Origin: an uncultured archaeon
Lineage (GTDB): Archaea > Altiarchaeota > Altiarchaeia > IMC4 > SCGC-AAA252-I15
Length of the DNA stretch: 64,000 nt
Assembly: GCA_964587725.1 (NCBI GenBank)
Contig: CAZPLO010000001.1
Span: 1-64,000, forward strand
Direction: 5' to 3'
Shown here: one piece after another, positions 1 through 64,000 of the stretch
How positions within the stretch are numbered: the stretch's first letter is position 1
Layout: each line of letters starts with the position of its first letter
Position numbers and translations under genes: made by a program
Notes under the pieces: generated by a model
What the model was told of the DNA's origin: nothing
Databases searched by the model: none
What the model saw: only the letters and a program-made list of their open reading frames with translations

Positions 1-37
1 AAACTATTTTGAATTTTTTTGAAATAATTGATATTTT

Positions 38-121
38 CGCAGAGGTCGGGATTTGAACCCGAGCTCCCGAAGGAACAGGATTAGCAGTCCTGCGCGTTAA
101 ACCTGGCTCCGCCACCTCTGC
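38..121 (-). tRNA. tRNA-Ser(GCT)
   Basis: Minus strand GCAGAGG...CCTCTGC-G acceptor stem; anticodon arm CAGGA-CT-GCT-AA-TCCTG; long variable arm; GGTTCAAATCC T-loop. Confidence 0.95.
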
Positions 122-127
122 ATTTGA

Positions 128-298
128 TTACACTGGTTCGGCTTCGTCCACGAGCATGACGGGGATGCCGTCTTCCACCCGGTATCTGAGCCTGCATTTA
201 CTGCATATGAGGGACTCCCTGGGCTGTTTCTCGTACTCTAGGTCGCCCTTGCATTTTGGGCAGGCGAGCACCTCCAAGAGTTTGTCGTCTAAAGCCAT
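128..298 (-). CDS. trm112: Trm112 family methyltransferase activator (56 aa, absent from ORF track)
   Basis: Manual translation MALDDKLLEVLACPKCKGDL...LICSKCRLRYRVEDGIPVMLVDEA; LACPxCK and YxVxDGIPxML are Trm112 signatures. Confidence 0.92.
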   Translation of the reverse strand: MALDDKLLEVLACPKCKGDLEYEKQPRESLICSKCRLRYRVEDGIPVMLVDEAEPV

Positions 299-319
299 TT
301 TAGCCTTAAAGTTAGGGGT

Positions 320-1312
320 TTACTGGTTTATATCTTGTTTTGACGTCCACTGGCGCGGGTACGCATCCGGGTCCATCACCACCCGTTCCGGCTGCGCCGC
401 CTCCCCCTTCTTGGAGTCCATGATGTTTTGGGAGTCTGTGGAGGCTTTCGCCAGCCCCGCTAGTTCGCCGCGTAACGTGAACACCGCCGTCAACACACCC
501 TTTGTTATGTCGTCTGTGAGGCGGGCTACGCCGGGGTTGTTCAATGGGGCGCCGTGGCAGAATGCGCTGACCGCCGAATCCTTCACCCAGATTTTGGGTA
601 GGTGGTCGACTGCTGACTCCAGCGGCTGAACCAGCTTCCGAAGCCCCTGTTCGTCGCCTTTTCCGCGGTAGTCTTCAACTGCATCCCGGAGGTCGTGTAG
701 TGTGACTATGTTTTCTTCCGTGTAGGGGCCGGTGCGTATGCGGCGGAGCTCCTGCATGTGCGCACCCACACCCAGTATCAGTCCGACGTCGTGGCAGAGT
801 TTCCGTATGTATGTGCCGGCTTCACAGTCTACCGTGAAGAGCACGTAGTCGCCTTCCCGCTCCAGGTACTGTATGGAGTATATGCAGCGGGTTCGGAGCT
901 GCCTTTTCACCGCCGACTTCACCGGCGGCCGCTGGTATATCTCCCCCTGGAAGTAGCTTAGGGTTTTCTTCACCTGGCTGTTGCTGACGTCGCCGTGAAG
1001 TTTCATCAACGTGACATAGGTTTTCCCAGCCAGCAGGAGAGCCTGCAGTATTTTGGTGGCGTCCTCCAACGCTATGGGGAGTACGCCGGTGACTTTGGGG
1101 TCGAGTGTGCCGGAGTGCCCTGTTTTCTGGAAGTCGAACATCTGTTTGACCCACGCGCTCACCTGATGTGACGTCGGCCCCGATGGTTTGTCTATGTTGA
1201 CTACACCTTTCCGGATATGCTCTTCAATAGACCTTGTTTCAGGTGGGCTGCCGTATTCGAGGTTGCCTTCGTCTTCTGCCTTCACCAGAACTTCCGCTTT
1301 CAGAGAAACCAC
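320..1312 (-). CDS. cbf5: H/ACA RNA-guided pseudouridine synthase Cbf5
   Basis: IDKPSGPTSHQV, GHSGTLDPKVTGVL, AGTYIRKLCHD and C-terminal PUA domain. Confidence 0.97.
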   Translation of the reverse strand: MVSLKAEVLVKAEDEGNLEYGSPPETRSIEEHIRKGVVNIDKPSGPTSHQVSAWVKQMFDFQKTGHSGTLDPKVTGVLPIALEDATKILQALLLAGKTYVTLMKLHGDVSNSQVKKTLSYFQGEIYQRPPVKSAVKRQLRTRCIYSIQYLEREGDYVLFTVDCEAGTYIRKLCHDVGLILGVGAHMQELRRIRTGPYTEENIVTLHDLRDAVEDYRGKGDEQGLRKLVQPLESAVDHLPKIWVKDSAVSAFCHGAPLNNPGVARLTDDITKGVLTAVFTLRGELAGLAKASTDSQNIMDSKKGEAAQPERVVMDPDAYPRQWTSKQDINQ

Positions 1313-1317
1313 CCCCG

Positions 1318-1533
1318 CTAAGCTAGGCCTTGTTTAGCGAGTTCCTTGGGCACGTCCTTCCCCCCCACCGTCCACGGCGTGGGCTCCAGGTGGCTGCCGG
1401 ACACAGTCTTCTTCCGCGCGGTAACGCCTTCGACGGTGTACTGGCCGTCCTTAATCCCTGTTATGACGCAGAACTCGCCCGCATCCCGGCCCCTCGTCTT
1501 ACGGCAGACACTGCCCTTGTCCAATAAAGCCAT
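1318..1533 (-). CDS. rpl14e: 50S ribosomal protein L14e
   Basis: MALLDKGSVCRKTRGRDAG..CVI...HLEP; usual position upstream of cbf5; start reassigned to ATG at 1533. Confidence 0.88.
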   Translation of the reverse strand: MALLDKGSVCRKTRGRDAGEFCVITGIKDGQYTVEGVTARKKTVSGSHLEPTPWTVGGKDVPKELAKQGLA

Positions 1534-1639
1534 CTCGTGCACAACACTTAGGAAAAACAGGTATATAAGGGGTGTTTCGGCGCGTTCCGAAGTAAAACCC
1601 CGTGGTTTTTTATAGGAGCCGCTTAAGTGTGTATTTGAG

Positions 1640-3133
1640 GTGATTCCCATGGACGATAAAAACGTCATATTAGCTGGTGTGGCGGCGGTAGCCGTCGTAG
1701 TCATATTGTTATATGCTTTGGCGCCCCGTGACCTGGTGGGCGGCGACTGCGGGACAGTCAGCCCAGAAGGAAGGGATGAGTGCTGCGCACGCCAGAACAA
1801 GGACACACCCCACGCCATGTGCGTGGGCGAATGGAGGTACAGTGAGACAGGATGCAAGTATGTCTGCACGGAAGACATCGGCAGCTTCGAGGAATGCGTT
1901 GCCGCAGGTTACCCGGTGATGGAGAGTTACCCCCGGCAGTGCAGGACATCCGACGGACAAACGTTCGTGGAATACATTGGATTGGACGAGATAACATGTG
2001 AGGACGCGGGCGGGAACTGGAAACCCTGCTCCAACAAGTGCATGCTCATGAACCAGGGCCGCAGCGACATGGCATGCCCGGAAGTTTGCGAGCCACTGTG
2101 CGAGTGCGGGGGCGAAGCGGGTTTCACATGCCCCGAAGGCTACAGATGCGTCATGCCTGAAGGCGTTGCGGACGCCCTCGGATACTGCGAGAAACAGATA
2201 GGAGGCGACCGTGACAGACACGGCTGCCTCGTTGCCGCAGGCTACAGGTGGAACGGCAGCGTGGAAGCATGCATACGGGAGTGGGAGCTGGATGAAAGCC
2301 AGAGGCAGGCTGCCGCGTACGCGGTCGACTACCTCGGCTACGCCAACGGAACAACCGTCACCGGCGTCGAAGTCATGCGTTGCCCCGGCTGCTTCACAGT
2401 TCATGTGGAGCAGGGTAGTGAGAGATACAATGTGACGTTGGCGGGGTGGGACATTAAATCGTGCACGCCCCCCATCACGGGGCTGCCGGATTTAACCCCC
2501 GAAGAGTGCACTGACATGGGCGGAGAGCCCGTGAGCTCCGTCATAGACTCGACAGGCGACCCCTGCCGTGGGGGGAAGAAGCTGGGCAGGGTGAAAGGAT
2601 TCATCTCACCCCACCTCTGCTGCGAGGTAACTGGAGAAGCCGGCCTCACAGCGGTTGAGGCGTTGGAGGCCGCTAAACTGAGCGAATGCACCGCGGTCGG
2701 CGACCTGAGCGGCGTGGCGGCATACAACAACCACACCAAGATGTGGTGGATAAACCTTCAGCCTTATGAACCCAGGGGAGGGTGCAACCCCGCCTGCGTG
2801 GTCGACGACGGCACCATGGCCGCGGAGGTGAACTGGCGTTGCACGGGACTGACTCCGCCGCTTGAGGTAAGCTACGTCAGCACCGACCCGGAGGTATGCG
2901 ACACCATACGCTTCCTCTGCGTCGAGGGCACGCAGCCGTTCTTCAACGAGAGCGGGTGCGGGTGCGCCCCAGATGCGAGAACATATTGTCTGGAGGAGCA
3001 GCGTAACGTTCAGGCGTGCACGATGGAGTATCGGCCGGTGTGCGGGAGCAACGGCGTGACATACAGTAACCCCTGCATGGCCTGCACCAACCCGGAGGTA
3101 GGGTATTGGGTTGAGGGGGAGTGCCCGACATAA
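1640..3133 (+). CDS. Membrane-anchored Cys-rich multidomain surface protein with C-terminal Kazal-like domain
   Basis: N-terminal hydrophobic helix; modules SFEECVAAGYPVMESYPRQC and GGDRDRHGCLVAAGYRW; Kazal-like CTMEYRPVCGSNGVTYSNPC. Confidence 0.8.
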   Translation: MIPMDDKNVILAGVAAVAVVVILLYALAPRDLVGGDCGTVSPEGRDECCARQNKDTPHAMCVGEWRYSETGCKYVCTEDIGSFEECVAAGYPVMESYPRQCRTSDGQTFVEYIGLDEITCEDAGGNWKPCSNKCMLMNQGRSDMACPEVCEPLCECGGEAGFTCPEGYRCVMPEGVADALGYCEKQIGGDRDRHGCLVAAGYRWNGSVEACIREWELDESQRQAAAYAVDYLGYANGTTVTGVEVMRCPGCFTVHVEQGSERYNVTLAGWDIKSCTPPITGLPDLTPEECTDMGGEPVSSVIDSTGDPCRGGKKLGRVKGFISPHLCCEVTGEAGLTAVEALEAAKLSECTAVGDLSGVAAYNNHTKMWWINLQPYEPRGGCNPACVVDDGTMAAEVNWRCTGLTPPLEVSYVSTDPEVCDTIRFLCVEGTQPFFNESGCGCAPDARTYCLEEQRNVQACTMEYRPVCGSNGVTYSNPCMACTNPEVGYWVEGECPT

Positions 3134-3210
3134 GGGCATCCCCGTTATTTTTTTTTGTTTTGACGTGGCTCACGCTGAACGGATGAAAAAATAGAAGTAG
3201 ATGTTTGTTT

Positions 3211-3405
3211 TTAGAGTACCTGTACCTTCTCTGCTTTGGGTCCGCGGTCGCCTTCGACTACTTCAAAGGACACGCGGTCGCCTTCACGGATGCGCTTGCC
3301 TTCTTCGACGCCGCTGCGGTGTACGAAGTAGTCTTGGCCGTCGTCTCCGTTTATGAACCCGAAGTTCTTGGATTCGTTGAAGAACTTGACTGTTCCCTCT
3401 ACCAT
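3211..3405 (-). CDS. Cold-shock domain protein
   Basis: GTVKFFNESKNFGFI (RNP1), DYFVHRS (RNP2), GPKA; strong SD AAGGAGGTGA upstream. Confidence 0.96.
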   Translation of the reverse strand: MVEGTVKFFNESKNFGFINGDDGQDYFVHRSGVEEGKRIREGDRVSFEVVEGDRGPKAEKVQVL

Positions 3406-3624
3406 ACTCTCACCTCCTTAAGTTGACTGCCTCCCGCGGGAAGATTAGATGATAGAGCAATGAGGGAACCGCAAAATGCAGACTCAATTGACACTATAAC
3501 ACACTAACTACCCCGTAGGTTGCACAATAATATACACTGGATGAGAATAAAAACCAATAAAAGGGGGTTTGGGCCTCTGTGAGGCCTGTTTTCAGCTGTA
3601 TAGTTCCTGGATGGCACATCTTCT

Positions 3625-3912
3625 TCAGTAGAACAGGTACACCAACCCCAGCGGGTACTCGTATGTTACTTCAAGAGTGTGCTGTACAAGCGCGAAAAAC
3701 ACGGACATGATAACAAGTGAGATGAACACACCCAATGCCACAACAATCAACGCCTTCACAGCCAGGTGTTTGGAATCTAACACGGTGTCGTGCAGGAAAC
3801 GATACCATATCAGGTACGCGAAAAAGGATGCTAGAGACCATAGGACAGCCAGTACTCCGACCCCCAACCCAAGTTCCACCCCGCTTATGCTCATCGAGAA
3901 CATCACATACAC
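3625..3912 (-). CDS. Small membrane protein, hypothetical
   Basis: Two to three hydrophobic segments; fills the intergenic gap; start uncertain. Confidence 0.55.
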   Translation of the reverse strand: MYVMFSMSISGVELGLGVGVLAVLWSLASFFAYLIWYRFLHDTVLDSKHLAVKALIVVALGVFISLVIMSVFFALVQHTLEVTYEYPLGLVYLFY

Positions 3913-3949
3913 CGAGAATATATTGGGCGAAGCTTAAAAAGAATAGAGT

Positions 3950-4192
3950 ATGGAGTATACCGTGTATATTCTGGAATGCCGTGACGGGACATTGTATACT
4001 GGATACACCAGCGACCTGCGGAGAAGGCTGCGGGAGCACAACCAGGGACTCGGAAGCAGGTACACGAGGGGTAGGACGCCGGTGAAGGTCGTGTACAGGG
4101 AGGAGTACTCCACTCAGAGGGCAGCTATGAGGCGTGAAGCCGAGTTAAAGGAGCTTTCGAGGTCTGGGAAGAAGAGGCTTTTTGGCGGGTGA
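3950..4192 (+). CDS. GIY-YIG nuclease family protein (UPF0213)
   Basis: VYILECRDGTLYTGYTSDLRRRLREHN.G.GSRYTRGR...AMRREAELK. Confidence 0.93.
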   Translation: MEYTVYILECRDGTLYTGYTSDLRRRLREHNQGLGSRYTRGRTPVKVVYREEYSTQRAAMRREAELKELSRSGKKRLFGG

Positions 4193-4277
4193 ATATTTAT
4201 TTATTATCGAGTATACTGTACTTATACTGTGTTTTTCCAGTGGTTGTTTTTGGCTGGGTTGCTCGTCTGGCTTCTAA

Positions 4278-5075
4278 GTGGATAAAATGGGTAAGATGGT
4301 CTTGGAGTTGGCTGTGAAGCCGCTGGCGCCCAAGCGCTTCGGCAGGCTGCGGTGGACCATCAACCCCCTCACCCTCGTGCTGACCTTCGGACTGGTCTTC
4401 TCCCTAGTCAACTACCTCGGCCCCGGGTTGATACAGGATGTGTTGGCCGAATCCGGAGTCCCAGACCACCTGGGTATGGCTGCAGCAGAACCATGCGAGC
4501 CGTCCGCACAGCCGGAGTTGAATTTGAGCCTTGCTGAGGACATTGAATGCAGCCTGGAGGACGGCGGCGGCGGCCGCGACTGGCTTGGGGAGTCCAAGGA
4601 GGCGTTCGATTATTTGAACACCGTCCGCGCGGAACATGGCAGGGCTGAGCTAGCTTGGGATGAGATATCGTATCTGCTGGCAGTCTACCGCTCCAAAGAC
4701 ATGAGCGTACGCGGGTACTTCGACCACGTCACACCCGAAGGCGAATGCGTCAAAGACTACAAAAATATGTTCGGCTTCGGCAGCCAATACAACGTAGCCG
4801 AAAACATCGGCGTCCTAGCCCACTACGACAACGGCATGCCGACCAAGACATCAACCCCGAATGATGCGGTGGAGGGGTGGCTGACCAGCCGAGGCCACAG
4901 ATACAACCTACTCCACCAAGACCACCAACGAGGCGCCATAGGCTGCTACAAAGCCGTCTGCACCTTCATCGGAGCCAACAACTTCCCCAGCGGCCTCGGC
5001 ACAGCCGACTGCATCACCGGAGAAGAAGCCCTCAGGTACTGGGCGGACGCGCCACCTAAGCCAGACGAAATATGA
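4278..5075 (+). CDS. Membrane-anchored CAP/SCP domain protein
   Basis: TM helix, then LNTVRAEHG, DMSVRGYFDHVTP, AENI, GWLTSRGHRYNLL. Confidence 0.88.
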   Translation: MDKMGKMVLELAVKPLAPKRFGRLRWTINPLTLVLTFGLVFSLVNYLGPGLIQDVLAESGVPDHLGMAAAEPCEPSAQPELNLSLAEDIECSLEDGGGGRDWLGESKEAFDYLNTVRAEHGRAELAWDEISYLLAVYRSKDMSVRGYFDHVTPEGECVKDYKNMFGFGSQYNVAENIGVLAHYDNGMPTKTSTPNDAVEGWLTSRGHRYNLLHQDHQRGAIGCYKAVCTFIGANNFPSGLGTADCITGEEALRYWADAPPKPDEI

Positions 5076-5078
5076 AAA

Positions 5079-5095
5079 TGGGCCTGAGGAGATTC
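5079..5095 (-). repeat. 17-bp direct copy of the tRNA(CAT) 3' end (att-like)
   Basis: TGGGCCTGAGGAGATTC is identical to 5235-5251. Confidence 0.9.
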
Positions 5096-5234
5096 CAAAT
5101 CAGAACCTAAGGTTCCGATACCTCCTACCGACCTTCGGTCGGAAGCTTCGCATACCAAAGCAGAATCATAATCACGCCCAGAGGGGCTGGAGCAACGCAG
5201 AACGCCCCTCCTTTGATCAACCTTTAGTAAAGGT

Positions 5235-5309
5235 TGGGCCTGAGGAGATTCGAACTCCCGACCACTCGATTATGAGTCGAGCGCTCTAACCAGACTGAGC
5301 TACAGGCCC
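5235..5309 (-). tRNA. tRNA with CAT anticodon, most likely tRNA-Ile2
   Basis: GGGCCTGTAGCTCAG...CTCGA-CT-CAT-AA-TCGAG...GTTCGAATC...CAGGCCCA; GGGCC acceptor stem resembles archaeal Ile tRNAs rather than initiator Met. Confidence 0.9.
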
Positions 5310-5393
5310 GTCTGTAGCGGTTGTTTATGTGTTCACATTGGGACTGGAGCGTCAGCGGAAGTCGCACCCGCGTGTGCACGGAGCGAGCCGTTC

Positions 5394-5405
5394 AGCTACA
5401 GGCCC
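5394..5405 (-). repeat. 12-bp direct copy of the tRNA(CAT) 5' end
   Basis: AGCTACAGGCCC is identical to 5298-5309. Confidence 0.75.
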
Positions 5406-5555
5406 TTCTATGTGTTTGTGTTTCTTCCCAGCAGGTCGCTGGTGCATGTTTGTGGTTTCGTATTCAGAGGGGCTAAGCGAGCTTGCGAGCGCACGCCCCT
5501 CCCTGGCGTGAACCTACAGTGTAGGTTCAGGGTGTATTATTTAGTGGTTGGTGTT

Positions 5556-6877
5556 TTATAAAGTGGTTTGTTGGGGGTATAGGTGTTTTCTGGCTGCTTT
5601 GTAGACGCGGGCTAGGGTGCGCATTTTCTGTTTGTCTGAGGGGCCGTCGTATATGGCGAGTTGTTCGTCTATGGCTGGGATGTCTTCTCCGGTTTCGATG
5701 TTTTGTAGGTTTAGGAAGGCGTGGGAGTACACATTTTTGGCGTCTAACCATTTCATGACCTCTTCTTCTCCTGCGGACTCTCCCCTTTTCATGACCTCCA
5801 ACTCCATGAAGTCGAGTAGGGTTTTGGGTTTGTTGCCGTCGTGTATGTCAAGTAGGTCGTCGAGTTTCTCCGGTGCCTGCTGGCCGAATATGCTAACGTC
5901 GGCGAGTGTTTCCCTCAGGGGTGGCAGCTGGTTCTCGGTGATGAATTCTGTGCCTCCTGGGCCGCCGGTTCCCGCCACTTTGTCGACGGCTTCCCCGAAT
6001 ATTATGCGGTCTCCTTCTTTTTTGAGTGTGTAGTCTCTGCGGGTGAAGTGTTTTTTCATGTATTCTTCCAGTGGTTTGCCGTGAATCCAGCCGAACGCCC
6101 CGTCTGCGTCGTGGGGAACGGGTGCCGGCCGGTCTTTCACGGGATGCCATTCAGTAACCTGGTATGTTCCGTCCGTCTGGCGTGAAGCTATCAGTATGTA
6201 GTCGTCGCCGCGGGCGCGCATGTATTTCACGTCTTCTGCCGAAGGCGTGGTGTCTCCCTGAGGGTGGGTGTGGTATATGATGGGCGGCAGTGGTTGTGAT
6301 TCGCCGTAGCTCACCTTCAACTGTATGGCGGGGGCTACGTCGCCGGTTTCGTCCAGTCCGTAGCCGGTTAGGGGAACCCTGACCCGGACGTGCTCGTTCA
6401 ACGTCACATGCCGTGGTTTCCCGAACAGGTCCTGGAAACCCCCCTGCCGTTCCACCCCCAGAGCCTCGAGCGCCTGAAGGGTTTTGGACACGAGCTTGTC
6501 CCTGAATTCCCTGCGTTTCATCCCAACCTCCAGCATATGCTCTCCCCCATCTCCGAGCACCGACTCGACTATGTTGCCTATCTGTTGCCGCACAGTCAAA
6601 CCCATCGGCGGCGTCTCATCTTCAGGGCCTAGTTTTTTTCGGTGCCGTCCGGTAGAACCAGTTTCGGCATCCTGTGGTCGAAGACTATCTTCCCCTGGGG
6701 CAGTAGGAAGTCTACGGTGTAGCTGTTGTCTTCCAGGCTTCCGCCAGCCTCCATGTTGTCGTACCAAGCCCGAAGCTCCTCCTGCGGCAGGTTTTTGAGG
6801 GTGTCCAGTTTCCATGGGCGGCCTATCAAGTGGGGTTCCGGTAGGGTCTCTAGTGGAACGTGTCGCCTGCGGTGCAT
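5556..6877 (-). CDS. JAB/MPN (JAMM motif) domain protein, reading frame split by a -1 shift near 6635
   Basis: YHTHPQGDTTPSAED = HxH-x7-S-x2-D; the upstream ORF 6629-6877 joins ORF 5556-6815 by -1 slip at A_AAA_AAC. Confidence 0.7.
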
Positions 6878-6912
6878 CGGTTAATATTAGGGGTGGACGG
6901 GGATAATAGTAT

Positions 6913-7212
6913 ATGGGCGACTGGGTTAGGCTGCGGGAGGGCGTGTGGCGGCGGCCGCTGGCTGTGAACGGTGAAAAAGGTGTTCAGGCGGATTTGATTA
7001 GGTTGGCGTCGGATTTCGTTGACCGGCCGCACGTCCACGACGGGTTCGAGTGGGTTTATGTGCTGGAGGGGTCGTTCACCGACCAGGCAGGTGAACATAA
7101 GGCCGGAGACTTCGTCGTCAACACAACAGAGGGCGTTCACCAGCCCAGGACGGGGCCGGACGGCTGCCTCCTCTTCATCGTCTGGACGGGGTCGGTGACG
7201 CCGGTAGAATGA
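6913..7212 (+). CDS. Cupin domain protein (ChrR/cupin_7-like)
   Basis: PHVHDGFEWVYVLEGSFTD...AGDFV...HQP...GCLLF. Confidence 0.88.
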   Translation: MGDWVRLREGVWRRPLAVNGEKGVQADLIRLASDFVDRPHVHDGFEWVYVLEGSFTDQAGEHKAGDFVVNTTEGVHQPRTGPDGCLLFIVWTGSVTPVE

Positions 7213-7592
7213 AGGGGATTACGTGGAAGCACGTCGCCTGGGACTTGATTGTGTTCGCGGCGGTGATAGTCAGCATCGCATCGGTGAGTATTGAAGTACT
7301 GTATGACCTGGATGAGGGTGAAACCATAATACTGCTTTTCATAGACGCGGTGGCGTTGGGGATATTCGCGGTGGATTTGTGGTTTCTCTGGCAGCATTAT
7401 ACGGGACCCTTCAAAGACTTCATATTCAGCAACTGGCTGGATTTCCTCAGCGCGATACCGGTGTTCAGGATAATCAGGGTGGCGCGGTTTGCGCGGCTGC
7501 TGAAGATGGCGCGACTCCGGAGACTGGGTAAACTCAAGAGGGTCAAGGAGGTTAAAGAAAAGGTAGGGTCTACTGGAAGTACGCCTGGGTGA
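7209..7592 (+). CDS. Stand-alone voltage-sensor-like (Ion_trans S1-S4) membrane protein
   Basis: S2 IFAVDL, S3 NWLDFLSAIP, S4 FRIIRVARFARLLKMARLRR; no pore helices. Confidence 0.8.
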   Translation: MKGITWKHVAWDLIVFAAVIVSIASVSIEVLYDLDEGETIILLFIDAVALGIFAVDLWFLWQHYTGPFKDFIFSNWLDFLSAIPVFRIIRVARFARLLKMARLRRLGKLKRVKEVKEKVGSTGSTPG

Positions 7593-9246
7593 CGTACTGG
7601 TCGACCATCCGGTGGGTGTTGAAGAACGAGCCGTTGAACGCTATGTTGTATGCCACCATACGCGTCCAACCCCGCCTGTCCTTATAGTATGTGGGGGCGA
7701 CCTTCGCCTCCAGTTTACTGTACAGGTCTCCGGCGTCCTTCTTATTGTCTGAATGGCCTTCAGACGGCGGGGGGCCGATACTCCACCCCGTCAGGTCTTC
7801 AACGTGGCCCTCCAGCCACCACCCGTCCAAGACGCTAAAGTTCAGTACGCCGTTGACGGCAGCCTTCATCCCCGACGTGCCGGAAGCCTCCTTCGGCCGC
7901 ATGGGCGTGTTCAGCCACACGTCCGCCCCCGAAACAAGCAGCTTCGCAGAGTACATGTCGTAGTTGTTCAGATATACGGTGGGGACGTCAACCTCCCGCA
8001 TGCTGTCCCACACCCGCTTAATCATCTTCTTCGCTTCTGTGTCGTGGGGGTGGGCTTTTCCGCCGTAGATTACCTGCAGTTTCATGGACCCTGCGATTTT
8101 TTCCAGCCTTTCCGGTTCCGAAAACAGCAGGTCGGCGCGCTTGTATGCCGCCACCCTCCTGGCGAACCCGATTGTGAGCACGTCCTCCTTGAATTCTAGG
8201 TGGTAGTTTTCGTTCACGAACTTGAGCAGTTGTTTCTTGGCTTTCTGGTGCGCCGACCACAGGTCGTCGTCTGGTATGCTTAGGCTGTGGCGCAGGGTGT
8301 AGGGGTCCCGACGCCACGACGGGATGTAGGAGTCGAACAACGCAGCCATGGAATCGCACACCCACGTGGCCGGGTGGATGCCATTGGTTATCGAATCCAC
8401 CCGGTACTGTGGATACATTTTCTGCGCCACCTCACGGTGTTTTTTGGCGACGCCGTTGACGTAGTTTGAGTGGTAGAGGGCGAGGTAGGTCATGTTCAAC
8501 AGTCCGTCGGATATTATTTTGTCGTGTTCCAGCGCCGAGGAATTGAAGTAGCCGCCCAGCACCTCCTCCACCAGGGAAACAGGGAATACGTCGTGGCCCG
8601 CGGGCACCGGCGTGTGGGTGGTGAACACGCACAGTTCCCGAACGCGTTCGAGGTCGTTTTGGTAGCGGTCCATCAGCTCCAGCGTCAGCATCGCCGAATG
8701 TCCCTCGTTCATGTGGTATTTCTCGAGGTTGTCGTGGTCGAGTATCTGCAGCATCCTAACCCCAGCTACCCCCAGAACAGCCTCCTGCTTCAGCCTGTAC
8801 TTGCCGTCGCCGCCGTACAAGTAGCTTGTGAGCTCACGGTCGGCCGGGTCGTTTACGTCCAAGTTGGTGTCCAAAAACAATACAGGCACCTTGAATCCGT
8901 CCAACCCGTCGACTTCATGCACCCACGCCTGAACCATGATGTCCCTGCCCTCCAGGCTAACGGACACCTTCTCCGACAGCAGATTCATGTGGTCGCGGTG
9001 GCTCCAGTTCACAGGCACCTCAACCTGGCTGCCGTGGTCGTCCAACGTCTGGTAGAAGTAGCCTTTCTCGTTCAACAACGTGACAGCTACGACTGGGACG
9101 CCCTTGTCCGCGAACGACTTGACGGTGTCGCCCGCCAACACGCCGAGGCCGCCGGAGTACGTGGGCATCTCCGGCTTCAACCCCACCTCCATGGTGAAGT
9201 ACGCGACCTTCCGGTCCTGCGGCCCGTAAACCAGGTAACTGTTCAT
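7570..9246 (-). CDS. glgP: Alpha-glucan phosphorylase
   Basis: YSGGLGVLAGD, HMNEGH, FTTHTPVPAGHD, ITNGIH, EASGTSGMKAAVNG. Confidence 0.96.
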   Translation of the reverse strand: MNSYLVYGPQDRKVAYFTMEVGLKPEMPTYSGGLGVLAGDTVKSFADKGVPVVAVTLLNEKGYFYQTLDDHGSQVEVPVNWSHRDHMNLLSEKVSVSLEGRDIMVQAWVHEVDGLDGFKVPVLFLDTNLDVNDPADRELTSYLYGGDGKYRLKQEAVLGVAGVRMLQILDHDNLEKYHMNEGHSAMLTLELMDRYQNDLERVRELCVFTTHTPVPAGHDVFPVSLVEEVLGGYFNSSALEHDKIISDGLLNMTYLALYHSNYVNGVAKKHREVAQKMYPQYRVDSITNGIHPATWVCDSMAALFDSYIPSWRRDPYTLRHSLSIPDDDLWSAHQKAKKQLLKFVNENYHLEFKEDVLTIGFARRVAAYKRADLLFSEPERLEKIAGSMKLQVIYGGKAHPHDTEAKKMIKRVWDSMREVDVPTVYLNNYDMYSAKLLVSGADVWLNTPMRPKEASGTSGMKAAVNGVLNFSVLDGWWLEGHVEDLTGWSIGPPPSEGHSDNKKDAGDLYSKLEAKVAPTYYKDRRGWTRMVAYNIAFNGSFFNTHRMVDQYVTQAYFQ

Positions 9247-9282
9247 TAAAACAAAATAGATTTCACCGGATAAATAGAGAGA

Positions 9283-9301
9283 CGCCTCCGGCAGGACTTG
9301 A
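9283..9301 (-). repeat. 19-bp direct copy of the tRNA-Asn 3' end (att-like)
   Basis: CGCCTCCGGCAGGACTTGA is identical to 9431-9449. Confidence 0.92.
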
Positions 9302-9430
9302 GCGGACGGCTGTGCTCCGTCCGCACGCAGGTGGGTCTCCCTTCGGTCGAGCCCACGGAATATGATAATGCATTCGTGCCGTCGATAGACGGCACAATCC
9401 GTTGCGGCGTGGACTGACGCAACGGTCCTT

Positions 9431-9503
9431 CGCCTCCGGCAGGACTTGAACCTGCGACCACTCGATTAACAGTCGAGCGCTCTACCAACTGAGCTACAGA
9501 GGC
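9431..9503 (-). tRNA. tRNA-Asn(GTT)
   Basis: GCCTCTGTAGCTCAGTTGGTAGAGCG-CTCGA-CT-GTT-AA-TCGAG...GGTTCAAGTCC...GGAGGCG. Confidence 0.96.
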
Positions 9504-9586
9504 ATGCTCGTGTTTGTCTACCTCTAGCCAGGGTCATCGAGGGCCGTTGCCCGAAGATGGCCCATTCGCCGGCCTTACTAAGGCCG

Positions 9587-9603
9587 CAACGAGCTAAGAG
9601 GCA
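9587..9603 (-). repeat. Degenerate copy of the tRNA-Asn 5' end
   Basis: CAAC-GAGCTA-AGAGGCA versus CAACTGAGCTACAGAGGCA at 9486-9504, with two 1-nt gaps. Confidence 0.65.
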
Positions 9604-9658
9604 GAAGTAGGTATATTTAAAGGGTGTTTTAATTAAAAAATCCTTCCCATATCATAAT

Positions 9659-10066
9659 ATGAGTGGGATAATAGACTTTGGTGAAAAAAGGAGAGAGTTT
9701 GAGCGGCCTCTGGGTGAAGGTGAGAGACACGCTTTAACCGCGGTGGGCGACAGCGTCCGGGGCTATCTGAGGGAGCCAGAGTACAGTAGCCTCCAGGGGA
9801 ACAAGATCCTCGGATGGTTTGTTTCTTGCTCTGAAACAGGTGCTGAGGTTAAAAAAATTGAGTTGGAGAGGAATGTCGCCGCATTGCAGCATGATGGAAA
9901 CAGGACTGCGAGGGAGGTGGTTGTGAAGTCCATCGACGACACCCTTGACGAGCTGGGCGCAGACCTTAAAAGGGATGAACGGAGTGAAGTCATCCCAGAC
10001 GCCCAGTTCCTAAACCATCTCAGGGATAGATTAGCTGAAGGCGGTAGGGCAGGGGATTTAAAGTAG
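9659..10066 (+). CDS. Hypothetical protein
   Basis: 135-aa ORF with an AT-rich promoter-like upstream region; no motif recognised. Confidence 0.65.
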   Translation: MSGIIDFGEKRREFERPLGEGERHALTAVGDSVRGYLREPEYSSLQGNKILGWFVSCSETGAEVKKIELERNVAALQHDGNRTAREVVVKSIDDTLDELGADLKRDERSEVIPDAQFLNHLRDRLAEGGRAGDLK

Positions 10067-10068
10067 GC

Positions 10069-10656
10069 CTACTTAGCCTTCCGCCCCTTCGCCCGCAGCG
10101 ACGGCCTCACCTTCTCTGCGCCCCTGCCTTTTCGCCTGAGTCCGCGGCCTTTCCTGCCAGCAGGTGTCTTCCCGCGGAACACGCGTTTCTTGTGTTGGGT
10201 GCTCATCCAACCCACTTTCTTGTCTTTTTTGATTGCGGGGTGGGCGGGGTCGACCATTATGACTTCGTACCAGTTGTGTTTCCCGTCCTCCATCACCCAG
10301 TAGGATGCGAGCACCTGGAGGTTGGTGAATTTCTTCTGCGCCCTTTCCTCTGCGACACGCTGTATGCTTTTCGCAGGGGTTATCTTTCGGACCGCCATGC
10401 CCGCCGGCTTTCTGCCGCGGCTGGGCCTGCTCTTACGGAGGCCGCCGGTGCGGACACGAACCCTAGCCATGATGAAACCCTGTTTGGCTCGGTACCCGTA
10501 CTGGCGGGCGCGGTCTATGCGTGTCGGCTTGTCTATGCGGACGACCGGGTCCTCGCGCCGCCACTGTTTCTTCCGCTCCACCAACGTGTCGCCCAACTCC
10601 GCCTTGAGCCGTTTACTGTCCCTGTACAATTCCTTAACGTATTTCCTGTAGCCCAT
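10069..10656 (-). CDS. rpl15e: 50S ribosomal protein L15e
   Basis: WRRE..VVRIDKPTRIDRAR..GYRAKQG, AEERA, SYWV.EDG..WYEVIMVDP; start reassigned to MGYRKY. Confidence 0.96.
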   Translation of the reverse strand: MGYRKYVKELYRDSKRLKAELGDTLVERKKQWRREDPVVRIDKPTRIDRARQYGYRAKQGFIMARVRVRTGGLRKSRPSRGRKPAGMAVRKITPAKSIQRVAEERAQKKFTNLQVLASYWVMEDGKHNWYEVIMVDPAHPAIKKDKKVGWMSTQHKKRVFRGKTPAGRKGRGLRRKGRGAEKVRPSLRAKGRKAK

Positions 10657-10736
10657 CGCATAAACACCTTTTCCCGCTCGGATTCGGGGCCTTCCGTGCC
10701 CCACAGCTCCGCCCCCGTTTGGGGGATTGGGTGGAG
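10657..10736 (-). promoter_or_regulatory. Candidate structured 5' leader of rpl15e
   Basis: Hairpins CCCCC-gttt-GGGGG (10712-10725) and GGGGC-7nt-GCCCC (10686-10702) between TATA-like sequence and start codon. Confidence 0.5.
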
Positions 10737-10798
10737 AATATATACTGCAGGGGGGTTTAAAAATGGTTTATTTTAAGGCACGCGTTTAATATAGTTGG

Positions 10799-11422
10799 AT
10801 GCCTTGGAGGAGGTTTTTTAAGTGGTTCAGGGGCATGCTGGGGAAGCGGAAGGCCATCCGGCTGGGACTGTATGGGCCGCCTAATTCTGGGAAGACAACC
10901 CTCGCCAACAAGATATCCGTGGACTGGACCGGGGAGCCGGTGGGGTCGGTGTCGGAGGTGCCGCACGAGACCCGGGTGGTGCAGAAGAAGGAACACATTG
11001 AGGTCATGAGCGACGGGAAAAAAATCGAGATGAACCTGTTGGACATGCCGGGGATAGCTACGAAGATAGACTTCGAGGAGTTCCTGGAGTTCGGTTTGAG
11101 CAAGAAGGACGCTCAGGAGAGGGCCAAGGAAGCAACAAAGGGTGTCATAGAGGCGATTAAGTGGCTGGAGGACGTGGACACCGCGTTGGTGGTGATGGAC
11201 AGCACCAAGGACCCGTACACGCAGGTTAACATCACCATAATAGGGAACTTGGAGGCCAGGGAGATACCGGTGATTATTGTCGCGAACAAGATTGATTTGG
11301 AGGATGCGGAGCCGGAGAACATCCGGGAGGCGTTCCCCCAGCACCCTGTGGTGGAGATATCCGGTTTGAAGGGAGACCACATAGAGGACTTGTACCGGAC
11401 CATAGCGAAGCATTCACGTTAA
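10799..11422 (+). CDS. oapA: Era-like GTP-binding protein OapA
   Basis: GPPNSGKTTLAN, PHETR, DMPG, DPYTQVN, ANKID; first gene of the conserved three-gene operon. Confidence 0.9.
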   Translation: MPWRRFFKWFRGMLGKRKAIRLGLYGPPNSGKTTLANKISVDWTGEPVGSVSEVPHETRVVQKKEHIEVMSDGKKIEMNLLDMPGIATKIDFEEFLEFGLSKKDAQERAKEATKGVIEAIKWLEDVDTALVVMDSTKDPYTQVNITIIGNLEAREIPVIIVANKIDLEDAEPENIREAFPQHPVVEISGLKGDHIEDLYRTIAKHSR

Positions 11423-11423
11423 A

Positions 11424-11813
11424 ATGGAGATTGAGATAGATTTCATCAGCGCGGCCGTGTTGGACGGGATGAGCAGGGAGGGTAAGATGAAGTACATCCT
11501 CGACCACGTGAAGGAGGACAAGATACTGGTGATAGAGGAGGGGATGTCCGCGGTGGAGGAGTCGGCGCTGATACAGGCGACCATGGAGGAGGTGAACCAG
11601 AAGTTCACGGGCATAGAAGTCTCCACCCTCCGCGAGAAAAACCTCGACAGCATCCGCGAGAAACTCATCCGGCTACTGGGCGGCCGCACCGGCGGCCTCA
11701 CCGTGATAGGCCCGTCGAAGCTGGTCAGGCAGGTGAAGAAGGATCCGCGGAGCATCACCATGACCGCCGGCGAAGAGGAAAAGAAGAAGAAAGGCCGTAA
11801 GAAGAAAAAGTAA
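11424..11813 (+). CDS. oapB: DUF2073 family protein OapB
   Basis: ILVIEEGM..EESALIQATM..FTGIEV...GLTVIGP. Confidence 0.88.
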   Translation: MEIEIDFISAAVLDGMSREGKMKYILDHVKEDKILVIEEGMSAVEESALIQATMEEVNQKFTGIEVSTLREKNLDSIREKLIRLLGGRTGGLTVIGPSKLVRQVKKDPRSITMTAGEEEKKKKGRKKKK

Positions 11814-11859
11814 CCTGGGGGATACTTCTGTTTTTTTAGCCGAATCCACTTAATATAGG

Positions 11860-12246
11860 TTGAGGATGCCCCATAAATGCGCCCGGTGCTCCAGGATATA
11901 CGAGGACAAGGCGCCCGAACTGATTGAAGGCTGCAGCTGCGGCAGCCGCGTCTTCCTGTACCTGAGACCGGACTACGCCGAAACCGAGGAGGAGACCATC
12001 AGGATCCTAGAGGAGAAGGAGATAACCGAAAGCGATTTGGAGTGGCTGGATGAGGAGTTCAAGGACCGTCTGAAGGGGGGGGAGAAGACCATCAGCCTCG
12101 ACATCGAAAACGTGCTGCGCGTCGGGGAGGGGAAGTTCCAGTTGGACCTCCGCAGCCTCATGCGCGGCGAACCCATCGTGATTAAGGCGTCTGAGGGCGT
12201 ATACTACATAGACATCCAGTACGGTATGAAACCTAAGAGGAAGTGA
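11860..12246 (+). CDS. oapC: Zn-ribbon protein DUF2072 / OapC
   Basis: MPHKCARC...GCSCGSRVFLY...G.FQLDL..L...EGVYYI. Confidence 0.88.
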   Translation: MRMPHKCARCSRIYEDKAPELIEGCSCGSRVFLYLRPDYAETEEETIRILEEKEITESDLEWLDEEFKDRLKGGEKTISLDIENVLRVGEGKFQLDLRSLMRGEPIVIKASEGVYYIDIQYGMKPKRK

Positions 12247-12275
12247 ATCTTTTATCCGCTGACGTCAATTACTAA

Positions 12276-13610
12276 GTGATGATACACCCGGTTGAGTGGC
12301 GTTACTGCCGGCCTGAGGTCAAGGCGATTTTCGAGGAGGAGAACAAGCTGCAGCGTATGCTCGACGTCGAAGCAGCGTTGGCCCGTGCCCACGCCAAATC
12401 GGGGAACATACCCGCTGCGGCGGCGAAGAAGATAACCGAGAAGGCAAGGGTCAAATACGTTTCGGTGGAGCGGGTTAAGGAGATTGAGGAGGAGATAAAC
12501 CACGACGTCATGGCGGTCGTTAAGGCTCTTGCGGAAAAGTCCGGGAAGGCTGGGAAGTACGTCCACTTGGGCGCGACATCTAACGACATAACGGACACGG
12601 CGTTGGCGTTGCAGCTCCGAGAATACATACACTACCTTGATGAGGGTTTGGTTGACCTGCGCAACGTGTTGAAGGACCAGGCCGATGAACACATAAACAC
12701 CGTGTGCGTCGGCAGGACGCATGCGCAGCACGCCGTCCCCACCACGTACGGGCTGAAGTTCGCCATATACGCGGCAGAGGTTCAGCGGCACATACTCCGA
12801 GTGAAGGAAGTGAAGAGGAGGGTGTTGGTGGGTCAGATGACCGGCGCAGTCGGCACCCAGGCGGCATTCGGCCCCAAGGCCGTGGAGATACAGGGGCATG
12901 TGATGAAGGATTTGGGCCTGGACTCAGTGCTCGTGTCCAACCAGGTTATACAGAGGGACCGCCACGGCGAGTTCATGCTACTTCTGGCCTTAGTCGCGGA
13001 AACATTGAACAAGATAGCCACGGAGATACGGAACCTGCAGAGGACCGAAATCAACGAAGTTCGGGAGGGATTCGGGAAGAAGCAGGTGGGTTCGTCTACG
13101 ATGCCGCATAAGATGAACCCCATACACTCGGAGAGGATATGCGGGATAAGCAGGGTGGTGAAGGCCGGCGCCTTCGCCGCCTTGGAGAACATACCTTTGT
13201 GGCATGAACGGGATTTGACGAACAGCAGCTGCGAACGCATCATCATACCGGAAGCCTGCGTACTCACAGACTACATCATCGGCTTGACCGTCAACCTGGT
13301 GAAGAACCTGGTGTTCAACGAGGAAAACATCAGAAGGAACCTGGATATGACGCAGGGGAGGATAATGGCGGAGTCTGTGATGATAAGGATGGCGGACAAA
13401 GGCTTCAGCCGGCAGGACGCCCACTCAGTCGTACGCGACTGCGCGCTGAAAAGCTACCGCGAAGGCATTCCTTTCAAGGACGCGCTGATGGCAGACAAGG
13501 CGGTCACCCGCCTCCTCACCGAGAAGGGGATAGACGCCGCGCTCGACCCCGAGAAATACGTGGGGACGGCAGTGAAACAGGTCAGGAACGCTCTGAAGAA
13601 ACTGGTTTGA
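12276..13610 (+). CDS. purB: Adenylosuccinate lyase
   Basis: HLGATSND, GRTHAQHA, GSSTMPHKMNP, LWHERDLTNS. Confidence 0.97.
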   Translation: MMIHPVEWRYCRPEVKAIFEEENKLQRMLDVEAALARAHAKSGNIPAAAAKKITEKARVKYVSVERVKEIEEEINHDVMAVVKALAEKSGKAGKYVHLGATSNDITDTALALQLREYIHYLDEGLVDLRNVLKDQADEHINTVCVGRTHAQHAVPTTYGLKFAIYAAEVQRHILRVKEVKRRVLVGQMTGAVGTQAAFGPKAVEIQGHVMKDLGLDSVLVSNQVIQRDRHGEFMLLLALVAETLNKIATEIRNLQRTEINEVREGFGKKQVGSSTMPHKMNPIHSERICGISRVVKAGAFAALENIPLWHERDLTNSSCERIIIPEACVLTDYIIGLTVNLVKNLVFNEENIRRNLDMTQGRIMAESVMIRMADKGFSRQDAHSVVRDCALKSYREGIPFKDALMADKAVTRLLTEKGIDAALDPEKYVGTAVKQVRNALKKLV

Positions 13611-14328
13611 ACACGCCGCGGACCAACACCTCCTCCGACGGAACGACTTCCCCGCGTTCTTCAATGCCCTTAAGGTCTATGGACTCCCGACGGCCGTTTT
13701 TCTCACGGTATGAGTTGAACTCCCATTTAAAGTCCTCTAATGTCGAATCGGGTTTCTCCCGGAGCAGAGCATGCACGCTGCTGCTGCCGGGCATCCTCCA
13801 CAGGTAGTTTACACCCTCAGTGTACTTAACAATCAACTGCATGCCAGCATGTATGTTGGAGATGATTCCGTCATCCGTGACCTGGTCGACGACATCCTGC
13901 ATCTCCCGCCCCAGATACTTGGGGGGGTAGAAAAGTCTCGAGCCCTTGTTGGACACCGTGAACGCTGCCTCCCCGTCTTCAACGTTCCAGCTCAACCCCA
14001 CGGTCTCCTCCGGATTGAATCCGCAGCCGTGCTGCATTGCATTCAATAAAACCTCGTCCAGGAACATTTTAACCCCGAATCCCTTGTACCCCGCCTTCTC
14101 CGAAACAGCCATCAACGAATCCCCTATCTTCGCCTTAACATGTGTGTTAGGCCGTCTGTCACCGTCCTCCAGCACCCCAGCCCTAAGCCTGCACTGCCCC
14201 TTCAGGCCGGGCCTGAATTCGGTGTCCGATTCTATGAGGCCGTGGTCGACGAAGTCTTTCGGAGTAACATGCTCCTGTATACAGGGGTTAGATGGGGTCT
14301 GCCGTTTTCCCCGGATTTCATGCTCCAT
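13582..14328 (-). CDS. RsbW-like HATPase (HATPase_c_2) domain protein, degenerate
   Basis: N-box FLDEVLLNAMQHG; altered G1 box (TVSNKG) and G2 box (HAGMQLI). Confidence 0.65.
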   Translation of the reverse strand: MEHEIRGKRQTPSNPCIQEHVTPKDFVDHGLIESDTEFRPGLKGQCRLRAGVLEDGDRRPNTHVKAKIGDSLMAVSEKAGYKGFGVKMFLDEVLLNAMQHGCGFNPEETVGLSWNVEDGEAAFTVSNKGSRLFYPPKYLGREMQDVVDQVTDDGIISNIHAGMQLIVKYTEGVNYLWRMPGSSSVHALLREKPDSTLEDFKWEFNSYREKNGRRESIDLKGIEERGEVVPSEEVLVRGVFKPVSSERS

Positions 14329-14361
14329 TGTAGGATAACACGCAATACACCCATATAAACA

Positions 14362-15765
14362 ATGTCTTCCCTAATAGTTGCAATGGTGAAGCATAGGACG
14401 CCTGCCGAGCGGGCGGAACGGGAGACCAGGCTGCTGGAGCAGCTGCCCACGCCCGTGCAGACCCCCGGCAGGTGGGGGAGCCTGGAGCGGCTGGTGTTAA
14501 ACGACCTCAGGGCAGTGCACTTCGACTCCGGTCCTCCGTGGAATCAGGTTAGGGATAGGATTAGGAGGGAGCACGGAATCAGCGACGAATCAAGGGAGAT
14601 AACGGACCGGCTTCTGGACGGGACAGACGAACTCCTTGAAGTGTATAAAATACCCGCAGACAACGTGCAGACCATATTGAAGAACGTGAGGGGCGCTAAC
14701 CAGCTGGACACCCTCCTAATAGGGCTGCACGATCACAGGAGGAGACACCGCTACGCCGGCGGAGATGAACTCGGAGCCGAAGCCCTCCACATCCTGAGGC
14801 TGCTGCGCCGAGGCAAAACCCTGGGGGAGAAGATGGGTGAACACAAGGACGCCATAACAACCGCGGTGGGTGTCAGCCTCGTAGGCATAGCGGGGCTGCT
14901 GGCACTCGAACTGGGGATGGCAAGGATAAACGAGTGGAAGGAGGAGCAGATAAAAGAACACACCCGCCCGCCGGCGGTGGAACGGGTTGAAAAACCGACA
15001 ACCCGGAAGGAGGTTGAGACAGCAAAGCCACGGACCGGTGAAGAGAAACATGCTGCGGAGAGGATGGAGGAGAAACAGACTGAAGGTAAGAAAGGGGTGG
15101 AAGAGGAAGGAAGTAGAGGAGAGGGGGAGAAAGCGACTGAAACACCCATCTTCGAGGAACGACTGAAAAAGATACGGAAGAATCCTAAGAACATAGACAA
15201 CTATAGTCTTCTATTAACAAACAGTGAATTCGGATTTAACGGGCAGATGACCTCTCAGGAGATACAGGATTTCTTTGAACACACACCATACGGCAACAAA
15301 ACCCCGCTGGCAGAGCACACTGAAGGTGATAAAACCGCGGCCGAGATGATATACGACGCCGCTAAGGAAGCGGACGTGAACCCCCAACTCATAATGGCGC
15401 GACTCCAGGTAGAACAGGGTCTGATAAGCAGGACAGCCGCAGTGGGGGAACACAGCCTCGACTGGGCGCTGGGTGTGGGGGCCACAGACAAAGGCAGAAT
15501 AGAGGAATACAGGGGGTTTGGAAACCAGGTTGCCGGTGCGGCACAGACGTTGAGGAGGCTTTATGACGAATACGAACCGGGAGACGAAGACCATTCAACA
15601 GTGGGGATAAACTACGGTGACGACACAATCAAGCCGGAGAACGCCGCCACCTACGCCCTGTTCAGGTATACACCCCACACCATAGACACTGAACTGGGAA
15701 AAACTGGAGGCGGAAATTACCTGTTCATGAACGTATGGAACAGATTCGGATTTGACGAACGTTAG
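14362..15765 (+). CDS. Single-TM protein with C-terminal putative lysozyme-like domain
   Basis: Central TM, charged linker, then AAEMIYDAAKEADVNPQLIMARLQVEQGLI...GFGNQV...NAATYALFRYTPH...GN..F. Confidence 0.65.
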   Translation: MSSLIVAMVKHRTPAERAERETRLLEQLPTPVQTPGRWGSLERLVLNDLRAVHFDSGPPWNQVRDRIRREHGISDESREITDRLLDGTDELLEVYKIPADNVQTILKNVRGANQLDTLLIGLHDHRRRHRYAGGDELGAEALHILRLLRRGKTLGEKMGEHKDAITTAVGVSLVGIAGLLALELGMARINEWKEEQIKEHTRPPAVERVEKPTTRKEVETAKPRTGEEKHAAERMEEKQTEGKKGVEEEGSRGEGEKATETPIFEERLKKIRKNPKNIDNYSLLLTNSEFGFNGQMTSQEIQDFFEHTPYGNKTPLAEHTEGDKTAAEMIYDAAKEADVNPQLIMARLQVEQGLISRTAAVGEHSLDWALGVGATDKGRIEEYRGFGNQVAGAAQTLRRLYDEYEPGDEDHSTVGINYGDDTIKPENAATYALFRYTPHTIDTELGKTGGGNYLFMNVWNRFGFDER

Positions 15766-16694
15766 AGCACGTACACTCTGCCGTCGAGCAGCAGATACTC
15801 CACCTCATCCCCTTGACTCAGCCCTTCCTTCAAGGGGGCCTGCCGGGTTTCGAACGACTTCTGGTCCAGCAGCTGCATGCCGTCCGGCCTTATTTCAGTC
15901 ACCAACGCAGACCGGACACCCGACGCTCCAGCCAGCACTTCGGAGTCCTCGAGCTGGTGGAGGCTGGCGGACTTAACCTTCCCGGACTCTATGTCCAATA
16001 GTTTCACCGTCCGGCCCAGCTCCGACACCCGGAACGGCCGGCCCTTAAATCTTATGAAGTCGCCTTCGCCGAAGCTGGGGTGTTTGACGCTGAAGTAGTG
16101 TCGGTAGACGTCGCGGCCGTTTCTTTTCCCGAACAGTTTGCTGGACTCCTTCACCAGATAACCCCGGCTTATGAAGTCGGACACCATGGTGCGTGCGTAC
16201 TCCAGGGAGGTGAGGTATGCGTCGTAGCCGCCGCGCACCTTCTCCAGCTTCGCCAGCTTCCTGCGGTCCCACTCCGGCCGCAAACCCATGTCCCTCACCT
16301 GCATCACAGCCTCGTAGTATCCGCTGCCCAGCCGCCTGCACTCCTCGCACACGGTGCGTTCAGGCCGCACCTCCCAATGCAGTCTGTCTTCGAACGGAAC
16401 ACGTTTGTAGGATGCCTTCACCTCGACGTCGAACAGCATGCTACCTGCCTTCTCTTCCGCCCGCACCCGCAGCCGCCTTACCCTAACCCCCTCCGGCGGG
16501 TGGATGCTCTTCTCCGCGACGTCGTGGAACAGTTTCATCCGGTCGTCGTACCATTTGCCTTTGAAGAACATGAGCCCGCACTCGCACACCCGGTACGAGT
16601 CCGGCTTCACCCTGAACGGGTGCTTCTTCACATAGCATTCCGGGCACACGCCGCCTGAGGGGCGGCCGCAGCTTGGACACGGTAAATCAGCCAT
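15762..16694 (-). CDS. nmd3: NMD3 family protein
   Basis: CPSCG...CPEC, CEECRRLGSGYYEAVMQVR, KLFGKRNGRDVYR. Confidence 0.88.
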   Translation of the reverse strand: MADLPCPSCGRPSGGVCPECYVKKHPFRVKPDSYRVCECGLMFFKGKWYDDRMKLFHDVAEKSIHPPEGVRVRRLRVRAEEKAGSMLFDVEVKASYKRVPFEDRLHWEVRPERTVCEECRRLGSGYYEAVMQVRDMGLRPEWDRRKLAKLEKVRGGYDAYLTSLEYARTMVSDFISRGYLVKESSKLFGKRNGRDVYRHYFSVKHPSFGEGDFIRFKGRPFRVSELGRTVKLLDIESGKVKSASLHQLEDSEVLAGASGVRSALVTEIRPDGMQLLDQKSFETRQAPLKEGLSQGDEVEYLLLDGRVYVL

Positions 16695-16733
16695 ACAGGC
16701 TTTTTATAGGAAGATACCCTATAAAATAGGGTC

Positions 16734-16889
16734 ATGGCCCGGAACAAGGAGCAGCACAAGAAGGACGAGCTCGTTAAAGCCAACAGAACCCGGAAACGAG
16801 CCCCCATATGGGTTTTCGTCAAAACAGACCGGAAAGTAAGGGACAGCCCCAAAAGCAGGAGAAACTGGAGGCGCAGCAGCCTCTACTAG
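16734..16889 (+). CDS. rpl39e: 50S ribosomal protein L39e (absent from ORF track)
   Basis: Manual translation MARNKEQHKKDELVKANRTRKRAPIWVFVKTDRKVRDSPKSRRNWRRSSLY. Confidence 0.92.
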   Translation: MARNKEQHKKDELVKANRTRKRAPIWVFVKTDRKVRDSPKSRRNWRRSSLY

Positions 16890-17635
16890 AAGGATTCTAT
16901 TAAACCAGACAGCTCCCTACGCACTCGTTCATCCCGCAGGTCATGCACGTCCAGGTCTACCGGCCGATCATAGAGGTTAAGCCCGTCCAGCAGCTGCGGA
17001 ATGTCTGAAGCCTCCATCTGGGACACAATCTCCTCCAGGTTATTGGAGCGGGGCTTAACCCACACCGTGGTTGAGTTGACGTATCCGTCCTTATGCTTCA
17101 CCGGATGGGCTAAGGACGCCGGGTCCCTCTGGACGCCATGGGCTATCTCAACCCCCTCATGCGCTATGACGGTGAAGTGCTCAAGGTCGTATTCCTTCCC
17201 GGTCATCTGCTCAAAGCCGGTTAGGGTGCATCTGTCACGTATCCCCTTTGACGCTTTTTCAATGGATTCTCTGTCGCCTACAAACCATACCGTTGACATA
17301 GACGACTCCCACACGTCCGCGTAGTCTCTTGGAGTGAATGATACCACACCCCCCTCCGGAGTCTTCTTCACAACCAGACGATGTCCCGCCGGGGTTTTGT
17401 AGTCGAATCTTTCAATAGACGACTGTAGAACGGGCTCTCCAAAATAGTCCGATGGTGCGTTGAAAAAACGCAGCTTCGAGAAAAAACACTCTCCCTCCGC
17501 CGGCAGGAGAAGATGCCTGACAGCTGACAATCCTGATATACCCTGGGGCTCGCCGCCGGCCATCAACTCAACATCCGGCACCGGCTCTTTACCCCTGTTC
17601 CTCTGACGTCCTTTACCCCCTACAGTGTTCATCAT
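16886..17635 (-). CDS. Hypothetical protein
   Basis: 249-aa ORF co-oriented downstream of trxB; no motif recognised. Confidence 0.65.
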   Translation of the reverse strand: MMNTVGGKGRQRNRGKEPVPDVELMAGGEPQGISGLSAVRHLLLPAEGECFFSKLRFFNAPSDYFGEPVLQSSIERFDYKTPAGHRLVVKKTPEGGVVSFTPRDYADVWESSMSTVWFVGDRESIEKASKGIRDRCTLTGFEQMTGKEYDLEHFTVIAHEGVEIAHGVQRDPASLAHPVKHKDGYVNSTTVWVKPRSNNLEEIVSQMEASDIPQLLDGLNLYDRPVDLDVHDLRDERVRRELSGLIESF

Positions 17636-17642
17636 CCCAGCT

Positions 17643-18527
17643 CTACTGATTCTTTACGTGCTGATAAGCCCGCAAAGCAGCCACACATGCTTCGCCCACG
17701 GCCTTCGCAATCTGCGGTATGCCGCCGGTGACGTCGCCTGCCGCATACACGCCCGGCAGGTTGGTGGCCATGTCACGGTTGACTTTGATGAATCCTTTGT
17801 CGTCCAGTTCCACGCCCGCCTGCGACGCCACCTCGGCGGAGGGGACGCTGCCGGCTGCAATGAACACGCCTTCCACATCCAACGTCTCGCCGGACTTCAG
17901 CGCAACCGAGTTCAGGAACTCGTCGCCGAGTATTTCAACAACCGAGTCCGACACAGCCTCCACACCGGACGACTCCAGCCTCTCCAGCAGAACCTCCTCG
18001 GCCGTCAGCTTATCGGACACCAGGTATGTTTTCGACGCCAACGTGTTGAGGTATAGTGCGTCCTCCACCGCCATGTTGCCGCCGCCGACGACGACAACCT
18101 TCCTGCCCTTGAAGAAGGGGCCGTCGCACGTAGCGCAGTAGCTGACGCCCTTGCCCACATAGTCTTCCTCGCCCTTCACCTTCAGTTTCCGGTGCTGGCC
18201 GCCCGTAGCCAGTATTACCGCTGATGAAGTGATTTTTTTGTCGCGCAGTGTGATTGTCTTCTCACCCCCCTGCAGGTCCATGGACACGGCCTCGTCGTAT
18301 ATGAACTCCGCCCCCAGGGATTTCGCGTGCTCCTCCATCCTTTTAGAAAGTTCTACGCCGCTGATAAGGGTGTCGCCGGGCCAGTTCCCTATCTCCGACG
18401 CCAACTGCATCTGCCCGCCCAAGGTCATCCTCTCCAACACCACGGCCTTCAGTTTCCGGCGGACACAGTATATTGCCGCCGTCAAACCCGCAGGGCCGCC
18501 GCCGACGATGACCACCTCATAGTCCAT
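17643..18527 (-). CDS. trxB: Thioredoxin reductase
   Basis: GGGPAGLTAA, GVSYCATCDG, GGGNMA, YAAGD. Confidence 0.93.
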   Translation of the reverse strand: MDYEVVIVGGGPAGLTAAIYCVRRKLKAVVLERMTLGGQMQLASEIGNWPGDTLISGVELSKRMEEHAKSLGAEFIYDEAVSMDLQGGEKTITLRDKKITSSAVILATGGQHRKLKVKGEEDYVGKGVSYCATCDGPFFKGRKVVVVGGGNMAVEDALYLNTLASKTYLVSDKLTAEEVLLERLESSGVEAVSDSVVEILGDEFLNSVALKSGETLDVEGVFIAAGSVPSAEVASQAGVELDDKGFIKVNRDMATNLPGVYAAGDVTGGIPQIAKAVGEACVAALRAYQHVKNQ

Positions 18528-18535
18528 AGAAAATG

Positions 18536-18949
18536 TTAAGAGACTTCAAGTATAATAGTCGCTTCACCGCCTTTCTTCAGCACCTCCACCAAGTCCCTGC
18601 CGAGGTCGCAGGCGGCCTTGTCCGCATTTACGGCGAGGGTACGGGGGCATATGAACGCGCTCTTCCGTATGACGGCATCGGTGGGGTGCGTCAATATGAG
18701 GCCGGGGTGACCACGGGCGACGACGGTGTAGGAGACGCCACCGCATTCTACAGTCATGGTTAAGACGGCGTTTTCCGAACGCAACGCGTCCTTGAACTCC
18801 GCAGGCAGGTCCGGGAGTGATTTGTCCGCCGCAACAGCGAATATGCAGTCGCCCCGCGGCGTCAAATGCGTTTCCCGTGTGAACTCCAGCGTGGTCTCAT
18901 GAAGGGACAGGACGTTCGGGTGGCCGCGGGCACGCACTTCAACCCTCAT
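18536..18949 (-). CDS. DUF371 family protein
   Basis: ARGHPNV...HETTLEFT.E.HLTPRGDCI, VIRKS.FICPRT..V.ADKAA.DL. Confidence 0.9.
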   Translation of the reverse strand: MRVEVRARGHPNVLSLHETTLEFTRETHLTPRGDCIFAVAADKSLPDLPAEFKDALRSENAVLTMTVECGGVSYTVVARGHPGLILTHPTDAVIRKSAFICPRTLAVNADKAACDLGRDLVEVLKKGGEATIILEVS

Positions 18950-19688
18950 CCAACACACCCCGCAGGGCTTCGCCGTAGTCCGCCTCCACCCCAACCTTGT
19001 TGAAGTAGTTGACTATGTTCCGGACGTCACGCTGTAGGAACTCCATCGCCTTCGGATGATCCAGCAGCACGCCGGCGCTGAAGTCTATTATCACAGGTTC
19101 ACCGTAGTCGAGGATGTTGTATTCGCTCAAGTCCGCATGCACAAGACGCAGCTTACGCATTTCTTTGACATACCCCATCACCCTGCCAAAATAGGCTGCG
19201 GGCTCACTGGGCGCAGACTCCTTCAGCTTCGGGGCAGGCAGAGCATCGTCGCCGATGAACTCCATCACCAAAACGTTCCTGTAATGCTCAACCGGCTGCG
19301 GACACCTTATCTTCTCGCGCACCCTCATCAGGTTCTTATATTCCTTCTGCGCCCACATGTGGACGAGCTGGCGGCGGTTCTTCCACGAACTGAACCGCGG
19401 GTCGCCGCGGACGTACTTGCTCATGTGCCGGAAGTCGCTGGTCTCCACCTTATACACCTTCAACGCCACATCCGCGTCGCCGCGGCGGCCGTGGTAGACG
19501 TTGGCCTCCTTGCCTGTGGAGACTAGACTTACTATTTCACTGAAGGCGTCCTTCTTCGCCAGCTTATACAACGCCATCAGCGTCTCGCGGTCAAACACGG
19601 CCTCGCTGATTTTCCGGCTGTGAGCCTCCCTACGCGCCTCCTTCAAATCCCCGACGTCCAGGCGTTGAAAGAGTTCATCCTCCCTCAT
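18939..19688 (-). CDS. rio1: RIO1 serine/threonine kinase
   Basis: STGKEANVY, YVRGDPRF, WAQKEYKNL, HADLSEYNIL, IIDFS. Confidence 0.95.
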   Translation of the reverse strand: MREDELFQRLDVGDLKEARREAHSRKISEAVFDRETLMALYKLAKKDAFSEIVSLVSTGKEANVYHGRRGDADVALKVYKVETSDFRHMSKYVRGDPRFSSWKNRRQLVHMWAQKEYKNLMRVREKIRCPQPVEHYRNVLVMEFIGDDALPAPKLKESAPSEPAAYFGRVMGYVKEMRKLRLVHADLSEYNILDYGEPVIIDFSAGVLLDHPKAMEFLQRDVRNIVNYFNKVGVEADYGEALRGVLDEG

Positions 19689-19722
19689 GGAAAATGCATT
19701 AGGCCGTGGCGGTTAAATAGAC

Positions 19723-20052
19723 TCAGAATTCCTCTATGCCTTCCAGGTAGCCGTGTTTCCGAAGCCAGTCGGCCTGCTGGTTGGTGTAACGCCACAGTAT
19801 GTCGCCGCGCTCCTTAGACTGCACCTCCCACGGCTCCACCAACACGATGTTGCCTTCCTTAATCCAGATGCGCCGACGTATCTTCCCTGGTATGCGGCAC
19901 AGGCGGGTGTGGCCGTCGGTGCAGCGGACGCTCATACGGCGGTCTCCGAGGAGCTGCTCCACCCCCCCCAATAGCTGCCCCCTCTTGGGCAACCTCACCC
20001 TGACTATGACTTCGCCGTCCTCACTCAACTCCGGTTTCGGATTATACGCCAC
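19723..20052 (-). CDS. eif1a: Translation initiation factor aIF-1A
   Basis: RVRLP...QLLG...[23 protein letters not shown]; GTG start at 20052 inferred. Confidence 0.93.
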
Positions 20053-20086
20053 TTTCTTTAATAACGAATGCGGCCTTATTAAATAC

Positions 20087-20476
20087 ATGGCCTTGTGGGA
20101 TGAGCTGAAGACGCGGAAAATAAACGACATAGACGGTCTCGTCACCGTGGTGGTGCAGGACGCGGAAAACAAGGATGTGCTGATGTTGGCGTACGCCAAC
20201 CGTGAGGCGGTGGAGAAGACACTGGAAACCGGGTTGGCCCACTACTACAGCACCTCCAGAAACAAGCTGTGGTTGAAGGGCGAGAGCAGCGGAAACACCC
20301 AGAAAGTGCACGAGGTGCTGGTGGACTGCGACGGAGACGCCCTCATATACAGGGTTGGGCAGAAGGGCGGCGCATGCCATAAAGGCTACAGGACCTGCTT
20401 CTACCGCAGGGTAGAGGATGGCAGCCTCGAAGTGGTGGGGGAGAAGGTGTTCGACCCGGACAACGCATACAAGTGA
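20087..20476 (+). CDS. hisI: Phosphoribosyl-AMP cyclohydrolase
   Basis: [39 protein letters not shown]. Confidence 0.95.
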
Positions 20477-20506
20477 GCTTTTATAATACGACGCTCATAT
20501 TTTACC

Positions 20507-20902
20507 ATGAAGACCGAGGAGAAAGCGGCGGTCATCGGAGTAGTGGTCGTTGTAGCCTTAGTTCTATTCCTCGGCGGAGGCGAGCAGCCCACCGCCACAA
20601 CCACGACCACGGTGAGAAGGGTCACGCAGACGACGCTGATGCCGGACATACAGAACTTCAGGGAAGCCGTCGCAGGCACAGACGCCAGCGAATGCGACAA
20701 AATAGAGCGCCAGCGAATGAAGGACATATGCATACGTGACATCGCGGTCAAAAACGACGACCTGGAGCTGTGCGGAACAATAGAGACGGAGGACCTGGCT
20801 GACCTCTGCTACTACAAGATAGCCGTGAACAGGGGAGACGGCGGAGTCTGCGGCAGCATAGCCAACGAGTTCGTGAGAAACAGCTGTCTCGACAAGACGT
20901 AA
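20507..20902 (+). CDS. Membrane-anchored Cys-repeat protein
   Basis: TM, Thr-rich linker, repeats of C-x2-I-x6-7-C(Y/I)-x2-IA. Confidence 0.75.
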   Translation: MKTEEKAAVIGVVVVVALVLFLGGGEQPTATTTTTVRRVTQTTLMPDIQNFREAVAGTDASECDKIERQRMKDICIRDIAVKNDDLELCGTIETEDLADLCYYKIAVNRGDGGVCGSIANEFVRNSCLDKT

Positions 20903-20903
20903 T

Positions 20904-22385
20904 TCACTCGGCGGAGTTGTTCATGCCTTTTATCTCAGATATCACCCTCTTGGGGTTCCGGTGATATTTCTGGAAGAAGTTCTGGACTGCGTCGTTGTCG
21001 CGTATCCCCTTCGCCATCATGTACTGCAGCACCTTTTCGCGGATGAGGAGTTCAGTGTTCAACCGCTTCTTGGTGATGCCGCAGTCCTTGGCTATCTTCT
21101 CCGTCAACAATATGGGGTAGTCGGTGCGCTTGACCTGGTCGCTGTTGATGTCGTAGTAGAAGATGTCGCCCAGCTGCACCACCTCCCCTTCGACGCCAGA
21201 CACCTCCGAAACCTGCGTGATCCTCCTCATCATACCGCGCTTCCGGTCGAATATCCGGTTCATCACCACAATCAAATTCAACAGGGGAATCATGCGTATG
21301 GGAACGTTCATGGGCTCGTCCATCAGCCGGATGGTGGTCTCGCGGGAGTTGTTGGCGTGCAGCGTGCACATGCTCCCGTCCAATCCGATGTCCATGGCCA
21401 CGAACAACGTCTCAGCCTCCTGCCCCCTCACCTCGCCGACGATGACGCGGTCGGGCCGCATGCGGAGGCTGTTTTTCAGGAGACTATGCATGCTTAATCT
21501 GTGGCTCAAATCTGTTACGGTAGGGGATGCCTCCAGCGGCACCCAGTTCTCTATGAACTCGAAGTTAAGCTCCAACGTGTCCTCAACCGTAACCACCCGC
21601 TCCGTCTTCGGAATGAACATGGCGAGGGCGTTCAACAACGTCGTCTTCCCTGAGCCCGCGCCGCCCGCAATCAGCAAATCCACGGGCGACAGCCCGAACC
21701 CCTCCACGCACACCCACAGGAACGCCGCCAGCTCCGAGCTCATGCTCCCCAACTCGATGAGGTCTAATATGTTATAGGGGGTCTTCTTGAACTTCCGTAT
21801 AGTCACCGCCGGCCCGTAGGGGGCTGCGGGAGGGATGGCCACGTTCGCCCGGCTGCCGTCGGGCATGTGCGCGTCCAGCAGCGGACTCTCCTCGTTCAGT
21901 TCGCGGCCGACGTAGTTGGCGAGCCAGTGTATCAGATCCTCCAGCGGCTCATGGGATTCGAAGTTTACGTTGGTCACGCACATCCCGTGCTTGCGGTGGA
22001 CGACGAACACGGGGTTGTTGACGCCGTTGACCATGATTTCCTCCAGCATCTCATCCCTCATCAACGGCCCCAGGCGGCCGTAGCCGAGGAATATGTCGTC
22101 CATCACCGTCGAAACCACGTACTCCAGGTTCTCGGCGGAAACGTTCCGGCCCTTAATCTGCTCCTTCAAATAGTTTCGGAGGAACTCCTCCTTCTCCACG
22201 CTGCTGTGTATCTTCTCCAGCTCCGCGGTAATCTTCTTGTAGTCTCCTATGAAGTTACGGGCCTCGGAGATGACCTTCTTCTCCTCCTCAGTCAGTTCAG
22301 GCGTCAACGAGATGTAGTAGGGTATCTGGTCCCCATCCCCCTCCATAATCTTCACGTTCCCGTAGGAGTCCAGCAGCTCAGGCAT
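20904..22385 (-). CDS. Type IV pilus/secretion ATPase (CpaF/VirB11 family)
   Basis: EEIMVNG, MPDGSR, TIRKF, GGAGSGKTT, VEDTLEL, LRMRPDRVIVGEVRG, TLHA. Confidence 0.93.
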   Translation of the reverse strand: MPELLDSYGNVKIMEGDGDQIPYYISLTPELTEEEKKVISEARNFIGDYKKITAELEKIHSSVEKEEFLRNYLKEQIKGRNVSAENLEYVVSTVMDDIFLGYGRLGPLMRDEMLEEIMVNGVNNPVFVVHRKHGMCVTNVNFESHEPLEDLIHWLANYVGRELNEESPLLDAHMPDGSRANVAIPPAAPYGPAVTIRKFKKTPYNILDLIELGSMSSELAAFLWVCVEGFGLSPVDLLIAGGAGSGKTTLLNALAMFIPKTERVVTVEDTLELNFEFIENWVPLEASPTVTDLSHRLSMHSLLKNSLRMRPDRVIVGEVRGQEAETLFVAMDIGLDGSMCTLHANNSRETTIRLMDEPMNVPIRMIPLLNLIVVMNRIFDRKRGMMRRITQVSEVSGVEGEVVQLGDIFYYDINSDQVKRTDYPILLTEKIAKDCGITKKRLNTELLIREKVLQYMMAKGIRDNDAVQNFFQKYHRNPKRVISEIKGMNNSAE

Positions 22386-22415
22386 CAGTAAACTATTATG
22401 TCCCGCGAATAAAAA

Positions 22416-23237
22416 CTACAAGCGGGTGCGTGACAGCATGTCCTCGACTTCGCCGTCGTCAAACCCTATCAGCGGATGATACACCGGCACATCCTTCTTC
22501 CGCATGCTGACGTCCTCCACCGACGCAGGAGACACCAGCCCCAGGGAGCACTGGAGTGCTTCCTCCAGTGAACCGTAGACTTTCACGCCGGGGTTGCTGT
22601 AGTAACTGAGTTTCACAGCGTATTCCTTCGGACCCAGCAGGTTTATCAGGCAGCCGCGGCGCATCATCATCCACGCAGCCAACGCACCCCTTCGGGTGTT
22701 TACTTCCGCAGCCAGCGGACCCTGGGTCCCATACGGGAGGCCTCCGAATCCATCGTATGATGCGGTGTGCACGTATGCGGTGTCGGATTTCACCTCCACC
22801 CCCACCGTCACATCCGGGTTCGACAGATCAACGGGGTTCCCGTATTCTTCCTGGATGCGGGCGCCCAGCATACTCTCCAACTCCCTGCTCGACCTCCCGT
22901 AATCCCTTGACCTGCGGACCCTAACAGCGAAGGAGCCGTCCAGGCCTCTGAACTGTTCGACAACGGATTCAGCCAGTTTCCGAGGGTCGGAGTCGACTTC
23001 GACAGCGGGGCTGACCGACTTAACCCCGAAGACTTCTGCAACCCGTTTGGCGGCCTTATCGGCTTCCGGGGACTTCAGGTATATGCGGTGCCTCTTTGTC
23101 AGAATCTTAGCCTCTAAGCCGGAGGAGTCGAGTGCGTGGCGTACGTTGCCTACCAGTTGTCGGGTGAACTGCCGGCGCACGTAGCCGCTCTTCAGAAAAA
23201 TCTCGCCGTAACGGACTATGACTGTGTCGCAGTCCAT
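22416..23237 (-). CDS. ThiI-like THUMP domain protein with degenerate PP-loop
   Basis: IVRYGEIFLKS, THUMP domain with VDLSNPD, GGLPYGTQG, AAWMMMRRG; no SGGxDS. Confidence 0.85.
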   Translation of the reverse strand: MDCDTVIVRYGEIFLKSGYVRRQFTRQLVGNVRHALDSSGLEAKILTKRHRIYLKSPEADKAAKRVAEVFGVKSVSPAVEVDSDPRKLAESVVEQFRGLDGSFAVRVRRSRDYGRSSRELESMLGARIQEEYGNPVDLSNPDVTVGVEVKSDTAYVHTASYDGFGGLPYGTQGPLAAEVNTRRGALAAWMMMRRGCLINLLGPKEYAVKLSYYSNPGVKVYGSLEEALQCSLGLVSPASVEDVSMRKKDVPVYHPLIGFDDGEVEDMLSRTRL

Positions 23238-23243
23238 CGTGTT

Positions 23244-23591
23244 TCAGCCGCCCGTCGGTGGCTGCAGCATCCCCTGGATTTCGGAGCGCATCTGGTTGAG
23301 TTTCTCGGCTAGCTTCTTCTCCTGCTTCTCCAGCACCTTCAGCTTAGCGGAGGCGGTGTCCTTCTCGTCTCCCAGGTACTTGAGGCCGTCGTCTTTGTTG
23401 GTTTCCACCATCACCGGCCCCACCATACGGTACACCTTACCCTGCTGGAGTTTGTCCAGCTCCTTCCGGGCATTCTCCAAGTCCGTGCTCTGCAGCATCA
23501 GCTGTTGTTTCTGCACCGCAATCATCTGAAGCTGGTTCTGGAGGTTCTGGAACTGCGCCAGCTTATCCTGCACCTGCTGTGGAACATCCAT
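23244..23591 (-). CDS. pfdB: Prefoldin beta subunit
   Basis: QFQNLQNQLQ coiled coil, VYRMVG hairpin; conserved context. Confidence 0.94.
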   Translation of the reverse strand: MDVPQQVQDKLAQFQNLQNQLQMIAVQKQQLMLQSTDLENARKELDKLQQGKVYRMVGPVMVETNKDDGLKYLGDEKDTASAKLKVLEKQEKKLAEKLNQMRSEIQGMLQPPTGG

Positions 23592-23686
23592 TGCCTCAAT
23601 ACATAAGGAGAGAGGGTATAAAAGGGGGGAGGGAGGAGTATAAGATATTCAGAAAAAAGTTTAAACAGTTTAAAATAAAGTTTAAA

Positions 23687-23923
23687 CTATTTTGACTCCG
23701 TGAGTTTCAGGCACATGTCGAGCCACCGTATGTAGGTGTTGGCGGCGGCCCGCATCGCATGGAGGTCCCCGGCCTTCGCATTGAGTACGATTTCGCAGTC
23801 TTCATAGGAGAGGCTGACTTCGCTGCGCTGGTAGGCGTCGGACTCCGCCTCCGGCTTAATCGACTGCAGGACTGCTTCGGCGGCTTCCACTGGAACCTTC
23901 ACCCTGACAGTGAGTGTGTTCAT
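23687..23923 (-). CDS. pcc1: KEOPS complex subunit Pcc1
   Basis: SIKPE...RS.V...AGDLHAMRAAANTYIRW. Confidence 0.88.
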   Translation of the reverse strand: MNTLTVRVKVPVEAAEAVLQSIKPEAESDAYQRSEVSLSYEDCEIVLNAKAGDLHAMRAAANTYIRWLDMCLKLTESK

Positions 23924-24072
23924 CTCGCGATGACGGTCTTGGTTATGTTTTCGGGGCGCTTTTTAATCCAGATGTTGCTCCTCTTCTCAGTGCAGCTGTT
24001 GCACTTCATCTTGTTCCGCGCCAGCTCCTCGTACTCGTATTCCGCACCGCACTCTATGCATACGTAGGTCAT
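23920..24072 (-). CDS. rpoP: RNA polymerase subunit P (Rpo12)
   Basis: MTYVCIECG...KCNSC...IWIKKRP...AR; lies between rpl37ae and pcc1. Confidence 0.85.
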   Translation of the reverse strand: MTYVCIECGAEYEYEELARNKMKCNSCTEKRSNIWIKKRPENITKTVIAR

Positions 24073-24317
24073 TGCTCCTCCTCCGCCGTCACCCGGCGGA
24101 CAACGGGTACGTGGGAGCCGCCCGTGAACGTGTATCCGCAGGTCCGGCACATCCAGACGCCCGCGGAAACCCGCTTCAGCTTCCCCCTGCTGCATGTGGG
24201 GCAGCCGCTGGCCTTCCTCCGGTCAACCTCCACCTTAACGGCTTCGTTCCGGAGTTTCCGGCCTACGCGGGTGCCGTAGCGGCCCATGCTCCCGACCTTG
24301 CGTGTGTGACTGAACAT
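24069..24317 (-). CDS. rpl37ae: 50S ribosomal protein L37ae
   Basis: GRYGTRVG..LR, CPTC...KRVSAGVWMCRTCG..FTGG. Confidence 0.93.
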   Translation of the reverse strand: MFSHTRKVGSMGRYGTRVGRKLRNEAVKVEVDRRKASGCPTCSRGKLKRVSAGVWMCRTCGYTFTGGSHVPVVRRVTAEEEQ

Positions 24318-24386
24318 CTTGGCTTATGTTGTAGGAAGTAGGGGGTTATAAATATCGCCGGCCGGTTGGGCCGGCGATTAAAACCC

Positions 24387-25163
24387 TTATTTCTCCATCA
24401 CAGACCGTATCTCCTTGCCCCTCTTGAAGGCTGTGTCGACGCACGACTTCGCCTCGTCGACGGTGAAGGAGCCTGTCCCGCCCTTCTGCAACGCGTTCAG
24501 CGTGTCCGTGGTGGTTACCGTCAGACGCGCGTCCATCGCGTACTCTTCGTCGGTGGTCGGGTCAAGTATTATCTTGTCCCGGATCTTGTGGAAGGTCAGC
24601 GGCACGGGCGTCGACTCCATGGGGATTTTACCGTCCCATTCCCCGCGCACGGCCCTGCCGTCCTCCAATTTCGGCATCCTCGAATCCAACAATGCTGCTG
24701 CTGCGGATATGCCGCAGGCGTCGATTAGGTTGCCGTCGTTGTTGAGTATGTGGATGTCCAAGAACAGAATCCACACCTTCCCTTCTTCGATGAAGAGTTT
24801 CTTGAAGTCTATGCAGCCTGACTCCCGTATTCCTCGGTCAACGACACGCGCCAACTCAATCGCGTGTTCACGCGGAGGCCCCGACTCGAAATACGGTGAC
24901 GCAATCGGCCGCAGCTCCGCTGCCGTCGTCATGACGCCGGAGTCCGGCGAGTCCGGGTAGGGTTCCGCGACGTCCATGCTGACGCCCGTCAACACCTCGG
25001 TGTCGCCGAGTTTCACATATGCGGAGCCGCTGGACTTCTCCCCGACGTAGCCCTTTGTTATCTCCAACGGCCTTATTTCGTCGAGTTTCCGGCCGTCAAC
25101 CCTCTTGCCCTCCGACACGAGGTTGGCTATGTAGTCTCTCTTGAGATAGTATTCTATTTTCAT
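24387..25163 (-). CDS. rrp42: Exosome subunit Rrp42
   Basis: [42 protein letters not shown]. Confidence 0.96.
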
Positions 25164-25888
25164 TCCTGCACCTCCACTTCCTTAAGCGTCTTCTTCATGA
25201 GTTCGTACACCTGCATGCAGCCGTCGAACGCGAGGTCGAAGGCCTTCTCGAACTCTTCCTGCGTCAATACGCCGTCCATCTGCAGCAGCACTACCTCCCC
25301 GGTCCTGGGCACGATCGCCAGCGGCAGGTCGCATTGTCCGAAGTTGTCCTCCTCCTTCATCAAATCGAGGATTATTTCTCCGTCCGCCTTCCCGGCCGCG
25401 CAGGCCACAACCAGGTCCCTCATGGGGATTCCCGCGTCCGCCAAAGCCAGCGACGCCGCAGTCAACCCGACGCACCGTGTGCCGGCGTCCGCCTGCAGTA
25501 TCTCCACGAAGACGTCGATTGCCGCGTTCGGGTACTTGTGTGTGCGTACGACGTTGGTCAGCGCCTCGCTGCTTATCTTGCTGATTTCAACGCTTCTCCT
25601 GTCGGGGCCCGGCCGCTTGCGGTCGTCCACGCTGAACGCCGCCATATTGTAAGTCAGACGCACCGTAGCCTCCGTCGGGTTCTGGAGGCGCCGCGGATGC
25701 ATCTCCCGCGGACCGTACACTCCAGCCAACACCTTGTTTTTACCCCACTCAACGTAGGCGGAGCCCTGGGCGTTCTTCAACACCCTGACCTTCATCTTTA
25801 TCTCCCTAAGTTGGTCGAACTTTCGGCCGTCCAGTCTGACGCCCTTGTCTATCAACTTCATATTCGTTTCGCCACTCATTTGCATCAC
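25160..25888 (-). CDS. rrp41: Exosome subunit Rrp41
   Basis: [44 protein letters not shown]. Confidence 0.97.
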
Positions 25889-26544
25889 TTCTTCTTTGAT
25901 TTTGAACTAAGGAACTTGGTAACCCTGTCTGTCAAGCCGGAGGTCTGGGCCTCCCGCTCCACCATCCGCAGCGCCTCCACCGCCAGCGGAAGGTTTCCGC
26001 CCTTCAGCCATATGAGGCCGTTCTGCCCCACGATGATATGAGATCGTGTATTATCACGTATCAACGTTATCATCGATCTTTTGCGGCCGATTATGCGGGG
26101 CACCCGCATGGGCTTAACCCTTATCACGTACCCCTCCTCGAGCTTCCTGGGGCCCGTCAGCTGAGCCTCCTTCACCTCGTCAACGTACACTATCTTCGCA
26201 CTCAACAAATCGCCGACAGAGTATGACTCCTGCTCCCTGGGGCCGCGGCGGTCGTTCCTCGGCTCCCGGAGCACGCCCAGGTAGGGGCCGTCCAAGTCCA
26301 CCAGGTATATGCCTCCGAGGTCGCGGTCTACCACGCCCAGTACGACGTCGCCTGACTTCGGCACGTACGCGCCGTCCGACGGTATGATGTTCACGTTCTT
26401 GCCGCTGACCCGCGCCAGCCCCCTCACCAGAGAGTATGCGCTGTCTCCCTCGGCAATGCATTCTCCTTCGCATCTCACGCCTTCACCCAGTTTCTCCCCG
26501 GGCAACACTATCTGCCTGTCTTTCACGTTACTCATGTTTAACAA
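25885..26544 (-). CDS. rrp4: Exosome subunit Rrp4
   Basis: [17 protein letters not shown]1 plus KH ([19 protein letters not shown]). Confidence 0.94.
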
Positions 26545-27241
26545 CCTTCGTCTTCACGTCGCCGTGTGTCATACTGTTAAGCCGGCTGAACAGTTCGTCC
26601 TGCATGCCAGCAGGTATCTCAATCAGCACGTACTGTTCGCCGCCAACCCAGTCCTCCTTCTTCACGTCACCGTATTCCCGGAGGGTGCTGTACATCTTCC
26701 CCGCGTACTCCGCGGGTATTTTCACGGCTATCTCGAGTTTCTCGAATTTGATTGGTATTATGGGCTTCAGCGCCTTCAGCACCTTCTCCACCTGCTCCCT
26801 CGCGCTCTTGGAAAGCAGTATCTCAACCCGCGCCTCCTCCATCGCCGCCTCGATGCGATTGATTGGGTGGGGGGTGTTGGTCTGCGGGTTTATGGCGTTC
26901 CGCGCTATTACGGCGGCCACCTGTTTCCAGCGGTCCTCCATCATCTTCCGCCTCTGCTCGGTGGTGAGGTGGAGTTCGCCCTTGCGGAGTATCTCGTCGT
27001 ATACCCCGTTCATGTCCTCGGCCTTGAACAGTTCGAGGAGGTGTTCCTCGCTGGCCTTCTCCCCCTTTTTGGCGTCCTTGAACACGTGCTCCGCGGCCAG
27101 TACGTCTTCGAGGCGGACGTCTCCGCCGCTCTTGTATTCGAGGGCCGGGTCTGGGTCCACGTATATCTCGTATGTTTCGCCGTGGGTCTTCAACCGCACT
27201 ATCACGGCGTCTTCTAAACTGGTCATGCTTCCACACTCCAT
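26528..27241 (-). CDS. Ribosome maturation factor SBDS/Sdo1
   Basis: RLKTHGETYEI.VDP, FKDAKKGEKAS, NPQTNTPHP..RIE.AM, IPAG. Confidence 0.95.
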   Translation of the reverse strand: MECGSMTSLEDAVIVRLKTHGETYEIYVDPDPALEYKSGGDVRLEDVLAAEHVFKDAKKGEKASEEHLLELFKAEDMNGVYDEILRKGELHLTTEQRRKMMEDRWKQVAAVIARNAINPQTNTPHPINRIEAAMEEARVEILLSKSAREQVEKVLKALKPIIPIKFEKLEIAVKIPAEYAGKMYSTLREYGDVKKEDWVGGEQYVLIEIPAGMQDELFSRLNSMTHGDVKTKVVKHE

Positions 27242-27278
27242 CCACGCACAAAAGGCAGATGATATATTCTGATGAACG

Positions 27279-28022
27279 TTACTCCTTGGGTTCCTTACTG
27301 TCTAGTTCCTTACCCAATTCTTTAATAGACTTCTCTATCTCCCCGGTCTGCACCGGCACGTACTTGTCCTTGACTTCGACGGTTATCATGTCGACGCTCT
27401 CCGCCTTCACCTTGCCCTCGGACACCCTGTTCAATCCTATGAGGGCGAGGTTGACCGCCTCCTGCCTGCTGACCCCGGGGCTGTACTTCTCCTCCAGCAG
27501 CTTCTCCACGTCCCGCTTCCCCATCCCTATGGCGCCCGCCATGTATTCTGTGAACGCGCCGCTGGGGTCTGTCTCGAACAGATGCGGGCGGTCGTTGACC
27601 CCAGCAACCAGCAGCGCGGTGCCGAATGGGCGTGCGCCGCCGAACTGGGTGTAAGCCTGCTTGATATCGCACAGCTCCCTGGTTAGGCCTGCAACGTTCA
27701 CGGGCTCGCTGTATACGAGACGGTGGCGCTGAGCCCTCACCCGCGCGTCTTCGACAAGACGTCGGGCGTCAGCCACCAAACCGGATGTCGCAACTGCAAT
27801 GTGCTCGTCTATCTGGAATATTTTCTCGATGCTTTTGGGGACAATCAGGCTGGTTGAAACGTTTTTGTCCACAGCCAACAGCACGCCGCCACCGTACACT
27901 ATTCCCACCGCCGTGGTGCCCCTTTTGACTGCTTCACGGGCGTATTCGACCTGGAATAGTCTGCCATCGGGGCTGAAAACCGTTATAGCGCGGTCGTATG
28001 CCGCAGGACCTTGAGGATACAT
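27279..28022 (-). CDS. psmA: Proteasome alpha subunit
   Basis: YDRAITVFSPDGRLFQVEYAREAVKRGTT. Confidence 0.98.
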   Translation of the reverse strand: MYPQGPAAYDRAITVFSPDGRLFQVEYAREAVKRGTTAVGIVYGGGVLLAVDKNVSTSLIVPKSIEKIFQIDEHIAVATSGLVADARRLVEDARVRAQRHRLVYSEPVNVAGLTRELCDIKQAYTQFGGARPFGTALLVAGVNDRPHLFETDPSGAFTEYMAGAIGMGKRDVEKLLEEKYSPGVSRQEAVNLALIGLNRVSEGKVKAESVDMITVEVKDKYVPVQTGEIEKSIKELGKELDSKEPKE

Positions 28023-28086
28023 TTTTTCTGCCTGATTCTACCTATTCACTACGTAGCAATGAATATGTAGTTTACCTTTAAAAAGC

Positions 28087-28584
28087 CTACTTGAGGATGT
28101 CCCTCGCCAAGTTCAGCCGCTCTGCGACGGATTTCCCTTCCCTGGGCCTGTAGCCCTTGGTTTCCCCCACGTAGTCGAGCAGATCGCTCACGTTCGCGCC
28201 TGTGAGGCTGGCTGCCTGGGTTACGGAGACTCCGCGGCTGTGTAGCCGGGAGGCAATCTTTATCCTGGCTTTCCCGACGAGGCCGCCTTCGAAGAACCCG
28301 TGTTCGCTGTCGAATTTATCTATTTCAGAGAGTATGCCGTCGAAATCGTGTTCCCCCAGCTTCATCACCGCCTTTTCAGCGATTTCCTCTGTCTTCTCGC
28401 GCATGTGGAGTTTTATGTAGATTTTGTGGAAGCAGTAGGTTACCATGGCGAGCTTTATCATGTCCTCGCCCTGGGTGGTGGATGCTTCGTCGCTGTAGTG
28501 GGACGCGAGCTCCCGCAGCTTCACCGAATCCCCTGATTTTATGGCCTCCGCGACTTCATCAAGCTTTTTCACTGTAAACTCCAC
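28087..28584 (-). CDS. Conserved-looking hypothetical protein with C-terminal HTH-like segment
   Basis: KARIKIASRLHSRGVSVTQAASLTG...LLDYVGET; coupled to the upstream gene. Confidence 0.7.
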   Translation of the reverse strand: MEFTVKKLDEVAEAIKSGDSVKLRELASHYSDEASTTQGEDMIKLAMVTYCFHKIYIKLHMREKTEEIAEKAVMKLGEHDFDGILSEIDKFDSEHGFFEGGLVGKARIKIASRLHSRGVSVTQAASLTGANVSDLLDYVGETKGYRPREGKSVAERLNLARDILK

Positions 28585-29465
28585 CCGAAACGTTCCTTTA
28601 TGAGGTTGTATGCAGCCTCAGGGGGTATTACCCCGTACTCGGTCACAATCATGTTCACGTATTCTTTCTGGGTGACGTCGAATGCTGGGTTGAACACGCC
28701 CACACCTTCTATGTCGGCGACTTCCTTGGGGTCGCGTTCCTCAATTTCTGAAATCATACCCTGCATGCTGTAGGGGGAGAACTTTATGGATTCCGTGCAG
28801 ACTATGAATTCGACGCCCGCGTGCTTAGCGGTGACGGCAACCTGGCTGGTGCCTATCTTGTTTATGACGTCGCCGTTCGCGTACACGGTGTCCGCGCCCA
28901 CGAACACCTTCTTCACGTCGCGGTGTAGCATGGTGTGGTATGCTGCGCCGTCCACAATCAAGGTCACATCCACCCCCGCCGCCGATAGGTCTTTGGCTGT
29001 GATGTGGCCCTGCCACCTCGGCCGCGTCTCGCATGCGTACACCTTGAACCGTTTCCCCTGCCCCCACGCACGGGACATGGTTTCGGTGACTGTGCGGCTG
29101 TTACATATCGTCAACAAAATGTCGCCGTCTTCGATGAGGTTCGCGCCTATGTCGGCGGCCTTGTCTATGGACGAGTCCAGCTGGGATATGAAGTCCGACA
29201 CGTCCGCCAGCAGGGTGGCTTTGGCTATGCTGGGGTCCTCGTCTCGGTGGGATTCAGCCAGGTGGAGGATGTAGTTGATGGCATTCGGGAGTGAAACAGC
29301 GGTGGGCCGCGCATCCCTCAAGATGTCGCCGGCCTTCACCAGCTCGTCATACGACGCGCCCTCCGAAATCCTCTCCTCCAAGGCCTTGGACGCCGAGACC
29401 GCAATCTTCAACGCGCCCCGAACCTCCATGGACCGAATCTTGCCGGCGGTGTCTTCGACGGACAT
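28569..29465 (-). CDS. Ribose-1,5-bisphosphate isomerase (eIF2B-like family)
   Basis: MEVRGA, RPTAVSLPNA, LTICNS, ETRPRWQG, VGAD, NKIGT, NPAFDVT. Confidence 0.88.
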   Translation of the reverse strand: MSVEDTAGKIRSMEVRGALKIAVSASKALEERISEGASYDELVKAGDILRDARPTAVSLPNAINYILHLAESHRDEDPSIAKATLLADVSDFISQLDSSIDKAADIGANLIEDGDILLTICNSRTVTETMSRAWGQGKRFKVYACETRPRWQGHITAKDLSAAGVDVTLIVDGAAYHTMLHRDVKKVFVGADTVYANGDVINKIGTSQVAVTAKHAGVEFIVCTESIKFSPYSMQGMISEIEERDPKEVADIEGVGVFNPAFDVTQKEYVNMIVTEYGVIPPEAAYNLIKERFGWSLQ

Positions 29466-29485
29466 GGTAGAATATTGTTTTACAG

Positions 29486-32400
29486 TTATAAGTCCCTGAG
29501 GCCTTTTGTCCGCGGACGCCCGCGGGAGATGGCATATGCGGCTGCGGCAGCCAATGTAAACCCGGACGCAATCAGTAATCCCAGGTAGATGAGTGCTGTA
29601 GAGGCGCCGGCTTCCGGCTGCGTAGTGGACGTTGACTCCACTGCGGCGGGTGACGGAACCTCAGCCGCCAACGCTATAGTCGATGACGTTGGATGAGACG
29701 ACATCATTGTGGAGTATGTCGTCTGGGTTGGGGGGGTAGAGTGGGATGACGCTGTAGAGTAGATCGTTGAAGTAGACGACGTCGTTGTGGAGTATGTCTT
29801 CGTGGTGGTCGACTGGGTTGTAGTGGCCACGCCGACCGCCTCCACCATGCATTCCATAAGCCGGTACCCACTTTTGCTAGTCAGTATCTCGTATAAGCCG
29901 GGGGCGGAGGGCGTGAAGGATACTCTGCCCCCAGAGTCGGTTTTACCCTCAAACACGAGTTCACCACCGAGATAGATTGAAACCACAGCATTCATTATAA
30001 TAGCTCCTGTTCCGCGGCCATCATCCAGGCGGACGGTGATTCCGTATGGGACGCCGACCGTCAACTCACCCGGACACGCCATGCGCAGCTCAGGCTTAAC
30101 GCTCCTGCCCACGCCTCCGCCTCCGGGGGCGGGGACGCTGACAGTCAATGAATAGTTTGTGGAGTTTCCGGCGTTACCCACGGAGTCGAAGCAGGACACA
30201 CGCCAAGTGTATGCACCATCGGGGAGGTTTAGGGTGAACGACTGGGTTGTGTCCTCGGAGACTGTGTCGTCGGTCTCATTCAACGGGCCATTGAGGTAGA
30301 GGCTGCAGTTCGCCACATTAGACAATACGTCGGAGACGTTGTACCGGAGGGTTACCGTCGCGGATTGTGTTGTGGAACCGTTGTCCGGGCCCACAAGGTT
30401 CACTGTCGGCGGCGTCGAATCCGACTTCAATGATTGATTGCTATCTCCCCAGTCGCTGAGGTTGGCGTCGTCGTATGCGAGGCAGTTCCACAGGTAAAAA
30501 CCGTCTTCAAGTGTCCTGGCCCAGCCGATGGCGTTCGACAAATCAGATACGTCCGCGGTTTCGTTGGCGTGCCAGCCACTCCAGTTCCCGTACAGGGTTA
30601 TGTTCACCACGACGTTGTCGTCTACGGCGGAGCAATTGAAGGTCACGTTCGAAGAAGACGAGTTGAAGCCGTCCACAGGCGCGTCCAACACGACCGTGGG
30701 GGCTGAGACGCTGACCGTCAGGTTGTATGCGGACGAGTTCCCGACGTTGCCGACGATGTCGCTGCAGTTTATGCTCCAGTTGTATTGGCCGTTCGCCAGC
30801 ACCTTGGTGAAGGATTGTGTGGTGTCTTCGGCGACGGAGTCGTCTGAATCGTTCCAGACGCCATTCAGGTAGAAGGTGCAGTTTAGGATATGGGATGTGG
30901 TGTCGGACACGTTGTATTCGAAGTCTACAACATGGGTGGTCTGCTCCAGCGTGTCGTCTCCCGGACTCTCCAAATACACTGCAGGCGGTGTGGTGTCGAG
31001 CAGGTAAGTGTTTGTTTCAGATTTGTTGTAGTTGCCGTCGGAGTCGTTGGCGGACGCGTTCAGATAGTAGAGGTCGTCCGGCAGGTTGGTGATGTTCCAG
31101 TAGAGGGGGGTTGAGGCGGAGGAGTTGGTGGCGTGCAGGGTGGAGGAGTTGTAGAGGTATGCTGTGACGTTGATTAGGTTGTCGTCCACCGCAGACACGT
31201 TGGCTGTGACGTAGTCTCTGCTGTAGTTTCCGGCTGGCGTCGTGGGGTCGGCCAACGACACCTCCGGGGTGACCCACAGGTCCGAGAGGGGGAGGTAGTC
31301 AACGTTGTCTGGTGCTAGGGTGTGGATTTCGTCGCAGAAGCCGTCGAACAACGTGTCGTTGCAGTTTTCGCTGTGGCCGCTGCCGTCAGGATTGAGCCAG
31401 ACGTTCCCGCCCAACACGTTCCCGCCCAACACGTTAACACCGGTAGCATTTGTCGTGTTCCAGTCGTTATGGTATGTGGCGCCCGCGAACTGCGCATTGA
31501 CGGTGTTGTTGAAGAGGTTGTTGTATAAGCTGTTGTCGGGGCTGGAGTATAACATTACGCCGTAGTTGCTGTTGGCGGTGAAGTTGCAAGCGGATACGGT
31601 GTTGTTGGAGCAGTACATAAAGTACATGCCGTATGTGTTGCGTGTTATGGAGGAGTTCACCACCGACACGTTCACGCCGTAGTCGATGCGCGCCCCGTAA
31701 GAGCCGCTGCCGTTGAAGCGAAGGTCTTCGAGCATAGGGTGGTTTGAGTTGCTCACGTACAGACAGTAGTCTTTGCAGTAGTTCATGTGGATGGAGGTGA
31801 AGTTGCAGTAGTCGGAGTACTGGACTGATATGCCGTCGTCTGAGTTGTTGTCGGCTGTGAAGCCGTCGACGACCGCGTAGTGGGAGTAGTAGAGGGTCAG
31901 CGCCTCCTGGGTGTTGCTGTCGGCTGTGAGGTTGAAGAACCTGTTTCCGAACCCGTATCGGTCGTACACGCCGTAGACGTTTTCGTCCAAGGTGACGTTA
32001 CTCAAGGTGATGTTGGTGGAGTTGAGCATGTAGACGCCGTAGTATGCGTTGGTGGAGTTGGAATCCAGTATGCGGGAGTTGTTCGTCCGATACAAGAAAA
32101 TGAGGTCGTCTGCGGTCATTTTCACAGTCACGTTGTCGCAGCCTATCAGGCTCAAATGGGAGTATGCTGTTCCGTAGTCGAGCAGCTGGTTGTCCGGGCA
32201 GGGATTGTATACGCCGTCGAAGTATTTTACGGGCTTGCCGTTGATGGTGTTGCTGGCATCTATGTCGTTGACGTATTCGTCGGCAACCCAGAGACCTCTG
32301 ACCCTCCCCCGTAATATGCTGGTGTTCCTGAACGTGTTGTTCACGCTACTGGACAGGTAGCTTCCATAGGCGGTGTTGTTCTCCAGCCACAGGTCTGCGA

Positions 32401-34603
32401 GGTTGTTATATGAACTCGAATACATGTACAGCCCCCTTGAGTTGTCGCCCGCTGTTCCATTGAATATGTTATTGTATGAACTCGAAGACAGATAGAGGCC
32501 GTAGTATTTGTTGCCGTCTGCTGTTACGTTGAGTAGTGTGTTGTTCATGGAATCATCCACTTCAACCCCGATACCCCAGTCACCGTATAGGCCGTGGTTG
32601 TGGCTGGAGGTTGAGTTGATGAGTTTATTGCTGGAGCCCCCGGACAACAGGATTCCGTGTTCGGAGTTGTTGTACGTCCACACGTTCCTGACCGTGCTGT
32701 AGGCGGTCGAAGACAACAGGATTCCGCGGTTGTTGTTGGTTGCGTTCACGTACTCTATAAGGCCGCCGTAGTTCGAGGCGAAGAATATGCCTGACTTGTA
32801 GTGATGATTCGTCCCGGTTATCGGTGTTGCAGTACCCACACGGACAGTACAGTTTCTCACCCGGGTGTTGTTGTAGCCGGATGTTACACCATAGTAGTAG
32901 GTGTACAAACTGCTGTTGCCATAGTCTATTGTGTGGCCTAGGCAGTCAAGGGTGACGTTGTCCGCCTCGACAGTTATGCAAGTCTCCTCTGAGAAGACGT
33001 CGTTCAACAGATAATGTGTGGTGTCTTCCAAGGTGAGGTTCCTGCAGAAGGTGACGTTCTCCCCGGTTTCGACGTTAAATGATGTGGATGCCTCGCCCCA
33101 GCTGCCGGCGGTGTCGTTGCAGTAGAATGTGACATTGTGGAAACCGTCCGGTACTGTGGAGTTGACATAGCCAAAGTTGAAGGCCGTGATATTCCCCATG
33201 CTCGTATTTTCTCCGCCGTCGAGGCTGAATCCGCACCAGCTCCCCTCCTTGTCCAAGGTGACGTTAAAGTACACTGTCTGGGCGGAGTAGTTGCTGTACT
33301 GCGGCGAATCTATAGTAACCACCACCGGCTCACTCCCACCCTCTAAGACTATGTCGCGGACCTCATTATCGTTGCCGGAGAACATGAAATACGTTGAGTT
33401 TGTCAGGTAGCCGGCCTTGCTCGCGTTTAAGGTGTGGTTCCAGTAGGATGCGGTACCGGAGTGGTTTATGTAGTACACCAACGCCAGCAGGTCTGTCAGG
33501 CCCCCGGAGTCCGTCAGCACCTCATACTCCAATGTGCCGGATTCATTCCACAACCTGACCTTGGCGTCCTGCAGTTGTGACGTGCTGTTGGACACATTCA
33601 CCCGCAGATACCATTTCCGGACTAAATTACACGGCCAGTTTTCAGGCATGCCCCAATTCTGGAAGTATTCTGTCTCATAGGTTGAGTTCAGGAATGTGAC
33701 GTTCGAGCACTCGGACCGCATGTACAAGTCATAGTCGCCGGAGTTCTCAACCACAATGTTACTGTAGAGGTTGTGATTTCCCTGATTCAAATACATTCCA
33801 TAGTCTCCGCTGTTGTTGATGTACCCGTTGACAATGCTTATCCTGTCTGAGCGGTCGTTGTAGAAGCCAGTCCAGGAACCACCCTGTATTTCAACGCCTT
33901 CAAAGTGGTTGTCGTCTGCTAGAGAAACATAGACTGTGGAGCCCCGGACCACCACGTCCCTGTAGACGCCGTACTCGGACCACCGGATGTACATCATCTT
34001 GCCTATGGACTCCAAGTGTTCGCCGTAGGTGTACGTCTGGTCCTCCAAGTAGTAGTTGTATGAACCGCCGCTGCCGCTGACGGTGATGTTGGTCATGTTA
34101 AGGTAGTAGACGTTGGCGTTGTTGCTGTAGACGCCGTAGTATCCGTTCGACGACAGATTCAGGTTCTGGAGCAGCGCAGACCATGTGTTGCCAACCCAGA
34201 CACCAAATCGGGGGCTGGTGGTGCGGGTTGTCGTGATAAGGCAGTTCCGGACCGTGGAGTCGTTGTTATATAATTCTCCGGAGGATGGCAGGATGTAGAC
34301 TCCTGAGTAGAAGGTCGAGCCGGATGATGTCCCGTAGGTGACGGTGTTGCTCCAGCTAACACAGTCGAGTGTGACGTTGGATGCGTTTATGGTGAAGCAG
34401 GTGCCTGTTGAGGACACGGGCTGGGTGAGGCGATAGGTTTTGCCGGACTCGTTCAAGACGCGGCAGCCAGTGATGTCTTCGGTGTCTGCTGAAACGGTGG
34501 AGAGCATGAACAGTAGAGCAACGGCTGACAACACAGGATATTGTTTGACGTCCAATCCGCCACCTTTATGGATTCTACACCCCTTATTTAATTCGAGTAA
34601 CAC
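29486..34603 (-). CDS. Giant cell-surface glycoprotein with beta-helix (NosD-like) and Ig-like repeats
   Basis: Signal peptide, GIxL..S..N repeats, DTTPP/YxWxVxCxD Ig repeats, many NxS/T sequons, Thr/Ser linker, C-terminal TM. Confidence 0.88.
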   Translation of the reverse strand: MLLELNKGCRIHKGGGLDVKQYPVLSAVALLFMLSTVSADTEDITGCRVLNESGKTYRLTQPVSSTGTCFTINASNVTLDCVSWSNTVTYGTSSGSTFYSGVYILPSSGELYNNDSTVRNCLITTTRTTSPRFGVWVGNTWSALLQNLNLSSNGYYGVYSNNANVYYLNMTNITVSGSGGSYNYYLEDQTYTYGEHLESIGKMMYIRWSEYGVYRDVVVRGSTVYVSLADDNHFEGVEIQGGSWTGFYNDRSDRISIVNGYINNSGDYGMYLNQGNHNLYSNIVVENSGDYDLYMRSECSNVTFLNSTYETEYFQNWGMPENWPCNLVRKWYLRVNVSNSTSQLQDAKVRLWNESGTLEYEVLTDSGGLTDLLALVYYINHSGTASYWNHTLNASKAGYLTNSTYFMFSGNDNEVRDIVLEGGSEPVVVTIDSPQYSNYSAQTVYFNVTLDKEGSWCGFSLDGGENTSMGNITAFNFGYVNSTVPDGFHNVTFYCNDTAGSWGEASTSFNVETGENVTFCRNLTLEDTTHYLLNDVFSEETCITVEADNVTLDCLGHTIDYGNSSLYTYYYGVTSGYNNTRVRNCTVRVGTATPITGTNHHYKSGIFFASNYGGLIEYVNATNNNRGILLSSTAYSTVRNVWTYNNSEHGILLSGGSSNKLINSTSSHNHGLYGDWGIGVEVDDSMNNTLLNVTADGNKYYGLYLSSSSYNNIFNGTAGDNSRGLYMYSSSYNNLADLWLENNTAYGSYLSSSVNNTFRNTSILRGRVRGLWVADEYVNDIDASNTINGKPVKYFDGVYNPCPDNQLLDYGTAYSHLSLIGCDNVTVKMTADDLIFLYRTNNSRILDSNSTNAYYGVYMLNSTNITLSNVTLDENVYGVYDRYGFGNRFFNLTADSNTQEALTLYYSHYAVVDGFTADNNSDDGISVQYSDYCNFTSIHMNYCKDYCLYVSNSNHPMLEDLRFNGSGSYGARIDYGVNVSVVNSSITRNTYGMYFMYCSNNTVSACNFTANSNYGVMLYSSPDNSLYNNLFNNTVNAQFAGATYHNDWNTTNATGVNVLGGNVLGGNVWLNPDGSGHSENCNDTLFDGFCDEIHTLAPDNVDYLPLSDLWVTPEVSLADPTTPAGNYSRDYVTANVSAVDDNLINVTAYLYNSSTLHATNSSASTPLYWNITNLPDDLYYLNASANDSDGNYNKSETNTYLLDTTPPAVYLESPGDDTLEQTTHVVDFEYNVSDTTSHILNCTFYLNGVWNDSDDSVAEDTTQSFTKVLANGQYNWSINCSDIVGNVGNSSAYNLTVSVSAPTVVLDAPVDGFNSSSSNVTFNCSAVDDNVVVNITLYGNWSGWHANETADVSDLSNAIGWARTLEDGFYLWNCLAYDDANLSDWGDSNQSLKSDSTPPTVNLVGPDNGSTTQSATVTLRYNVSDVLSNVANCSLYLNGPLNETDDTVSEDTTQSFTLNLPDGAYTWRVSCFDSVGNAGNSTNYSLTVSVPAPGGGGVGRSVKPELRMACPGELTVGVPYGITVRLDDGRGTGAIIMNAVVSIYLGGELVFEGKTDSGGRVSFTPSAPGLYEILTSKSGYRLMECMVEAVGVATTTQSTTTKTYSTTTSSTSTIYSTASSHSTPPTQTTYSTMMSSHPTSSTIALAAEVPSPAAVESTSTTQPEAGASTALIYLGLLIASGFTLAAAAAYAISRGRPRTKGLRDL

Positions 34604-34648
34604 TTTTTATAAAGTATTAAGGGGTTTTCAAAACAATTTCAAACAAAG

Positions 34649-35710
34649 ATGAAGACGGAGCTGTCGAGCGTCGACCTGCGGGTGCTGGTGCGGGAGTTCC
34701 AGGAGCTGCTGGTCGGGTCGAGGGTGGATAAGGTGTTTCAGGTGGGTGAGCGGGAGCTGGTGTTCCGTTTATACGGGGGCGGGAGCAGGGAGCTCGTCTA
34801 CAACCCGGACTTCATCTGCTTGACAAGATACAGGCGGACGCCGCCGAAGCAGCCGTCTTCGTTCGCGATGCAGTTGAGGAAACACTTGAGGGGGAAGGAG
34901 ATAACTGGGGTCAGGCAGCACGGATTCGACCGCGTCGTGGAACTGTTATTCGATGAATATGTCTTGGTGTTCGAATTGTTCAGCAAAGGCAACGCCATAC
35001 TATGCGACAACGACATGAATATTCTGGGGTTGTTGGACTGGCAGAAGTGGCGGGCTAGGACGCTGGGTGTCGGAAAAAAATACGAGTACCCACCAGAGGT
35101 GACGGACCCCTACGAAGTCGACAGGGGAGGGTTCGACCGGATTATGGAGGAATCCGGGAAAGGTGTTGCGGCGACGCTTGCCACGAAGTTCAGCCTCGGC
35201 GGAGAATACGCCGAACAGGTGTGTGAAAAGGCCGGGGTTAAGCCGGACGCGGAGGAGGGCGGGGAAGAGCTGTGGCAGGCATTCAAATCGTTTCTGGAGC
35301 GCGTGGGCGGGGAAGTCGACGCACGGGTGTCGGAGGATGATGTTACTCCGTTCGGCGGAGACGGCGAGAAAAAGGAAACCTTCAACGACGCCGTCGACGA
35401 CTACTTCAGCAGGAAGGAGATTGCTGAGAAGAAGGACGTCATTGAATCCAGGGTAGACGACAGGAGGGGGAAGATAGAGGACATACTCCGGAAGCAGGAG
35501 GAAGCACTGGAGGACGCGGAGAAACGCGCTGAAGAAGAGAAGGGCATAGGCGACGCCATATACGCCCGCATGGTTGAAGTGGAGGAGGCCGGAGCTAAAG
35601 CCAGGGAGTTGCGTGACCGCGGCTTGTCGGACGAAGAAATACTCCAGGAACTCCGGAGATACGGGTTCGTGAAGGGCGTCAGCAGACCGGAGCTGGTTCT
35701 AGAATTCTAG
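34649..35710 (+). CDS. NFACT/Rqc2 N-terminal-domain protein
   Basis: MKTELSSVDL, FAMQLRKHL, QHGFDRVV, ELFSKGN..L.D, YEYPP; ends after the coiled coil. Confidence 0.88.
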   Translation: MKTELSSVDLRVLVREFQELLVGSRVDKVFQVGERELVFRLYGGGSRELVYNPDFICLTRYRRTPPKQPSSFAMQLRKHLRGKEITGVRQHGFDRVVELLFDEYVLVFELFSKGNAILCDNDMNILGLLDWQKWRARTLGVGKKYEYPPEVTDPYEVDRGGFDRIMEESGKGVAATLATKFSLGGEYAEQVCEKAGVKPDAEEGGEELWQAFKSFLERVGGEVDARVSEDDVTPFGGDGEKKETFNDAVDDYFSRKEIAEKKDVIESRVDDRRGKIEDILRKQEEALEDAEKRAEEEKGIGDAIYARMVEVEEAGAKARELRDRGLSDEEILQELRRYGFVKGVSRPELVLEF

Positions 35711-36030
35711 AGTGTAGCGCTGGATATGCAGTCGTTGAGGCGCCAGTCGTCGTTTTTTATGTTAAGGCAAATCTGGACGTCCCCGACCTTCTTAGCAACC
35801 TTATGATAACAGAGGTTGCGGAGGTTATGCATGCAAACGTCCGCACACAATGGAGCCTTGGAGCTGTGGACTGCAGCATCCACAATACACTGGTCCCTGG
35901 ACTCCCCCGCCAGCCTACCGCATACGACAAGCTCCGGCTTTGTTGAAACAGGGCATTCCGTCTCAGCCTCCGAAGTGGAGCCGATGCACCCGCAGACGAG
36001 CAGAACACACACTAGAGGCAGATACCTCAT
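35707..36030 (-). CDS. Cys-repeat putative lipoprotein
   Basis: LLVCGCI lipobox-like; RDQCIVDAA..LC, LCYHKVA..D.QIC..I. Confidence 0.72.
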   Translation of the reverse strand: MRYLPLVCVLLVCGCIGSTSEAETECPVSTKPELVVCGRLAGESRDQCIVDAAVHSSKAPLCADVCMHNLRNLCYHKVAKKVGDVQICLNIKNDDWRLNDCISSATL

Positions 36031-36071
36031 TTAGACCACCTATATATTGTTCAGTGGATAATATAAGGAGG

Positions 36072-38249
36072 ATGGATTTGAAGGACCTGCTGAAATCCAG
36101 TGTGTGGAAGCTGGGTGCGGTGGTCTTCGCCGTGTCCTTCGCGGCGAGGGCGGTGCTCGACTTCATGTTCCAGAGCCGCCTGGGATGGCATGCAGTCAAC
36201 CACGCGGAGTCCTGGCTGTATACCGGCGTCATGAAAGGCACCCATGTCACAGGCTACATGCTCCAAGACCCGACGGTGTGGCTTCTTCGCGGGGTGGGCG
36301 TTTTCTTCCCCGGCAACCTAGCACTGTATGGCGTGTTCTTAACCTCGGCGGCTTTGTCCGCCCTCACTGCCTCCCTCATACTCCTCCTGGCTTCGGAATT
36401 GTACGACAAGAAGACGGGGTTTATCGCAGGCATGGCATACGGGGGGATGGTGGAGCCCCTGGCTCTGTCGCTGTCGGGGTTCACCCACGACCACCTGCAG
36501 CTGCCGGTGATGGTGCTGCTGCTTTGGATGACAGTGAAGGCTGTTAAGGTCAAGGGCTGGATGCGGTACAGCCTGGTTGTCGCGTACGCGATCATAGTGT
36601 ATTGGGCGCGGTTCATCAACGAAGTCGTCTACGTCGCGGTCGGCGCATCCGCAGTGTATGTCGGATACGTTGTGCTTGAAAGATACTATGGGGGGAGGAA
36701 CGTACACGCCGCCTATATGACATTGGGTTTGGTGGCGTTGGCGGCCGCCGGTCAGTGGGGCCTCAACACGTACCTCGCATCCAAGCTCGAACTCCTCCCG
36801 CAGGGGAGGATGGGGAGCGTCGACGTGCTGCCCCTGAGCATGCTGACGTTCTGGCTCAGATACAACATGCTGTTGTTCCTCATGCCCTTCGGCGTAGCAG
36901 CCGCGTACAAAAGGAGGGACACTGTGGGGCTGACGCTTACGGCGGTCGGGTTTGTGGTGGCGACGGTGATGGACCGGGGTACGAGGATAAGCGACCTCGG
37001 CGTAGCGTTGTTGTTTTCTTACGCGGTCGTGGACTGGGGTGTGAAGGAGAAGGTCTTGGGGCTGGACAGGAGAAACAGGCTGTACCTGACCGCCGGTTCC
37101 GGGGTGCTTGCGTCCGCGTACGTCTACTTCAACACCCACCAGCCGCTGCATTACAACATCATATACCTTCTGGGGGGGGCAGTCCTACTCTTCACACTGT
37201 GGAGGGTCAATGGCGTGAAGGGCATGGTTGCCGCCGCTTCCGTTGTTGTTTTGGTGGGTGTAGCGGCCAACGCGGCGTACGTATACAATCTGGAGCCTAG
37301 GAGGATAGTGTCGGACACTGAATACCATGTCCTTGAATGGCTGCGCGGCAACAACGACGGAGGCATGGTGCTGACGGGGTGGGACCGCGGATACATGGTG
37401 GAGGTGGTGTCCGGGTTGGAAGCCGCTTCCACGCCGGGGAGGATACGGGCTGAAGTACACGACATGCTGTGGCAGCTGGACCGTCAGGCGGCAGCCAACC
37501 TCCGTAAAGCCGGCGTACGGTATGTGATGCTGACCAGCGAACACTTCAACGTGGTAAAGATGGGGGATGAGATGGCCTACCGGATAAGCGGGGGGTTAGT
37601 GTTCGCCCCAGAAAACCAGCCGCCGATGGAGTTCACCAACCGCCTCACAGTGTACAAGCTGAGACACGACACCGCACCCCGGTACTTCAGACTGTTGAAA
37701 AACGAGACGGACCCCTCCACTGGCGTGAAGGTGATGCTGTACGAGGTGGCTTCAGAACCGGCGGAGGGTTCGTTGGTCGGGGGCATCGCAGTCAACCACG
37801 GCTCTGAAAAAAACGCGTCCCTGGAGGCTGCAGCCTACGGCAGCAGGGAATACTCTGAGGTCTACGTGGAAACCTTCAAGTCGAACGAGGTGAAGGAGGT
37901 GGTGTATCCTGTGGGGAAGTGGATGCGGGAGTTCAACTGCAGTCTGGCGCCCGTGGACGAGTGGGGATACACCGGAACCATAACGTACCTGAACATGGGG
38001 GGAGCCCACACAGTTGACGCTAACGTTGTTTTAGTGGACGCGGGTTCAGGGGAGACTGTGGACTCCGCTCTCCTCAGGATTAGTTTCAGAGCAGGAGAAA
38101 AGAGGACAGTCCAGTACACCTTCAAACCCGAGGACCTGTCCAGGGAGTACCTAGTGGGCCACAACGTCATAGAAGGCGTCGACGTGTTGGAGAACGAGTC
38201 CACGCCCCCCGTCCTTGAGGGCGTGGGCGTGCTGGCTATGTTCTGCTAG
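36072..38249 (+). CDS. Multi-TM GT-C fold protein, AglB/STT3-like variant
   Basis: Many TMs, GFTHDH, VLTGWDRGYMV at the WWDYG position, extracellular C-terminal domain; SD AGGAGG before ATG 36072. Confidence 0.65.
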   Translation: MDLKDLLKSSVWKLGAVVFAVSFAARAVLDFMFQSRLGWHAVNHAESWLYTGVMKGTHVTGYMLQDPTVWLLRGVGVFFPGNLALYGVFLTSAALSALTASLILLLASELYDKKTGFIAGMAYGGMVEPLALSLSGFTHDHLQLPVMVLLLWMTVKAVKVKGWMRYSLVVAYAIIVYWARFINEVVYVAVGASAVYVGYVVLERYYGGRNVHAAYMTLGLVALAAAGQWGLNTYLASKLELLPQGRMGSVDVLPLSMLTFWLRYNMLLFLMPFGVAAAYKRRDTVGLTLTAVGFVVATVMDRGTRISDLGVALLFSYAVVDWGVKEKVLGLDRRNRLYLTAGSGVLASAYVYFNTHQPLHYNIIYLLGGAVLLFTLWRVNGVKGMVAAASVVVLVGVAANAAYVYNLEPRRIVSDTEYHVLEWLRGNNDGGMVLTGWDRGYMVEVVSGLEAASTPGRIRAEVHDMLWQLDRQAAANLRKAGVRYVMLTSEHFNVVKMGDEMAYRISGGLVFAPENQPPMEFTNRLTVYKLRHDTAPRYFRLLKNETDPSTGVKVMLYEVASEPAEGSLVGGIAVNHGSEKNASLEAAAYGSREYSEVYVETFKSNEVKEVVYPVGKWMREFNCSLAPVDEWGYTGTITYLNMGGAHTVDANVVLVDAGSGETVDSALLRISFRAGEKRTVQYTFKPEDLSREYLVGHNVIEGVDVLENESTPPVLEGVGVLAMFC

Positions 38250-39994
38250 GTAACCGGCGCCACCCCGCCGACGACGTTGCTGCCGGCCTGCCCCTGCGCG
38301 AACAACCAGTCGAACAGCGCCGGCAATGCCACGGCCAGTATGGCCACGAACCACACCATCAGCACGAAATCCAGCAATGCCGTGTATTTGCTGCCGCCGT
38401 CCACCATCTTTATCGAGTAAGCTGAAAAGGCCGCGTGTAGCAGCAGCACGATGAACAGGAGGTCCTGCACCAAAGGCACGTTTATTTCACCTATCGACGG
38501 GAGCAGGCCCTGAGTGAGGCTGCTAACCGACGGCGTCTGAGCTATCGCCGCGAAAGACTGCTTGAACGTGTTGTCTAGTATGCCGACCATCCGGAGTGTG
38601 GCGTAGGCTGAACCGGTGACCCCCAGCAGCGTCCCGTAGTATACGCCTTTGACGCTGGACGCCAGCTGAAGCCGCAGCTCCCTAAGGGACAGCAGCTGTA
38701 TGAAGTTGTCGCTGATTATCTGGCTCGCCTCCTCCGGGTCGCCTCCGAGGTTGATGACCTGTATGAATATGCTGCCGAACTTCTCTATCATGTTGCTGCC
38801 TGTCTCGCCGGCGAAGTACATCCACGACTGGAATTTGTCGCAACGCACCTTCAAACGCATGTAGAGTTTGTTGACCGCGTCGTTGAGGACCCCGAACTCG
38901 TGTATCCTGAGCGGCCCTATGGTACTGTATAAACTGCCGCCGCGGGCCGACAGTGAGCCGCCGAGGGAGCGGACGAACGCGGGGAAAGCCTGATCCTTGC
39001 GTATTACGGCGTTCTCCATCTGCTGGGACATGAACCCTATCACCGCCAGGGGGGAGGCGGAAATGGCCATCAGCACGGGAAACCAGGGGAGGGGTCTGAA
39101 TATTAGGAGGGGTACGCCCAAGACGAAGCAGGACGCTATTACGGGTATCAAAACCCGCCTCATTTTCTTATATTCTGGAGGCTTGATGGGGAGGCGGTGG
39201 GTTATGGGGTCGTGGGTTATGAAACTGTCTATGAACACAATCGACAGCAGATCTATGAAGAATAGTGCGAGTGCGCTGAGGCCGACGAGCATGTAGATGT
39301 TGTAGCCCATCACCAACGGCAACATAAAGGCGATGGCCATCATGAAGGATATGGCTATGGTGAGTGATACAAGGGCGTCCTGGACCAGGCTAAGTGTTTG
39401 GAGGCTCTGCTTGTACTCGGATGCAAAGTCCTCCATGACGGCGGACTGCTCCTTCCGGAGGAAGGCGTCGATGCGTTCACCGAAGTCGAAGGCCGCGCTC
39501 ATCCGGTCCAGGAAGTTGCCGAGAATCTTCGACGGCACAAGGGTGCTGAGTTTCCTGCACGTCCTCACCAGCCCCAGGTTCCAGTAGTCCGACAAATACG
39601 CGACCTTCTCCATCACCTTCGCAATCTCCCCGTATTCGACGCGCTGGGATGCTAGGCGGAACAGCTGCCGGCGTTTCACGTGCAGGGTTGAGAGGGCGCC
39701 GGCGTAGGTTATGAAGTAGTGTATGTTCTCGTGTATGTTCACCTTAATACGCTCTATCACGTAGTAGGGGTAGACGAAGATGGCGGAAACCCCGAGTATC
39801 ATTATTATCATCGGCGCCAGCAGCAAAACCATGGGGGGCACGCCCAGGTCGAAGGTGCCGCCGTAGAATACCACGAACAGTAGGCCGGAGATGAACAACA
39901 CCATGGTGACCGCCAGCACCGGTGCCACGAATTTCTTGAAGTAGTCGTCTACAGTGTTGTAGCCTGCTAGCCTGATTGCCTCCTCGAAGTCCAT
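38246..39994 (-). CDS. arlJ: Archaellum membrane platform protein ArlJ/FlaJ
   Basis: FITYAGALST, WNL.L..CR, FLDRMS, RKDQAFPAFVRSLG, W.YFAGETGS.MI, DGG; two T2SSF domains. Confidence 0.9.
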   Translation of the reverse strand: MDFEEAIRLAGYNTVDDYFKKFVAPVLAVTMVLFISGLLFVVFYGGTFDLGVPPMVLLLAPMIIMILGVSAIFVYPYYVIERIKVNIHENIHYFITYAGALSTLHVKRRQLFRLASQRVEYGEIAKVMEKVAYLSDYWNLGLVRTCRKLSTLVPSKILGNFLDRMSAAFDFGERIDAFLRKEQSAVMEDFASEYKQSLQTLSLVQDALVSLTIAISFMMAIAFMLPLVMGYNIYMLVGLSALALFFIDLLSIVFIDSFITHDPITHRLPIKPPEYKKMRRVLIPVIASCFVLGVPLLIFRPLPWFPVLMAISASPLAVIGFMSQQMENAVIRKDQAFPAFVRSLGGSLSARGGSLYSTIGPLRIHEFGVLNDAVNKLYMRLKVRCDKFQSWMYFAGETGSNMIEKFGSIFIQVINLGGDPEEASQIISDNFIQLLSLRELRLQLASSVKGVYYGTLLGVTGSAYATLRMVGILDNTFKQSFAAIAQTPSVSSLTQGLLPSIGEINVPLVQDLLFIVLLLHAAFSAYSIKMVDGGSKYTALLDFVLMVWFVAILAVALPALFDWLFAQGQAGSNVVGGVAPVT

Positions 39995-39995
39995 G

Positions 39996-41648
39996 TTACA
40001 CCGAGAATGGGAGACCCTCCTTGCCCTTGTAGTAGTAGGACTTTATTATCTCCCACACGTCGAAGTAGTTGAATATGCCCTCAGATATCATCTTGTTTAT
40101 GATTTTTGCCCTGTACTCGAGTTCATTGTATATTTCGCGCACGTCCTTGTAGCCGAGCATCCGGGCTATCTTCTCCTCCAGGATGTAACTGTTGTGGTAG
40201 CCGAGGAAGCCGAACTCGTCCGACGTCGGCACCCACTCGAACACGGCCGCGGTTCCGACCTTGCCGAGTTCGTCGTAGTATTTGATAAGCTCTGTGACGC
40301 TCAGGACACGGCGGACGAACTTCCCGTGAAGGTACACGGCCTGCTGGATTAAGACGACGTTGAGGTTGTCTATCGCAGATATGGGGACGTTGATTGGGTG
40401 GCCGGTCATACGCTGTATCATCTTGTGGGGGTCGCCGGCGTGGAAGGTGCTCATAACCGGGTGGCCGGTCTGCATCGCCTGGAACGCTATGTTGCCCTCT
40501 TTCTCACGTATCTCACCCACGATGATGTAGTTGGGCCTTGACCGGAGGGCCGCCACCAGCAGCGTCATCATGGTCACGTCCGTTTCCTTCCCGGACTCCC
40601 TAGTTACGAGGTGCTGCCACGCCGGATGCGGCATCGTTACCTCGGGTGTGTTTTCGACGCTGTAGACCTTAGCGTCCGGTTTGATGAATGCGCTGACAGC
40701 GTTCAACGTCGTCGTCTTCCCGGAGGCTGTTTCGCCGCAGATGAATATGCTCATCCCGTTCTCCAGGCACAGCCACATGTATGCGGCCATGTCCGCGGTC
40801 ATCGTGCGCCAGTTCACCAATTGGGTGATGCTGATGGGGACCTTGCTGAACTTCCGGATGGTGAAGCTGCTGCCCTCCAAACTTACTTCGCGACCGTAGA
40901 TGAAGTTGGCCCGGCTGCCATCCGGCATGATGGCGTCCACCACCGGCTGCGCCTCGCTAACCGGCCGCTCCACCCGCTCGCTGCTGTTGAAGACGTACTT
41001 GTCCAACTGCAGGTCTGTGTTGAATATGATGTTTGTGGCAACCATCTCGAAAATCTTGTGGATGGTATACACTCTCGCGACGCCTATGCAGTGTATGTCC
41101 TCTATGTAGGGGTCACGGAGCAGCGGCTCCAGTATGCCGTAGCCGACCCGTTCGCGGATGAGAAAGTACTTGATTTTCTCGTACTCCTGCTGGGTCATCC
41201 TGATTCTTCCGCCACCTCCTAACTGCGACATAATATTTTCTATGGCGCCTTTCTTCCTGCCGGACTCCAGCCTCTTACCCTCCACCTCCACCAAATCACC
41301 CATCAGCTTCACCAGTATGTCGCTGAGGTCCTCGGTGGTCTCGCTGGTGTCCATGGTGTGAGCTATCTTAATCAGCTGGTCGCTGATTTTGTTGAACATC
41401 TCCTGCTCATGCGGCATCAGCTGAGGCTCCACCGCAATGTACTGGGTCTCGTTCTCCCCGGGGCGGCGGAGGATGTGGATGAATATGGGGTCGCCGACGG
41501 GGTACATGATGTTGGGGAACTCCTCCCCCTTCAGACTCCGGTCCAGCTGCACGTAGAAGTCCGGCTTCTCCACGCTCTTGTTCTGCAGGTACTCCCGCAG
41601 GTGCGGGTTCCTCGCCTGCGCCTCCTGGAACTCCTTCTCGTCCGGCAT
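39996..41648 (-). CDS. arlI: Archaellum motor ATPase ArlI/FlaI
   Basis: NPHLREY, YPVGDPIFIHI, DPYIEDIHC.G, GETASGKTTTLNA, LRSRPNYIIVGEIR, NSYILEEKIA. Confidence 0.93.
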   Translation of the reverse strand: MPDEKEFQEAQARNPHLREYLQNKSVEKPDFYVQLDRSLKGEEFPNIMYPVGDPIFIHILRRPGENETQYIAVEPQLMPHEQEMFNKISDQLIKIAHTMDTSETTEDLSDILVKLMGDLVEVEGKRLESGRKKGAIENIMSQLGGGGRIRMTQQEYEKIKYFLIRERVGYGILEPLLRDPYIEDIHCIGVARVYTIHKIFEMVATNIIFNTDLQLDKYVFNSSERVERPVSEAQPVVDAIMPDGSRANFIYGREVSLEGSSFTIRKFSKVPISITQLVNWRTMTADMAAYMWLCLENGMSIFICGETASGKTTTLNAVSAFIKPDAKVYSVENTPEVTMPHPAWQHLVTRESGKETDVTMMTLLVAALRSRPNYIIVGEIREKEGNIAFQAMQTGHPVMSTFHAGDPHKMIQRMTGHPINVPISAIDNLNVVLIQQAVYLHGKFVRRVLSVTELIKYYDELGKVGTAAVFEWVPTSDEFGFLGYHNSYILEEKIARMLGYKDVREIYNELEYRAKIINKMISEGIFNYFDVWEIIKSYYYKGKEGLPFSV

Positions 41649-41649
41649 C

Positions 41650-42378
41650 CTAAGCCAAACCTCCTATGTCTATGATGAGGCCCTGGCCCGGCTCAACACG
41701 GAACGCAATCTGGGGAACAACCTGTATCTTGCTGCGCTTGAACCGGTTCACCGCCATGTACTTCTTGGTTTCCCCTCCCAGCTCCTTCATCCCGAACTCC
41801 AGGTATATGTCCGACACCGACCGGAAGAGCGTTAACAGGCTCTTGTTCAATTGGTCGGGGTCGACGGTCATCATCACAATCTTCCCCTTGTTGGTGAGTT
41901 TCTTGAAGAACTTAATGACCTCGAATGCTTTCTCGTCGCTGATGTTGCCCTGCACCAGCAGAAAGGATATGGTATCTATGATTATCACCGTCTTCTCGAA
42001 TAGTTTCTTGGCGGACAGCAGCCTTTCAAGAAAGTCTTTCCGCAGTTTTCCTCCGCCTATGAACGGGAACATGGGTATGAACAGGAGGCGCTCGTCTATC
42101 ACGTATTCGTCGACCACGTACTGGAGGGAGTCCATCTGCTCCAGGAACTCCTTCGTCGACAGTTCCGCGCTGATGTAGGTGGCGGTTGCGCCGTTAACCA
42201 GCGACGAATACAGGAGACGCTGGACCAGCAGGCTCTTGCCCATCCCGTCCTTCCCCTCTATAAGCATCAGGGAACCGTAGGGAAGGGCGCCGCCTAACTT
42301 GGTGTGCAGCATGTCCCTTTTAATCCGCATGCTCAGGAACTGGTTGTCGGATTCCTGCTCGTCTGGTTCCTCAGCCAT
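41650..42378 (-). CDS. arlH: Archaellum KaiC-like regulator ArlH/FlaH
   Basis: RDMLHTKLGGALPYGSLMLIEG.DGMGKS..QRL.Y, FLEQM.SL.Y, FRVEPG.G. Confidence 0.92.
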   Translation of the reverse strand: MAEEPDEQESDNQFLSMRIKRDMLHTKLGGALPYGSLMLIEGKDGMGKSLLVQRLLYSSLVNGATATYISAELSTKEFLEQMDSLQYVVDEYVIDERLLFIPMFPFIGGGKLRKDFLERLLSAKKLFEKTVIIIDTISFLLVQGNISDEKAFEVIKFFKKLTNKGKIVMMTVDPDQLNKSLLTLFRSVSDIYLEFGMKELGGETKKYMAVNRFKRSKIQVVPQIAFRVEPGQGLIIDIGGLA

Positions 42379-42409
42379 CCTGCGTTACAGTATTTGTAAA
42401 GGGTATATA

Positions 42410-42745
42410 TTATTCCGATTCAGCGTTCTCCTGCGCCTCCTGCTGTCCCTGTTCCCTGACACCCGCCTTCTCCAGCAGGTTTTCCGACATGGCTATGATC
42501 CTCTCCAGATTGTCTTCGATGCTGGTGAGCCGCTCCTGATTCTCGTGAGTGAGTTCAAGGGTTTTTGAGACTGTAACGTCGAGTTCGTCGGTTTTGGACT
42601 CCAGCGTGTGTATGCGGTCGTTTATCTGCTCCTTTGCTTCGTTGAACTCCTTGACCTGTTCGGCAATAATTTCCAGTCTGACGGTGGTGACACTCTTCTT
42701 CCGCCTGAATAACCCCCCCAACTTGTTCAGCAATCCGTCCAACAT
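42410..42745 (-). CDS. Coiled-coil protein, ArlC/FlaC-like
   Basis: RIHTLESK..ELD.TV...ENQERLTSIEDNLERIIAMSE resembles FlaC; directly upstream of arlH. Confidence 0.55.
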   Translation of the reverse strand: MLDGLLNKLGGLFRRKKSVTTVRLEIIAEQVKEFNEAKEQINDRIHTLESKTDELDVTVSKTLELTHENQERLTSIEDNLERIIAMSENLLEKAGVREQGQQEAQENAESE

Positions 42746-42793
42746 AGACCCGGGACACCCAAGAGTACTTACGTTTAAGCGTATAAAACGGCT

Positions 42794-43519
42794 TCAGCGG
42801 GGGCATACCAGCGAGTACCCGCGTTCCAGCTGGGTCTCGCATTCCGCCACCTTCATAGGGTTCATGAACGACCTGCACAGGCTCTCGTTGTTGAGGTTGA
42901 ACGCCACGCACATGATGCATTTGTCGTGTATCGCCATCAAGTCGATGTCCTCGCCGGGAACACGCTTGCATATCTCTGTGTCGTTGAGTTTCATCCCCAC
43001 CGACCCGTAGCAGTTGTATGTTGCCTTCTGCGTGGACAGTTTGTCGCATAAGGTGACGTTGGCTGTGCTCAACGCGAGGGAGAGGAAGCAGCGGTCTCGC
43101 TCCGCCGGGTCGGTTTTTTTATCGCAGAGTTTGACTGTCTGGAAGGTGGTGGTGTAATAGACTGCCACCGCCACCACGAGAATCAACAGCGCCACAACCG
43201 CCACCACAAACCATTTGGTGAAGTTTATCCGCTCCAGGATGTGTATTTTCCCGCGTTTCTCCTCCACCGTGCGATGGTACCCTGGGACGTGGAGGGTCTC
43301 CTTCGCCAGCACCTCCTTCGTCCTCTCCAGGCCGACGTAGTCGATGAAAACGTTTTTGATTATCCTGTTGAGGACCAGCTTCAGCTGCTCGTCCTTCAGC
43401 TCGTCCTCCGAGACGCCGGTTTTCTTGACCGCCTGGTCTACCTTCTGAACTCCATCGGGACCCTCGTAGAGTACGAACGCCTTCTTCCGGAGGTCCTCTA
43501 TCTTCGGGTTCATATACAT
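42794..43519 (-). CDS. Bitopic protein with cytoplasmic N-domain, TM and extracellular Cys repeats
   Basis: TM WFVVAVVALLILVVAVAVYY; RDRCFLSLA..LCDKL, NCY..V..D.EIC. Confidence 0.78.
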   Translation of the reverse strand: MYMNPKIEDLRKKAFVLYEGPDGVQKVDQAVKKTGVSEDELKDEQLKLVLNRIIKNVFIDYVGLERTKEVLAKETLHVPGYHRTVEEKRGKIHILERINFTKWFVVAVVALLILVVAVAVYYTTTFQTVKLCDKKTDPAERDRCFLSLALSTANVTLCDKLSTQKATYNCYGSVGMKLNDTEICKRVPGEDIDLMAIHDKCIMCVAFNLNNESLCRSFMNPMKVAECETQLERGYSLVCPR

Positions 43520-43564
43520 GAGTATATGCGGTGTTTAATAAAATACCCGGCTTATATTCTATCG

Positions 43565-43993
43565 ATGAGTGGTCAGGCCTCGGTGGAATGGATTGTGATA
43601 ATGTCCGTCGCCATACTGGTGCTCGCCATCATGCTCTCCCTGAACGAAAACAGCTACCAGACGTTCAAGAGCAACGTCCGCGTGGGGAAGGCGAAGGCGG
43701 CGTTGAACGACATCAAAAACGCGGTGGACTTCGTGTACAGCCAGGGAACGGGCGCCAAGACCAGACTCTATGTCACGGTGCCGGAGGCCAGCAACTTCAC
43801 CATAACCACGCTGCCCGGTGGCGTGGGACACATACAGTGCATAGTGTATGTGCGCGGTCAGGAGGAGGTGTTCGACGCGTTCACTGACGCTAACATAACA
43901 GGGAGCATACCGTCGACATCTGGAGGATACTGCATCGACGTGGAATACGCGGAAGCGGCGGTCAGCATAACCAGGAGCAGCGGCTCGTGTTGA
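43565..43993 (+). CDS. Type IV pilin-like protein (class III signal peptide)
   Basis: MSG/QASVEW followed by a hydrophobic helix; VYSQG.GAK. Confidence 0.82.
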   Translation: MSGQASVEWIVIMSVAILVLAIMLSLNENSYQTFKSNVRVGKAKAALNDIKNAVDFVYSQGTGAKTRLYVTVPEASNFTITTLPGGVGHIQCIVYVRGQEEVFDAFTDANITGSIPSTSGGYCIDVEYAEAAVSITRSSGSC

Positions 43994-43995
43994 GG

Positions 43996-44406
43996 ATGAA
44001 CGGGGGACAGGTTACGGTGGAATACATCATAATCACCGGGATAGTGTCCATTATCTTTCTGGTGGCGTTCAACTTCATATCCGAGGAGCGGAAGACCACG
44101 GCAGAGGACATCTGGTCCATGGACGGCGACAAGACTGCGGAGGCCGTAGCCCACGCCATAAACACCGCATACCTCGCAGGCGACGGCGCGGAAGTCAACG
44201 TCACCCTGCCTGAGAAGCTGACAGGTGGCTTAGACTACACGGTGACGGTGTATCGGCGGCTGGTGACAGTGGAGGTGCCCTCCTACGGCAGGGAGTTCGA
44301 GTGGAAGTACGTCACCGGCGGAGTAAATGGAACCACGGACGGCCTCACACTCGGCAAAGGCACGGTGACTGTTGAAAACAGGAACGGGACAATCTATTTG
44401 ACATGA
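43996..44406 (+). CDS. Type IV pilin-like protein (class III signal peptide)
   Basis: GG/QVTVEY followed by a hydrophobic helix; IN.AYLAGDG. Confidence 0.8.
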   Translation: MNGGQVTVEYIIITGIVSIIFLVAFNFISEERKTTAEDIWSMDGDKTAEAVAHAINTAYLAGDGAEVNVTLPEKLTGGLDYTVTVYRRLVTVEVPSYGREFEWKYVTGGVNGTTDGLTLGKGTVTVENRNGTIYLT

Positions 44407-44918
44407 AATCTTCGGACAACAGGGGGCTGGTGTTGACGTTGGATTTAGTGGCGGCGCTGCTGCTTTTCCTGGTTATAATACTGACGGTTCTGTGGCTGTG
44501 GGGGCTTTCAAGAACCAATGTAACGGATTACCGGGAGACGGACGCCCGCCAGGAGAGGCTGCTGGCTGTGTCTTCCATGCTGGTCGGCACGGGGGGGCAG
44601 CCTCCTGACTGGCACCTCCAGGGATCGATAGACAGGGATAACGTCGACGCCCTCGGCCTCGCATCCGATCCGCACATACTGGACAGGAACAAACTGGAGG
44701 CGTTAGAGGCCGCAGACTACCAGGACCTCCGGGAGATACTGGGGCTGGGGGACGAAGAATTCAACGTCAGCGTAATAGAGAACTGGAGCGGCGACGCCAG
44801 GGTATTGTACAGCGCCGGCCGGACGGTGGAGTCTGGTGAGGTCAGGGTTTTCAGGCGCTACGCGCTGCTGAACGATACGAGGGTGGAGTTGAGGTTGGAG
44901 GCGTACTACGACAAATGA
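44403..44918 (+). CDS. Minor pilin-like protein
   Basis: RG/LVLTLD followed by a hydrophobic helix; GQPPDW, LGLA. Confidence 0.75.
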   Translation: MKSSDNRGLVLTLDLVAALLLFLVIILTVLWLWGLSRTNVTDYRETDARQERLLAVSSMLVGTGGQPPDWHLQGSIDRDNVDALGLASDPHILDRNKLEALEAADYQDLREILGLGDEEFNVSVIENWSGDARVLYSAGRTVESGEVRVFRRYALLNDTRVELRLEAYYDK

Positions 44919-45304
44919 AAAAAGGGTTCATACTCACCATGGACGCGATGGTGGCCCTCATGGTGGGGGCGGTGCTGGTGACCGGCATACTGTATTTCGT
45001 AACCCGCCCCAGCCACGACACCGGCGAACAAATGTATGCGGCGGCCGCTGACTTCCTGGCCGTGGGAGACAAGGAGGGCAGCATCGTCGACGCGTTGAAC
45101 GGCCGGCCGGGAGACGTCAGCGAGCTCATGTATTCGATGCCCCATAACCTGTGCCTCAACCTGACGGTGGTGAACGCATCAGGGCAAGTGTTTTACAGCA
45201 ACAGCAGCGGCTGCAACGAATCATACAGTTACGTGATGGCGAAACGCATCATAGTGAACGGCACCGACTATTACACAGCCAGGGCGAGGGTGTGGTCGAG
45301 ATGA
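44915..45304 (+). CDS. Minor pilin-like protein
   Basis: MKKG/FILTMDA followed by a hydrophobic helix. Confidence 0.78.
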   Translation: MKKGFILTMDAMVALMVGAVLVTGILYFVTRPSHDTGEQMYAAAADFLAVGDKEGSIVDALNGRPGDVSELMYSMPHNLCLNLTVVNASGQVFYSNSSGCNESYSYVMAKRIIVNGTDYYTARARVWSR

Positions 45305-46560
45305 GAGGCTACCTGTTCACCGCCTTGACGGTGTTGATGCTGGCGTCCCTGTTCGTATTCTCCTACTACTTCTACACCACAGACTACGCCTCCACCGCCG
45401 CAGACATACGAGCCGAAAAAACAGCCAACGTATTCGACGACGTCGCCTGTGACGTGGAGGAAATACTGGGGTTGGACGCCGCCGTTAGGGCGGGCTCGGA
45501 CACCGTATACGGGTTCAACGACCGGTTCCCCGCCGCAGGAATACCGTCGACCATACGGAACTACACAGACTACGTTGAAGGCGCGTACGCCACTGAAACA
45601 GCGGCGGAACTCTCGTTGAACGCTGGAGCACTGTCTTCTGCCACCGCGTCGGTGGACTTCACACTCCATCCGTTCAAGTACGCGTACGGTTACGGGAACC
45701 TCAGCAAGAAGACGGTTTGGTTCAGGAACCTCACCCTGGAGTACGAGCCCCTGGAATTGAACCTGACGCTCGACTTCCGCGGCGAGAACGCTAAAGACAT
45801 GATATGGACGGAGGCTGAAGACTACTCCCTCACAGGCGAAACAGTGGTGGACGACTCCGACGCGTCCGAAGACAGCTACGTAAGGGACTTCGCCTCCATG
45901 AACACGTTCATAGATGTGCCCTTGAACGTTAACTACACGTTATGGGTCAGAACAGTATACGACAATAGCAGCAAAAACTTCACCGTGGAAATAGACGGAC
46001 GGAATAGCAGCAGATTCGACTTGAGGGATGAGGGGGCATCTTCCGCGTCGTTCAAATGGTTCAACGACACCGACGAATTCAACCTCACCGCCGGGGTGAA
46101 GACGGTGAAGGTGCATTCACTGGGCGCCGGGACGGAGTCCATAGACGTCATCATGCTGACGACGGACTACCTCGACCTGGCGGACGCGCACAATACCCGG
46201 CCCCGAGACCCCTTCACATTCTACAACATAAGCGGTGGAGACATGGAGGTGAATGTGAAGGTGTTGTTCGACAACGCCAACCACACCCACACGTCGGATT
46301 TGAGCAGGACTGCGGAGTCGCAGTGGAACATCACATTCAGGGACGGGGACGGGGTGAACGTGCGTCTCGGAGGAGCGGATGGACACTACAGCAGCTTCAC
46401 CGCGGCATTGAACGACACAGTGAACTCCAGCAACGGAAACCTGAACTCTTCGGCGGTGTTCTCGGACACGGGCGACGAACGGTACGTGGACAGCGGCTGC
46501 ACGCTCAACCAGGCCGGCGGACTCGCTAGAACAGGAAGGCTGTGGCTCGCAGCCGGCTGA
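45301..46560 (+). CDS. Large pilin/adhesin-like protein with possible carbohydrate-binding insert
   Basis: MRG/YLFT followed by a hydrophobic helix; internal WTEAEDY...YTLWVR...LTAG...ID segment resembling CBM6/35. Confidence 0.65.
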   Translation: MRGYLFTALTVLMLASLFVFSYYFYTTDYASTAADIRAEKTANVFDDVACDVEEILGLDAAVRAGSDTVYGFNDRFPAAGIPSTIRNYTDYVEGAYATETAAELSLNAGALSSATASVDFTLHPFKYAYGYGNLSKKTVWFRNLTLEYEPLELNLTLDFRGENAKDMIWTEAEDYSLTGETVVDDSDASEDSYVRDFASMNTFIDVPLNVNYTLWVRTVYDNSSKNFTVEIDGRNSSRFDLRDEGASSASFKWFNDTDEFNLTAGVKTVKVHSLGAGTESIDVIMLTTDYLDLADAHNTRPRDPFTFYNISGGDMEVNVKVLFDNANHTHTSDLSRTAESQWNITFRDGDGVNVRLGGADGHYSSFTAALNDTVNSSNGNLNSSAVFSDTGDERYVDSGCTLNQAGGLARTGRLWLAAG

Positions 46561-46594
46561 AGTTTTTATTACTGCACAGTAATGGTTTAGTAGG

Positions 46595-48334
46595 ATGGTC
46601 GAGATCAGGACTAAAGCGGACGCGCTGGTCGACGCGGTGAGGAAGTCCGAGGAGGGGGTGGGACTCGACCGCCTCGCAAAGGAAGCCGGCGTCGACGCAG
46701 ACACAGCGGAACGCTGGGTCAACCAGATGGAGGACATGCTGGACATAGACTACAGCATAAACCTGTTCAAGAAACCCACCGTCCGGATGAAAAAAGCCGA
46801 AGTCAAACGCACACCCAACATATTCCTAGACAGCGAAGGTGAGACCATCGAATCCTACGACATAACCGTCGACAAGGTCCCCGCGCAGATAATCATCCAG
46901 GACCGGAAAGGCGACTTCATGCGCACCTACTACGTTGGAATGCCTGTTTTGGGAGAGGGAACCCACACCCTACTCAACAACGTGGTTAAGGAACTCGCGG
47001 TGAAGGTGTCCACCCGCACCGAAGACATATCAGACCCCCGGAAGGCGTCCGAGATAAAAGGCAAGTTCAGGATGGAGGCGCGGCAGAGGATACTTGACGA
47101 GATGCCGGTTACGGAGGAGCAGGCCGACATACTCTCCGGGCTGATAATGCACAGGGTGTACGGCCTCGACGACCTGGAGATAATCCTGGGAGACGACCTC
47201 ATAGAGGAACTGTGCATAAACGCCGGCGACCTCCCCATCATAGTGTATCACAGGAAGTACGGGTGGCTGAAGACCAACGTCGTCGTGCCGGAGGAGAAGG
47301 ACATATTCGACTACGCCTCCCTCATCGGCCGTAAGGTGGGTAAGGACATCACCAACTTGAACCCGCTGATGGACGCCCGCCTCATCACCGGCGACCGCGT
47401 CGCGGCGTCGCTGTTCCCCATCTCCTCACAGGGGAATACGATAACCATACGGAAGTTCGCGCGGGAGCCGTGGACGATAGTGGACTTCATGAGCCCGGAA
47501 TACAACACCATCTCTTCCGAGATAGCGGCGTTCCTGTGGCTGTGCATACAATACGAGTTGAGCGTCATGGTCGCCGGCGGCACAGCCTCCGGGAAGACGA
47601 GCATGCTCAACAGTTTGTGCGCGTTCATACCGCCGGGGCAGAGGGTGGTAAGCATAGAGGACACCCGCGAGATACAACTGCCGTCGCACCTGGGATTGAA
47701 CTGGATACAGCTGACCACGCGGGAGCCGAACCCCGACGGCCTCGGAGGCGTCACCATGCTGGATTTGATTGTGTCTTCGCTGAGGATGCGACCGGACCGC
47801 GTGATAGTGGGCGAGATACGGAACCGGGACGAGGCGGAGGTATTGTTCGAGGCCATGCACACCGGCCACTCAGTGTATTCGACGATGCACGCGGACACCG
47901 CCATGCACGTCCGCCGGCGGGTGACGGAGCCGCCGATACAGATTCCGGAGGCCGAATTGGAGGCACTGCAGGTGATACTTACACAGTACCGTGACCGCCT
48001 GCACGGGATACGCCGCACATTCGAGATAGCGGAGGTCATACCTGGGACGAGGGAGCGGCGGCTGGAGCTGAAGTACCTTTACAGGTGGAGGATCAAGACC
48101 GACACCTTCGAACAGGTCGACAGAAGCAACCGCGTATACAACGACCTCAACCTGTACACCGGCATGAGCGTGAAGGAGATAGAGCAGGACCTGCTGGAAA
48201 AAAAGCAGGTGCTGGAGTGGCTGCTGGAGAACAAAGTCAACCGGATGGACGAGATAGGGCAGGTCATGAACATGTACTACACGGACAAGGACGAACTCAT
48301 AAACGCGGTCCAAGCCAAGAAGAAGATAGAATGA
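46595..48334 (+). CDS. Type IV pilus assembly ATPase
   Basis: TIRKF, GGTASGKTS, IEDTREI, LRMRPDRVIVGEIR, TGHSVYSTMHA. Confidence 0.93.
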   Translation: MVEIRTKADALVDAVRKSEEGVGLDRLAKEAGVDADTAERWVNQMEDMLDIDYSINLFKKPTVRMKKAEVKRTPNIFLDSEGETIESYDITVDKVPAQIIIQDRKGDFMRTYYVGMPVLGEGTHTLLNNVVKELAVKVSTRTEDISDPRKASEIKGKFRMEARQRILDEMPVTEEQADILSGLIMHRVYGLDDLEIILGDDLIEELCINAGDLPIIVYHRKYGWLKTNVVVPEEKDIFDYASLIGRKVGKDITNLNPLMDARLITGDRVAASLFPISSQGNTITIRKFAREPWTIVDFMSPEYNTISSEIAAFLWLCIQYELSVMVAGGTASGKTSMLNSLCAFIPPGQRVVSIEDTREIQLPSHLGLNWIQLTTREPNPDGLGGVTMLDLIVSSLRMRPDRVIVGEIRNRDEAEVLFEAMHTGHSVYSTMHADTAMHVRRRVTEPPIQIPEAELEALQVILTQYRDRLHGIRRTFEIAEVIPGTRERRLELKYLYRWRIKTDTFEQVDRSNRVYNDLNLYTGMSVKEIEQDLLEKKQVLEWLLENKVNRMDEIGQVMNMYYTDKDELINAVQAKKKIE

Positions 48335-49218
48335 GGGTCTACGCCATGGTGCTGCCTCAGGCGGCGGGCAGGAAACTCGGCAGCAGGTTCGAGTGGCTGG
48401 GGAGGATTCTGACGGACTTCACGCCGCAGCTGAAAAGCGACATCGTGCTGTCGAACATAGACATGACCGCGGAGGAATACATGGTGTCTTCGCTGGCGTC
48501 CGCGTCCATACTGGGGGCTATGATGTTCACCTTCACCTACCTGCCAGTTTATTTACTGGAGATGGTGCCCGGCAGCGAACTCATCGTTTCCATTGCGCCG
48601 GCGGTGGTGATAGCGTTGCTGGACTTCTTCATAATGATGCAATATCCTCGGATACTCGCCGTTAAACGGGCGGAGCTTATAGACCGAGACCTCATATACG
48701 CGCTCAAGGAGCTGCTGCTGAACATGAGCGCCGGCCTGAGCCTGTTCGAAAGCCTCCGCCGGGTGTCGGACGCCAATTACGGGTACGTGTCATCCGACCT
48801 CCGGGGGGTGGTGGAGAAGACCACGCAGGGGACTCCGTTGGACGACGCCCTTGAAGGCCTCGCCCTCCGGACGTCGAGCGAGTACATGAGGAACGCGCTG
48901 TGGCAGACGGTGAACGCGGTGAAGGCTGGCACCAGCGTCAAAGAAGCATTGTCGGGCATAATAGACGCGCTGGTGCGGGAGCAGACGCGGAAGATACGCA
49001 ATTACATACAGGAATTGAACGTCCTCACCATGGTGTATATGCTGTTCGCAGTCGCCGTCCCCACCATAATAACGACTGTACTGGTGGTATTGACTTCGCT
49101 GATGGGGACGGGGGTGGACGAGATAACCTACGTAACCGTCATAGTGGTGTGCATATTCATACAGGTGGCGTTGGTGGGTTTCATAAGGAGCAGGCGGCCG
49201 CTGGTCTACAGCATCTAG
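48331..49218 (+). CDS. TadC/T2SSF pilus platform protein
   Basis: IDRDLIYALKELLLNMSAGLSLFES..YGYVS; overlaps the ATPase stop codon. Confidence 0.88.
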   Translation: MRVYAMVLPQAAGRKLGSRFEWLGRILTDFTPQLKSDIVLSNIDMTAEEYMVSSLASASILGAMMFTFTYLPVYLLEMVPGSELIVSIAPAVVIALLDFFIMMQYPRILAVKRAELIDRDLIYALKELLLNMSAGLSLFESLRRVSDANYGYVSSDLRGVVEKTTQGTPLDDALEGLALRTSSEYMRNALWQTVNAVKAGTSVKEALSGIIDALVREQTRKIRNYIQELNVLTMVYMLFAVAVPTIITTVLVVLTSLMGTGVDEITYVTVIVVCIFIQVALVGFIRSRRPLVYSI

Positions 49219-49535
49219 GCCTCCGGCTTCCCCATCAGGTTGGGGCTGCGGGGTTTCTTGTAGCCTCTGTCGTGGACGCGGTAGGATTCCTCGTTCAAGC
49301 CCAGTATGCTCACCAGCTCCGAACGCGCCACCAGAAACCTGCTGTGCCCGAGGAACGTGGACAGGTAGTCGGTGGTCAGACCGTTCAGCAGGCTCTCTTT
49401 TTCGACATCGCTCATGTGCTCGACGTCCATTATGCCTAGTTTCTTCATCTCGTTAACCAGGACCAATCCCCCGGACTTGCCGGACCACTTGAACATGAAC
49501 TCCAGCAGCTGTCTGCCCACCTTGGCCATCTTCAC
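49215..49535 (-). CDS. Small hypothetical protein coupled to a KaiC-like ATPase
   Basis: 4-nt overlap with 49532-50239; resembles the N-domain of 42794-43519. Confidence 0.7.
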   Translation of the reverse strand: MKMAKVGRQLLEFMFKWSGKSGGLVLVNEMKKLGIMDVEHMSDVEKESLLNGLTTDYLSTFLGHSRFLVARSELVSILGLNEESYRVHDRGYKKPRSPNLMGKPEA

Positions 49536-50239
49536 TTATACAGTACCTTCAATCCCTCCGACGATATGTCGTAGTCTACGAAGTTTTTGACGTGATTTGA
49601 GCCGCGCATCTTATGGACCTTCACCTGCCGCCCCCACTCCTCCCTGATTCGGAACAACGTGACGGAGTCGGCTAGGAAGTCCTCCATGCCGAAACGGCTG
49701 GTGTCGTTCGACGAATACGGTATCTCGGTGGTGAACACGGTGGTGATGCCCATCTTCTTCAGCGACACCATGAAACGGAACAGCTCCGCCCTGAATACTT
49801 TCTCGTCCTCGTACGCGATAGCCAGCGGCACCACGCTGTCCAACCCCAGGCGGACTGCATCGCTGTAGTTCAACTGTATGAACTCCAGCAGGTTCTCGAA
49901 GCGGAGCGGACTCTCCGGGCTCTCCACCTCGTCGGCGGTGTTCAACGCGTTGACACGTAGCGAGGACAGGTCGAACATGGTGAGCATGTCATCGTCCACG
50001 TCCTCCAGGTCGAGGCCGACCGTTTTGCTGTCCCTTACTATGTGGTCCCTCATCTCCTCCAAGGTAATGTAAACTCCCTTCTGCCCGTACTTCACCGCCC
50101 CGTTGTAGAGAAAGTAGAGGGTGAACAGGGTCTTCCCGGAGCCGCTGCACCCGCACAGCAGGTTTATGCTGTGGGGTATAAAGCCGCCCCCCAAAAGGTT
50201 GTCGTAGCCTTCAATGCCGGTCTTGATTCGCTCATCCAT
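49532..50239 (-). CDS. Single-domain KaiC/RAD55-family ATPase
   Basis: RIKTGIEGYDNLLGGG, GCSGSGKT, ITLEE, LDSV, KMRGSNH. Confidence 0.92.
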   Translation of the reverse strand: MDERIKTGIEGYDNLLGGGFIPHSINLLCGCSGSGKTLFTLYFLYNGAVKYGQKGVYITLEEMRDHIVRDSKTVGLDLEDVDDDMLTMFDLSSLRVNALNTADEVESPESPLRFENLLEFIQLNYSDAVRLGLDSVVPLAIAYEDEKVFRAELFRFMVSLKKMGITTVFTTEIPYSSNDTSRFGMEDFLADSVTLFRIREEWGRQVKVHKMRGSNHVKNFVDYDISSEGLKVLYK

Positions 50240-50309
50240 AATAAAACCCCCCTTAGAACGTTAGATATTGAATGTTTTATTAAAATAACCGGGATTTAAT
50301 ACATTACCT

Positions 50310-51290
50310 ATGGAACGGACCTACATCCTCGCCTCCCGGATTTTCCCATCCAGGGTTAATAGAAGCATCAGCGACCTCCTCAGGTACTGCGGAAGCACCA
50401 TGACGGCCGAGACCTGGCTGGGGAGGGCCGCCATAATCAGCATCATAATATTCGTTTTAACGGCGGCGGTGTTTTTGTTCACCGTCCAAAACCCCCTGAT
50501 GGCCCTGTTCCTGGTATTGGTGGGGCTCCTGATATTCCACGTGGCAAACTACATGCTCCTGTATTTGAAGGCGGAGAGCAGGGCTAGGGCTGTGGAACGC
50601 GTTCTCCCCAATCTCCTGCAGCTGATAGCCGCCAACCTCAACTCCGGGATGACGCCTTTCCAGGCTGTGAAGGAGGCGTCTAGGATAGAGTTCGGAATCC
50701 TGAAGGAGGAGATAGACACCGCCATCGCATTGTCGCTGGGGACCATGCCTTTCCCGGACGCGCTGATGTACATGACGACGAAGGTGAAATCCGAAACCTT
50801 CAGGAACGTGATGGAGTTGTTCGTGGAGGGGATGAGGACGGGGGGGCCCCTGGCCACCCTGCTGAACGACATAGCAGACGACATAATAGAGAACCTGGAC
50901 CTGCGGCGGGAGATTGTCACGCGGAGCAAAAGCTACATACTGTTCATATCCTTCATCGTGGTGGTGGGGGCTCCGCTGCTGTCGGCGGTGTCGATACACT
51001 TCATCCGCACCATCACCAGCATAACAAGCACCGTCGCCTTGGACGTGCCGGAGGTGGCTAACGTGGGCGGCATAACATTCGGGCAGCTGAGCCTCACCGA
51101 AAGCTTCCTCACCACCGTGTCGGTGGCCAACATACTGGTGACCGCGTTGATTGCGAGCTGGCTGATTGCCATAATAGCGGAGGGCAGGGACAAGTACATG
51201 TTCAAGTACGCCATAATGCTGGTGCCGTTCTCCATGGTCATGTTCTACTCCCTCGACTACCTGATAGCGCTGGTATTGACCGTAGAATGA
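50310..51290 (+). CDS. Second TadC/T2SSF pilus platform protein
   Basis: VERVLPNLLQLIAANLNSGMTPFQA..EFG.L..E, GG.LA.LL. Confidence 0.88.
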   Translation: MERTYILASRIFPSRVNRSISDLLRYCGSTMTAETWLGRAAIISIIIFVLTAAVFLFTVQNPLMALFLVLVGLLIFHVANYMLLYLKAESRARAVERVLPNLLQLIAANLNSGMTPFQAVKEASRIEFGILKEEIDTAIALSLGTMPFPDALMYMTTKVKSETFRNVMELFVEGMRTGGPLATLLNDIADDIIENLDLRREIVTRSKSYILFISFIVVVGAPLLSAVSIHFIRTITSITSTVALDVPEVANVGGITFGQLSLTESFLTTVSVANILVTALIASWLIAIIAEGRDKYMFKYAIMLVPFSMVMFYSLDYLIALVLTVE

Positions 51291-52390
51291 AAATAGCGTT
51301 GATCTGCGAGTTCTTCCCGGAGTCCAGCGGCCGGGAGATGCGAGGGGGCGTCGAAGCCCGGACGTACTTCATGGGCAGGGGCCTGGCGAAACGACACGAC
51401 GTCACCGTATACAGCGTCAAAGAACCGGGGTTTACGAACACTTCCATTGACGGCATGGACGTGGTGCGGGTGGGGCCGGAGATGAAGTACACGCAGGCGT
51501 CGTCGCTGCCAGACAGAATCCGTTTCATGCGAGACGCCGCCGAGCAGGTGAAAGGCTTTGACGTGGTGGACGGAGCCAGCGTCATAGGCTACCCGGCCGC
51601 GTGGTGGAGCAAATGCCCCGTGAAGACTGTGACATACCATGACGTGTGGGTCGGACGCTGGATTCGAAACATCGGGTGGAAGGGCGCGTTCGGCGAACTC
51701 ATGGAACGATACGTGCTGTCGCGCCGGTGGAATCTGGTGACGGCGGTGAGCGAGTACACGAAACAGAATCTCGTGAAACACGGCGTAGACGCTGAAAAGA
51801 TTACGGTGGCGCCGAACGGCATAGACGTCCGCGAATACGCGGGGGTGAAGGCGGAGAAATTCGACAAACCCACCGTGTGCACGGTAGCGAGGCTGGTGAA
51901 GTACAAGCGGGTCGGCGACCTCATTCAAGCGGCTGCGAATATGAAGGAGGACGTACCCGGCCTTCAGGTGAAGGTTGTGGGGACGGGGCCGGAGAGGAAA
52001 ACCCTGGAGCGTCTCGCACGTGACCTCGGAGTAGATGCGGATTTCATGGGGTACGTGCCAAAACACTCCAGGGTGTTGGAGACAGTGAAGGCGTCGCACG
52101 CGTTCTGCTTGCCCAGCGCGGTGGAAGGCTACGGCATCACCGTCGTGGAGGCGATGGCGTTGGATGTCCCGTACGTGGCGTCCGACATACCCGCCGTCAG
52201 GGAGGCGACGCGGAACGGTTCAGGGGGCCTGCTGTATGAGACAGGCAACATAGGGAAGCTTGCAGACGGACTGAAGACTGTGCTGCAGGGAGGCGTTGAA
52301 GGCGGCGTGGACTTCATCGGCGAATACGAGTGGAGCCGTACGGTGGAGAAGGTGGAGGAGGCGTATGAAAGGGCATCTGACATTAAGTGA
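51287..52390 (+). CDS. Glycosyltransferase family 4
   Basis: GGVE, PNGID, ARLVKYKR, PSAVEGYGITVVEAMA. Confidence 0.92.
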   Translation: MKIALICEFFPESSGREMRGGVEARTYFMGRGLAKRHDVTVYSVKEPGFTNTSIDGMDVVRVGPEMKYTQASSLPDRIRFMRDAAEQVKGFDVVDGASVIGYPAAWWSKCPVKTVTYHDVWVGRWIRNIGWKGAFGELMERYVLSRRWNLVTAVSEYTKQNLVKHGVDAEKITVAPNGIDVREYAGVKAEKFDKPTVCTVARLVKYKRVGDLIQAAANMKEDVPGLQVKVVGTGPERKTLERLARDLGVDADFMGYVPKHSRVLETVKASHAFCLPSAVEGYGITVVEAMALDVPYVASDIPAVREATRNGSGGLLYETGNIGKLADGLKTVLQGGVEGGVDFIGEYEWSRTVEKVEEAYERASDIK

Positions 52391-53918
52391 CCGGCACGGG
52401 CTGGCAGTCATACTGCTGGTTGCTCTGGCGCTGATGCTCCAGCACATAGGCGGCGCCTTCGGGGGATACCACGGATTCAACGAAGCATTCTACACCCGGC
52501 TGGCCGGGAGCATAGCAGAAAACCCCCTGTCGTATCCGCGGCTGCCCGAAGGCAGAGCAGACTACAACATACCCCCGCTCCTCGCCTACCTCCTCGGATA
52601 CGCGTTCATACTGTTCGGGGAAGGGGAGGCGGTTGCGAGGATGGTTCCCGTAGCATTCAGCCTCCTCGCGGTCGCATCAACATACCTCATCGGCAGGAGA
52701 CTGTATGGGGGGCGGACGGGGCTGGCGGCGGCCGCCATACTTTCCGTGACGCCCATGCACTTCATCGTAGGCAGGAACGTGCAGACGGACATGGTGTTCG
52801 TGGCATTGGGGTTGACCGCAGTATACCTGTATCTCCGAGGGTCGGTGAAGGCCGCCGGCGCAGTATTGGGGCTGGGATTCCTCGCCAAACAGCCGGCGGC
52901 ACTGTATTACGTGGGGTTGCTGGCGTACGAGGTTTGGCGGACGCACGACTCGGAAGACCGCCGTGGAACCTTGAAAAAGTTCGCAGTGTTCACTGCGTGC
53001 GCCGCTGCAGTGGCAGCACCGTATATAATATACAATCTCGTCAACGACCCCGGAGGGTTCCTGGGCGGGCAGACACGCGACGTCATGCTCGCCTCGACCG
53101 GCGGCCCGGGATTGTTCGCGCTAGCCTCCGAAGCATACAATGGATTGTCTCCGCTGACTACATTGGCATTCATCGCAGGCGTCATACTCGTGCTGCGTAA
53201 ACGTGAACGCGACCTCACACTCATCTACACGGCATTGTTTGCGGTGTTCTTCCTGTTCTACAACTTCCACTCATACTATGCGCTGCCGCTGGCGGCGTTC
53301 GCTGCATTGGCGGCGGCACGGGCATGCTCAGGGATACCGTCTAAGAAACTCCGCCTAGCAGCCATCTTACTACTCTACTGCGCTGGACTCTTCAACACCG
53401 CGCTGATGATGTGCGCCAACAAATACGGGTACGAAGAGTTCAGGAGGCTGCCCCGGCACATCCCCGAACAGGATGCTGTGCTTGTTGCTTCAGACGTCAT
53501 AGAACGCAGTTACCTGCCGGTGCTCCAATACTATGCGGACAAGGAGGTGGTTGCAGCCGGCGGATACGACGTCGAAGCAGGTGAAATGTATCCGCTGGAC
53601 TACTCGAAACCCACGTATGCGCTGATACACCGGAGCGAAGTGGACCTGGGGCGGCTGACCGAACAGCACCGGCAGAGACTAGTTGACAACGGCGTCTACG
53701 CGGACGTGCACGCGCTAGCCCTGGGCGGCGTGGTATTCCACCGGCCGCCCATAAACCCCCACTTCTTCACCAACGGCCCACTACAGGTGGAGTGGCTGCT
53801 TCCCCCAACATCATACGGGGTCGTGAAGGTGGGTGAGGTGCCGGAGGTGTTCGCCGTGAAACTGCGGCCCAGCGAACGCCTGTACAGAAGCGACAGAGGA
53901 GGCTACAGCATCAGATAG
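52365..53918 (+). CDS. ArnT/PMT-like GT-C membrane glycosyltransferase
   Basis: NEAFY, PPLL.Y, FGEGEAVAR, QTD, LGFLAKQ; multiple TMs. Confidence 0.85.
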   Translation: MKGHLTLSDRHGLAVILLVALALMLQHIGGAFGGYHGFNEAFYTRLAGSIAENPLSYPRLPEGRADYNIPPLLAYLLGYAFILFGEGEAVARMVPVAFSLLAVASTYLIGRRLYGGRTGLAAAAILSVTPMHFIVGRNVQTDMVFVALGLTAVYLYLRGSVKAAGAVLGLGFLAKQPAALYYVGLLAYEVWRTHDSEDRRGTLKKFAVFTACAAAVAAPYIIYNLVNDPGGFLGGQTRDVMLASTGGPGLFALASEAYNGLSPLTTLAFIAGVILVLRKRERDLTLIYTALFAVFFLFYNFHSYYALPLAAFAALAAARACSGIPSKKLRLAAILLLYCAGLFNTALMMCANKYGYEEFRRLPRHIPEQDAVLVASDVIERSYLPVLQYYADKEVVAAGGYDVEAGEMYPLDYSKPTYALIHRSEVDLGRLTEQHRQRLVDNGVYADVHALALGGVVFHRPPINPHFFTNGPLQVEWLLPPTSYGVVKVGEVPEVFAVKLRPSERLYRSDRGGYSIR

Positions 53919-53964
53919 TGTTTTTAACCGTCTCTTTGAATACATTACATCAAGGTGATAGACT

Positions 53965-54663
53965 ATGGTTGAGCGCGTTCAAACGGGTATACCGGGGCTC
54001 GACGAGCTCCTCGGCGGCGGATTCATCAGGAGACGGCATGTTGTCATATGCGGCGGCCCGGGAACCGGAAAGACCACGCTGGCATACGAGTTCCTGTACC
54101 GGGGGGCCGAACAATACGGTGAGAAAGGGTTGTTCGTGTCATTGGAGCAGAGCCCCGAACGGGTGGTGGATGGGGCGAAGGCGTTGTTCAGCAGCTGGGA
54201 CTGGGACAGACACCTGGACTCTAACATAGTGGTGACGAGGGTGCAGATAGACGACTTCACCCACCTCCAGGACATCATAGGAAACTACGTCAAGGAACAC
54301 GGTGTGAAGCGGGTGGCGTTGGACAGCCTAACCCTGCTGCGGCTGTATTTCAGGGGCGAAGACGCGTACCGGAACAATCTGTATGAGCTGCTCACGTTCC
54401 TCGGAGACCTCGACTGCACCACCCTGCTGACGCTGGAGAAGGCGATGAACCGACGGTCCGACGCCCAATACGACATGGAGGAGTTCGTAGCAGACGGCGT
54501 AATCAACATGTATCTGGTTCCGAAGGAGCGGGACCGTCTGAGGGTATTGGAGATTGTGAAGATGAGGGACACCGACCACAGCACCCGCCTTAGCCCGTTC
54601 AAGATAACACCGGACGGACTGATGATTTCCCCTGACGCGCAGATGTTCGGAGACATCGAGTGA
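53965..54663 (+). CDS. Single-domain KaiC/RAD55-family ATPase
   Basis: RVQTGIPGLDELLGGG, GGPGTGKT, SLEQ, LDSL, EEFVADG, KMRDTDH. Confidence 0.93.
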   Translation: MVERVQTGIPGLDELLGGGFIRRRHVVICGGPGTGKTTLAYEFLYRGAEQYGEKGLFVSLEQSPERVVDGAKALFSSWDWDRHLDSNIVVTRVQIDDFTHLQDIIGNYVKEHGVKRVALDSLTLLRLYFRGEDAYRNNLYELLTFLGDLDCTTLLTLEKAMNRRSDAQYDMEEFVADGVINMYLVPKERDRLRVLEIVKMRDTDHSTRLSPFKITPDGLMISPDAQMFGDIE

Positions 54664-55547
54664 AGATGGACAAGGCATCCCGGGTGTACTCCAGCCTGCT
54701 CGCCGGCGAAACAGCATACCTTGCTAAGGTGAACCCGCAGCTGGCTGCGAAGACGCTGGAGGAGAAGGCGGAGGCGCTGAAGAAGGCCGGCGTACAGTAT
54801 ACTGTAGAAGGCGGTCTGAAGATAACCGAGGCACCCGAAAACTCCGGGGAGCTGCTGTATCAGACCATACTCGACTTGGCAGCACCCTATGAGAAACAGT
54901 ACGGGGTGAACAAGCTCTGGAACCCGCTGAAGACCGTGATAGTGAAGGTGTTCCAGAAGAACCGGGACGTGGTCCGGGAGACGGGCATGGAGGTTCCCGT
55001 CGCAAAGTACGAGATAGAGTACATGATACTGGAGACGCTGTTCGGCTTCCAGGGCACCGACTTCCGGAAGAAGAGGTGGATAAACGGGGCCGTGCTCGTG
55101 ACAAACCACGAAATCGTGCTGCCGGAGGACGGCGGCGCAGAACACATTCCCTTGCAGGCCGTCGCCACCGTCGGCCGCGAAATATACGTGGGCTACGAGC
55201 ACGAGATGACCAAGGGGATAGTACGGGCCATAGACTACCAGGTGAAGGAGTCCGGGATGTCCTGTGCGGTGCTGCTGGCGAAGGGGGAGTTGATGAAGGA
55301 GTTCATGAAGGTCGCGTCCGTCATGAGGGCGGAGTATCGGAGGCTGAACCCCACGGAGGAGAGGATACTGCTCGCATTATACGATGAGACGCCGGTTGAA
55401 CAGCTGGCGGGAAAGACAGGTGTGAAGGGGGTCGACGTGACGGCCGCCTTCAAGCGGCTGATGGAGCTCCGGTACACGGACGGGAAAGGCCACCTCACGT
55501 CGTATGGCATTAACGCTTCAATGGAGTTGAAACAGAGAGGTAGATGA
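54660..55547 (+). CDS. CheF-like (DUF439) protein with unrecognised N-terminal domain
   Basis: W.NG.VLVTN..IVL...GG..HIPL..V..VGR (CheF PH-like) and L..TEERILLALY...L....G.....V...F.RL.EL...LT..G.N (CheF C-terminal domain). Confidence 0.7.
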   Translation: MKMDKASRVYSSLLAGETAYLAKVNPQLAAKTLEEKAEALKKAGVQYTVEGGLKITEAPENSGELLYQTILDLAAPYEKQYGVNKLWNPLKTVIVKVFQKNRDVVRETGMEVPVAKYEIEYMILETLFGFQGTDFRKKRWINGAVLVTNHEIVLPEDGGAEHIPLQAVATVGREIYVGYEHEMTKGIVRAIDYQVKESGMSCAVLLAKGELMKEFMKVASVMRAEYRRLNPTEERILLALYDETPVEQLAGKTGVKGVDVTAAFKRLMELRYTDGKGHLTSYGINASMELKQRGR

Positions 55548-56245
55548 AGATGACGGTTGATTTAAGGAGGAGTGTTGTTGTGAACTTTAAGACGTACGAG
55601 CAGGCCACCGGCGCCAAGGCAGTGGCGTTGGCGAAAGTATGCGACGAGGTGGCGCGGGAGCTCGGCGCCAACATCGTGGTTACTGTACAGGCAGTGGACT
55701 TGAAGGCCGTGGCTGACGCCGTCGGCATACCAGTGTTCGCACAGCACATCGACCCCGTGAGGTACGGCAGCAACACCGGGTGGGTGCTGGCCGAAGCCGT
55801 TAAGGAGGCCGGCGCGGTCGGGACGCTGATTAACCACAGCGAACACAAGCTGCCGCTGGAGGAAATCAGGAAACGGATTGAACGGGCCCGTGAAATAGGT
55901 CTGACGACAATCGTATGCTCCGGCAAGGACAGCAACGAGGAGACAATCGACGAAACCAAAGCTATTGCGGCGTTGAAGCCCGACTTCGTGGCCGCTGAAC
56001 CCCCGGACCTCATCGGCGGAGACGTTTCAGTGACCACACGGCCGGAGCTGGTGACGGGTGTCGTGGATGCCGTGAACGAAGTGGACTCCGGAGTCGGCGT
56101 GTTGACGGGGGCGGGGGTGAAGACGGGAGACGACGTCCGGGATGCACTGAAGCTCGGCACACTCGGCGTGCTGCTCGCCTCCGGGGTTACGAAGGCGAAG
56201 GACCCGGCGGCTGCGCTGAAGAACCTGTGCAGGGGGCTGGAATAA
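55544..56245 (+). CDS. tpiA: Triosephosphate isomerase (archaeal type)
   Basis: VNFKTY, AQH.D, LINHSE, EPPDLIG, GAGV, LLASG. Confidence 0.96.
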   Translation: MKMTVDLRRSVVVNFKTYEQATGAKAVALAKVCDEVARELGANIVVTVQAVDLKAVADAVGIPVFAQHIDPVRYGSNTGWVLAEAVKEAGAVGTLINHSEHKLPLEEIRKRIERAREIGLTTIVCSGKDSNEETIDETKAIAALKPDFVAAEPPDLIGGDVSVTTRPELVTGVVDAVNEVDSGVGVLTGAGVKTGDDVRDALKLGTLGVLLASGVTKAKDPAAALKNLCRGLE

Positions 56246-56307
56246 ACCAGCCCTTTCACAATTATTATAATTTATTTAAAATAGTTTATAATTTTTTCTA
56301 AACAGTT

Positions 56308-57318
56308 TCAACTGCGTTTTCTGCGGTATTTTTCTATGATTCCTTCGACGTCCGCCGGCTGCTCGGACAGTTCAGCAAGCTGTTCGGCGTTTATGTGGTA
56401 GTAGCCGTGGGTGCGCTGGAGTTCGGAGGAGTCGTATACGGGGACGCCTTTTTCCAGGAGGTGTTCGCGCACCTTCTTCTTGGACGTGAACGCAGCCTTC
56501 AACCCCTCCACTGACTCCGGGACCTGCTCCACCAGCGCCATCCCGCAGACGACGTTGGGGCAGACCCCCACCAACAACGTGCTCCCCAACATGACATCAT
56601 CCAGCAGGCGGCGGCACTCAGACAGCTCCCCCACCTTCCGGGACAGTGTTTTGACTCGGGGGCCGGGCTTCACCTTCGGACGGGACTTCACGTGTTTACG
56701 GCGTTTCTCGGCAGCCAACTTCTCCTTTAGAACCTGTATTGTTTCGTCGCGTTCAGACGCCTCATTGGAGAGGACCCTAACCCGCTTCTCAAGGGAGCGT
56801 ATCTGTTTCTCCTCCTCAGACGGTTCACGGTGGGGCTGCGCTTCAACCTCCCGCTCCTCATCCTCCGGATCCTCCTCCAAAGACTGACAGGCCCGGCTGA
56901 TGCTCTTGCCCTGCAGCACAAAGTGCTTAACATCCTCCCCCAGGCCGAGGGACTCTATCTTCTGCATCTTGTTCCTGAACTGGCTGAACGCGTGCAATGC
57001 GGCAGCCAATGCGTCACGCTGGTGGGCGTCGGAGACATCATATTCCCTGGTCAACTCCAGCTTCTCCTGAACCGTCAAAGACTTTTCAGGCACGTAGAAG
57101 GTGACGCCGAAGTTTGACGCGATGCGGGAAACAAACTCCGGGCCGGGGCGGACGTCGCATGCTATGACAGACGGATGACCCATGGACACTATGTACTCTA
57201 TCGCGGAAGACAAGCCCATCTCCTTCCCGCTTGTCACCCCAACCAGTCCACCCTTCAGGTCGACCGCAGCCACCGCGGTGGTGGTCCCCGGGTCGACTCC
57301 AAAGATAAGGTGTTTCAT
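56308..57318 (-). CDS. DUF460 domain protein
   Basis: IFGVDPGTTTAVA..DL.G, IACDV.P.P, HQRDALAAA. Confidence 0.88.
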   Translation of the reverse strand: MKHLIFGVDPGTTTAVAAVDLKGGLVGVTSGKEMGLSSAIEYIVSMGHPSVIACDVRPGPEFVSRIASNFGVTFYVPEKSLTVQEKLELTREYDVSDAHQRDALAAALHAFSQFRNKMQKIESLGLGEDVKHFVLQGKSISRACQSLEEDPEDEEREVEAQPHREPSEEEKQIRSLEKRVRVLSNEASERDETIQVLKEKLAAEKRRKHVKSRPKVKPGPRVKTLSRKVGELSECRRLLDDVMLGSTLLVGVCPNVVCGMALVEQVPESVEGLKAAFTSKKKVREHLLEKGVPVYDSSELQRTHGYYHINAEQLAELSEQPADVEGIIEKYRRKRS

Positions 57319-58667
57319 GACAGTCTGGTCTGACGGTCCTCAAGGGGATACGCGCCGGTGAGGCATGCGAGGCACAGCTGCTTATCCCCATGGCCTATCG
57401 CTTCGACGAGGCCGTCGACGCTGAGGTATGCGATGGAATCCGCGCCTATGGCGTCGCCTATCTCCTCCACCGTCTTCTCCGACGCGATGAACTCCTTGGC
57501 GGTCTGCATGTCTATGCCGTACAGGCACGGGTTCTTAATCGGCGGCGACGCTATGCGAACGTGGACCTCCCGCGCACCCGCCCCGCGGAGCAGCGAAACG
57601 ATGCGCTTCAACGTGGTGCCGCGGACTATGGAGTCGTCAACGATTATGATGCGCTTGCCCTCCACCTCCGACTTCACGGGATTCAACTTCACCCTCACAC
57701 CCAGGTCCCGCTGCCTCTGGTCCGGCATTATGAAGGTGCGGCCGACGTAACGGTTTTTTATCAAACCCTCGCCGTAGCTGATGCCGGAGCCCTCCGAGTA
57801 GCCGATGGCGTGTGTGATTCCGCTGTCCGGAACCGCACACACCAGATCAGCGCCGACGGGCGACTCCTCAGCCAGTATCCTGCCCAGGTTCCTCCGCACC
57901 TCGTACACGGACTTACCGTCTATGATGCTGTCCTCGCGGGCGAAGTAGACGTACTCGAACATGCAGTGACACATTCTGCCCTTGGGGCCGGTGTAGGAGC
58001 GGAGCGTGTCGCCCAACACAATAATCTCCGACGGCTTCACGTCCCGCACCAGCTCCGCACCCAACACATCCAATGCGCAGCTCTCCGAGGCGAGATAGTA
58101 TGCGTCGTCTAACTGGCCGAGGCACAGGGGGCGGACGCCGCCGGGGTCCCGGACGCCTATTACGCCACCGTCGTAGAGTATGGCGAGTGAGTATGAGCCC
58201 ACCAGCTGCTTCATCGCCGCCTTCACCGCCTTGATGAAGTCGCCCTGGCGGAGGTGCTCCTGCGCAATAAGCTTTGCAATGATTTCGGTGTCCGTGGTGG
58301 TGGTGAATATTCCGCCAGTGGACTCGAGTTTCTGACGGAGTTCGGCGTGGTTGACGATGTTGCCGTTGTGGGCTATGGCGAACGAATGCTGGCCGTAGTT
58401 TATAAGCAGCGGCTGCGCGTTCTCCGGCCGGGACTCCCCCGTCGTCGAGTAGCGTACGTGTCCGATGCCGCATCCCCCAGACAGGTAAGCGTTTTTGAAG
58501 ACTTCGGTTACCAGCCCCATCCCCTTGTGCACACGTATTTTGTCGTTGCAGGTGGCTATGCCGGCGCTCTCCTGGCCGCGGTGCTGCATGGAGTGGAGGG
58601 CGTAGTACACGCTTTCGAAGACGTCCGTGCCGGATTTAGCCCCGAATACCGCGCATTTCTCCCTCAT
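57315..58667 (-). CDS. purF: Amidophosphoribosyltransferase
   Basis: MREKCAVFG, QHRGQESAGI, GHVRYST, FEYVYFAR, IVDDSIVRGTT. Confidence 0.97.
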   Translation of the reverse strand: MREKCAVFGAKSGTDVFESVYYALHSMQHRGQESAGIATCNDKIRVHKGMGLVTEVFKNAYLSGGCGIGHVRYSTTGESRPENAQPLLINYGQHSFAIAHNGNIVNHAELRQKLESTGGIFTTTTDTEIIAKLIAQEHLRQGDFIKAVKAAMKQLVGSYSLAILYDGGVIGVRDPGGVRPLCLGQLDDAYYLASESCALDVLGAELVRDVKPSEIIVLGDTLRSYTGPKGRMCHCMFEYVYFAREDSIIDGKSVYEVRRNLGRILAEESPVGADLVCAVPDSGITHAIGYSEGSGISYGEGLIKNRYVGRTFIMPDQRQRDLGVRVKLNPVKSEVEGKRIIIVDDSIVRGTTLKRIVSLLRGAGAREVHVRIASPPIKNPCLYGIDMQTAKEFIASEKTVEEIGDAIGADSIAYLSVDGLVEAIGHGDKQLCLACLTGAYPLEDRQTRLS

Positions 58668-58716
58668 TCTGACGAAGGTAATACTTTTCAACACCAGGGT
58701 ATAATAATGTAAGGCC

Positions 58717-59865
58717 ATGAAATACAGGAGGAAATACTACGGCGTCTGCCAGCCGGGGTTCAAGGCCGGCGGCTCCCGGAAGGGAAAATACGGCGTCGCA
58801 CTGATACTCGCCGACAGAGTCTGTGAAACCGCTGCGGTGTTCACGCGGAACACCGTGAAGGCCGCGCCTGTGAAGTACACAAGACGCATGTTCAGGAGGG
58901 GGGTGCAGGCCGTGGTCGCCAACTCCGGGAACGCCAACTGCTGCGTCCCCGAGGGGATGAATGACGCCGGAGAGATGGTGGAGGAAGCAGCCGACGTTCT
59001 GAAAGTCGATGTAGGAGATGTTGCCGTATCCTCCACCGGCATAATAGGTCGTCGAATGGATGTGAAAACCGTCCGCCAGCTGATACGGGAGACGTCCGTG
59101 CGTTCCGGGCGCCGCGGCAGCTCCGACGCCGCGAAGGCCATCATGACCACGGACACGCGGATGAAGATGTACGCCGCAGAATACCGCGGCATACGTGTGG
59201 GGGGCATATGCAAGGGCGCCGGCATGATTGCGCCCGACATGGCCACCATGCTCTGTTACATAACAACCAACGCCGACCTCCCGCGCAGCAGACTGCAGGA
59301 GGCATTGTCGGAGGCGGTGGGGGACAGCTTCAACATGATTTCGGTGGAGGGGGACATGAGCACCAACGACACCGTGTTGTTGATGAGCAACCGGACACGC
59401 AAATGCGGTGTGAAGGACTTCAAGGGGCTGATGAAGCACGTCACCGCGGAGCTGGCGAAGATGATAGTCCGCGACGGCGAAGGCGCCAGCAAATTCATCG
59501 AAGTCGAGGTAAAGGGTGCCAAATCAGTGAAGGATGCGAGGACGGCGGTGAATGCCGTCATAAACTCCCCGCTGGTGAAGACCGCGTTCTACGGCGAGAA
59601 CCCCAACTGGGGCCGCATAACAGCAGCCATCGGGTCCAGAATCAAGGTGGACGAGTCCAGGGTGGACATCACCTACTCGTCTGGGAGGAAGCGGGTGAAG
59701 CTGGTGTCCAAGGGCGGGGGCCGGAGGACTCCGGAAGCGAAGAAGGTTATGAAAAACAGGGACATCAAGGTCACAGTAGACCTCCGCATGGGACGGTATC
59801 AGGCTGTTGGGTGGGGATGCGACCTCACAGAGGAATACGTGCGGGTGAACGCGGGCTACAGCTGA
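58717..59865 (+). CDS. argJ: Bifunctional ornithine acetyltransferase
   Basis: NSGNAN, STG.IG, IMTTDT, KGAGMIAPDMATML, STND, RDGEGA, NWGRI. Confidence 0.96.
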   Translation: MKYRRKYYGVCQPGFKAGGSRKGKYGVALILADRVCETAAVFTRNTVKAAPVKYTRRMFRRGVQAVVANSGNANCCVPEGMNDAGEMVEEAADVLKVDVGDVAVSSTGIIGRRMDVKTVRQLIRETSVRSGRRGSSDAAKAIMTTDTRMKMYAAEYRGIRVGGICKGAGMIAPDMATMLCYITTNADLPRSRLQEALSEAVGDSFNMISVEGDMSTNDTVLLMSNRTRKCGVKDFKGLMKHVTAELAKMIVRDGEGASKFIEVEVKGAKSVKDARTAVNAVINSPLVKTAFYGENPNWGRITAAIGSRIKVDESRVDITYSSGRKRVKLVSKGGGRRTPEAKKVMKNRDIKVTVDLRMGRYQAVGWGCDLTEEYVRVNAGYS

Positions 59866-59898
59866 GCTTTTATATGCCAAACACTTATGTAGTGTGAA

Positions 59899-60513
59899 AT
59901 GTTTTGGATGCAGCGCGGAAGGGTCATAGAGTATCTGATACTAGCTAACGCCTTCATGTTCATGGTGACGGTGGCGGTTCCCGAGCTGGCCATACGTTAC
60001 CTTGCCGTGACCCCCGACAGGGTGCTGCAGATGCCGTGGACGCTCGTAACAAACATGTTCGTGCACGCCGGGGTCATGCACTTGTTCTTCAACATGTTCT
60101 TCGGCGTGTTGATGTTCGGCGGCTACCTTGAAAGGATCATAGGGGAACGGGAGTTTCTGCGGGTGTATTTCCTCGGCGGACTCGCAGCCGCACTGTTTTA
60201 CGTGCTGTTGGCGCTGGGTTTCGGGTTCCCAGACCCCAGTACTCCCGCGGTCGGCGCGTCGGGTGCGGTGTTCGCCGTAATAGGAGCGTTGGTTATGCTG
60301 CGGCCGAACATGCAGATTTTCCTATACTTCCTGTTCCCCATGCCCCTGTGGGTGTTCGCCGGATTCTATGTGTTATACAGCATATTCGCGATACCCACCA
60401 TGGGGGGGGTTGCCGTGTCGGCGCACCTAGGCGGACTGCTGGCGGGCCTCTACTTCGGGCTTAAGAACAAAGGCGGTGGGGAGCCCGAATACCAGTACGT
60501 AAGGTACTACTGA
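59899..60513 (+). CDS. Rhomboid intramembrane serine protease
   Basis: FVHAG..HLFFNM, GASGA, AHLGG. Confidence 0.94.
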   Translation: MFWMQRGRVIEYLILANAFMFMVTVAVPELAIRYLAVTPDRVLQMPWTLVTNMFVHAGVMHLFFNMFFGVLMFGGYLERIIGEREFLRVYFLGGLAAALFYVLLALGFGFPDPSTPAVGASGAVFAVIGALVMLRPNMQIFLYFLFPMPLWVFAGFYVLYSIFAIPTMGGVAVSAHLGGLLAGLYFGLKNKGGGEPEYQYVRYY

Positions 60514-61382
60514 TCAGGTATCAGCCGTACGGTGCCGCCGCCGACCGGGTAAACCTGTTTTCCACCGTATCCCATATCGCCTTTATACAGTATCCATAGG
60601 CCGTGGCCGCGGTAGCCGTGTTCGCCGACCGCATTCAATACTGTGTCGTCGTATGAGCCAACGTAGGGGTCGTAGCGGAACGTCTGAACCGCCCGTCGGG
60701 GAACATACGTTGCGTACGAGGGGTAGAATCCAGTCTCCGACACCGCGTCTGCAAAGGTTACGTAGTCGTCGCCCACCAGGTAGGATGCAACCAGCAGAAC
60801 CAGGAGGGTGACTGCAGAAATCCGCAGAGCCCTCTTCAACTCCCCCCTACGGTCCATCGACCCCGATTTATCCACGACACGGGCGGCTAAAAAATATACC
60901 AACCCGAAGCCGAACAGTAGGCCTGTCATCAGACGGAGTTCGTTGCTGCTCTCCCGCATCATCAGAAGCGTCTGGGTGATGCCGTCCACAGTCAATGGAA
61001 TGAAGGACAGTATCAGGAAGGGGACGGACCTGAAGAAACGGTGAAGCTTCAACCCCAGAAGCGGAGTCAAACCGCCGAGGAGGCAGCCGAAGTACACCCC
61101 CATGTCTCGGGCGCACATCGGCGTCTGAAAGCCGTTCAGGAACAGGGAGCGCTGTGGCATCTGATGGCAGTTGGTTGCTAGGTAGCCGTAGTTGTATGCT
61201 AGCATGCTCAGTCCGAACAGCAGCCTGCTGGAGGACTGCGCCAGCAGCGGCGTCAGCAGAAACCACGCCAACATTATCGCGTCCAACGCAACGTATACCA
61301 GCAGCAGAAGGTAGAGGAACTCCACAGTCGACTGCCTGTTCATGTAAGACGTCAGCAGGGATTTCAGTTGTTGCGCGTCCAT
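60507..61382 (-). CDS. DUF2085 membrane protein
   Basis: CHQMPQRS..G.Q.PMCARDMGVY, DG.TQ..RESSN.LR..TG. Confidence 0.88.
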   Translation of the reverse strand: MDAQQLKSLLTSYMNRQSTVEFLYLLLLVYVALDAIMLAWFLLTPLLAQSSSRLLFGLSMLAYNYGYLATNCHQMPQRSLFLNGFQTPMCARDMGVYFGCLLGGLTPLLGLKLHRFFRSVPFLILSFIPLTVDGITQTLLMMRESSNELRLMTGLLFGFGLVYFLAARVVDKSGSMDRRGELKRALRISAVTLLVLLVASYLVGDDYVTFADAVSETGFYPSYATYVPRRAVQTFRYDPYVGSYDDTVLNAVGEHGYRGHGLWILYKGDMGYGGKQVYPVGGGTVRLIPDQ

Positions 61383-61383
61383 G

Positions 61384-61911
61384 TTAGAACCTGTTGTACG
61401 ATACAGTGTCGTTTAAATCCTTCCGCGGCTTCGGGTCCGGCTCCTCCCAGGGCACACCGAATGCTAGAAGGGCGATGGGAGAATAAGACTCCTGAATCCC
61501 GAACATTTCTGTGAACTCTTCCACTCCTGTTTCGTCCATGGGGGAGGTCATGACGATGCCCCCGTAGCCCAGGTCGACCGCTGCCAGGAGCATGTTCTCG
61601 CACGCCAGCATCGTAGACCAGTCGAAGCGCGGCTTAGAAGCGTCCGCGCATGCCAGAACTAGGATGCCAGCCTCCAGGAAGGAGGAGTCCTGCTCGTACA
61701 GTCTCAGCCGTTCACGGGCGCGGTCGTACAAGCCCCTCAACTTCTTCTTCAGCCCTGGTTCGTCGACGACTATGAAACGCCACGGTTGCGTGTTCAAACC
61801 GGACGGAGCCCACCGCCCCGCCTCCAATATCTTTTTCAAATCGTCTTCCGGCACAGGCTCGGTGAACCTGCGCACCGACCTCCGGCGCAAAGCCAGGTCA
61901 AGAAAACCCAT
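61384..61911 (-). CDS. Nitroreductase family protein
   Basis: RRSVRRF, APSGLNTQPWRF, ENMLLAA..LGYG. Confidence 0.92.
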   Translation of the reverse strand: MGFLDLALRRRSVRRFTEPVPEDDLKKILEAGRWAPSGLNTQPWRFIVVDEPGLKKKLRGLYDRARERLRLYEQDSSFLEAGILVLACADASKPRFDWSTMLACENMLLAAVDLGYGGIVMTSPMDETGVEEFTEMFGIQESYSPIALLAFGVPWEEPDPKPRKDLNDTVSYNRF

Positions 61912-61972
61912 GGGAGAATATCTGATTCCGCGCTTTTATAACAGGAACCCCTTGTAGTATAAGGTTGATTCA

Positions 61973-62206
61973 ATGGACGTCAAAGTTTATTCTACCCCCA
62001 CCTGCCCCTGGTGCAAACGCACCAAGGAGTTTCTGGACAAAAACGGCGTGGAATACGAGGACGTTAACGTGTCCGGCAACCAGGAGGCCGCGCAGGAGAT
62101 GGTTAAGAAGAGCAAGCAGATGGGCGTCCCGGTGGTGGACGTGGACGGCACCATCGTGGTGGGATACGACGAGGACGCGCTCAGGAAGGCGCTCAACCTT
62201 AACTGA
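61973..62206 (+). CDS. Glutaredoxin/NrdH-like protein
   Basis: VYSTPTCPWC, QMGVPV, VGYD. Confidence 0.93.
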   Translation: MDVKVYSTPTCPWCKRTKEFLDKNGVEYEDVNVSGNQEAAQEMVKKSKQMGVPVVDVDGTIVVGYDEDALRKALNLN

Positions 62207-62216
62207 CGGATTATCT

Positions 62217-62417
62217 ATGGCTAAGTGGATTATCGAACACGACCGTGACGCGTGCATCGGCTGCGGAGCCTGCGAGAAGGCGTGCGAGAACTGGGCTATG
62301 ATGCCCGACGGAAAAAGCAAGCCCAAGAAGACCGATGTGGACGAGGTGGGGTGTAACCGTGACGCCGTCGACGTATGCCCCGTAGCATGCATTAAAGTGG
62401 TTGAAAAGAAGAAGTGA
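62217..62417 (+). CDS. Ferredoxin (single cluster)
   Basis: CIGCGAC...C...AVDVCPVACI; start reassigned to ATG 62217. Confidence 0.9.
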   Translation: MAKWIIEHDRDACIGCGACEKACENWAMMPDGKSKPKKTDVDEVGCNRDAVDVCPVACIKVVEKKK

Positions 62418-62436
62418 AAGGGGTTTAACCCCCTTT
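62417..62436. terminator. Hairpin between convergent genes
   Basis: AAAGGGG-tttaac-CCCCTTT. Confidence 0.45.
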
Positions 62437-62443
62437 GCAGATT

Positions 62444-62713
62444 CTAGTCCTCCAGGTCTTCGCCTGCGGACTCTGACTCGCCCGCCGGCACCTTCATGAC
62501 CGACTGAAGCTTCTCTATTATCCCGTTTACTATCTCCTCCTCGGGCGGGAAACCAATCCCCCTCTGGTATCTCTTCTCCCCCTCTGGGGTGTAGTAGCCC
62601 TTGCTTATGTTCAAGAACACCGCGTTGTCTGGCATGACGCGCTTCTTTGATATCTCAATAAACTTGTTGCGTCCGTAGTCCACGTATTCTCCGGATATTG
62701 TCTCGTATTCCAT
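62444..62713 (-). CDS. Small protein, possibly PC4/PUR-like nucleic-acid binding
   Basis: YGRNKFIEISKK...FLNISKGY...GEKRY..GI.FP; beta-rich with C-terminal helix; SD GAGGT. Confidence 0.6.
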   Translation of the reverse strand: MEYETISGEYVDYGRNKFIEISKKRVMPDNAVFLNISKGYYTPEGEKRYQRGIGFPPEEEIVNGIIEKLQSVMKVPAGESESAGEDLED

Positions 62714-62786
62714 TTCCTTACCTCAAAACCTAAAGCCTAGTTTATAAGTAATCTATATTATAATTTAAATAGGAGAGGGTGAGAGA

Positions 62787-63212
62787 TTGACTTCTAAGGG
62801 ACAGGCTTCGCTGGAGTACATGGTTATGCTGGCCATTTCGCTGGCGGTGTTCGCCGCCGTACTGTACGTCACCAGCATCCTCATCAGCACGAGCAGCGTT
62901 CAGGTGGGGGTGGACTCTGCCAACCGGGCTGTTGAGAAGCTCAAGTCTGCGGCGGACTTCATATACGTCCACGGCCACCCGTCGAGGACGGAGGTGAACG
63001 TCTACATACCCCCGAACATAGAAAACATGGACATCGTCGGCCGAAACAACAGTCTGAGGGCTAGGGTGGCGGTGGGGGAGACGTACACGGACATATACGG
63101 CGTGACGAAGGGGAAGATTTACGGCGATTTGTCCTACGTGGACAAGGAAGGATACTACGTTTTGAGGGTGGAGTCGACTTCCCCCCACACCATAAACATC
63201 AGCGTGTTATGA
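62787..63212 (+). CDS. Class III signal peptide pilin-like protein
   Basis: KG/QASLEY followed by a hydrophobic helix; AADFIYVHG..S..V.IP. Confidence 0.85.
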   Translation: MTSKGQASLEYMVMLAISLAVFAAVLYVTSILISTSSVQVGVDSANRAVEKLKSAADFIYVHGHPSRTEVNVYIPPNIENMDIVGRNNSLRARVAVGETYTDIYGVTKGKIYGDLSYVDKEGYYVLRVESTSPHTINISVL

Positions 63213-64000
63213 ATGCTCATGGACCGCAGAGCACAAGCGAGTATAGAGTTCATGGTGGTGGTGGGCGTAGTGCTGATGGTGTTCATCATACTCGGGTACG
63301 TCGTCTACAGGAATTTCGTGAAAAGCAATGACCTGAAGATACACATAGACGGCACCCGGGTGGCCAACCACGTGGCCGACAGCATCAACACAGTCAACGT
63401 CCTCGGCGACGGCTACAGCACCACCTCCATGGTCCCTGGCACACTCTACGGAGGCCGCCCGTACACCGTCAACTTCTACGAGAACGAGTCCGCAGTGTAT
63501 TTGATGGGGAGCGGGTTCTCAACAGGCAGCGAACTCACCTTCAGCAGCCCGTTGTATACGAGCCAGATAGAATGCCTGCTCCCCGGTTGCGCCTCGGGAT
63601 GCAACCAGACCGGCGGGGAACAGTGCCTGCAGGTCAACGACTCCATGACTGTGAAGCTGACGGGGTGGGGTGGAAGTGTGTACTTGAGCCCGAAGTTCAA
63701 CGTGGAACAGCAGAGCTTGAGGGGGGATGTAGTGTCTTATACCTCATACCAGGACCCCGACCCCTTCGCGGCCGAAGGCTTCGTATTGGGCGAGGAAGTG
63801 AACTGGAACGTGATGTATGTACATGAGAACGTCGACGACGGCTCGTTGAGCCTGGTGTTCAGCCTTAACCTGTCGGGGGAGGGGTTTAGGGCCGACGTCG
63901 AGGAGGTCTTGGGGGAGCGGGTGGAGTTCGGGTCGAACGATGACTTGGACGAATTCAACATGGACGTCGTGCCAGGAGCCGACGAGGGCCGGTGGAGTTC
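63213..64000 (+). CDS. Class III signal peptide pilin-like protein, runs off the window end
   Basis: Manual translation MLMDRRA/QASIEFMVVVGVVLMVF...ADSIN.V...GDGYS; appears open to the window end. Confidence 0.8.
   Translation, partial: MLMDRRAQASIEFMVVVGVVLMVFIILGYVVYRNFVKSNDLKIHIDGTRVANHVADSINTVNVLGDGYSTTSMVPGTLYGGRPYTVNFYENESAVYLMGSGFSTGSELTFSSPLYTSQIECLLPGCASGCNQTGGEQCLQVNDSMTVKLTGWGGSVYLSPKFNVEQQSLRGDVVSYTSYQDPDPFAAEGFVLGEEVNWNVMYVHENVDDGSLSLVFSLNLSGEGFRADVEEVLGERVEFGSNDDLDEFNMDVVPGADEGRWS

Follow-up and report, generated by a model that had tools for sequence, protein, structure and literature searches.

Copies of tRNA gene ends in an archaeal genome as likely long target duplications of miniature structured non-coding elements

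Two tRNA genes bracketed by copies of their own ends

The window, a 64,000-nucleotide stretch of DNA from an uncultured archaeon, contains two intact, intron-less tRNA genes on the minus strand, tRNA-Met(CAT) at 5235..5309 and tRNA-Asn(GTT) at 9430..9504, both detected by ARAGORN and scoring 73.6 and 76.1 bits, respectively, against the Rfam tRNA model. Each is accompanied on the same strand by displaced copies of its own ends. Downstream of tRNA-Met, which is the functional inner gene, a copy of the 3' end from T-loop to discriminator (5079..5101, offset 156) is exact over 17 nt (5079-5095), matches at 21 of 23 positions over 5079-5101 (91% identity) and is directly followed by TTTT. The displaced upstream target copy (5394..5411) matches at 16 of 18 positions; its first part, 5394-5405, reproduces tRNA-Met positions 1-12 exactly (12 nt, offset 96), and the rest consists of about 6 leader bases. 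The downstream copy of tRNA-Asn (9283..9301) also runs from T-loop to discriminator and is exact over 19 nt, with an offset of 148. Upstream of this gene, the self-match scan found no exact match of at least 9 nt to its 5' end. A decayed 13-nt copy was read from the sequence at about 9591..9603, where GAGCTAAGAGGCA corresponds to GAGCTACAGAGGCA of the tRNA minus one base (offset about 100), and a TATA-like tttaaata lies about 10 nt upstream of it.

These observations bear out the first-pass annotation, which had described self-end copies at both genes, 3' copies that begin in the T-loop and no integrase nearby. The 17-, 12- and 19-nt copy words each occur exactly twice in the window and never in 100 dinucleotide-preserving shuffles, and the ORFs adjoining the loci match CAP, JAB-like domain, carbohydrate phosphorylase or Kazal families, or nothing. 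Positions 4800-9800 are fully covered by two independently assembled 30,786-nt contigs with 4 base differences and no indels, and the arrangement recurs in contigs assembled independently from four DNA runs of a single study, which may itself be the source of this DNA; no polymorphic (empty) allele was seen in these runs. An assembly or scaffolding artefact, or chance repetition, has support elsewhere in this genome from 100-N gaps with identical 55-mers on both flanks, which lie inside two repeat-bearing tRNA loci cited here (the C22 tRNA and C2:25521). The window loci are gap-free and are reproduced by the contigs described above, the copy words are absent from the shuffles, and the same architecture occurs in many independently assembled genomes. 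This explanation is refuted for the window loci and has a negligible probability overall.

The sequences between the genes and the outer copies are rich in hairpins. Upstream of tRNA-Met lies a GNACGG-family element of about 78 nt (5316..5393, minus strand), identified by an exact motif match and bounded by direct-repeat detection. Its 24-nt motif (5370-5393, minus strand) is followed by a second hairpin, GGGTGCGACTTCCGCTGACGCTCCAGTCCC, which recurs in L058 and at G000 C7, and by an A/C-rich tail. Beyond the outer 5' copy, further leader modules (5412..5530, minus strand; inverted repeat I3) comprise a GCACCAGC..GCTGGGAAG hairpin, a GAGGGGC..GCCCCTC hairpin (5467-5501) and a palindrome (5509-5529). 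These modules recur upstream of tRNA-Pro and tRNA-Arg(TCT), and the Met leader also contains a TATA-like ctttataaaa at about 5555-5564 that may serve as a promoter. The composite insert of 133 nt downstream of tRNA-Met (5102..5234, minus strand) contains an ACC-hairpin/GGTTGATCAAAGGA module, a GAGGGGC hairpin and a terminal ..GGAGGTATCGGAACCTTAGGTTCTGA module adjoining the outer copy. On the tRNA-sense strand it folds at -51.8 kcal/mol, better than shuffles (z -2.88). Relatives carry its terminal module as a repeat family, which comes with target duplications in L118 (at tRNA-Pro) and in L122 (at another tRNA).

Downstream of tRNA-Asn, an insert of 128 nt (9302..9429) is oriented on the plus strand, opposite to the tRNA, and opens with GCGGACGGCTGTGCTCCGTCCGCACGC right after the repeat, followed by three more hairpins (fold z -3.33 on the plus and -3.66 on the minus strand). 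By eye, in an unscored comparison with alignment A1, GCGGACGGCTGTGCTCCGTCCGCACGC appears to be a variant of the family terminal hairpin with a 7-nt loop. The upstream insert of 86 nt (9505..9590, minus strand; fold z -0.64 sense, -2.70 antisense) consists of a hairpin GCGGCCTTAGTAAGGCCGGC, a second hairpin GGGCCATCTTCG..CTCGATGACCC and an A/C-rich tail. This second-hairpin type ('ATCTTCG..CTCGAT') is common to other loci (L050, L053, L075, L082 and L084) and to the tRNA-Met leader of G002 (L003). The spacers had been described as packed with hairpins that differ between the loci; the hairpins are present, but they are not simply different, as they belong to shared families.

Self-end copies at tRNA genes of this genome and its relatives

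A tRNA gene was scored as copy-bearing when, no further than 400 nt away, an exact stretch of 9 nt or more repeated its 5' end on the upstream side or its 3' end on the downstream side. By this measure, 14 of the 21 tRNA genes of this genome are copy-bearing, as are 10/29 of the same-genus genome G001 and 7 of 11 tRNA-Met orthologues from other genera and families. The pattern, which the first-pass annotation had proposed to look for at other tRNAs and in relatives, is present in both. Plain tRNA-Met genes devoid of copies also occur in relatives (L007, L009, L011 and L012). Exact copies on both sides are found at only 4 of the 14 copy-bearing genes, tRNA-Asn being a fifth with its degenerate copy. 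The repeats may extend past the tRNA, into the leader (about 20 bases at Gly-GCC, 34 at the C22 tRNA) or the trailer (7 bases in L118, 27 in L122).

Two features of these loci are more complex. In the 11 loci of this genome that were read, all 3' repeats end 0 to 3 nt past the discriminator, which is more regular than expected of random staggered cuts. Four loci (Asp, Arg-TCT, Phe and Ser-TGA) display an interleaved pattern, in the order tRNA, short spacer, 5' half of the T-arm, two-hairpin insert of about 50 nt and 3' end, which a single insertion with target duplication does not yield.

A recurrent element at tRNA ends, protein-gene ends and in tRNA introns

The best-defined element family opens with the 25-nt motif GNACGGCTNGCTCCGTNCACACGC+N, followed by a second hairpin of a few interchangeable types and often by an A/C-rich tail. 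The motif fits a predicted H-type pseudoknot in which a 6-bp stem is formed and three loop bases pair with the GCN that follows ACAC. Across 38 distinct rows, pair 2-17 is AU in 18, CG in 18, GC in 1 and other in 1, and pair 9-25, whose column 25 lay outside the search pattern, is CG in 26, UG in 6, GC in 3, AU in 2 and other in 1. The evidence on the strand conflicts: this covariation, with its U-G pairs, favours the motif strand, whereas, of 54 cores, 38 fold better as its complement and 9 as the motif strand itself.

With 49 occurrences at 46 loci, the exact 24-nt motif is spread over named archaeal genomes of several phyla; this genome adds another 6 occurrences. It is carried by 13 of the 49 genomes of the order and gave no match in viral contigs. 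A direct flank repeat abuts the motif in 28/55 occurrences, with a length of 16 to 60 nt (median 23; 60 nt being the upper bound of the search) around a median insert of about 104 nt. The simple detector found no abutting repeat in the other 27, some of which lie right at the end of a tRNA or within larger repeats. No common core was found among the flanks of the motif elements.

Protein-coding genes are targeted as well. The duplication at the 3' end of trpE, 45 to 60 nt long, includes the overlap between the trpE stop and the trpG start. Among 30 orthologous loci retrieved, 18 were parsable: 3 are filled, holding the motif and a second target copy (30, 45 and 43 matches over 45 nt), 14 are empty, with a single target copy and no motif, and 1 is cut by a contig end. 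The three filled genomes share an identical hairpin junction and differ in second hairpin, tail and repeat length, a combination that a single simple event does not account for. At the hisF 5' end, the element is associated with a 38-nt repeat that includes the ATG. The same element also forms an 80-nt canonical intron with a strict bulge-helix-bulge (BHB) in tRNA-Arg(GCG) of L086, and in this genome the tRNA-Arg(TCT) intron, 105 nt long, holds it as well. An element located in the anticodon loop with a BHB is an ordinary spliced intron. The elements thus occur in several archaeal phyla, at protein-gene ends and as tRNA introns.

Origin of the repeats and relation to known systems

We consider it likely that the tRNA-end copies are long target duplications produced when miniature structured non-coding elements inserted into gene ends. 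An element of about 50 to 160 nt would enter the end of a tRNA gene through staggered cuts, or through a copy-in process of equivalent effect, and each tRNA-end copy would represent one half of a target duplication of 16 to 60 nt. The repeat would span from the insertion point, in the D-loop, anticodon loop or T-loop, to beyond the gene end, and the truncated 5' or 3' gene fragment would be displaced outward. Because the repeat spans this whole interval, one intact gene copy always remains; insertions may be seen only near gene ends because an intact copy survives only there, as a selection filter. What was observed is the repeats themselves, the shared families, the filled and empty sites, the non-tRNA targets and the spread across phyla. 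The earlier suggestion of tiny non-autonomous tRNA-targeting elements stands in part: small, mobile-looking elements lie at these loci and no integrase does, but trpE and hisF show that they are not tRNA-specific.

The enzyme responsible was searched for by family. In this genome, which is 92% complete, RVT_1, Y1_Tnp, TnpB and DDE_Tnp_1 gave no match and Phage_integrase a single one; among the 13 motif-bearing genomes of the order, a reverse transcriptase is found in 1 and Cas1 in 2. None of reverse transcriptase, Cas1 and the common transposase families follows the distribution of the element.

An alternative that we regard as improbable is that these loci encode functional long structured pre-tRNAs, with leader and trailer modules and outer copies built in and pairing to guide or protect processing. 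TATA-like boxes ahead of the outer 5' copies and T-runs behind the outer 3' copies are compatible with such a design, as are the T-arm-like hairpins that arise where downstream modules pair with the first part of the outer 3' copy (9 bp without mismatch at Val-TAC, for example), the RNA-like covariation of the pseudoknot, and the identity of the motif strand with the tRNA-sense strand in every case of a motif located after a tRNA 5' fragment. A strict BHB whose cleavage would give the exact tRNA can also be formed by the two 5' copies at Gly-GCC and at Val-TAC. For Met and Asn, however, no BHB with the exact product was found, and the genome yielded a single EndA gene, an open frame of 176 aa. 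The 5' and 3' copies are independent of each other, as the small share of genes with both indicates; outer copies carry mismatches and a deletion; orthologous tRNAs of relatives lack them; and the same elements with the same kind of repeat are found at trpE and hisF, where there is no acceptor stem. These points speak against the earlier proposal of a precursor of about 325 nt in which the outer copies would form a second acceptor stem by pairing. Its single-transcript part is probable: judging from the boxes and T-runs, each unit is probably one long precursor from a promoter before the outer 5' copy to a T-run after the outer 3' copy, from which RNase P, whose RNA is present in this genome, and tRNase Z would release the inner tRNA.

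Repeats from T-loop to 3' end are the classic footprint of tRNA-targeting integrative elements, and the tandem units of insert and repeat at Gly-GCC and Ser-GGA resemble serial integration. The copies might then be attL/attR scars, with a tRNA piece as attachment site and the body nearly all lost later. We find this very unlikely. The repeats differ at every site and in length, duplicating whatever target was hit, leader and trailer bases and protein-coding sequence included; 5'-end repeats are as common as 3'-end repeats; and the only tyrosine-recombinase match of the genome is not near the window loci. The inserts are conserved small elements rather than random remnants, and at trpE the only difference between filled and empty sites is the small element. 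The tRNA-end copies thus represent neither att sites nor a second acceptor stem. SINE-like retroposition, in which element RNA freed from tRNA trailers by tRNase Z would be reverse-transcribed at a target nick, is also doubtful, at about the level of the structured pre-tRNA. It would account for target duplications of variable length, a precise structured end with a variable and often A/C-rich opposite end, element copies that start 0 to 3 nt past a tRNA 3' end (L045, L056, L057, L069 and L073), RNA-type covariation with U-G pairs, and junctions located in loops within tRNAs. Against it, reverse transcriptase is as rare as noted above, the tails do not form a nested series of truncations of a single sequence and are missing from short copies, and leader DNA within the duplicated stretch indicates that mature tRNA is not the partner.

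The preferred reading, long target duplication by miniature elements, has partial counterparts. SINE/LINE retroposition resembles it in its link to tRNA genes, its variable target duplications, a structured body resembling an RNA and the A-rich tails of many copies, and differs in that no reverse-transcriptase partner was found here; we know of no archaeal SINE. In archaeal tRNA-gene disruption, Sugahara et al. in 2012 reportedly tied a tRNA fragment copy near a tRNA gene to a mobile element and intron gain; that case is said to involve an element of 1.8 kb that carries a recombinase gene and lies at a single tRNA-Thr locus, whereas the present elements are about 100 nt, lack a gene and lie at most tRNA genes.

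Insertion with long target duplication was described for bacterial restriction-modification gene units by Furuta, Abe and Kobayashi 2010 (PMC2853133). As in our loci, that work reports long variable duplications without an adjoining transposase or integrase, recognised by comparing filled and empty sites, and repeats that often overlap a gene 3' end or a tRNA gene. The cargo there is of kilobase size with repeats of 30 to >400 bp, unlike the conserved, multi-copy, non-coding archaeal element of 50 to 160 nt found here, and by the authors' account no archaeal case survived the screen. IS1634/IS1549 likewise produce variable and unusually large target duplications (8 to 514 bp), for which De Palmenaer et al. 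2008 (PMC2266710) propose no mechanistic model. They are autonomous, with a DDE transposase and terminal inverted repeats, whereas the present elements have no ORF and no terminal inverted repeat, and DDE_Tnp_1 is without a match in this genome. Prokaryotic MITEs are similarly small, non-coding, multi-copy and non-autonomous. As defined in a census (PMC11602168), they have terminal inverted repeats and target duplications of 2 to 10 bp, in contrast to the unlike ends and 16 to 60-nt duplications seen here. The present elements are set apart from MITEs by this definition, and the supplementary sequence files of that census could hold some of them. Its highest archaeal densities, as given there, are in Ca. 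Altiarchaeum hamiconexum and a Woesearchaeota genome, and the elements described here are also found in both of these lineages.

Displaced tRNA ends in the window and genome-wide

Three tRNA genes are predicted in the window, including tRNA-Met(CAT) at 5235-5309 and tRNA-Asn(GTT) at 9430-9504, both on the minus strand. The tRNA-Met gene is accompanied by a copy of its own 3' end at 5079-5095 (17 nt exact, with 21 of 23 positions matching over 5079-5101) and by an exact 12-nt copy of its 5' end at 5394-5405. For tRNA-Asn, the 3' end is repeated exactly over 19 nt at 9283-9301, and a decayed copy of the 5' end lies near 9591-9603. Two occurrences of each of the three exact words were counted in the window, against none in 100 shuffles. 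Independent Logan contigs from a single study, covering four DNA runs, reproduce the arrangement at both loci without indels; the study may be the origin of this DNA. The end copies reported in the first-pass annotation are confirmed, and the assembly artefact that it had considered is refuted for these loci. No allele without the element was found at either locus among the Logan contigs of these four runs; joints in the contigs (5263 to 9477 and others), considered as empty alleles, proved to be tRNAs of other organisms. The remark that no integrase lies nearby also holds, as none of the ORFs adjoining the two loci is a recombinase. Two families that are unusual in an archaeon, Kazal-type inhibitor and CAP (cysteine-rich secretory protein), are represented by domains in the ORFs at 1640-3133 and 4278-5075.

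The pattern is not confined to these two genes. In the genome to which the window belongs (G000; 1.56 Mb in 48 contigs, 92% complete), 14 of the 21 scanned tRNA genes are flanked by an exact copy of one of their own ends, 9 nt or longer, with the 5' end repeated upstream or the 3' end downstream. The offsets are 95-150 for the upstream and 83-211 for the downstream copies. Exact copies are present on both sides of four genes, with tRNA-Asn as a decayed fifth; seven genes have no copy, two of them with a flank cut by a contig end. Copies were also found at 10 of 29 predicted tRNAs in a genome of the same genus, and at 7 of 11 orthologues of tRNA-Met in further genera and families, the remaining four being plain genes. 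A search for kilobase-scale repeats of tRNA ends gave no clear pattern. An nhmmer scan for half-tRNAs added only the C2:25521 locus of G000, and a script search for hidden tRNAs with T-loop introns was far too noisy (321 matches, mostly spurious). As read from the sequence, the outer 5' copies have TATA-like boxes ahead of them and the outer 3' copies have T-runs behind them, so that the unit from one outer copy to the other looks like a single transcript.

A recurrent element with long flanking repeats

The spacers between the intact genes and their outer copies consist of recurring families of small elements, and the earlier suggestion of tiny non-autonomous elements was right in kind. Stretches of the tRNA-Met spacers are found again in other genera at 93-100% identity, and their modules at further tRNA genes of G000. 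The clearest family opens with GNACGGCTNGCTCCGTNCACACGC, which immediately follows the 5' copy at tRNA-Met, tRNA-Asp, tRNA-Gly(GCC) and the tRNA of contig C22, and as a variant at tRNA-Gly(TCC). A scan of one genome per prokaryote species returned 49 matches to the exact pattern at 46 loci, in records titled Altiarchaeota, Iainarchaeota, Nanoarchaeota, Woesearchaeota, Thermoplasmatota and others. Most named records with elements in common with G000 are titled Altiarchaeota or Altiarchaeales. G000 itself contains six exact copies, and each of 12 other genomes of the order contains one to six.

In 28 of the 55 motif occurrences (the 49 matches and the six in G000), the sequence immediately ahead of the motif recurs behind the element, one of these being a tandem-array effect and one spanning an assembly gap. 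These repeats measure 16 to 60 nt with a median of 23 nt, 60 nt being the detector maximum; the simple detector found no abutting repeat at the other 27 occurrences. The inserts span about 50 to 160 nt (median about 104 nt in the repeat-flanked occurrences), and the repeats that flank different elements have nothing in common.

Four inserts lie in the window. The one upstream of tRNA-Met (5316-5393) is an exact-motif element and does not fold much better than shuffles. The insert downstream of tRNA-Asn (9302-9429) starts on the plus strand directly after the repeat and carries a variant of the motif hairpin. Upstream of tRNA-Asn (9505-9590), a hairpin is followed by an 'ATCTTCG..CTCGAT' second hairpin, also present in many named loci, and by an A/C-rich tail. 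The insert downstream of tRNA-Met (5102-5234) is composite; its last module, ..GGAGGTATCGGAACC..GGTTCTGA, has in relatives its own target repeats of 21-46 nt, which include trailer bases. The latter three inserts were assigned to families by reading and BLAST rather than by a scored model. For both downstream inserts, the predicted fold is far more stable than those of shuffles (z of -2.9 to -3.7). A 'CAGTCCC' in the tRNA-Met leader, considered as a mimic of the acceptor 3' strand, is part of the conserved second hairpin, as seen at locus L058. In a relative, a tandem array of at least six copies of the 31-nt unit GAGGGAGGTATCGGAACCGTAGGTTCTGATT, which is the terminal module of Met-downstream-type elements, lies downstream of a tRNA-Gln (locus L121, G017:C29:4650-5550). 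In addition, a hairpin starting with ACC (ACCTTT..AAAGGT, then TGATCAAAGGA) stands right after the discriminator of many tRNAs, including 5220-5234 in the window, and is seen also in leaders and in one intron. Since at locus L122 it lies inside the duplicated target, this hairpin may belong to the native trailer and not to an element.

The motif alignment comprises 44 copies in 38 distinct rows. Positions 2 and 17 form AU in 18 rows, CG in 18, GC in one and another combination in one; positions 9 and 25 form CG in 26, UG in six, GC in three, AU in two and another combination in one. The search pattern left only positions 2, 9 and 17 free and did not extend to position 25. This covariation fits a predicted H-type pseudoknot (stem of 6 bp, second helix of 3 bp, loops of 2, 1 and 4 nt). 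The strand evidence is split. Among the second hairpins, the complementary strand folds better in 38 of 54 cores and the motif strand in nine, whereas the covariation points in the opposite direction. Rfam covariance models gave only tRNA-type matches over the elements, both in the window (1-12000, E up to 1) and at six element loci (E up to 5). Because Rfam has no matching family, the 24-nt motif, identical across phyla, is a candidate new RNA motif.

Probable insertion with long target duplication, and alternatives

The direct comparison of filled and empty sites comes from a protein-coding target. The same hairpin element is located at the 3' end of trpE, between trpE and trpG (G000 C7:25958, within C7:25880-26100, locus L088; also recorded at loci L090 and L091). 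The final ~45 nt of trpE and the trpG start that overlaps them are included in its repeat; because this stop/start overlap is itself duplicated, both genes are intact. Thirty orthologous loci were fetched and 18 were parsable, one of them truncated at a contig end. Three genomes have a filled site (G000, G002 and same-genus G001) and 14 an empty one, with a single copy and no motif. The filled site thus equals the empty site plus an insert and a second long copy of the target. A scan of G000 for close direct repeats revealed several other cases, including an element (GTCGGAGTTTGCCGAC..) at the 5' end of hisF (C17:144-300), whose repeat spans 38 nt and takes in the ATG. The tail of the hisF element places GAGG about 9 nt ahead of the intact start codon. 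Two further close direct-repeat pairs, of 17 nt (period 186) and 23 nt (period 197), lie at C1:97436-98360 around a region matching RNase P RNA (97691-97888), and may mark an insertion of this kind at a further RNA gene.

We favor the explanation that the outer copies at tRNA genes are long target duplications left by insertion of the element. An intact gene would survive only those insertions whose duplication extends beyond a gene end, which would account for the location of the elements at gene ends. Wherever the motif follows a tRNA 5' fragment, it is on the tRNA-sense strand, an orientation that gives the leader A-rich rather than T-rich runs. The first-pass annotation had also proposed a precursor in which the outer copies pair into a second acceptor stem. 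At tRNA-Gly(GCC) and tRNA-Val(TAC), paired 5' copies could form a bulge-helix-bulge (BHB) giving the exact product. A BHB finder validated on the known tRNA-Asp and tRNA-Arg(TCT) introns found no exact-product BHB at the elements flanking tRNA-Met or tRNA-Asn, and the count of loci with a copy on one side only also speaks against pairing. A second acceptor stem or BHB between outer copies was therefore rejected as a general rule. A BHB formed by the hairpin and ACAC with the flank was likewise discarded, since the required GTGT is absent from the flanks.

Among known mobile systems, integrase att islands and proviruses carry an integrase in or beside the element and have a fixed core common to all insertions. 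Here the neighbors of the Met and Asn loci are not recombinases, G000 has a single Phage_integrase match (a tyrosine recombinase, contig C27), and the repeats vary by site and include protein-gene, leader and trailer sequence. The elements resemble MITEs in being small, non-coding and multi-copy, but MITEs have terminal inverted repeats and a fixed target duplication of 2 to 10 bp, whereas the ends here are, by reading, unlike (the pseudoknot motif versus the second hairpin or a variable A/C-rich tail), and the repeats, in the 28 of 55 occurrences that have them, are far from fixed. SINE-like retroposons have variable target duplications, an A-rich 3' tail and a reverse-transcriptase partner. 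The duplications here do vary, and the tails are A/C-rich in many copies and missing from the shortest; RVT_1 is absent from G000 and present in only one of the 13 motif-bearing genomes of the order, which are incomplete MAGs. Elements of the IS1634 type use a DDE transposase and terminal inverted repeats; G000 has no DDE_Tnp_1 match and the elements have no such repeats. The closest phenomenon in the sources consulted is the insertion with long target duplication of bacterial restriction-modification units (PMC2853133), followed by the long variable repeats of IS1634/IS1549 (PMC2266710). Among archaea, a census of prokaryote MITEs (PMC11602168) reports the highest densities for Ca. Altiarchaeum and one Woesearchaeota genome. 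Literature searches on Altiarchaeota tRNA introns, on BHBs in leaders and trailers, on archaeal non-autonomous elements and on long target duplications gave no description of the element, the pseudoknot or the long duplications, and the motif sequence itself returned no paper. The finding belongs, as a variant, to a known type of event, and may bear on how archaeal tRNA genes acquire introns. No mechanism is known for insertion with long target duplication, and a small, abundant element that produced such duplications would be a good handle on it.

None of the enzymes considered for the insertion tracks the motif. G000, at its 92% completeness, has no match to RVT_1, Y1_Tnp, TnpB or DDE_Tnp_1, and its one Cas1 stands beside a CRISPR array. 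Among 49 genomes of the order, 13 have the exact motif; a reverse transcriptase is found in six, one of them a motif bearer (again, incomplete MAGs), and Cas1 in 11, two of them motif bearers. All five were rejected as the inserting enzyme, being either absent or not tracking the motif. Viral contigs gave no motif match. The Cas1 gene and the neighboring array occupy C5:42722-46450 of G000; the array repeat is 30 nt long (GTTAGAAACAGACTAAAGTAGGATTGAAAT), and its periods are close to 66 nt.

Three observations do not fit insertion with long target duplication. Four loci of G000, at tRNA-Asp (C1:103955-104240), tRNA-Arg(TCT) (C1:253148-253420), tRNA-Phe (C10:12066-12260) and tRNA-Ser(TGA) (C9:39038-39310), show an interleaved pattern, with a second T-arm copy after the tRNA whose T-loop is split at 59/60 by an insert of 47-56 nt with two hairpins (CG-hairpin-CGCC-hairpin-GAGCG). 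The same insert type forms the anticodon-loop intron of tRNA-Ile at C2:25521. The 3' repeats of G000 end uniformly, 0-3 nt past the discriminator in all 11 loci read, and are longer in relatives. Finally, the trpE inserts of the three genomes have a common hairpin junction and differ in second hairpin, tail and repeat length.

Introns and the organization of tRNA genes

How archaeal tRNA genes gain introns, become split and have their fragments scattered is an old open question. In the tRNA-Arg(GCG) gene of an Altiarchaeota record (L086), the element fills an 80-nt canonical intron with a strict BHB that yields the correct tRNA after splicing. It also fills the 105-nt intron of tRNA-Arg(TCT) in G000, and the tRNA-Met orthologue of the same-genus genome contains an 86-nt intron made of another module. 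One could propose, tentatively and as a rather unlikely reading, that pseudoknot-plus-hairpin elements are a DNA-level vehicle for archaeal tRNA intron gain and fragmentation: a gene-less mobile RNA/DNA module, spread across phyla, moved by host or unknown machinery and leaving long target duplications. An element landing in the anticodon loop would become a BHB intron, insertion close to a gene end would give rise to displaced gene fragments, and the conserved 25-nt pseudoknot would be the handle recognized by the moving machinery. One element family is seen in three roles in related genomes, as a spliced intron, a tRNA-end insertion and a protein-gene-end insertion, and the question of introns and fragments is therefore testable by ordinary comparative and RNA experiments.

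Most tRNA genes of these lineages lie in long structured units, which can mislead predictors of tRNAs and att sites. Runs of exactly 100 N between identical 55-mers in G000 (C1:215153, C4:82229, C28:4648, C25:8226 and others) are scaffolding joins and not biology. Such gaps lie within two repeat-bearing tRNA loci, that of C22 and C2:25521, and the repeat lengths there are uncertain for this reason. It is probable that the repeated modules break the assembly and conceal tRNAs, since contigs C30, C31, C15 and C24 terminate inside or beside tRNA genes. Even with introns allowed, only about 28 tRNA genes are predicted in all of G000.

Follow-up and report, generated by a model that had tools for sequence, protein, structure and literature searches.

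To our knowledge, CheF has so far been known only as the adaptor of chemotactic archaea that connects CheY-P to the archaellum; its C-terminal domain (CTD) is made up of helices a5-a7, strand b16 and helix a8. KaiC-like ATPases of archaea have been proposed to act as signalling hubs, and few of their partners are known. CheF carries two N-terminal PH-like domains, for which docking on the target has been proposed, and receives its signalling input at the CTD (accessible part of PMC9126983), the known partners of CheF being ArlCDE (same source and the accessible part of PMC13705601). KaiC families associated with T4P loci, with predicted second components, are described in the available portion of PMC4858521. 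The archaeal KaiC modules used here for comparison were ArlH, CirA, and the KaiC of arCOG01174, found beside type IV pili together with a DEATH-like helical partner.

In the window, that is, the whole 64,000-nt stretch of DNA analysed here, the gene of a KaiC-like ATPase is followed directly by the gene of a CheF-derived partner (Table 1). Like the archaeal KaiC modules, this locus couples a KaiC-like ATPase of one domain to a small partner gene of its own; type IV filament genes are close by, and KaiC is strongly expanded in the genome. It differs from them in its ATPase, which is not ArlH and shares just 29% identity with the KaiC paralog (49532-50239) encoded inside the neighbouring pilus operon, and in its CheF-derived PH-wHTH partner, a type unnamed in the available portion of PMC4858521. 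A literature search (CheF, CheF-like, pleckstrin homology, KaiC, archaea, gene neighborhood) found no such pair among the papers listed, whereas supplementary material of 2016 and mBio material of 2017, outside the scope of the search, may list it. With a probability of roughly 0.6, we consider the pair to be a conserved two-gene signalling module consisting of a KaiC-like ATPase and a co-translated, dedicated CheF-related adaptor.

Table 1. Features of the KaiC-adaptor locus and its surroundings, in window coordinates
Feature	Positions	Strand	Evidence
arlJ-arlI-arlH archaellum motor genes	38246..42378	-	NCBIfam; 11.6 kb upstream of the pair
T2SSF platform gene	50310..51290	+	Pfam; upstream, co-directional
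GT4 glycosyltransferase gene	51287..52390	+	Pfam; upstream, co-directional
PMT_2 glycosyltransferase gene	..53918	+	Pfam; upstream, co-directional
Putative promoter/RBS region of the pair	53921..53958	+	Read from sequence
KaiC-like ATPase, single-domain, 232 aa	53965..54663	+	Pfam, NCBIfam, motifs, orthologs
CheF-derived adaptor gene, 293 aa from ATG	54666..55547	+	Conserved start, database copy, CheF homology
N-terminal family-specific domain, aa 1-110	54660..54989	+	Structure models, conserved columns
PH/PTB-like domain, aa 111-228	54990..55343	+	Foldseek/VIA, Pfam sub-threshold, hhalign
CheF-type winged-helix CTD, aa 229-295, and stop codon	55344..55547	+	hhalign, PDB CheF, MarR-type fold match
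Triosephosphate isomerase gene (tpiA), neighbour	55544..56245	+	Pfam TIM E 6e-35; 4-nt overlap with adaptor stop

The product of the upstream gene matched PF06745 (E 1e-56; 192.3 bits against a Pfam cut-off of 26.6) and the NCBIfam model KaiC_arch_3 (E 1.4e-42). A GGPGTGKT Walker A motif occupies residues 30-37 and is accompanied by E61 and D120; the roles of Walker A, Walker B and catalytic glutamate presumably fall to these three elements. Both E61 and D120 were invariant in an alignment of eight KaiC orthologs (61-83% identity), in which the motifs and the C-terminal tail were kept, and this tail, approximately the last 13 aa, was ortholog-specific. Judged by its motifs, the ATPase is catalytically intact. 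It does not correspond to circadian KaiC, having one domain in 232 aa vs. two tandem domains in around 500 aa, and scoring 149.6 bits with NF006799 (cut-off 408) and 105 with TIGR02655 (cut-off 546); the score with the NCBIfam ArlH model was 22.1 bits against a cut-off of 215. Across the genome, KaiC domains gave 25 matches (23 above cut-off) vs. only three receiver domains, which fits a KaiC-centred signalling repertoire. KaiC paralogs are also encoded inside the neighbouring pilus operon and inside an archaellin operon (contig C30).

The original prediction described two open reading frames joined by a GTGA overlap. Both frames and the overlap are present, the second one spanning 54660-55547 (295 aa) when read from GTG, but this start was not sustained. 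In all eight loci that could be read, the ATG of the partner lies 1-10 nt 3' of the KaiC stop and the database copy of the protein has 293 aa, so that ATG 54666 is the likelier start; this leaves a 2-nt spacer after the KaiC gene, and the coupling is still tight. An A/T-rich, TATA-like box at 53921-27 and a GGTGA at 53954-58, 6 nt 5' of the KaiC ATG, were read from the sequence as a candidate promoter and ribosome-binding site serving the pair. On the downstream side, tpiA is probably co-transcribed with the adaptor gene and is outside the module; it adjoins the pair in f1 loci only, and genus g8 has a NurA-like gene in its place.

The AF2 model of the partner (pLDDT 93.4) is divided into three parts. 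The N-terminal domain (pLDDT 91-93 in its models) contains a beta-hairpin in addition to five helices; conserved in it are the motif FE..YG....W and the columns E78, G82, and W87. It gave no Foldseek match at E<=1e-3 (best E 0.48), its best hit against 48,161 PDB chains with VIA had a Z of 6.7, below the noise level of the tool, and Atlas features yielded no usable match. The middle part (aa 111-228) is formed by seven strands and a C-terminal helix and was matched by PH/PTB domains with Z around 11 in Foldseek and VIA; its most conserved motifs are TVGREIY on strand 5, with the invariant R173, and RAIDY on strand 6, with the invariant D192. This domain shares the seven-strand sandwich and the C-terminal helix cap with PH/PTB adaptor domains of eukaryotic type (Z 10-11 for TAPP1 PH, EPS8 PTB, and Fe65 PTB2), a resemblance at the fold level only (6-16% identity).

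Sequence comparison connected the middle and C-terminal parts with CheF. The Pfam family CheF-arch (PF04283) matched the window protein over aa 137-217 with 17.7 bits, not reaching the gathering cut-off of 25, and a relative at locus L037 with 23.6 bits; matches at E<=0.1 were obtained in 14 of the 35 family members scanned (best E 5e-5) and none was above the cut-off. When the profile of the partner family was used instead, CheF structures were the first PDB matches (E 6.3e-6 for 7ovp_A and 8.8e-5 for 7od9_C), ahead of ZitR (E 0.0048). With hhalign, the CTD aligned with 15 CheFs over 82 columns (94%, E 1.4e-7; 212-293 vs. 250-336), and the PH-like domain plus CTD aligned with one CheF over 153 collinear columns (90.7%, E 1.3e-6). 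CheF loci were matched in 29 of 30 cases, one CheF reaching 57.7 bits over both domains. On these profile comparisons the PH-like domain and CTD show a distant but significant homology with CheF, and the profile search suggested to assess the original prediction came out in its favor.

The architecture supported it as well. As in CheF (PF04283, arCOG02394; 7OVP, 7OD9), a PH-like domain and a long helix precede a winged-helix-like CTD in which three helices, a wing strand, and a terminal helix follow one another in the same order in the model, and both proteins are archaeal cytoplasmic adaptors without enzymatic motif. The predicted combination of one PH-like segment, a CheF CTD, and an unrelated N-terminal domain was borne out by the AF2 model, hhalign, and the match to 7OVP. 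Thus, the partner really is CheF-derived, with one PH-like domain and a CheF-type CTD. It departs from CheF in having one PH-like domain (111-228) instead of two, an unrelated helical stretch without PH match occupying the N-terminal 110 aa, in a wing that is 5 residues shorter, and in the scores of all 35 scanned family members, which were below the Pfam cut-off. Its CTD is neutral (mean net charge +0.5), whereas CheF CTDs are acidic (-2.3).

The CTD also superposed very well on MarR-type domains, so the output of the pair could be transcriptional. Its C-terminal 67 residues fit ZitR/AdcR (5YI1, 5JLS) with a Z of 10.5 and an rmsd of 1.3 Å for ZitR at 25% identity, and the DNA-binding domains of the MarR family as a whole gave Z 10.0-10.5 and rmsd 1.2-1.7 Å over 67-68 residues (16-25% identity). 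In a transcription factor under KaiC control, a winged-helix dimer would bind DNA, the PH-like and N-terminal domains would take the KaiC signal, and the output would be gene expression. Weak Pfam matches to HTH families (MarR_2 in 2 of 35 members; HTH_24, HTH_27, and HTH_IclR in one each) agree with such a role, none of the 35 reaching the cut-off of any HTH family. Position 266, an arginine in the window protein, is K or R in 35 of 35 family sequences, but the aligned column of 15 CheFs contains arginine in 10 (K in 3, E in 2), and we know of no DNA binding by CheF. The best profile match of the CTD is CheF and not a DNA-binding family, and the surface that would read DNA, made up of recognition helix and wing, is neutral on average (mean net charge +0.1, range -3 to +5), with a short wing and acidic residues frequent at exposed positions (D/E in 60% at 259 and in 51% at 269). 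In addition, the partner lacks the dimerisation-helix architecture of MarR regulators, and its CTD is preceded by the PH-like and the novel domains. Action of KaiC-like proteins via transcription regulators has precedents in CirA/CsmR (accessible part of PMC13286277) and gas-vesicle regulation (available portion of PMC4858521). Considering all this, we regard a transcriptional output as possible but tentative.

The association of the two genes was then followed among relatives, where the original prediction had proposed to look for it. The partner family is found in 12 of the 61 genomes of the phylum. The KaiC gene lies directly upstream in 9 of 11 loci, the remaining two ending at contig edges; in one genome, G008, the pair was found adjacent on another contig. 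A KaiC ortholog with at least 60% identity was present in 11 of the 12 partner-bearing genomes, the twelfth having its partner gene at a contig end, vs. none of the 49 others (best identity there 43%). The pair is kept while flanking genes differ between genera. Linkage is therefore conserved and co-occurrence almost perfect, in agreement with the prediction. KaiC is far more conserved than its partner (61-83% vs. 26-47% identity among relatives), the pattern expected of an enzyme and its adaptor. Outside these loci, a partner paralog on contig C1 of genome G013 has no KaiC neighbour; in a divergent clade known from metagenome contigs, one of three loci has a KaiC gene, divergently oriented, and the other two, on short contigs, have unrelated upstream genes. 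A fused KaiC-adaptor protein was not found among proteins of 153-585 aa or of 586-2000 aa, which constitutes weak evidence. The matches listed for the KaiC alignment in contigs of other genomes were homologs from other phyla with 24-35% identity, along with four short Walker-box fragments, and no partner-like neighbour was detected by hmmsearch (E<=10) beside the matches listed from those phyla.

The NurA-like gene of genus g8 (NurA E 1.5e-6), which overlaps the adaptor stop, together with a DUF460 gene located two genes downstream in the window and the weak similarity of the ATPase to the NCBIfam models of RadA, RadB, and DnaB (E 2e-7 to 1e-5), would be in line with a DNA repair or recombination module, in which the KaiC-like protein would be a RadA-paralog ATPase working with a DNA-binding partner and nucleases. 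The RadA/DnaB similarity corresponds to a generic RecA-fold signal, with KaiC models scoring more than 100 bits higher, and the DUF460 gene is on the opposite strand, inside a housekeeping synteny block. NurA was rejected as a part of the module because its ortholog in the genome of the window is unlinked (contig C7). This weakly refutes a repair function, which we consider highly improbable.

No che genes had been noted in the window, and their absence extends to the whole genome (92.15% complete), in which CheW, MCPsignal, the CheA dimerisation domain, and a canonical CheF were all missing from the matches. Unlike CheF, the adaptor thus belongs to a host without CheA, CheW, and MCP and is encoded outside any che/arl operon, its neighbours being KaiC and tpiA. 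KaiC may replace CheY as the input of the adaptor; the genome also has two stand-alone receiver proteins, which makes a CheY-like input possible.

Archaellum genes are present in this genome. The neighbourhood of arlH, arlI, and arlJ was recovered as predicted (ArlH at 41650-42378, 225.8 bits; FlaI, 716.3 bits; ArlJ, E 4.8e-128), but the frame at 42555-43049 taken as arlC-like belonged to no Pfam or NCBIfam family (FlaC_arch E 0.5). The real ArlCDE fusion is on another contig (C26), and the genome also has ArlF/G and archaellins; a pilus ATPase is encoded at 46595-48334. The homology of the adaptor with CheF, the known partners of which are ArlCDE (PMC9126983 and PMC13705601, as far as accessible), and a genome that has these components yet no Che system speak for the original proposal that the pair acts on a surface motor independently of CheY: in this reading the adaptor would dock on ArlCDE, ArlH/I, or the type IV pilus machinery, and the state of KaiC would set motor behavior. 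In g1, g2, and g4 the pair is co-directional and located either 0.05-6 kb past a pilus platform gene or at a distance of 2.3 kb from arlH. Only a single syntenic block, present in three genera, shows this nearness; the T2SSF/GT4/PMT_2 arrangement upstream is shared by G001, G012, G013, and G016, and in G020 only GT4 is left of these genes, adjoining arlHIJ. The block also holds tpiA, purF, and argJ, so synteny is uninformative on a link with the motor.

The distribution of the genes did not substantiate a motor output either. At the genus level, ArlD/E occurred in some member of 4 of the 5 pair-bearing genera vs. 1 of the 26 others, kin not being independent; by genome, they were detected in only 5 of the 12 with the pair, and g4 shows both mismatches, with the pair but no ArlD/E in G013 and ArlD/E but no pair in G004. 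In genus g8, which keeps the pair, ArlD/E was not detected, ArlI did not reach the cut-off in the two genomes tested (G008, G015), and around the g8 loci (G015, G019; L037, L038) neither a pilus ATPase nor a platform gene was present in the 20 kb examined. The compared genomes are metagenome-assembled and 57-92% complete, so gene absences are soft. The KaiC paralogs of the pilus and archaellin operons would be better placed as motor regulators. We therefore regard the action of the pair on a surface motor as unlikely, and as quite doubtful the fuller proposal of a CheF-derived adaptor rewired, in a phylum with archaella and many type IV pili yet no chemotaxis system, to an input from a KaiC-type ATPase in place of CheY-P and to an output on the archaellum or pilus motor.

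For the two-gene signalling module that we favor, the following mode of action can be proposed. The adaptor shares its ancestry with CheF and keeps one PH/PTB-like domain and the CheF-type winged-helix CTD; the family-specific helical domain stands in the place of the first PH domain of CheF. We infer that KaiC and the adaptor bind each other. The adaptor would bind the KaiC ring, sense its state (nucleotide or autophosphorylation) in the way CheF senses CheY-P, and relay it through protein-protein contact. Strand 5 is the canonical peptide groove of PTB domains; conservation suggests the strand-5/strand-6 face of the PH/PTB-like domain as the docking site, and the ortholog-specific C-terminal tail of KaiC is a candidate ligand. 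The CTD would dimerise as in CheF, via the wing strand. The target downstream could be DNA or else the archaellum/pilus machinery, whose genes are close to the pair in some genera.

With 34 representatives among 1.84 billion proteins, and a presence in 12 of 61 genomes of one phylum, the partner family is rare, so the importance of the finding is conceptual, not broad. If the rewired-adaptor proposal were true, the pair would be a CheY-independent motor switch driven by an ATPase or phospho-timer, and would give the KaiC network of archaea its first defined output adaptor. The locus indicates that the building blocks of CheF, a PH-like domain and a winged-helix tail, have found use beyond chemotaxis, linked with one particular KaiC ortholog, and it offers a small soluble protein pair for testing how an archaeal KaiC transmits its state. 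The origin of CheF is concerned as well: CheY may have taken over a generic PH-wHTH adaptor, or KaiC may have taken over a CheF.

The pairing of the KaiC-like ATPase with the product of the gene downstream, here called the adaptor, is real. The adaptor was present in 11 of 40 relatives, with KaiC directly upstream in nine of the 11 loci and the remaining two ending at a contig edge (for one of these, in genome G008, the adjacency was visible on another contig). Across the phylum, 12 of 61 genomes carried the adaptor family; a KaiC ortholog of at least 60% identity occurred in 11 of these 12 vs. 0 of the 49 that lack the adaptor (best match among these, a single one at 43%), and in the twelfth the adaptor lies at a contig end. 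Orthologs displayed 61–83% identity for KaiC vs. 26–47% for the adaptor. The linkage between kaiC and a cheF-like gene that had been noted in the window is conserved among relatives. As an exception, an adaptor paralog in G013 (on its contig C1) is flanked by leuA and a gene for a RIO-type kinase and has no KaiC neighbour. In a divergent clade of metagenome contigs a KaiC gene was found at one of three loci, divergently oriented, and UPF0047 or DHHA1 genes lay upstream at the other two, on very short contigs. A search for a fused KaiC-adaptor protein found none.

Features of the gene pair, of its surroundings in the window and of the modelled adaptor
Feature	Position	Strand	Remarks
arlJ-arlI-arlH	38246-42378		
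ORF originally called arlC-like	42555-43049	-	no Pfam or NCBIfam match
T2SSE, type IV pilus operon	46595-48334		
KaiC2, KaiC of the type IV pilus operon	49532-50239		
T2SSF, type IV pilus operon	50310-51290		
TATA-like A/T stretch	53921-27		5' of KaiC ATG; read from sequence
GGTGA	53954-58		5' of KaiC ATG; read from sequence
KaiC-like ATPase ORF	53965-54663	+	232 aa
Adaptor ORF, longest form	54660-55547	+	295 aa, GTG start
tpiA, triosephosphate isomerase	55544-56245		ATG overlaps adaptor stop by 4 nt (ATGA)
Adaptor part 1	residues 1-110		five helices and a hairpin; AlphaFold2 model
Adaptor part 2	residues 111-228		seven-strand PH/PTB-like domain and C-terminal helix; AlphaFold2 model
Adaptor part 3	residues 229-295		winged helix; AlphaFold2 model

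The 4-nt overlap (GTGA) described for the two genes holds only for the longest adaptor ORF. Since the adaptor ATG lies 1–10 nt past the KaiC stop in all eight loci whose junction was read, the copy in the protein collection (P0001) has 293 aa, and homologs in the 35-sequence family alignment (A1) start aligning at residue 3, we take ATG 54666 as the probable start. The junction, ...GAG TGA AG ATG GAC..., would then contain a 2-nt spacer, and translational coupling would still be tight. The TATA-like stretch and the GGTGA suggest that the pair may have its own promoter. On the other side, translation of the core glycolytic gene tpiA seems to be coupled to that of the signalling pair; tpiA adjoins the pair across family f1 (with gaps of ~15–50 nt in other genomes) and not in genus g8.

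The ATPase matched the Pfam KaiC family with 192.3 bits, and its top NCBIfam models were KaiC-type (KaiC_arch_3, E 1.4e-42). It was 29% identical to KaiC2 and 24% identical to ArlH; identity as ArlH was rejected (22 bits vs. an NCBIfam cut-off of 215). A C-terminal tail of ~13 residues was common to the KaiC orthologs and absent from KaiC2. The Walker A motif GGPGTGKT (residues 30–37), E61 and D120 were invariant across eight orthologs, and thus the enzyme looks catalytically competent. The window's genome contained 25 matches to the KaiC domain, 23 of them above the cut-off of Pfam, at ~21 places in 1.56 Mb, and three receiver domains only. The same KaiC query gave 10–25 first-look candidates per relative, except for two to three in family f8 and five to nine in a few others.

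The adaptor family is small, with nine proteins in a word-indexed search and 34 representatives when 1.84 billion proteins were searched at E ≤ 1e-3; full-length members mostly have 279–334 aa, the remainder being shorter fragments. By itself, the adaptor gave sub-threshold Pfam matches to CheF-arch (E 0.0032, 17.7 bits, cut-off 25, aa 137–217) and to a winged-helix family (E 0.0016, aa 246–293). An AlphaFold2 model built from A1 (pLDDT 93.4, pTM 0.90) was divided into three parts. Residues 1–110, modelled alone with a pLDDT of 91.2, gave zero Foldseek matches at E ≤ 1e-3, and a comparison with 48,161 chains gave a best Z of 6.7 (noise level according to the tool notes) and none of Z ≥ 8. The PH/PTB-like part reached Z ~11 with many PH/PTB domains, including CheF (7ovp_A, Z 11.1), which ranked ninth in Foldseek (E 9.3e-4). 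The winged helix could be superposed on domains of the MarR type (for ZitR, 67 residues at an rmsd of 1.3 Å, Z 10.5 and 25% identity).

Homology to CheF was supported by four lines that all draw on one family alignment and are incompletely independent. A profile of A1 against all PDB sequences placed CheF on top (7ovp_A, E 6.3e-6; CTD of M. maripaludis CheF, 7od9_C, E 8.8e-5), followed by ZitR (E 0.0048). When each member was scanned with Pfam, CheF-arch matched 14 of the 35 at E ≤ 0.1 (best 5e-5), none of the 35 over the cut-off, and wHTH-PRTase_assc matched 25. In a language-model Atlas search with residues 111–295, the top three matches were CheF-family clusters (score 0.93–0.95), and 13 of 30 matches carried PF04283. 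True CheFs were taken from the phylum containing Thermococcus (CheF in 36 of 133 genomes), where the A1 HMM matched the CheF ORF in 29 of 30 CheF loci; one 308-aa CheF (Pfam 151.8 bits) with a HEAT-repeat gene upstream, gave 57.7 bits over PH plus CTD. With hhalign, A1 aligned to 15 CheFs over the whole CTD (94% probability, E 1.4e-7, 82 columns, 212–293 vs. 250–336) and to the 308-aa CheF alone over 153 collinear columns spanning PH domain, linker helix and CTD (90.7%, E 1.3e-6, 134–292 vs. 140–304). Profile, alignment and fold comparisons thus bear out the predicted anatomy, namely one CheF-type PH-like segment and the CheF C-terminal domain behind an unrelated N-terminal domain. Because the alignment is collinear with the CTD, the PH domain kept in the adaptor may correspond to the second of CheF; the sub-threshold Pfam match maps to the first-PH-domain part of the CheF-arch model, and the two PH domains of CheF resemble each other. 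The fourth Atlas match was a cluster of 192-aa archaeal proteins (score 0.93 to the PH+CTD part), commonest in Thermoplasmatota and 35% with wHTH-PRTase_assc, which may represent an even shorter relative within this type of adaptor.

The absence of cheA, cheW and MCP genes noted for the window extends to the whole genome (48 contigs, 92.15% complete): no CheW, MCP signalling domain or CheA dimerisation domain was detected, positive controls being recovered in each search, and the sole CheF-arch match, sub-threshold, was the adaptor itself. The genome does encode two receiver proteins of 123 aa that stand alone, in operons that also encode PAS/GAF or PAS/HisKA proteins, and for this reason a receiver input to the adaptor is conceivable, though unlikely. 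Each of these operons, on contigs C19 and C13 (loci L058 and L059), has three genes; the receiver is accompanied by DUF835 and PAS-GAF-PAS proteins in one, and by a membrane protein (MgtC/DUF4010) and a PAS-HisKA kinase in the other.

The original prediction had the pair switching a surface motor independently of CheY. The arlH, arlI and arlJ genes do lie in the same window, and arlCDE typically coincides with cheF, as a passage of PMC13705601 states. The ORF called arlC-like matched no Pfam or NCBIfam family (FlaC_arch only at E 0.5 nearby); a true ArlCDE fusion (525 aa; FlaC and three ArlD/E domains), ArlF/G and an archaellin were located on another contig, C26. The order T2SSE...KaiC2-T2SSF-(GT4)-PMT-KaiC-adaptor-tpiA-DUF460-purF-argJ was conserved in G001, G012, G013 and G016. 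In G020 (locus L127, contig C136), without pilus operon and PMT, GT4-KaiC-adaptor-tpiA and arlH-arlI-arlJ stand back to back, the distance to arlH being 2.3 kb; the pilus operon behaves as an insertion/deletion inside the conserved block. Proximity to motor genes says little, since the motor-proximal arrangement amounts to a single syntenic block, shared by the genera g1, g2 and g4 and containing housekeeping genes as well. In genus g8, a methyltransferase gene lay 5' of the pair and NurA-like and then AMP-phosphorylase-like genes 3', and the 20 kb examined contained neither a pilus ATPase gene nor a platform gene. The g8 NurA-like gene overlaps the adaptor stop by 4 nt (L038:8807-9820 (-) and L037:8882-9874 (-)), giving KaiC-adaptor-NurA; in the window's genome, the ortholog of this NurA-like gene lies apart from the pair, on contig C7.

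In the occurrence data, all absences are softened by MAG completeness of 57–92%. ArlD/E was detected in seven of 61 genomes, among them five of the 12 with the pair (G000, the window's genome, G012, G016, G022 and G027); seven had the pair without detected ArlD/E (G001, G008, G013, G015, G017, G019 and G020) and two ArlD/E without the pair (G004 and G024). Among five of those seven tested, ArlI exceeded the cut-off in G001, G013 and G020 and in neither g8 genome tested (G008 and G015). Even allowing for incomplete MAGs, no finding positively supports a dependence of the pair on an archaellum or pilus. Other KaiC paralogs are better placed as motor partners; one sits in the window's pilus operon and others follow the archaellin genes of contig C30. 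Three genes downstream of these archaellin genes (locus L122, C30:3000-14025, at ~2453-8293), for a 577-aa KaiC-domain/coiled-coil fusion, an SMC-like coiled-coil protein of 796 aa and a KaiC_arch_3 protein of 233 aa, form a second, candidate connection between KaiC and the archaellum in the window's genome.

In the PH-like domain, conservation was strongest in strand 5, with the motif TVGREIY and an invariant R173, and in strand 6, with RAIDY and an invariant D192. Since PTB domains bind peptides along the edge formed by strand 5, one guess is that the domain may bind a peptide, for example the ortholog-specific KaiC tail. The adaptor CTD was electrically neutral, its net charge averaging +0.5 overall and +0.1 for the recognition helix with the wing; it is thus intermediate between the acidic CTDs of CheF (mean −2.3) and the expectation for a DNA-binding domain. 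A protein-protein output is favoured; a transcription-factor output is less likely but plausible.

A search of the available literature found no CheF-like partner of KaiC described; the 2017 KaiC-hub paper and the arCOG supplements may already list the family. In the passages of PMC4858521 concerned with these proteins, type IV pili are linked to KaiC families, one of which is predicted to have a helical, DEATH-like protein as its second component, and CheF is treated solely as the chemotaxis-archaellum interface. For CheF itself, part of PMC9126983 describes CheY-P binding to the dimeric CTD and proposes that the PH domains dock on ArlCDE. We class the partner as a CheF-derived, KaiC-coupled adaptor. 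From the CheF analogy and the strict KaiC linkage, it is most likely the dedicated adaptor of its KaiC. As such, it would attach to the ring of the ATPase and relay the state of that ring with respect to ATP or phosphorylation.
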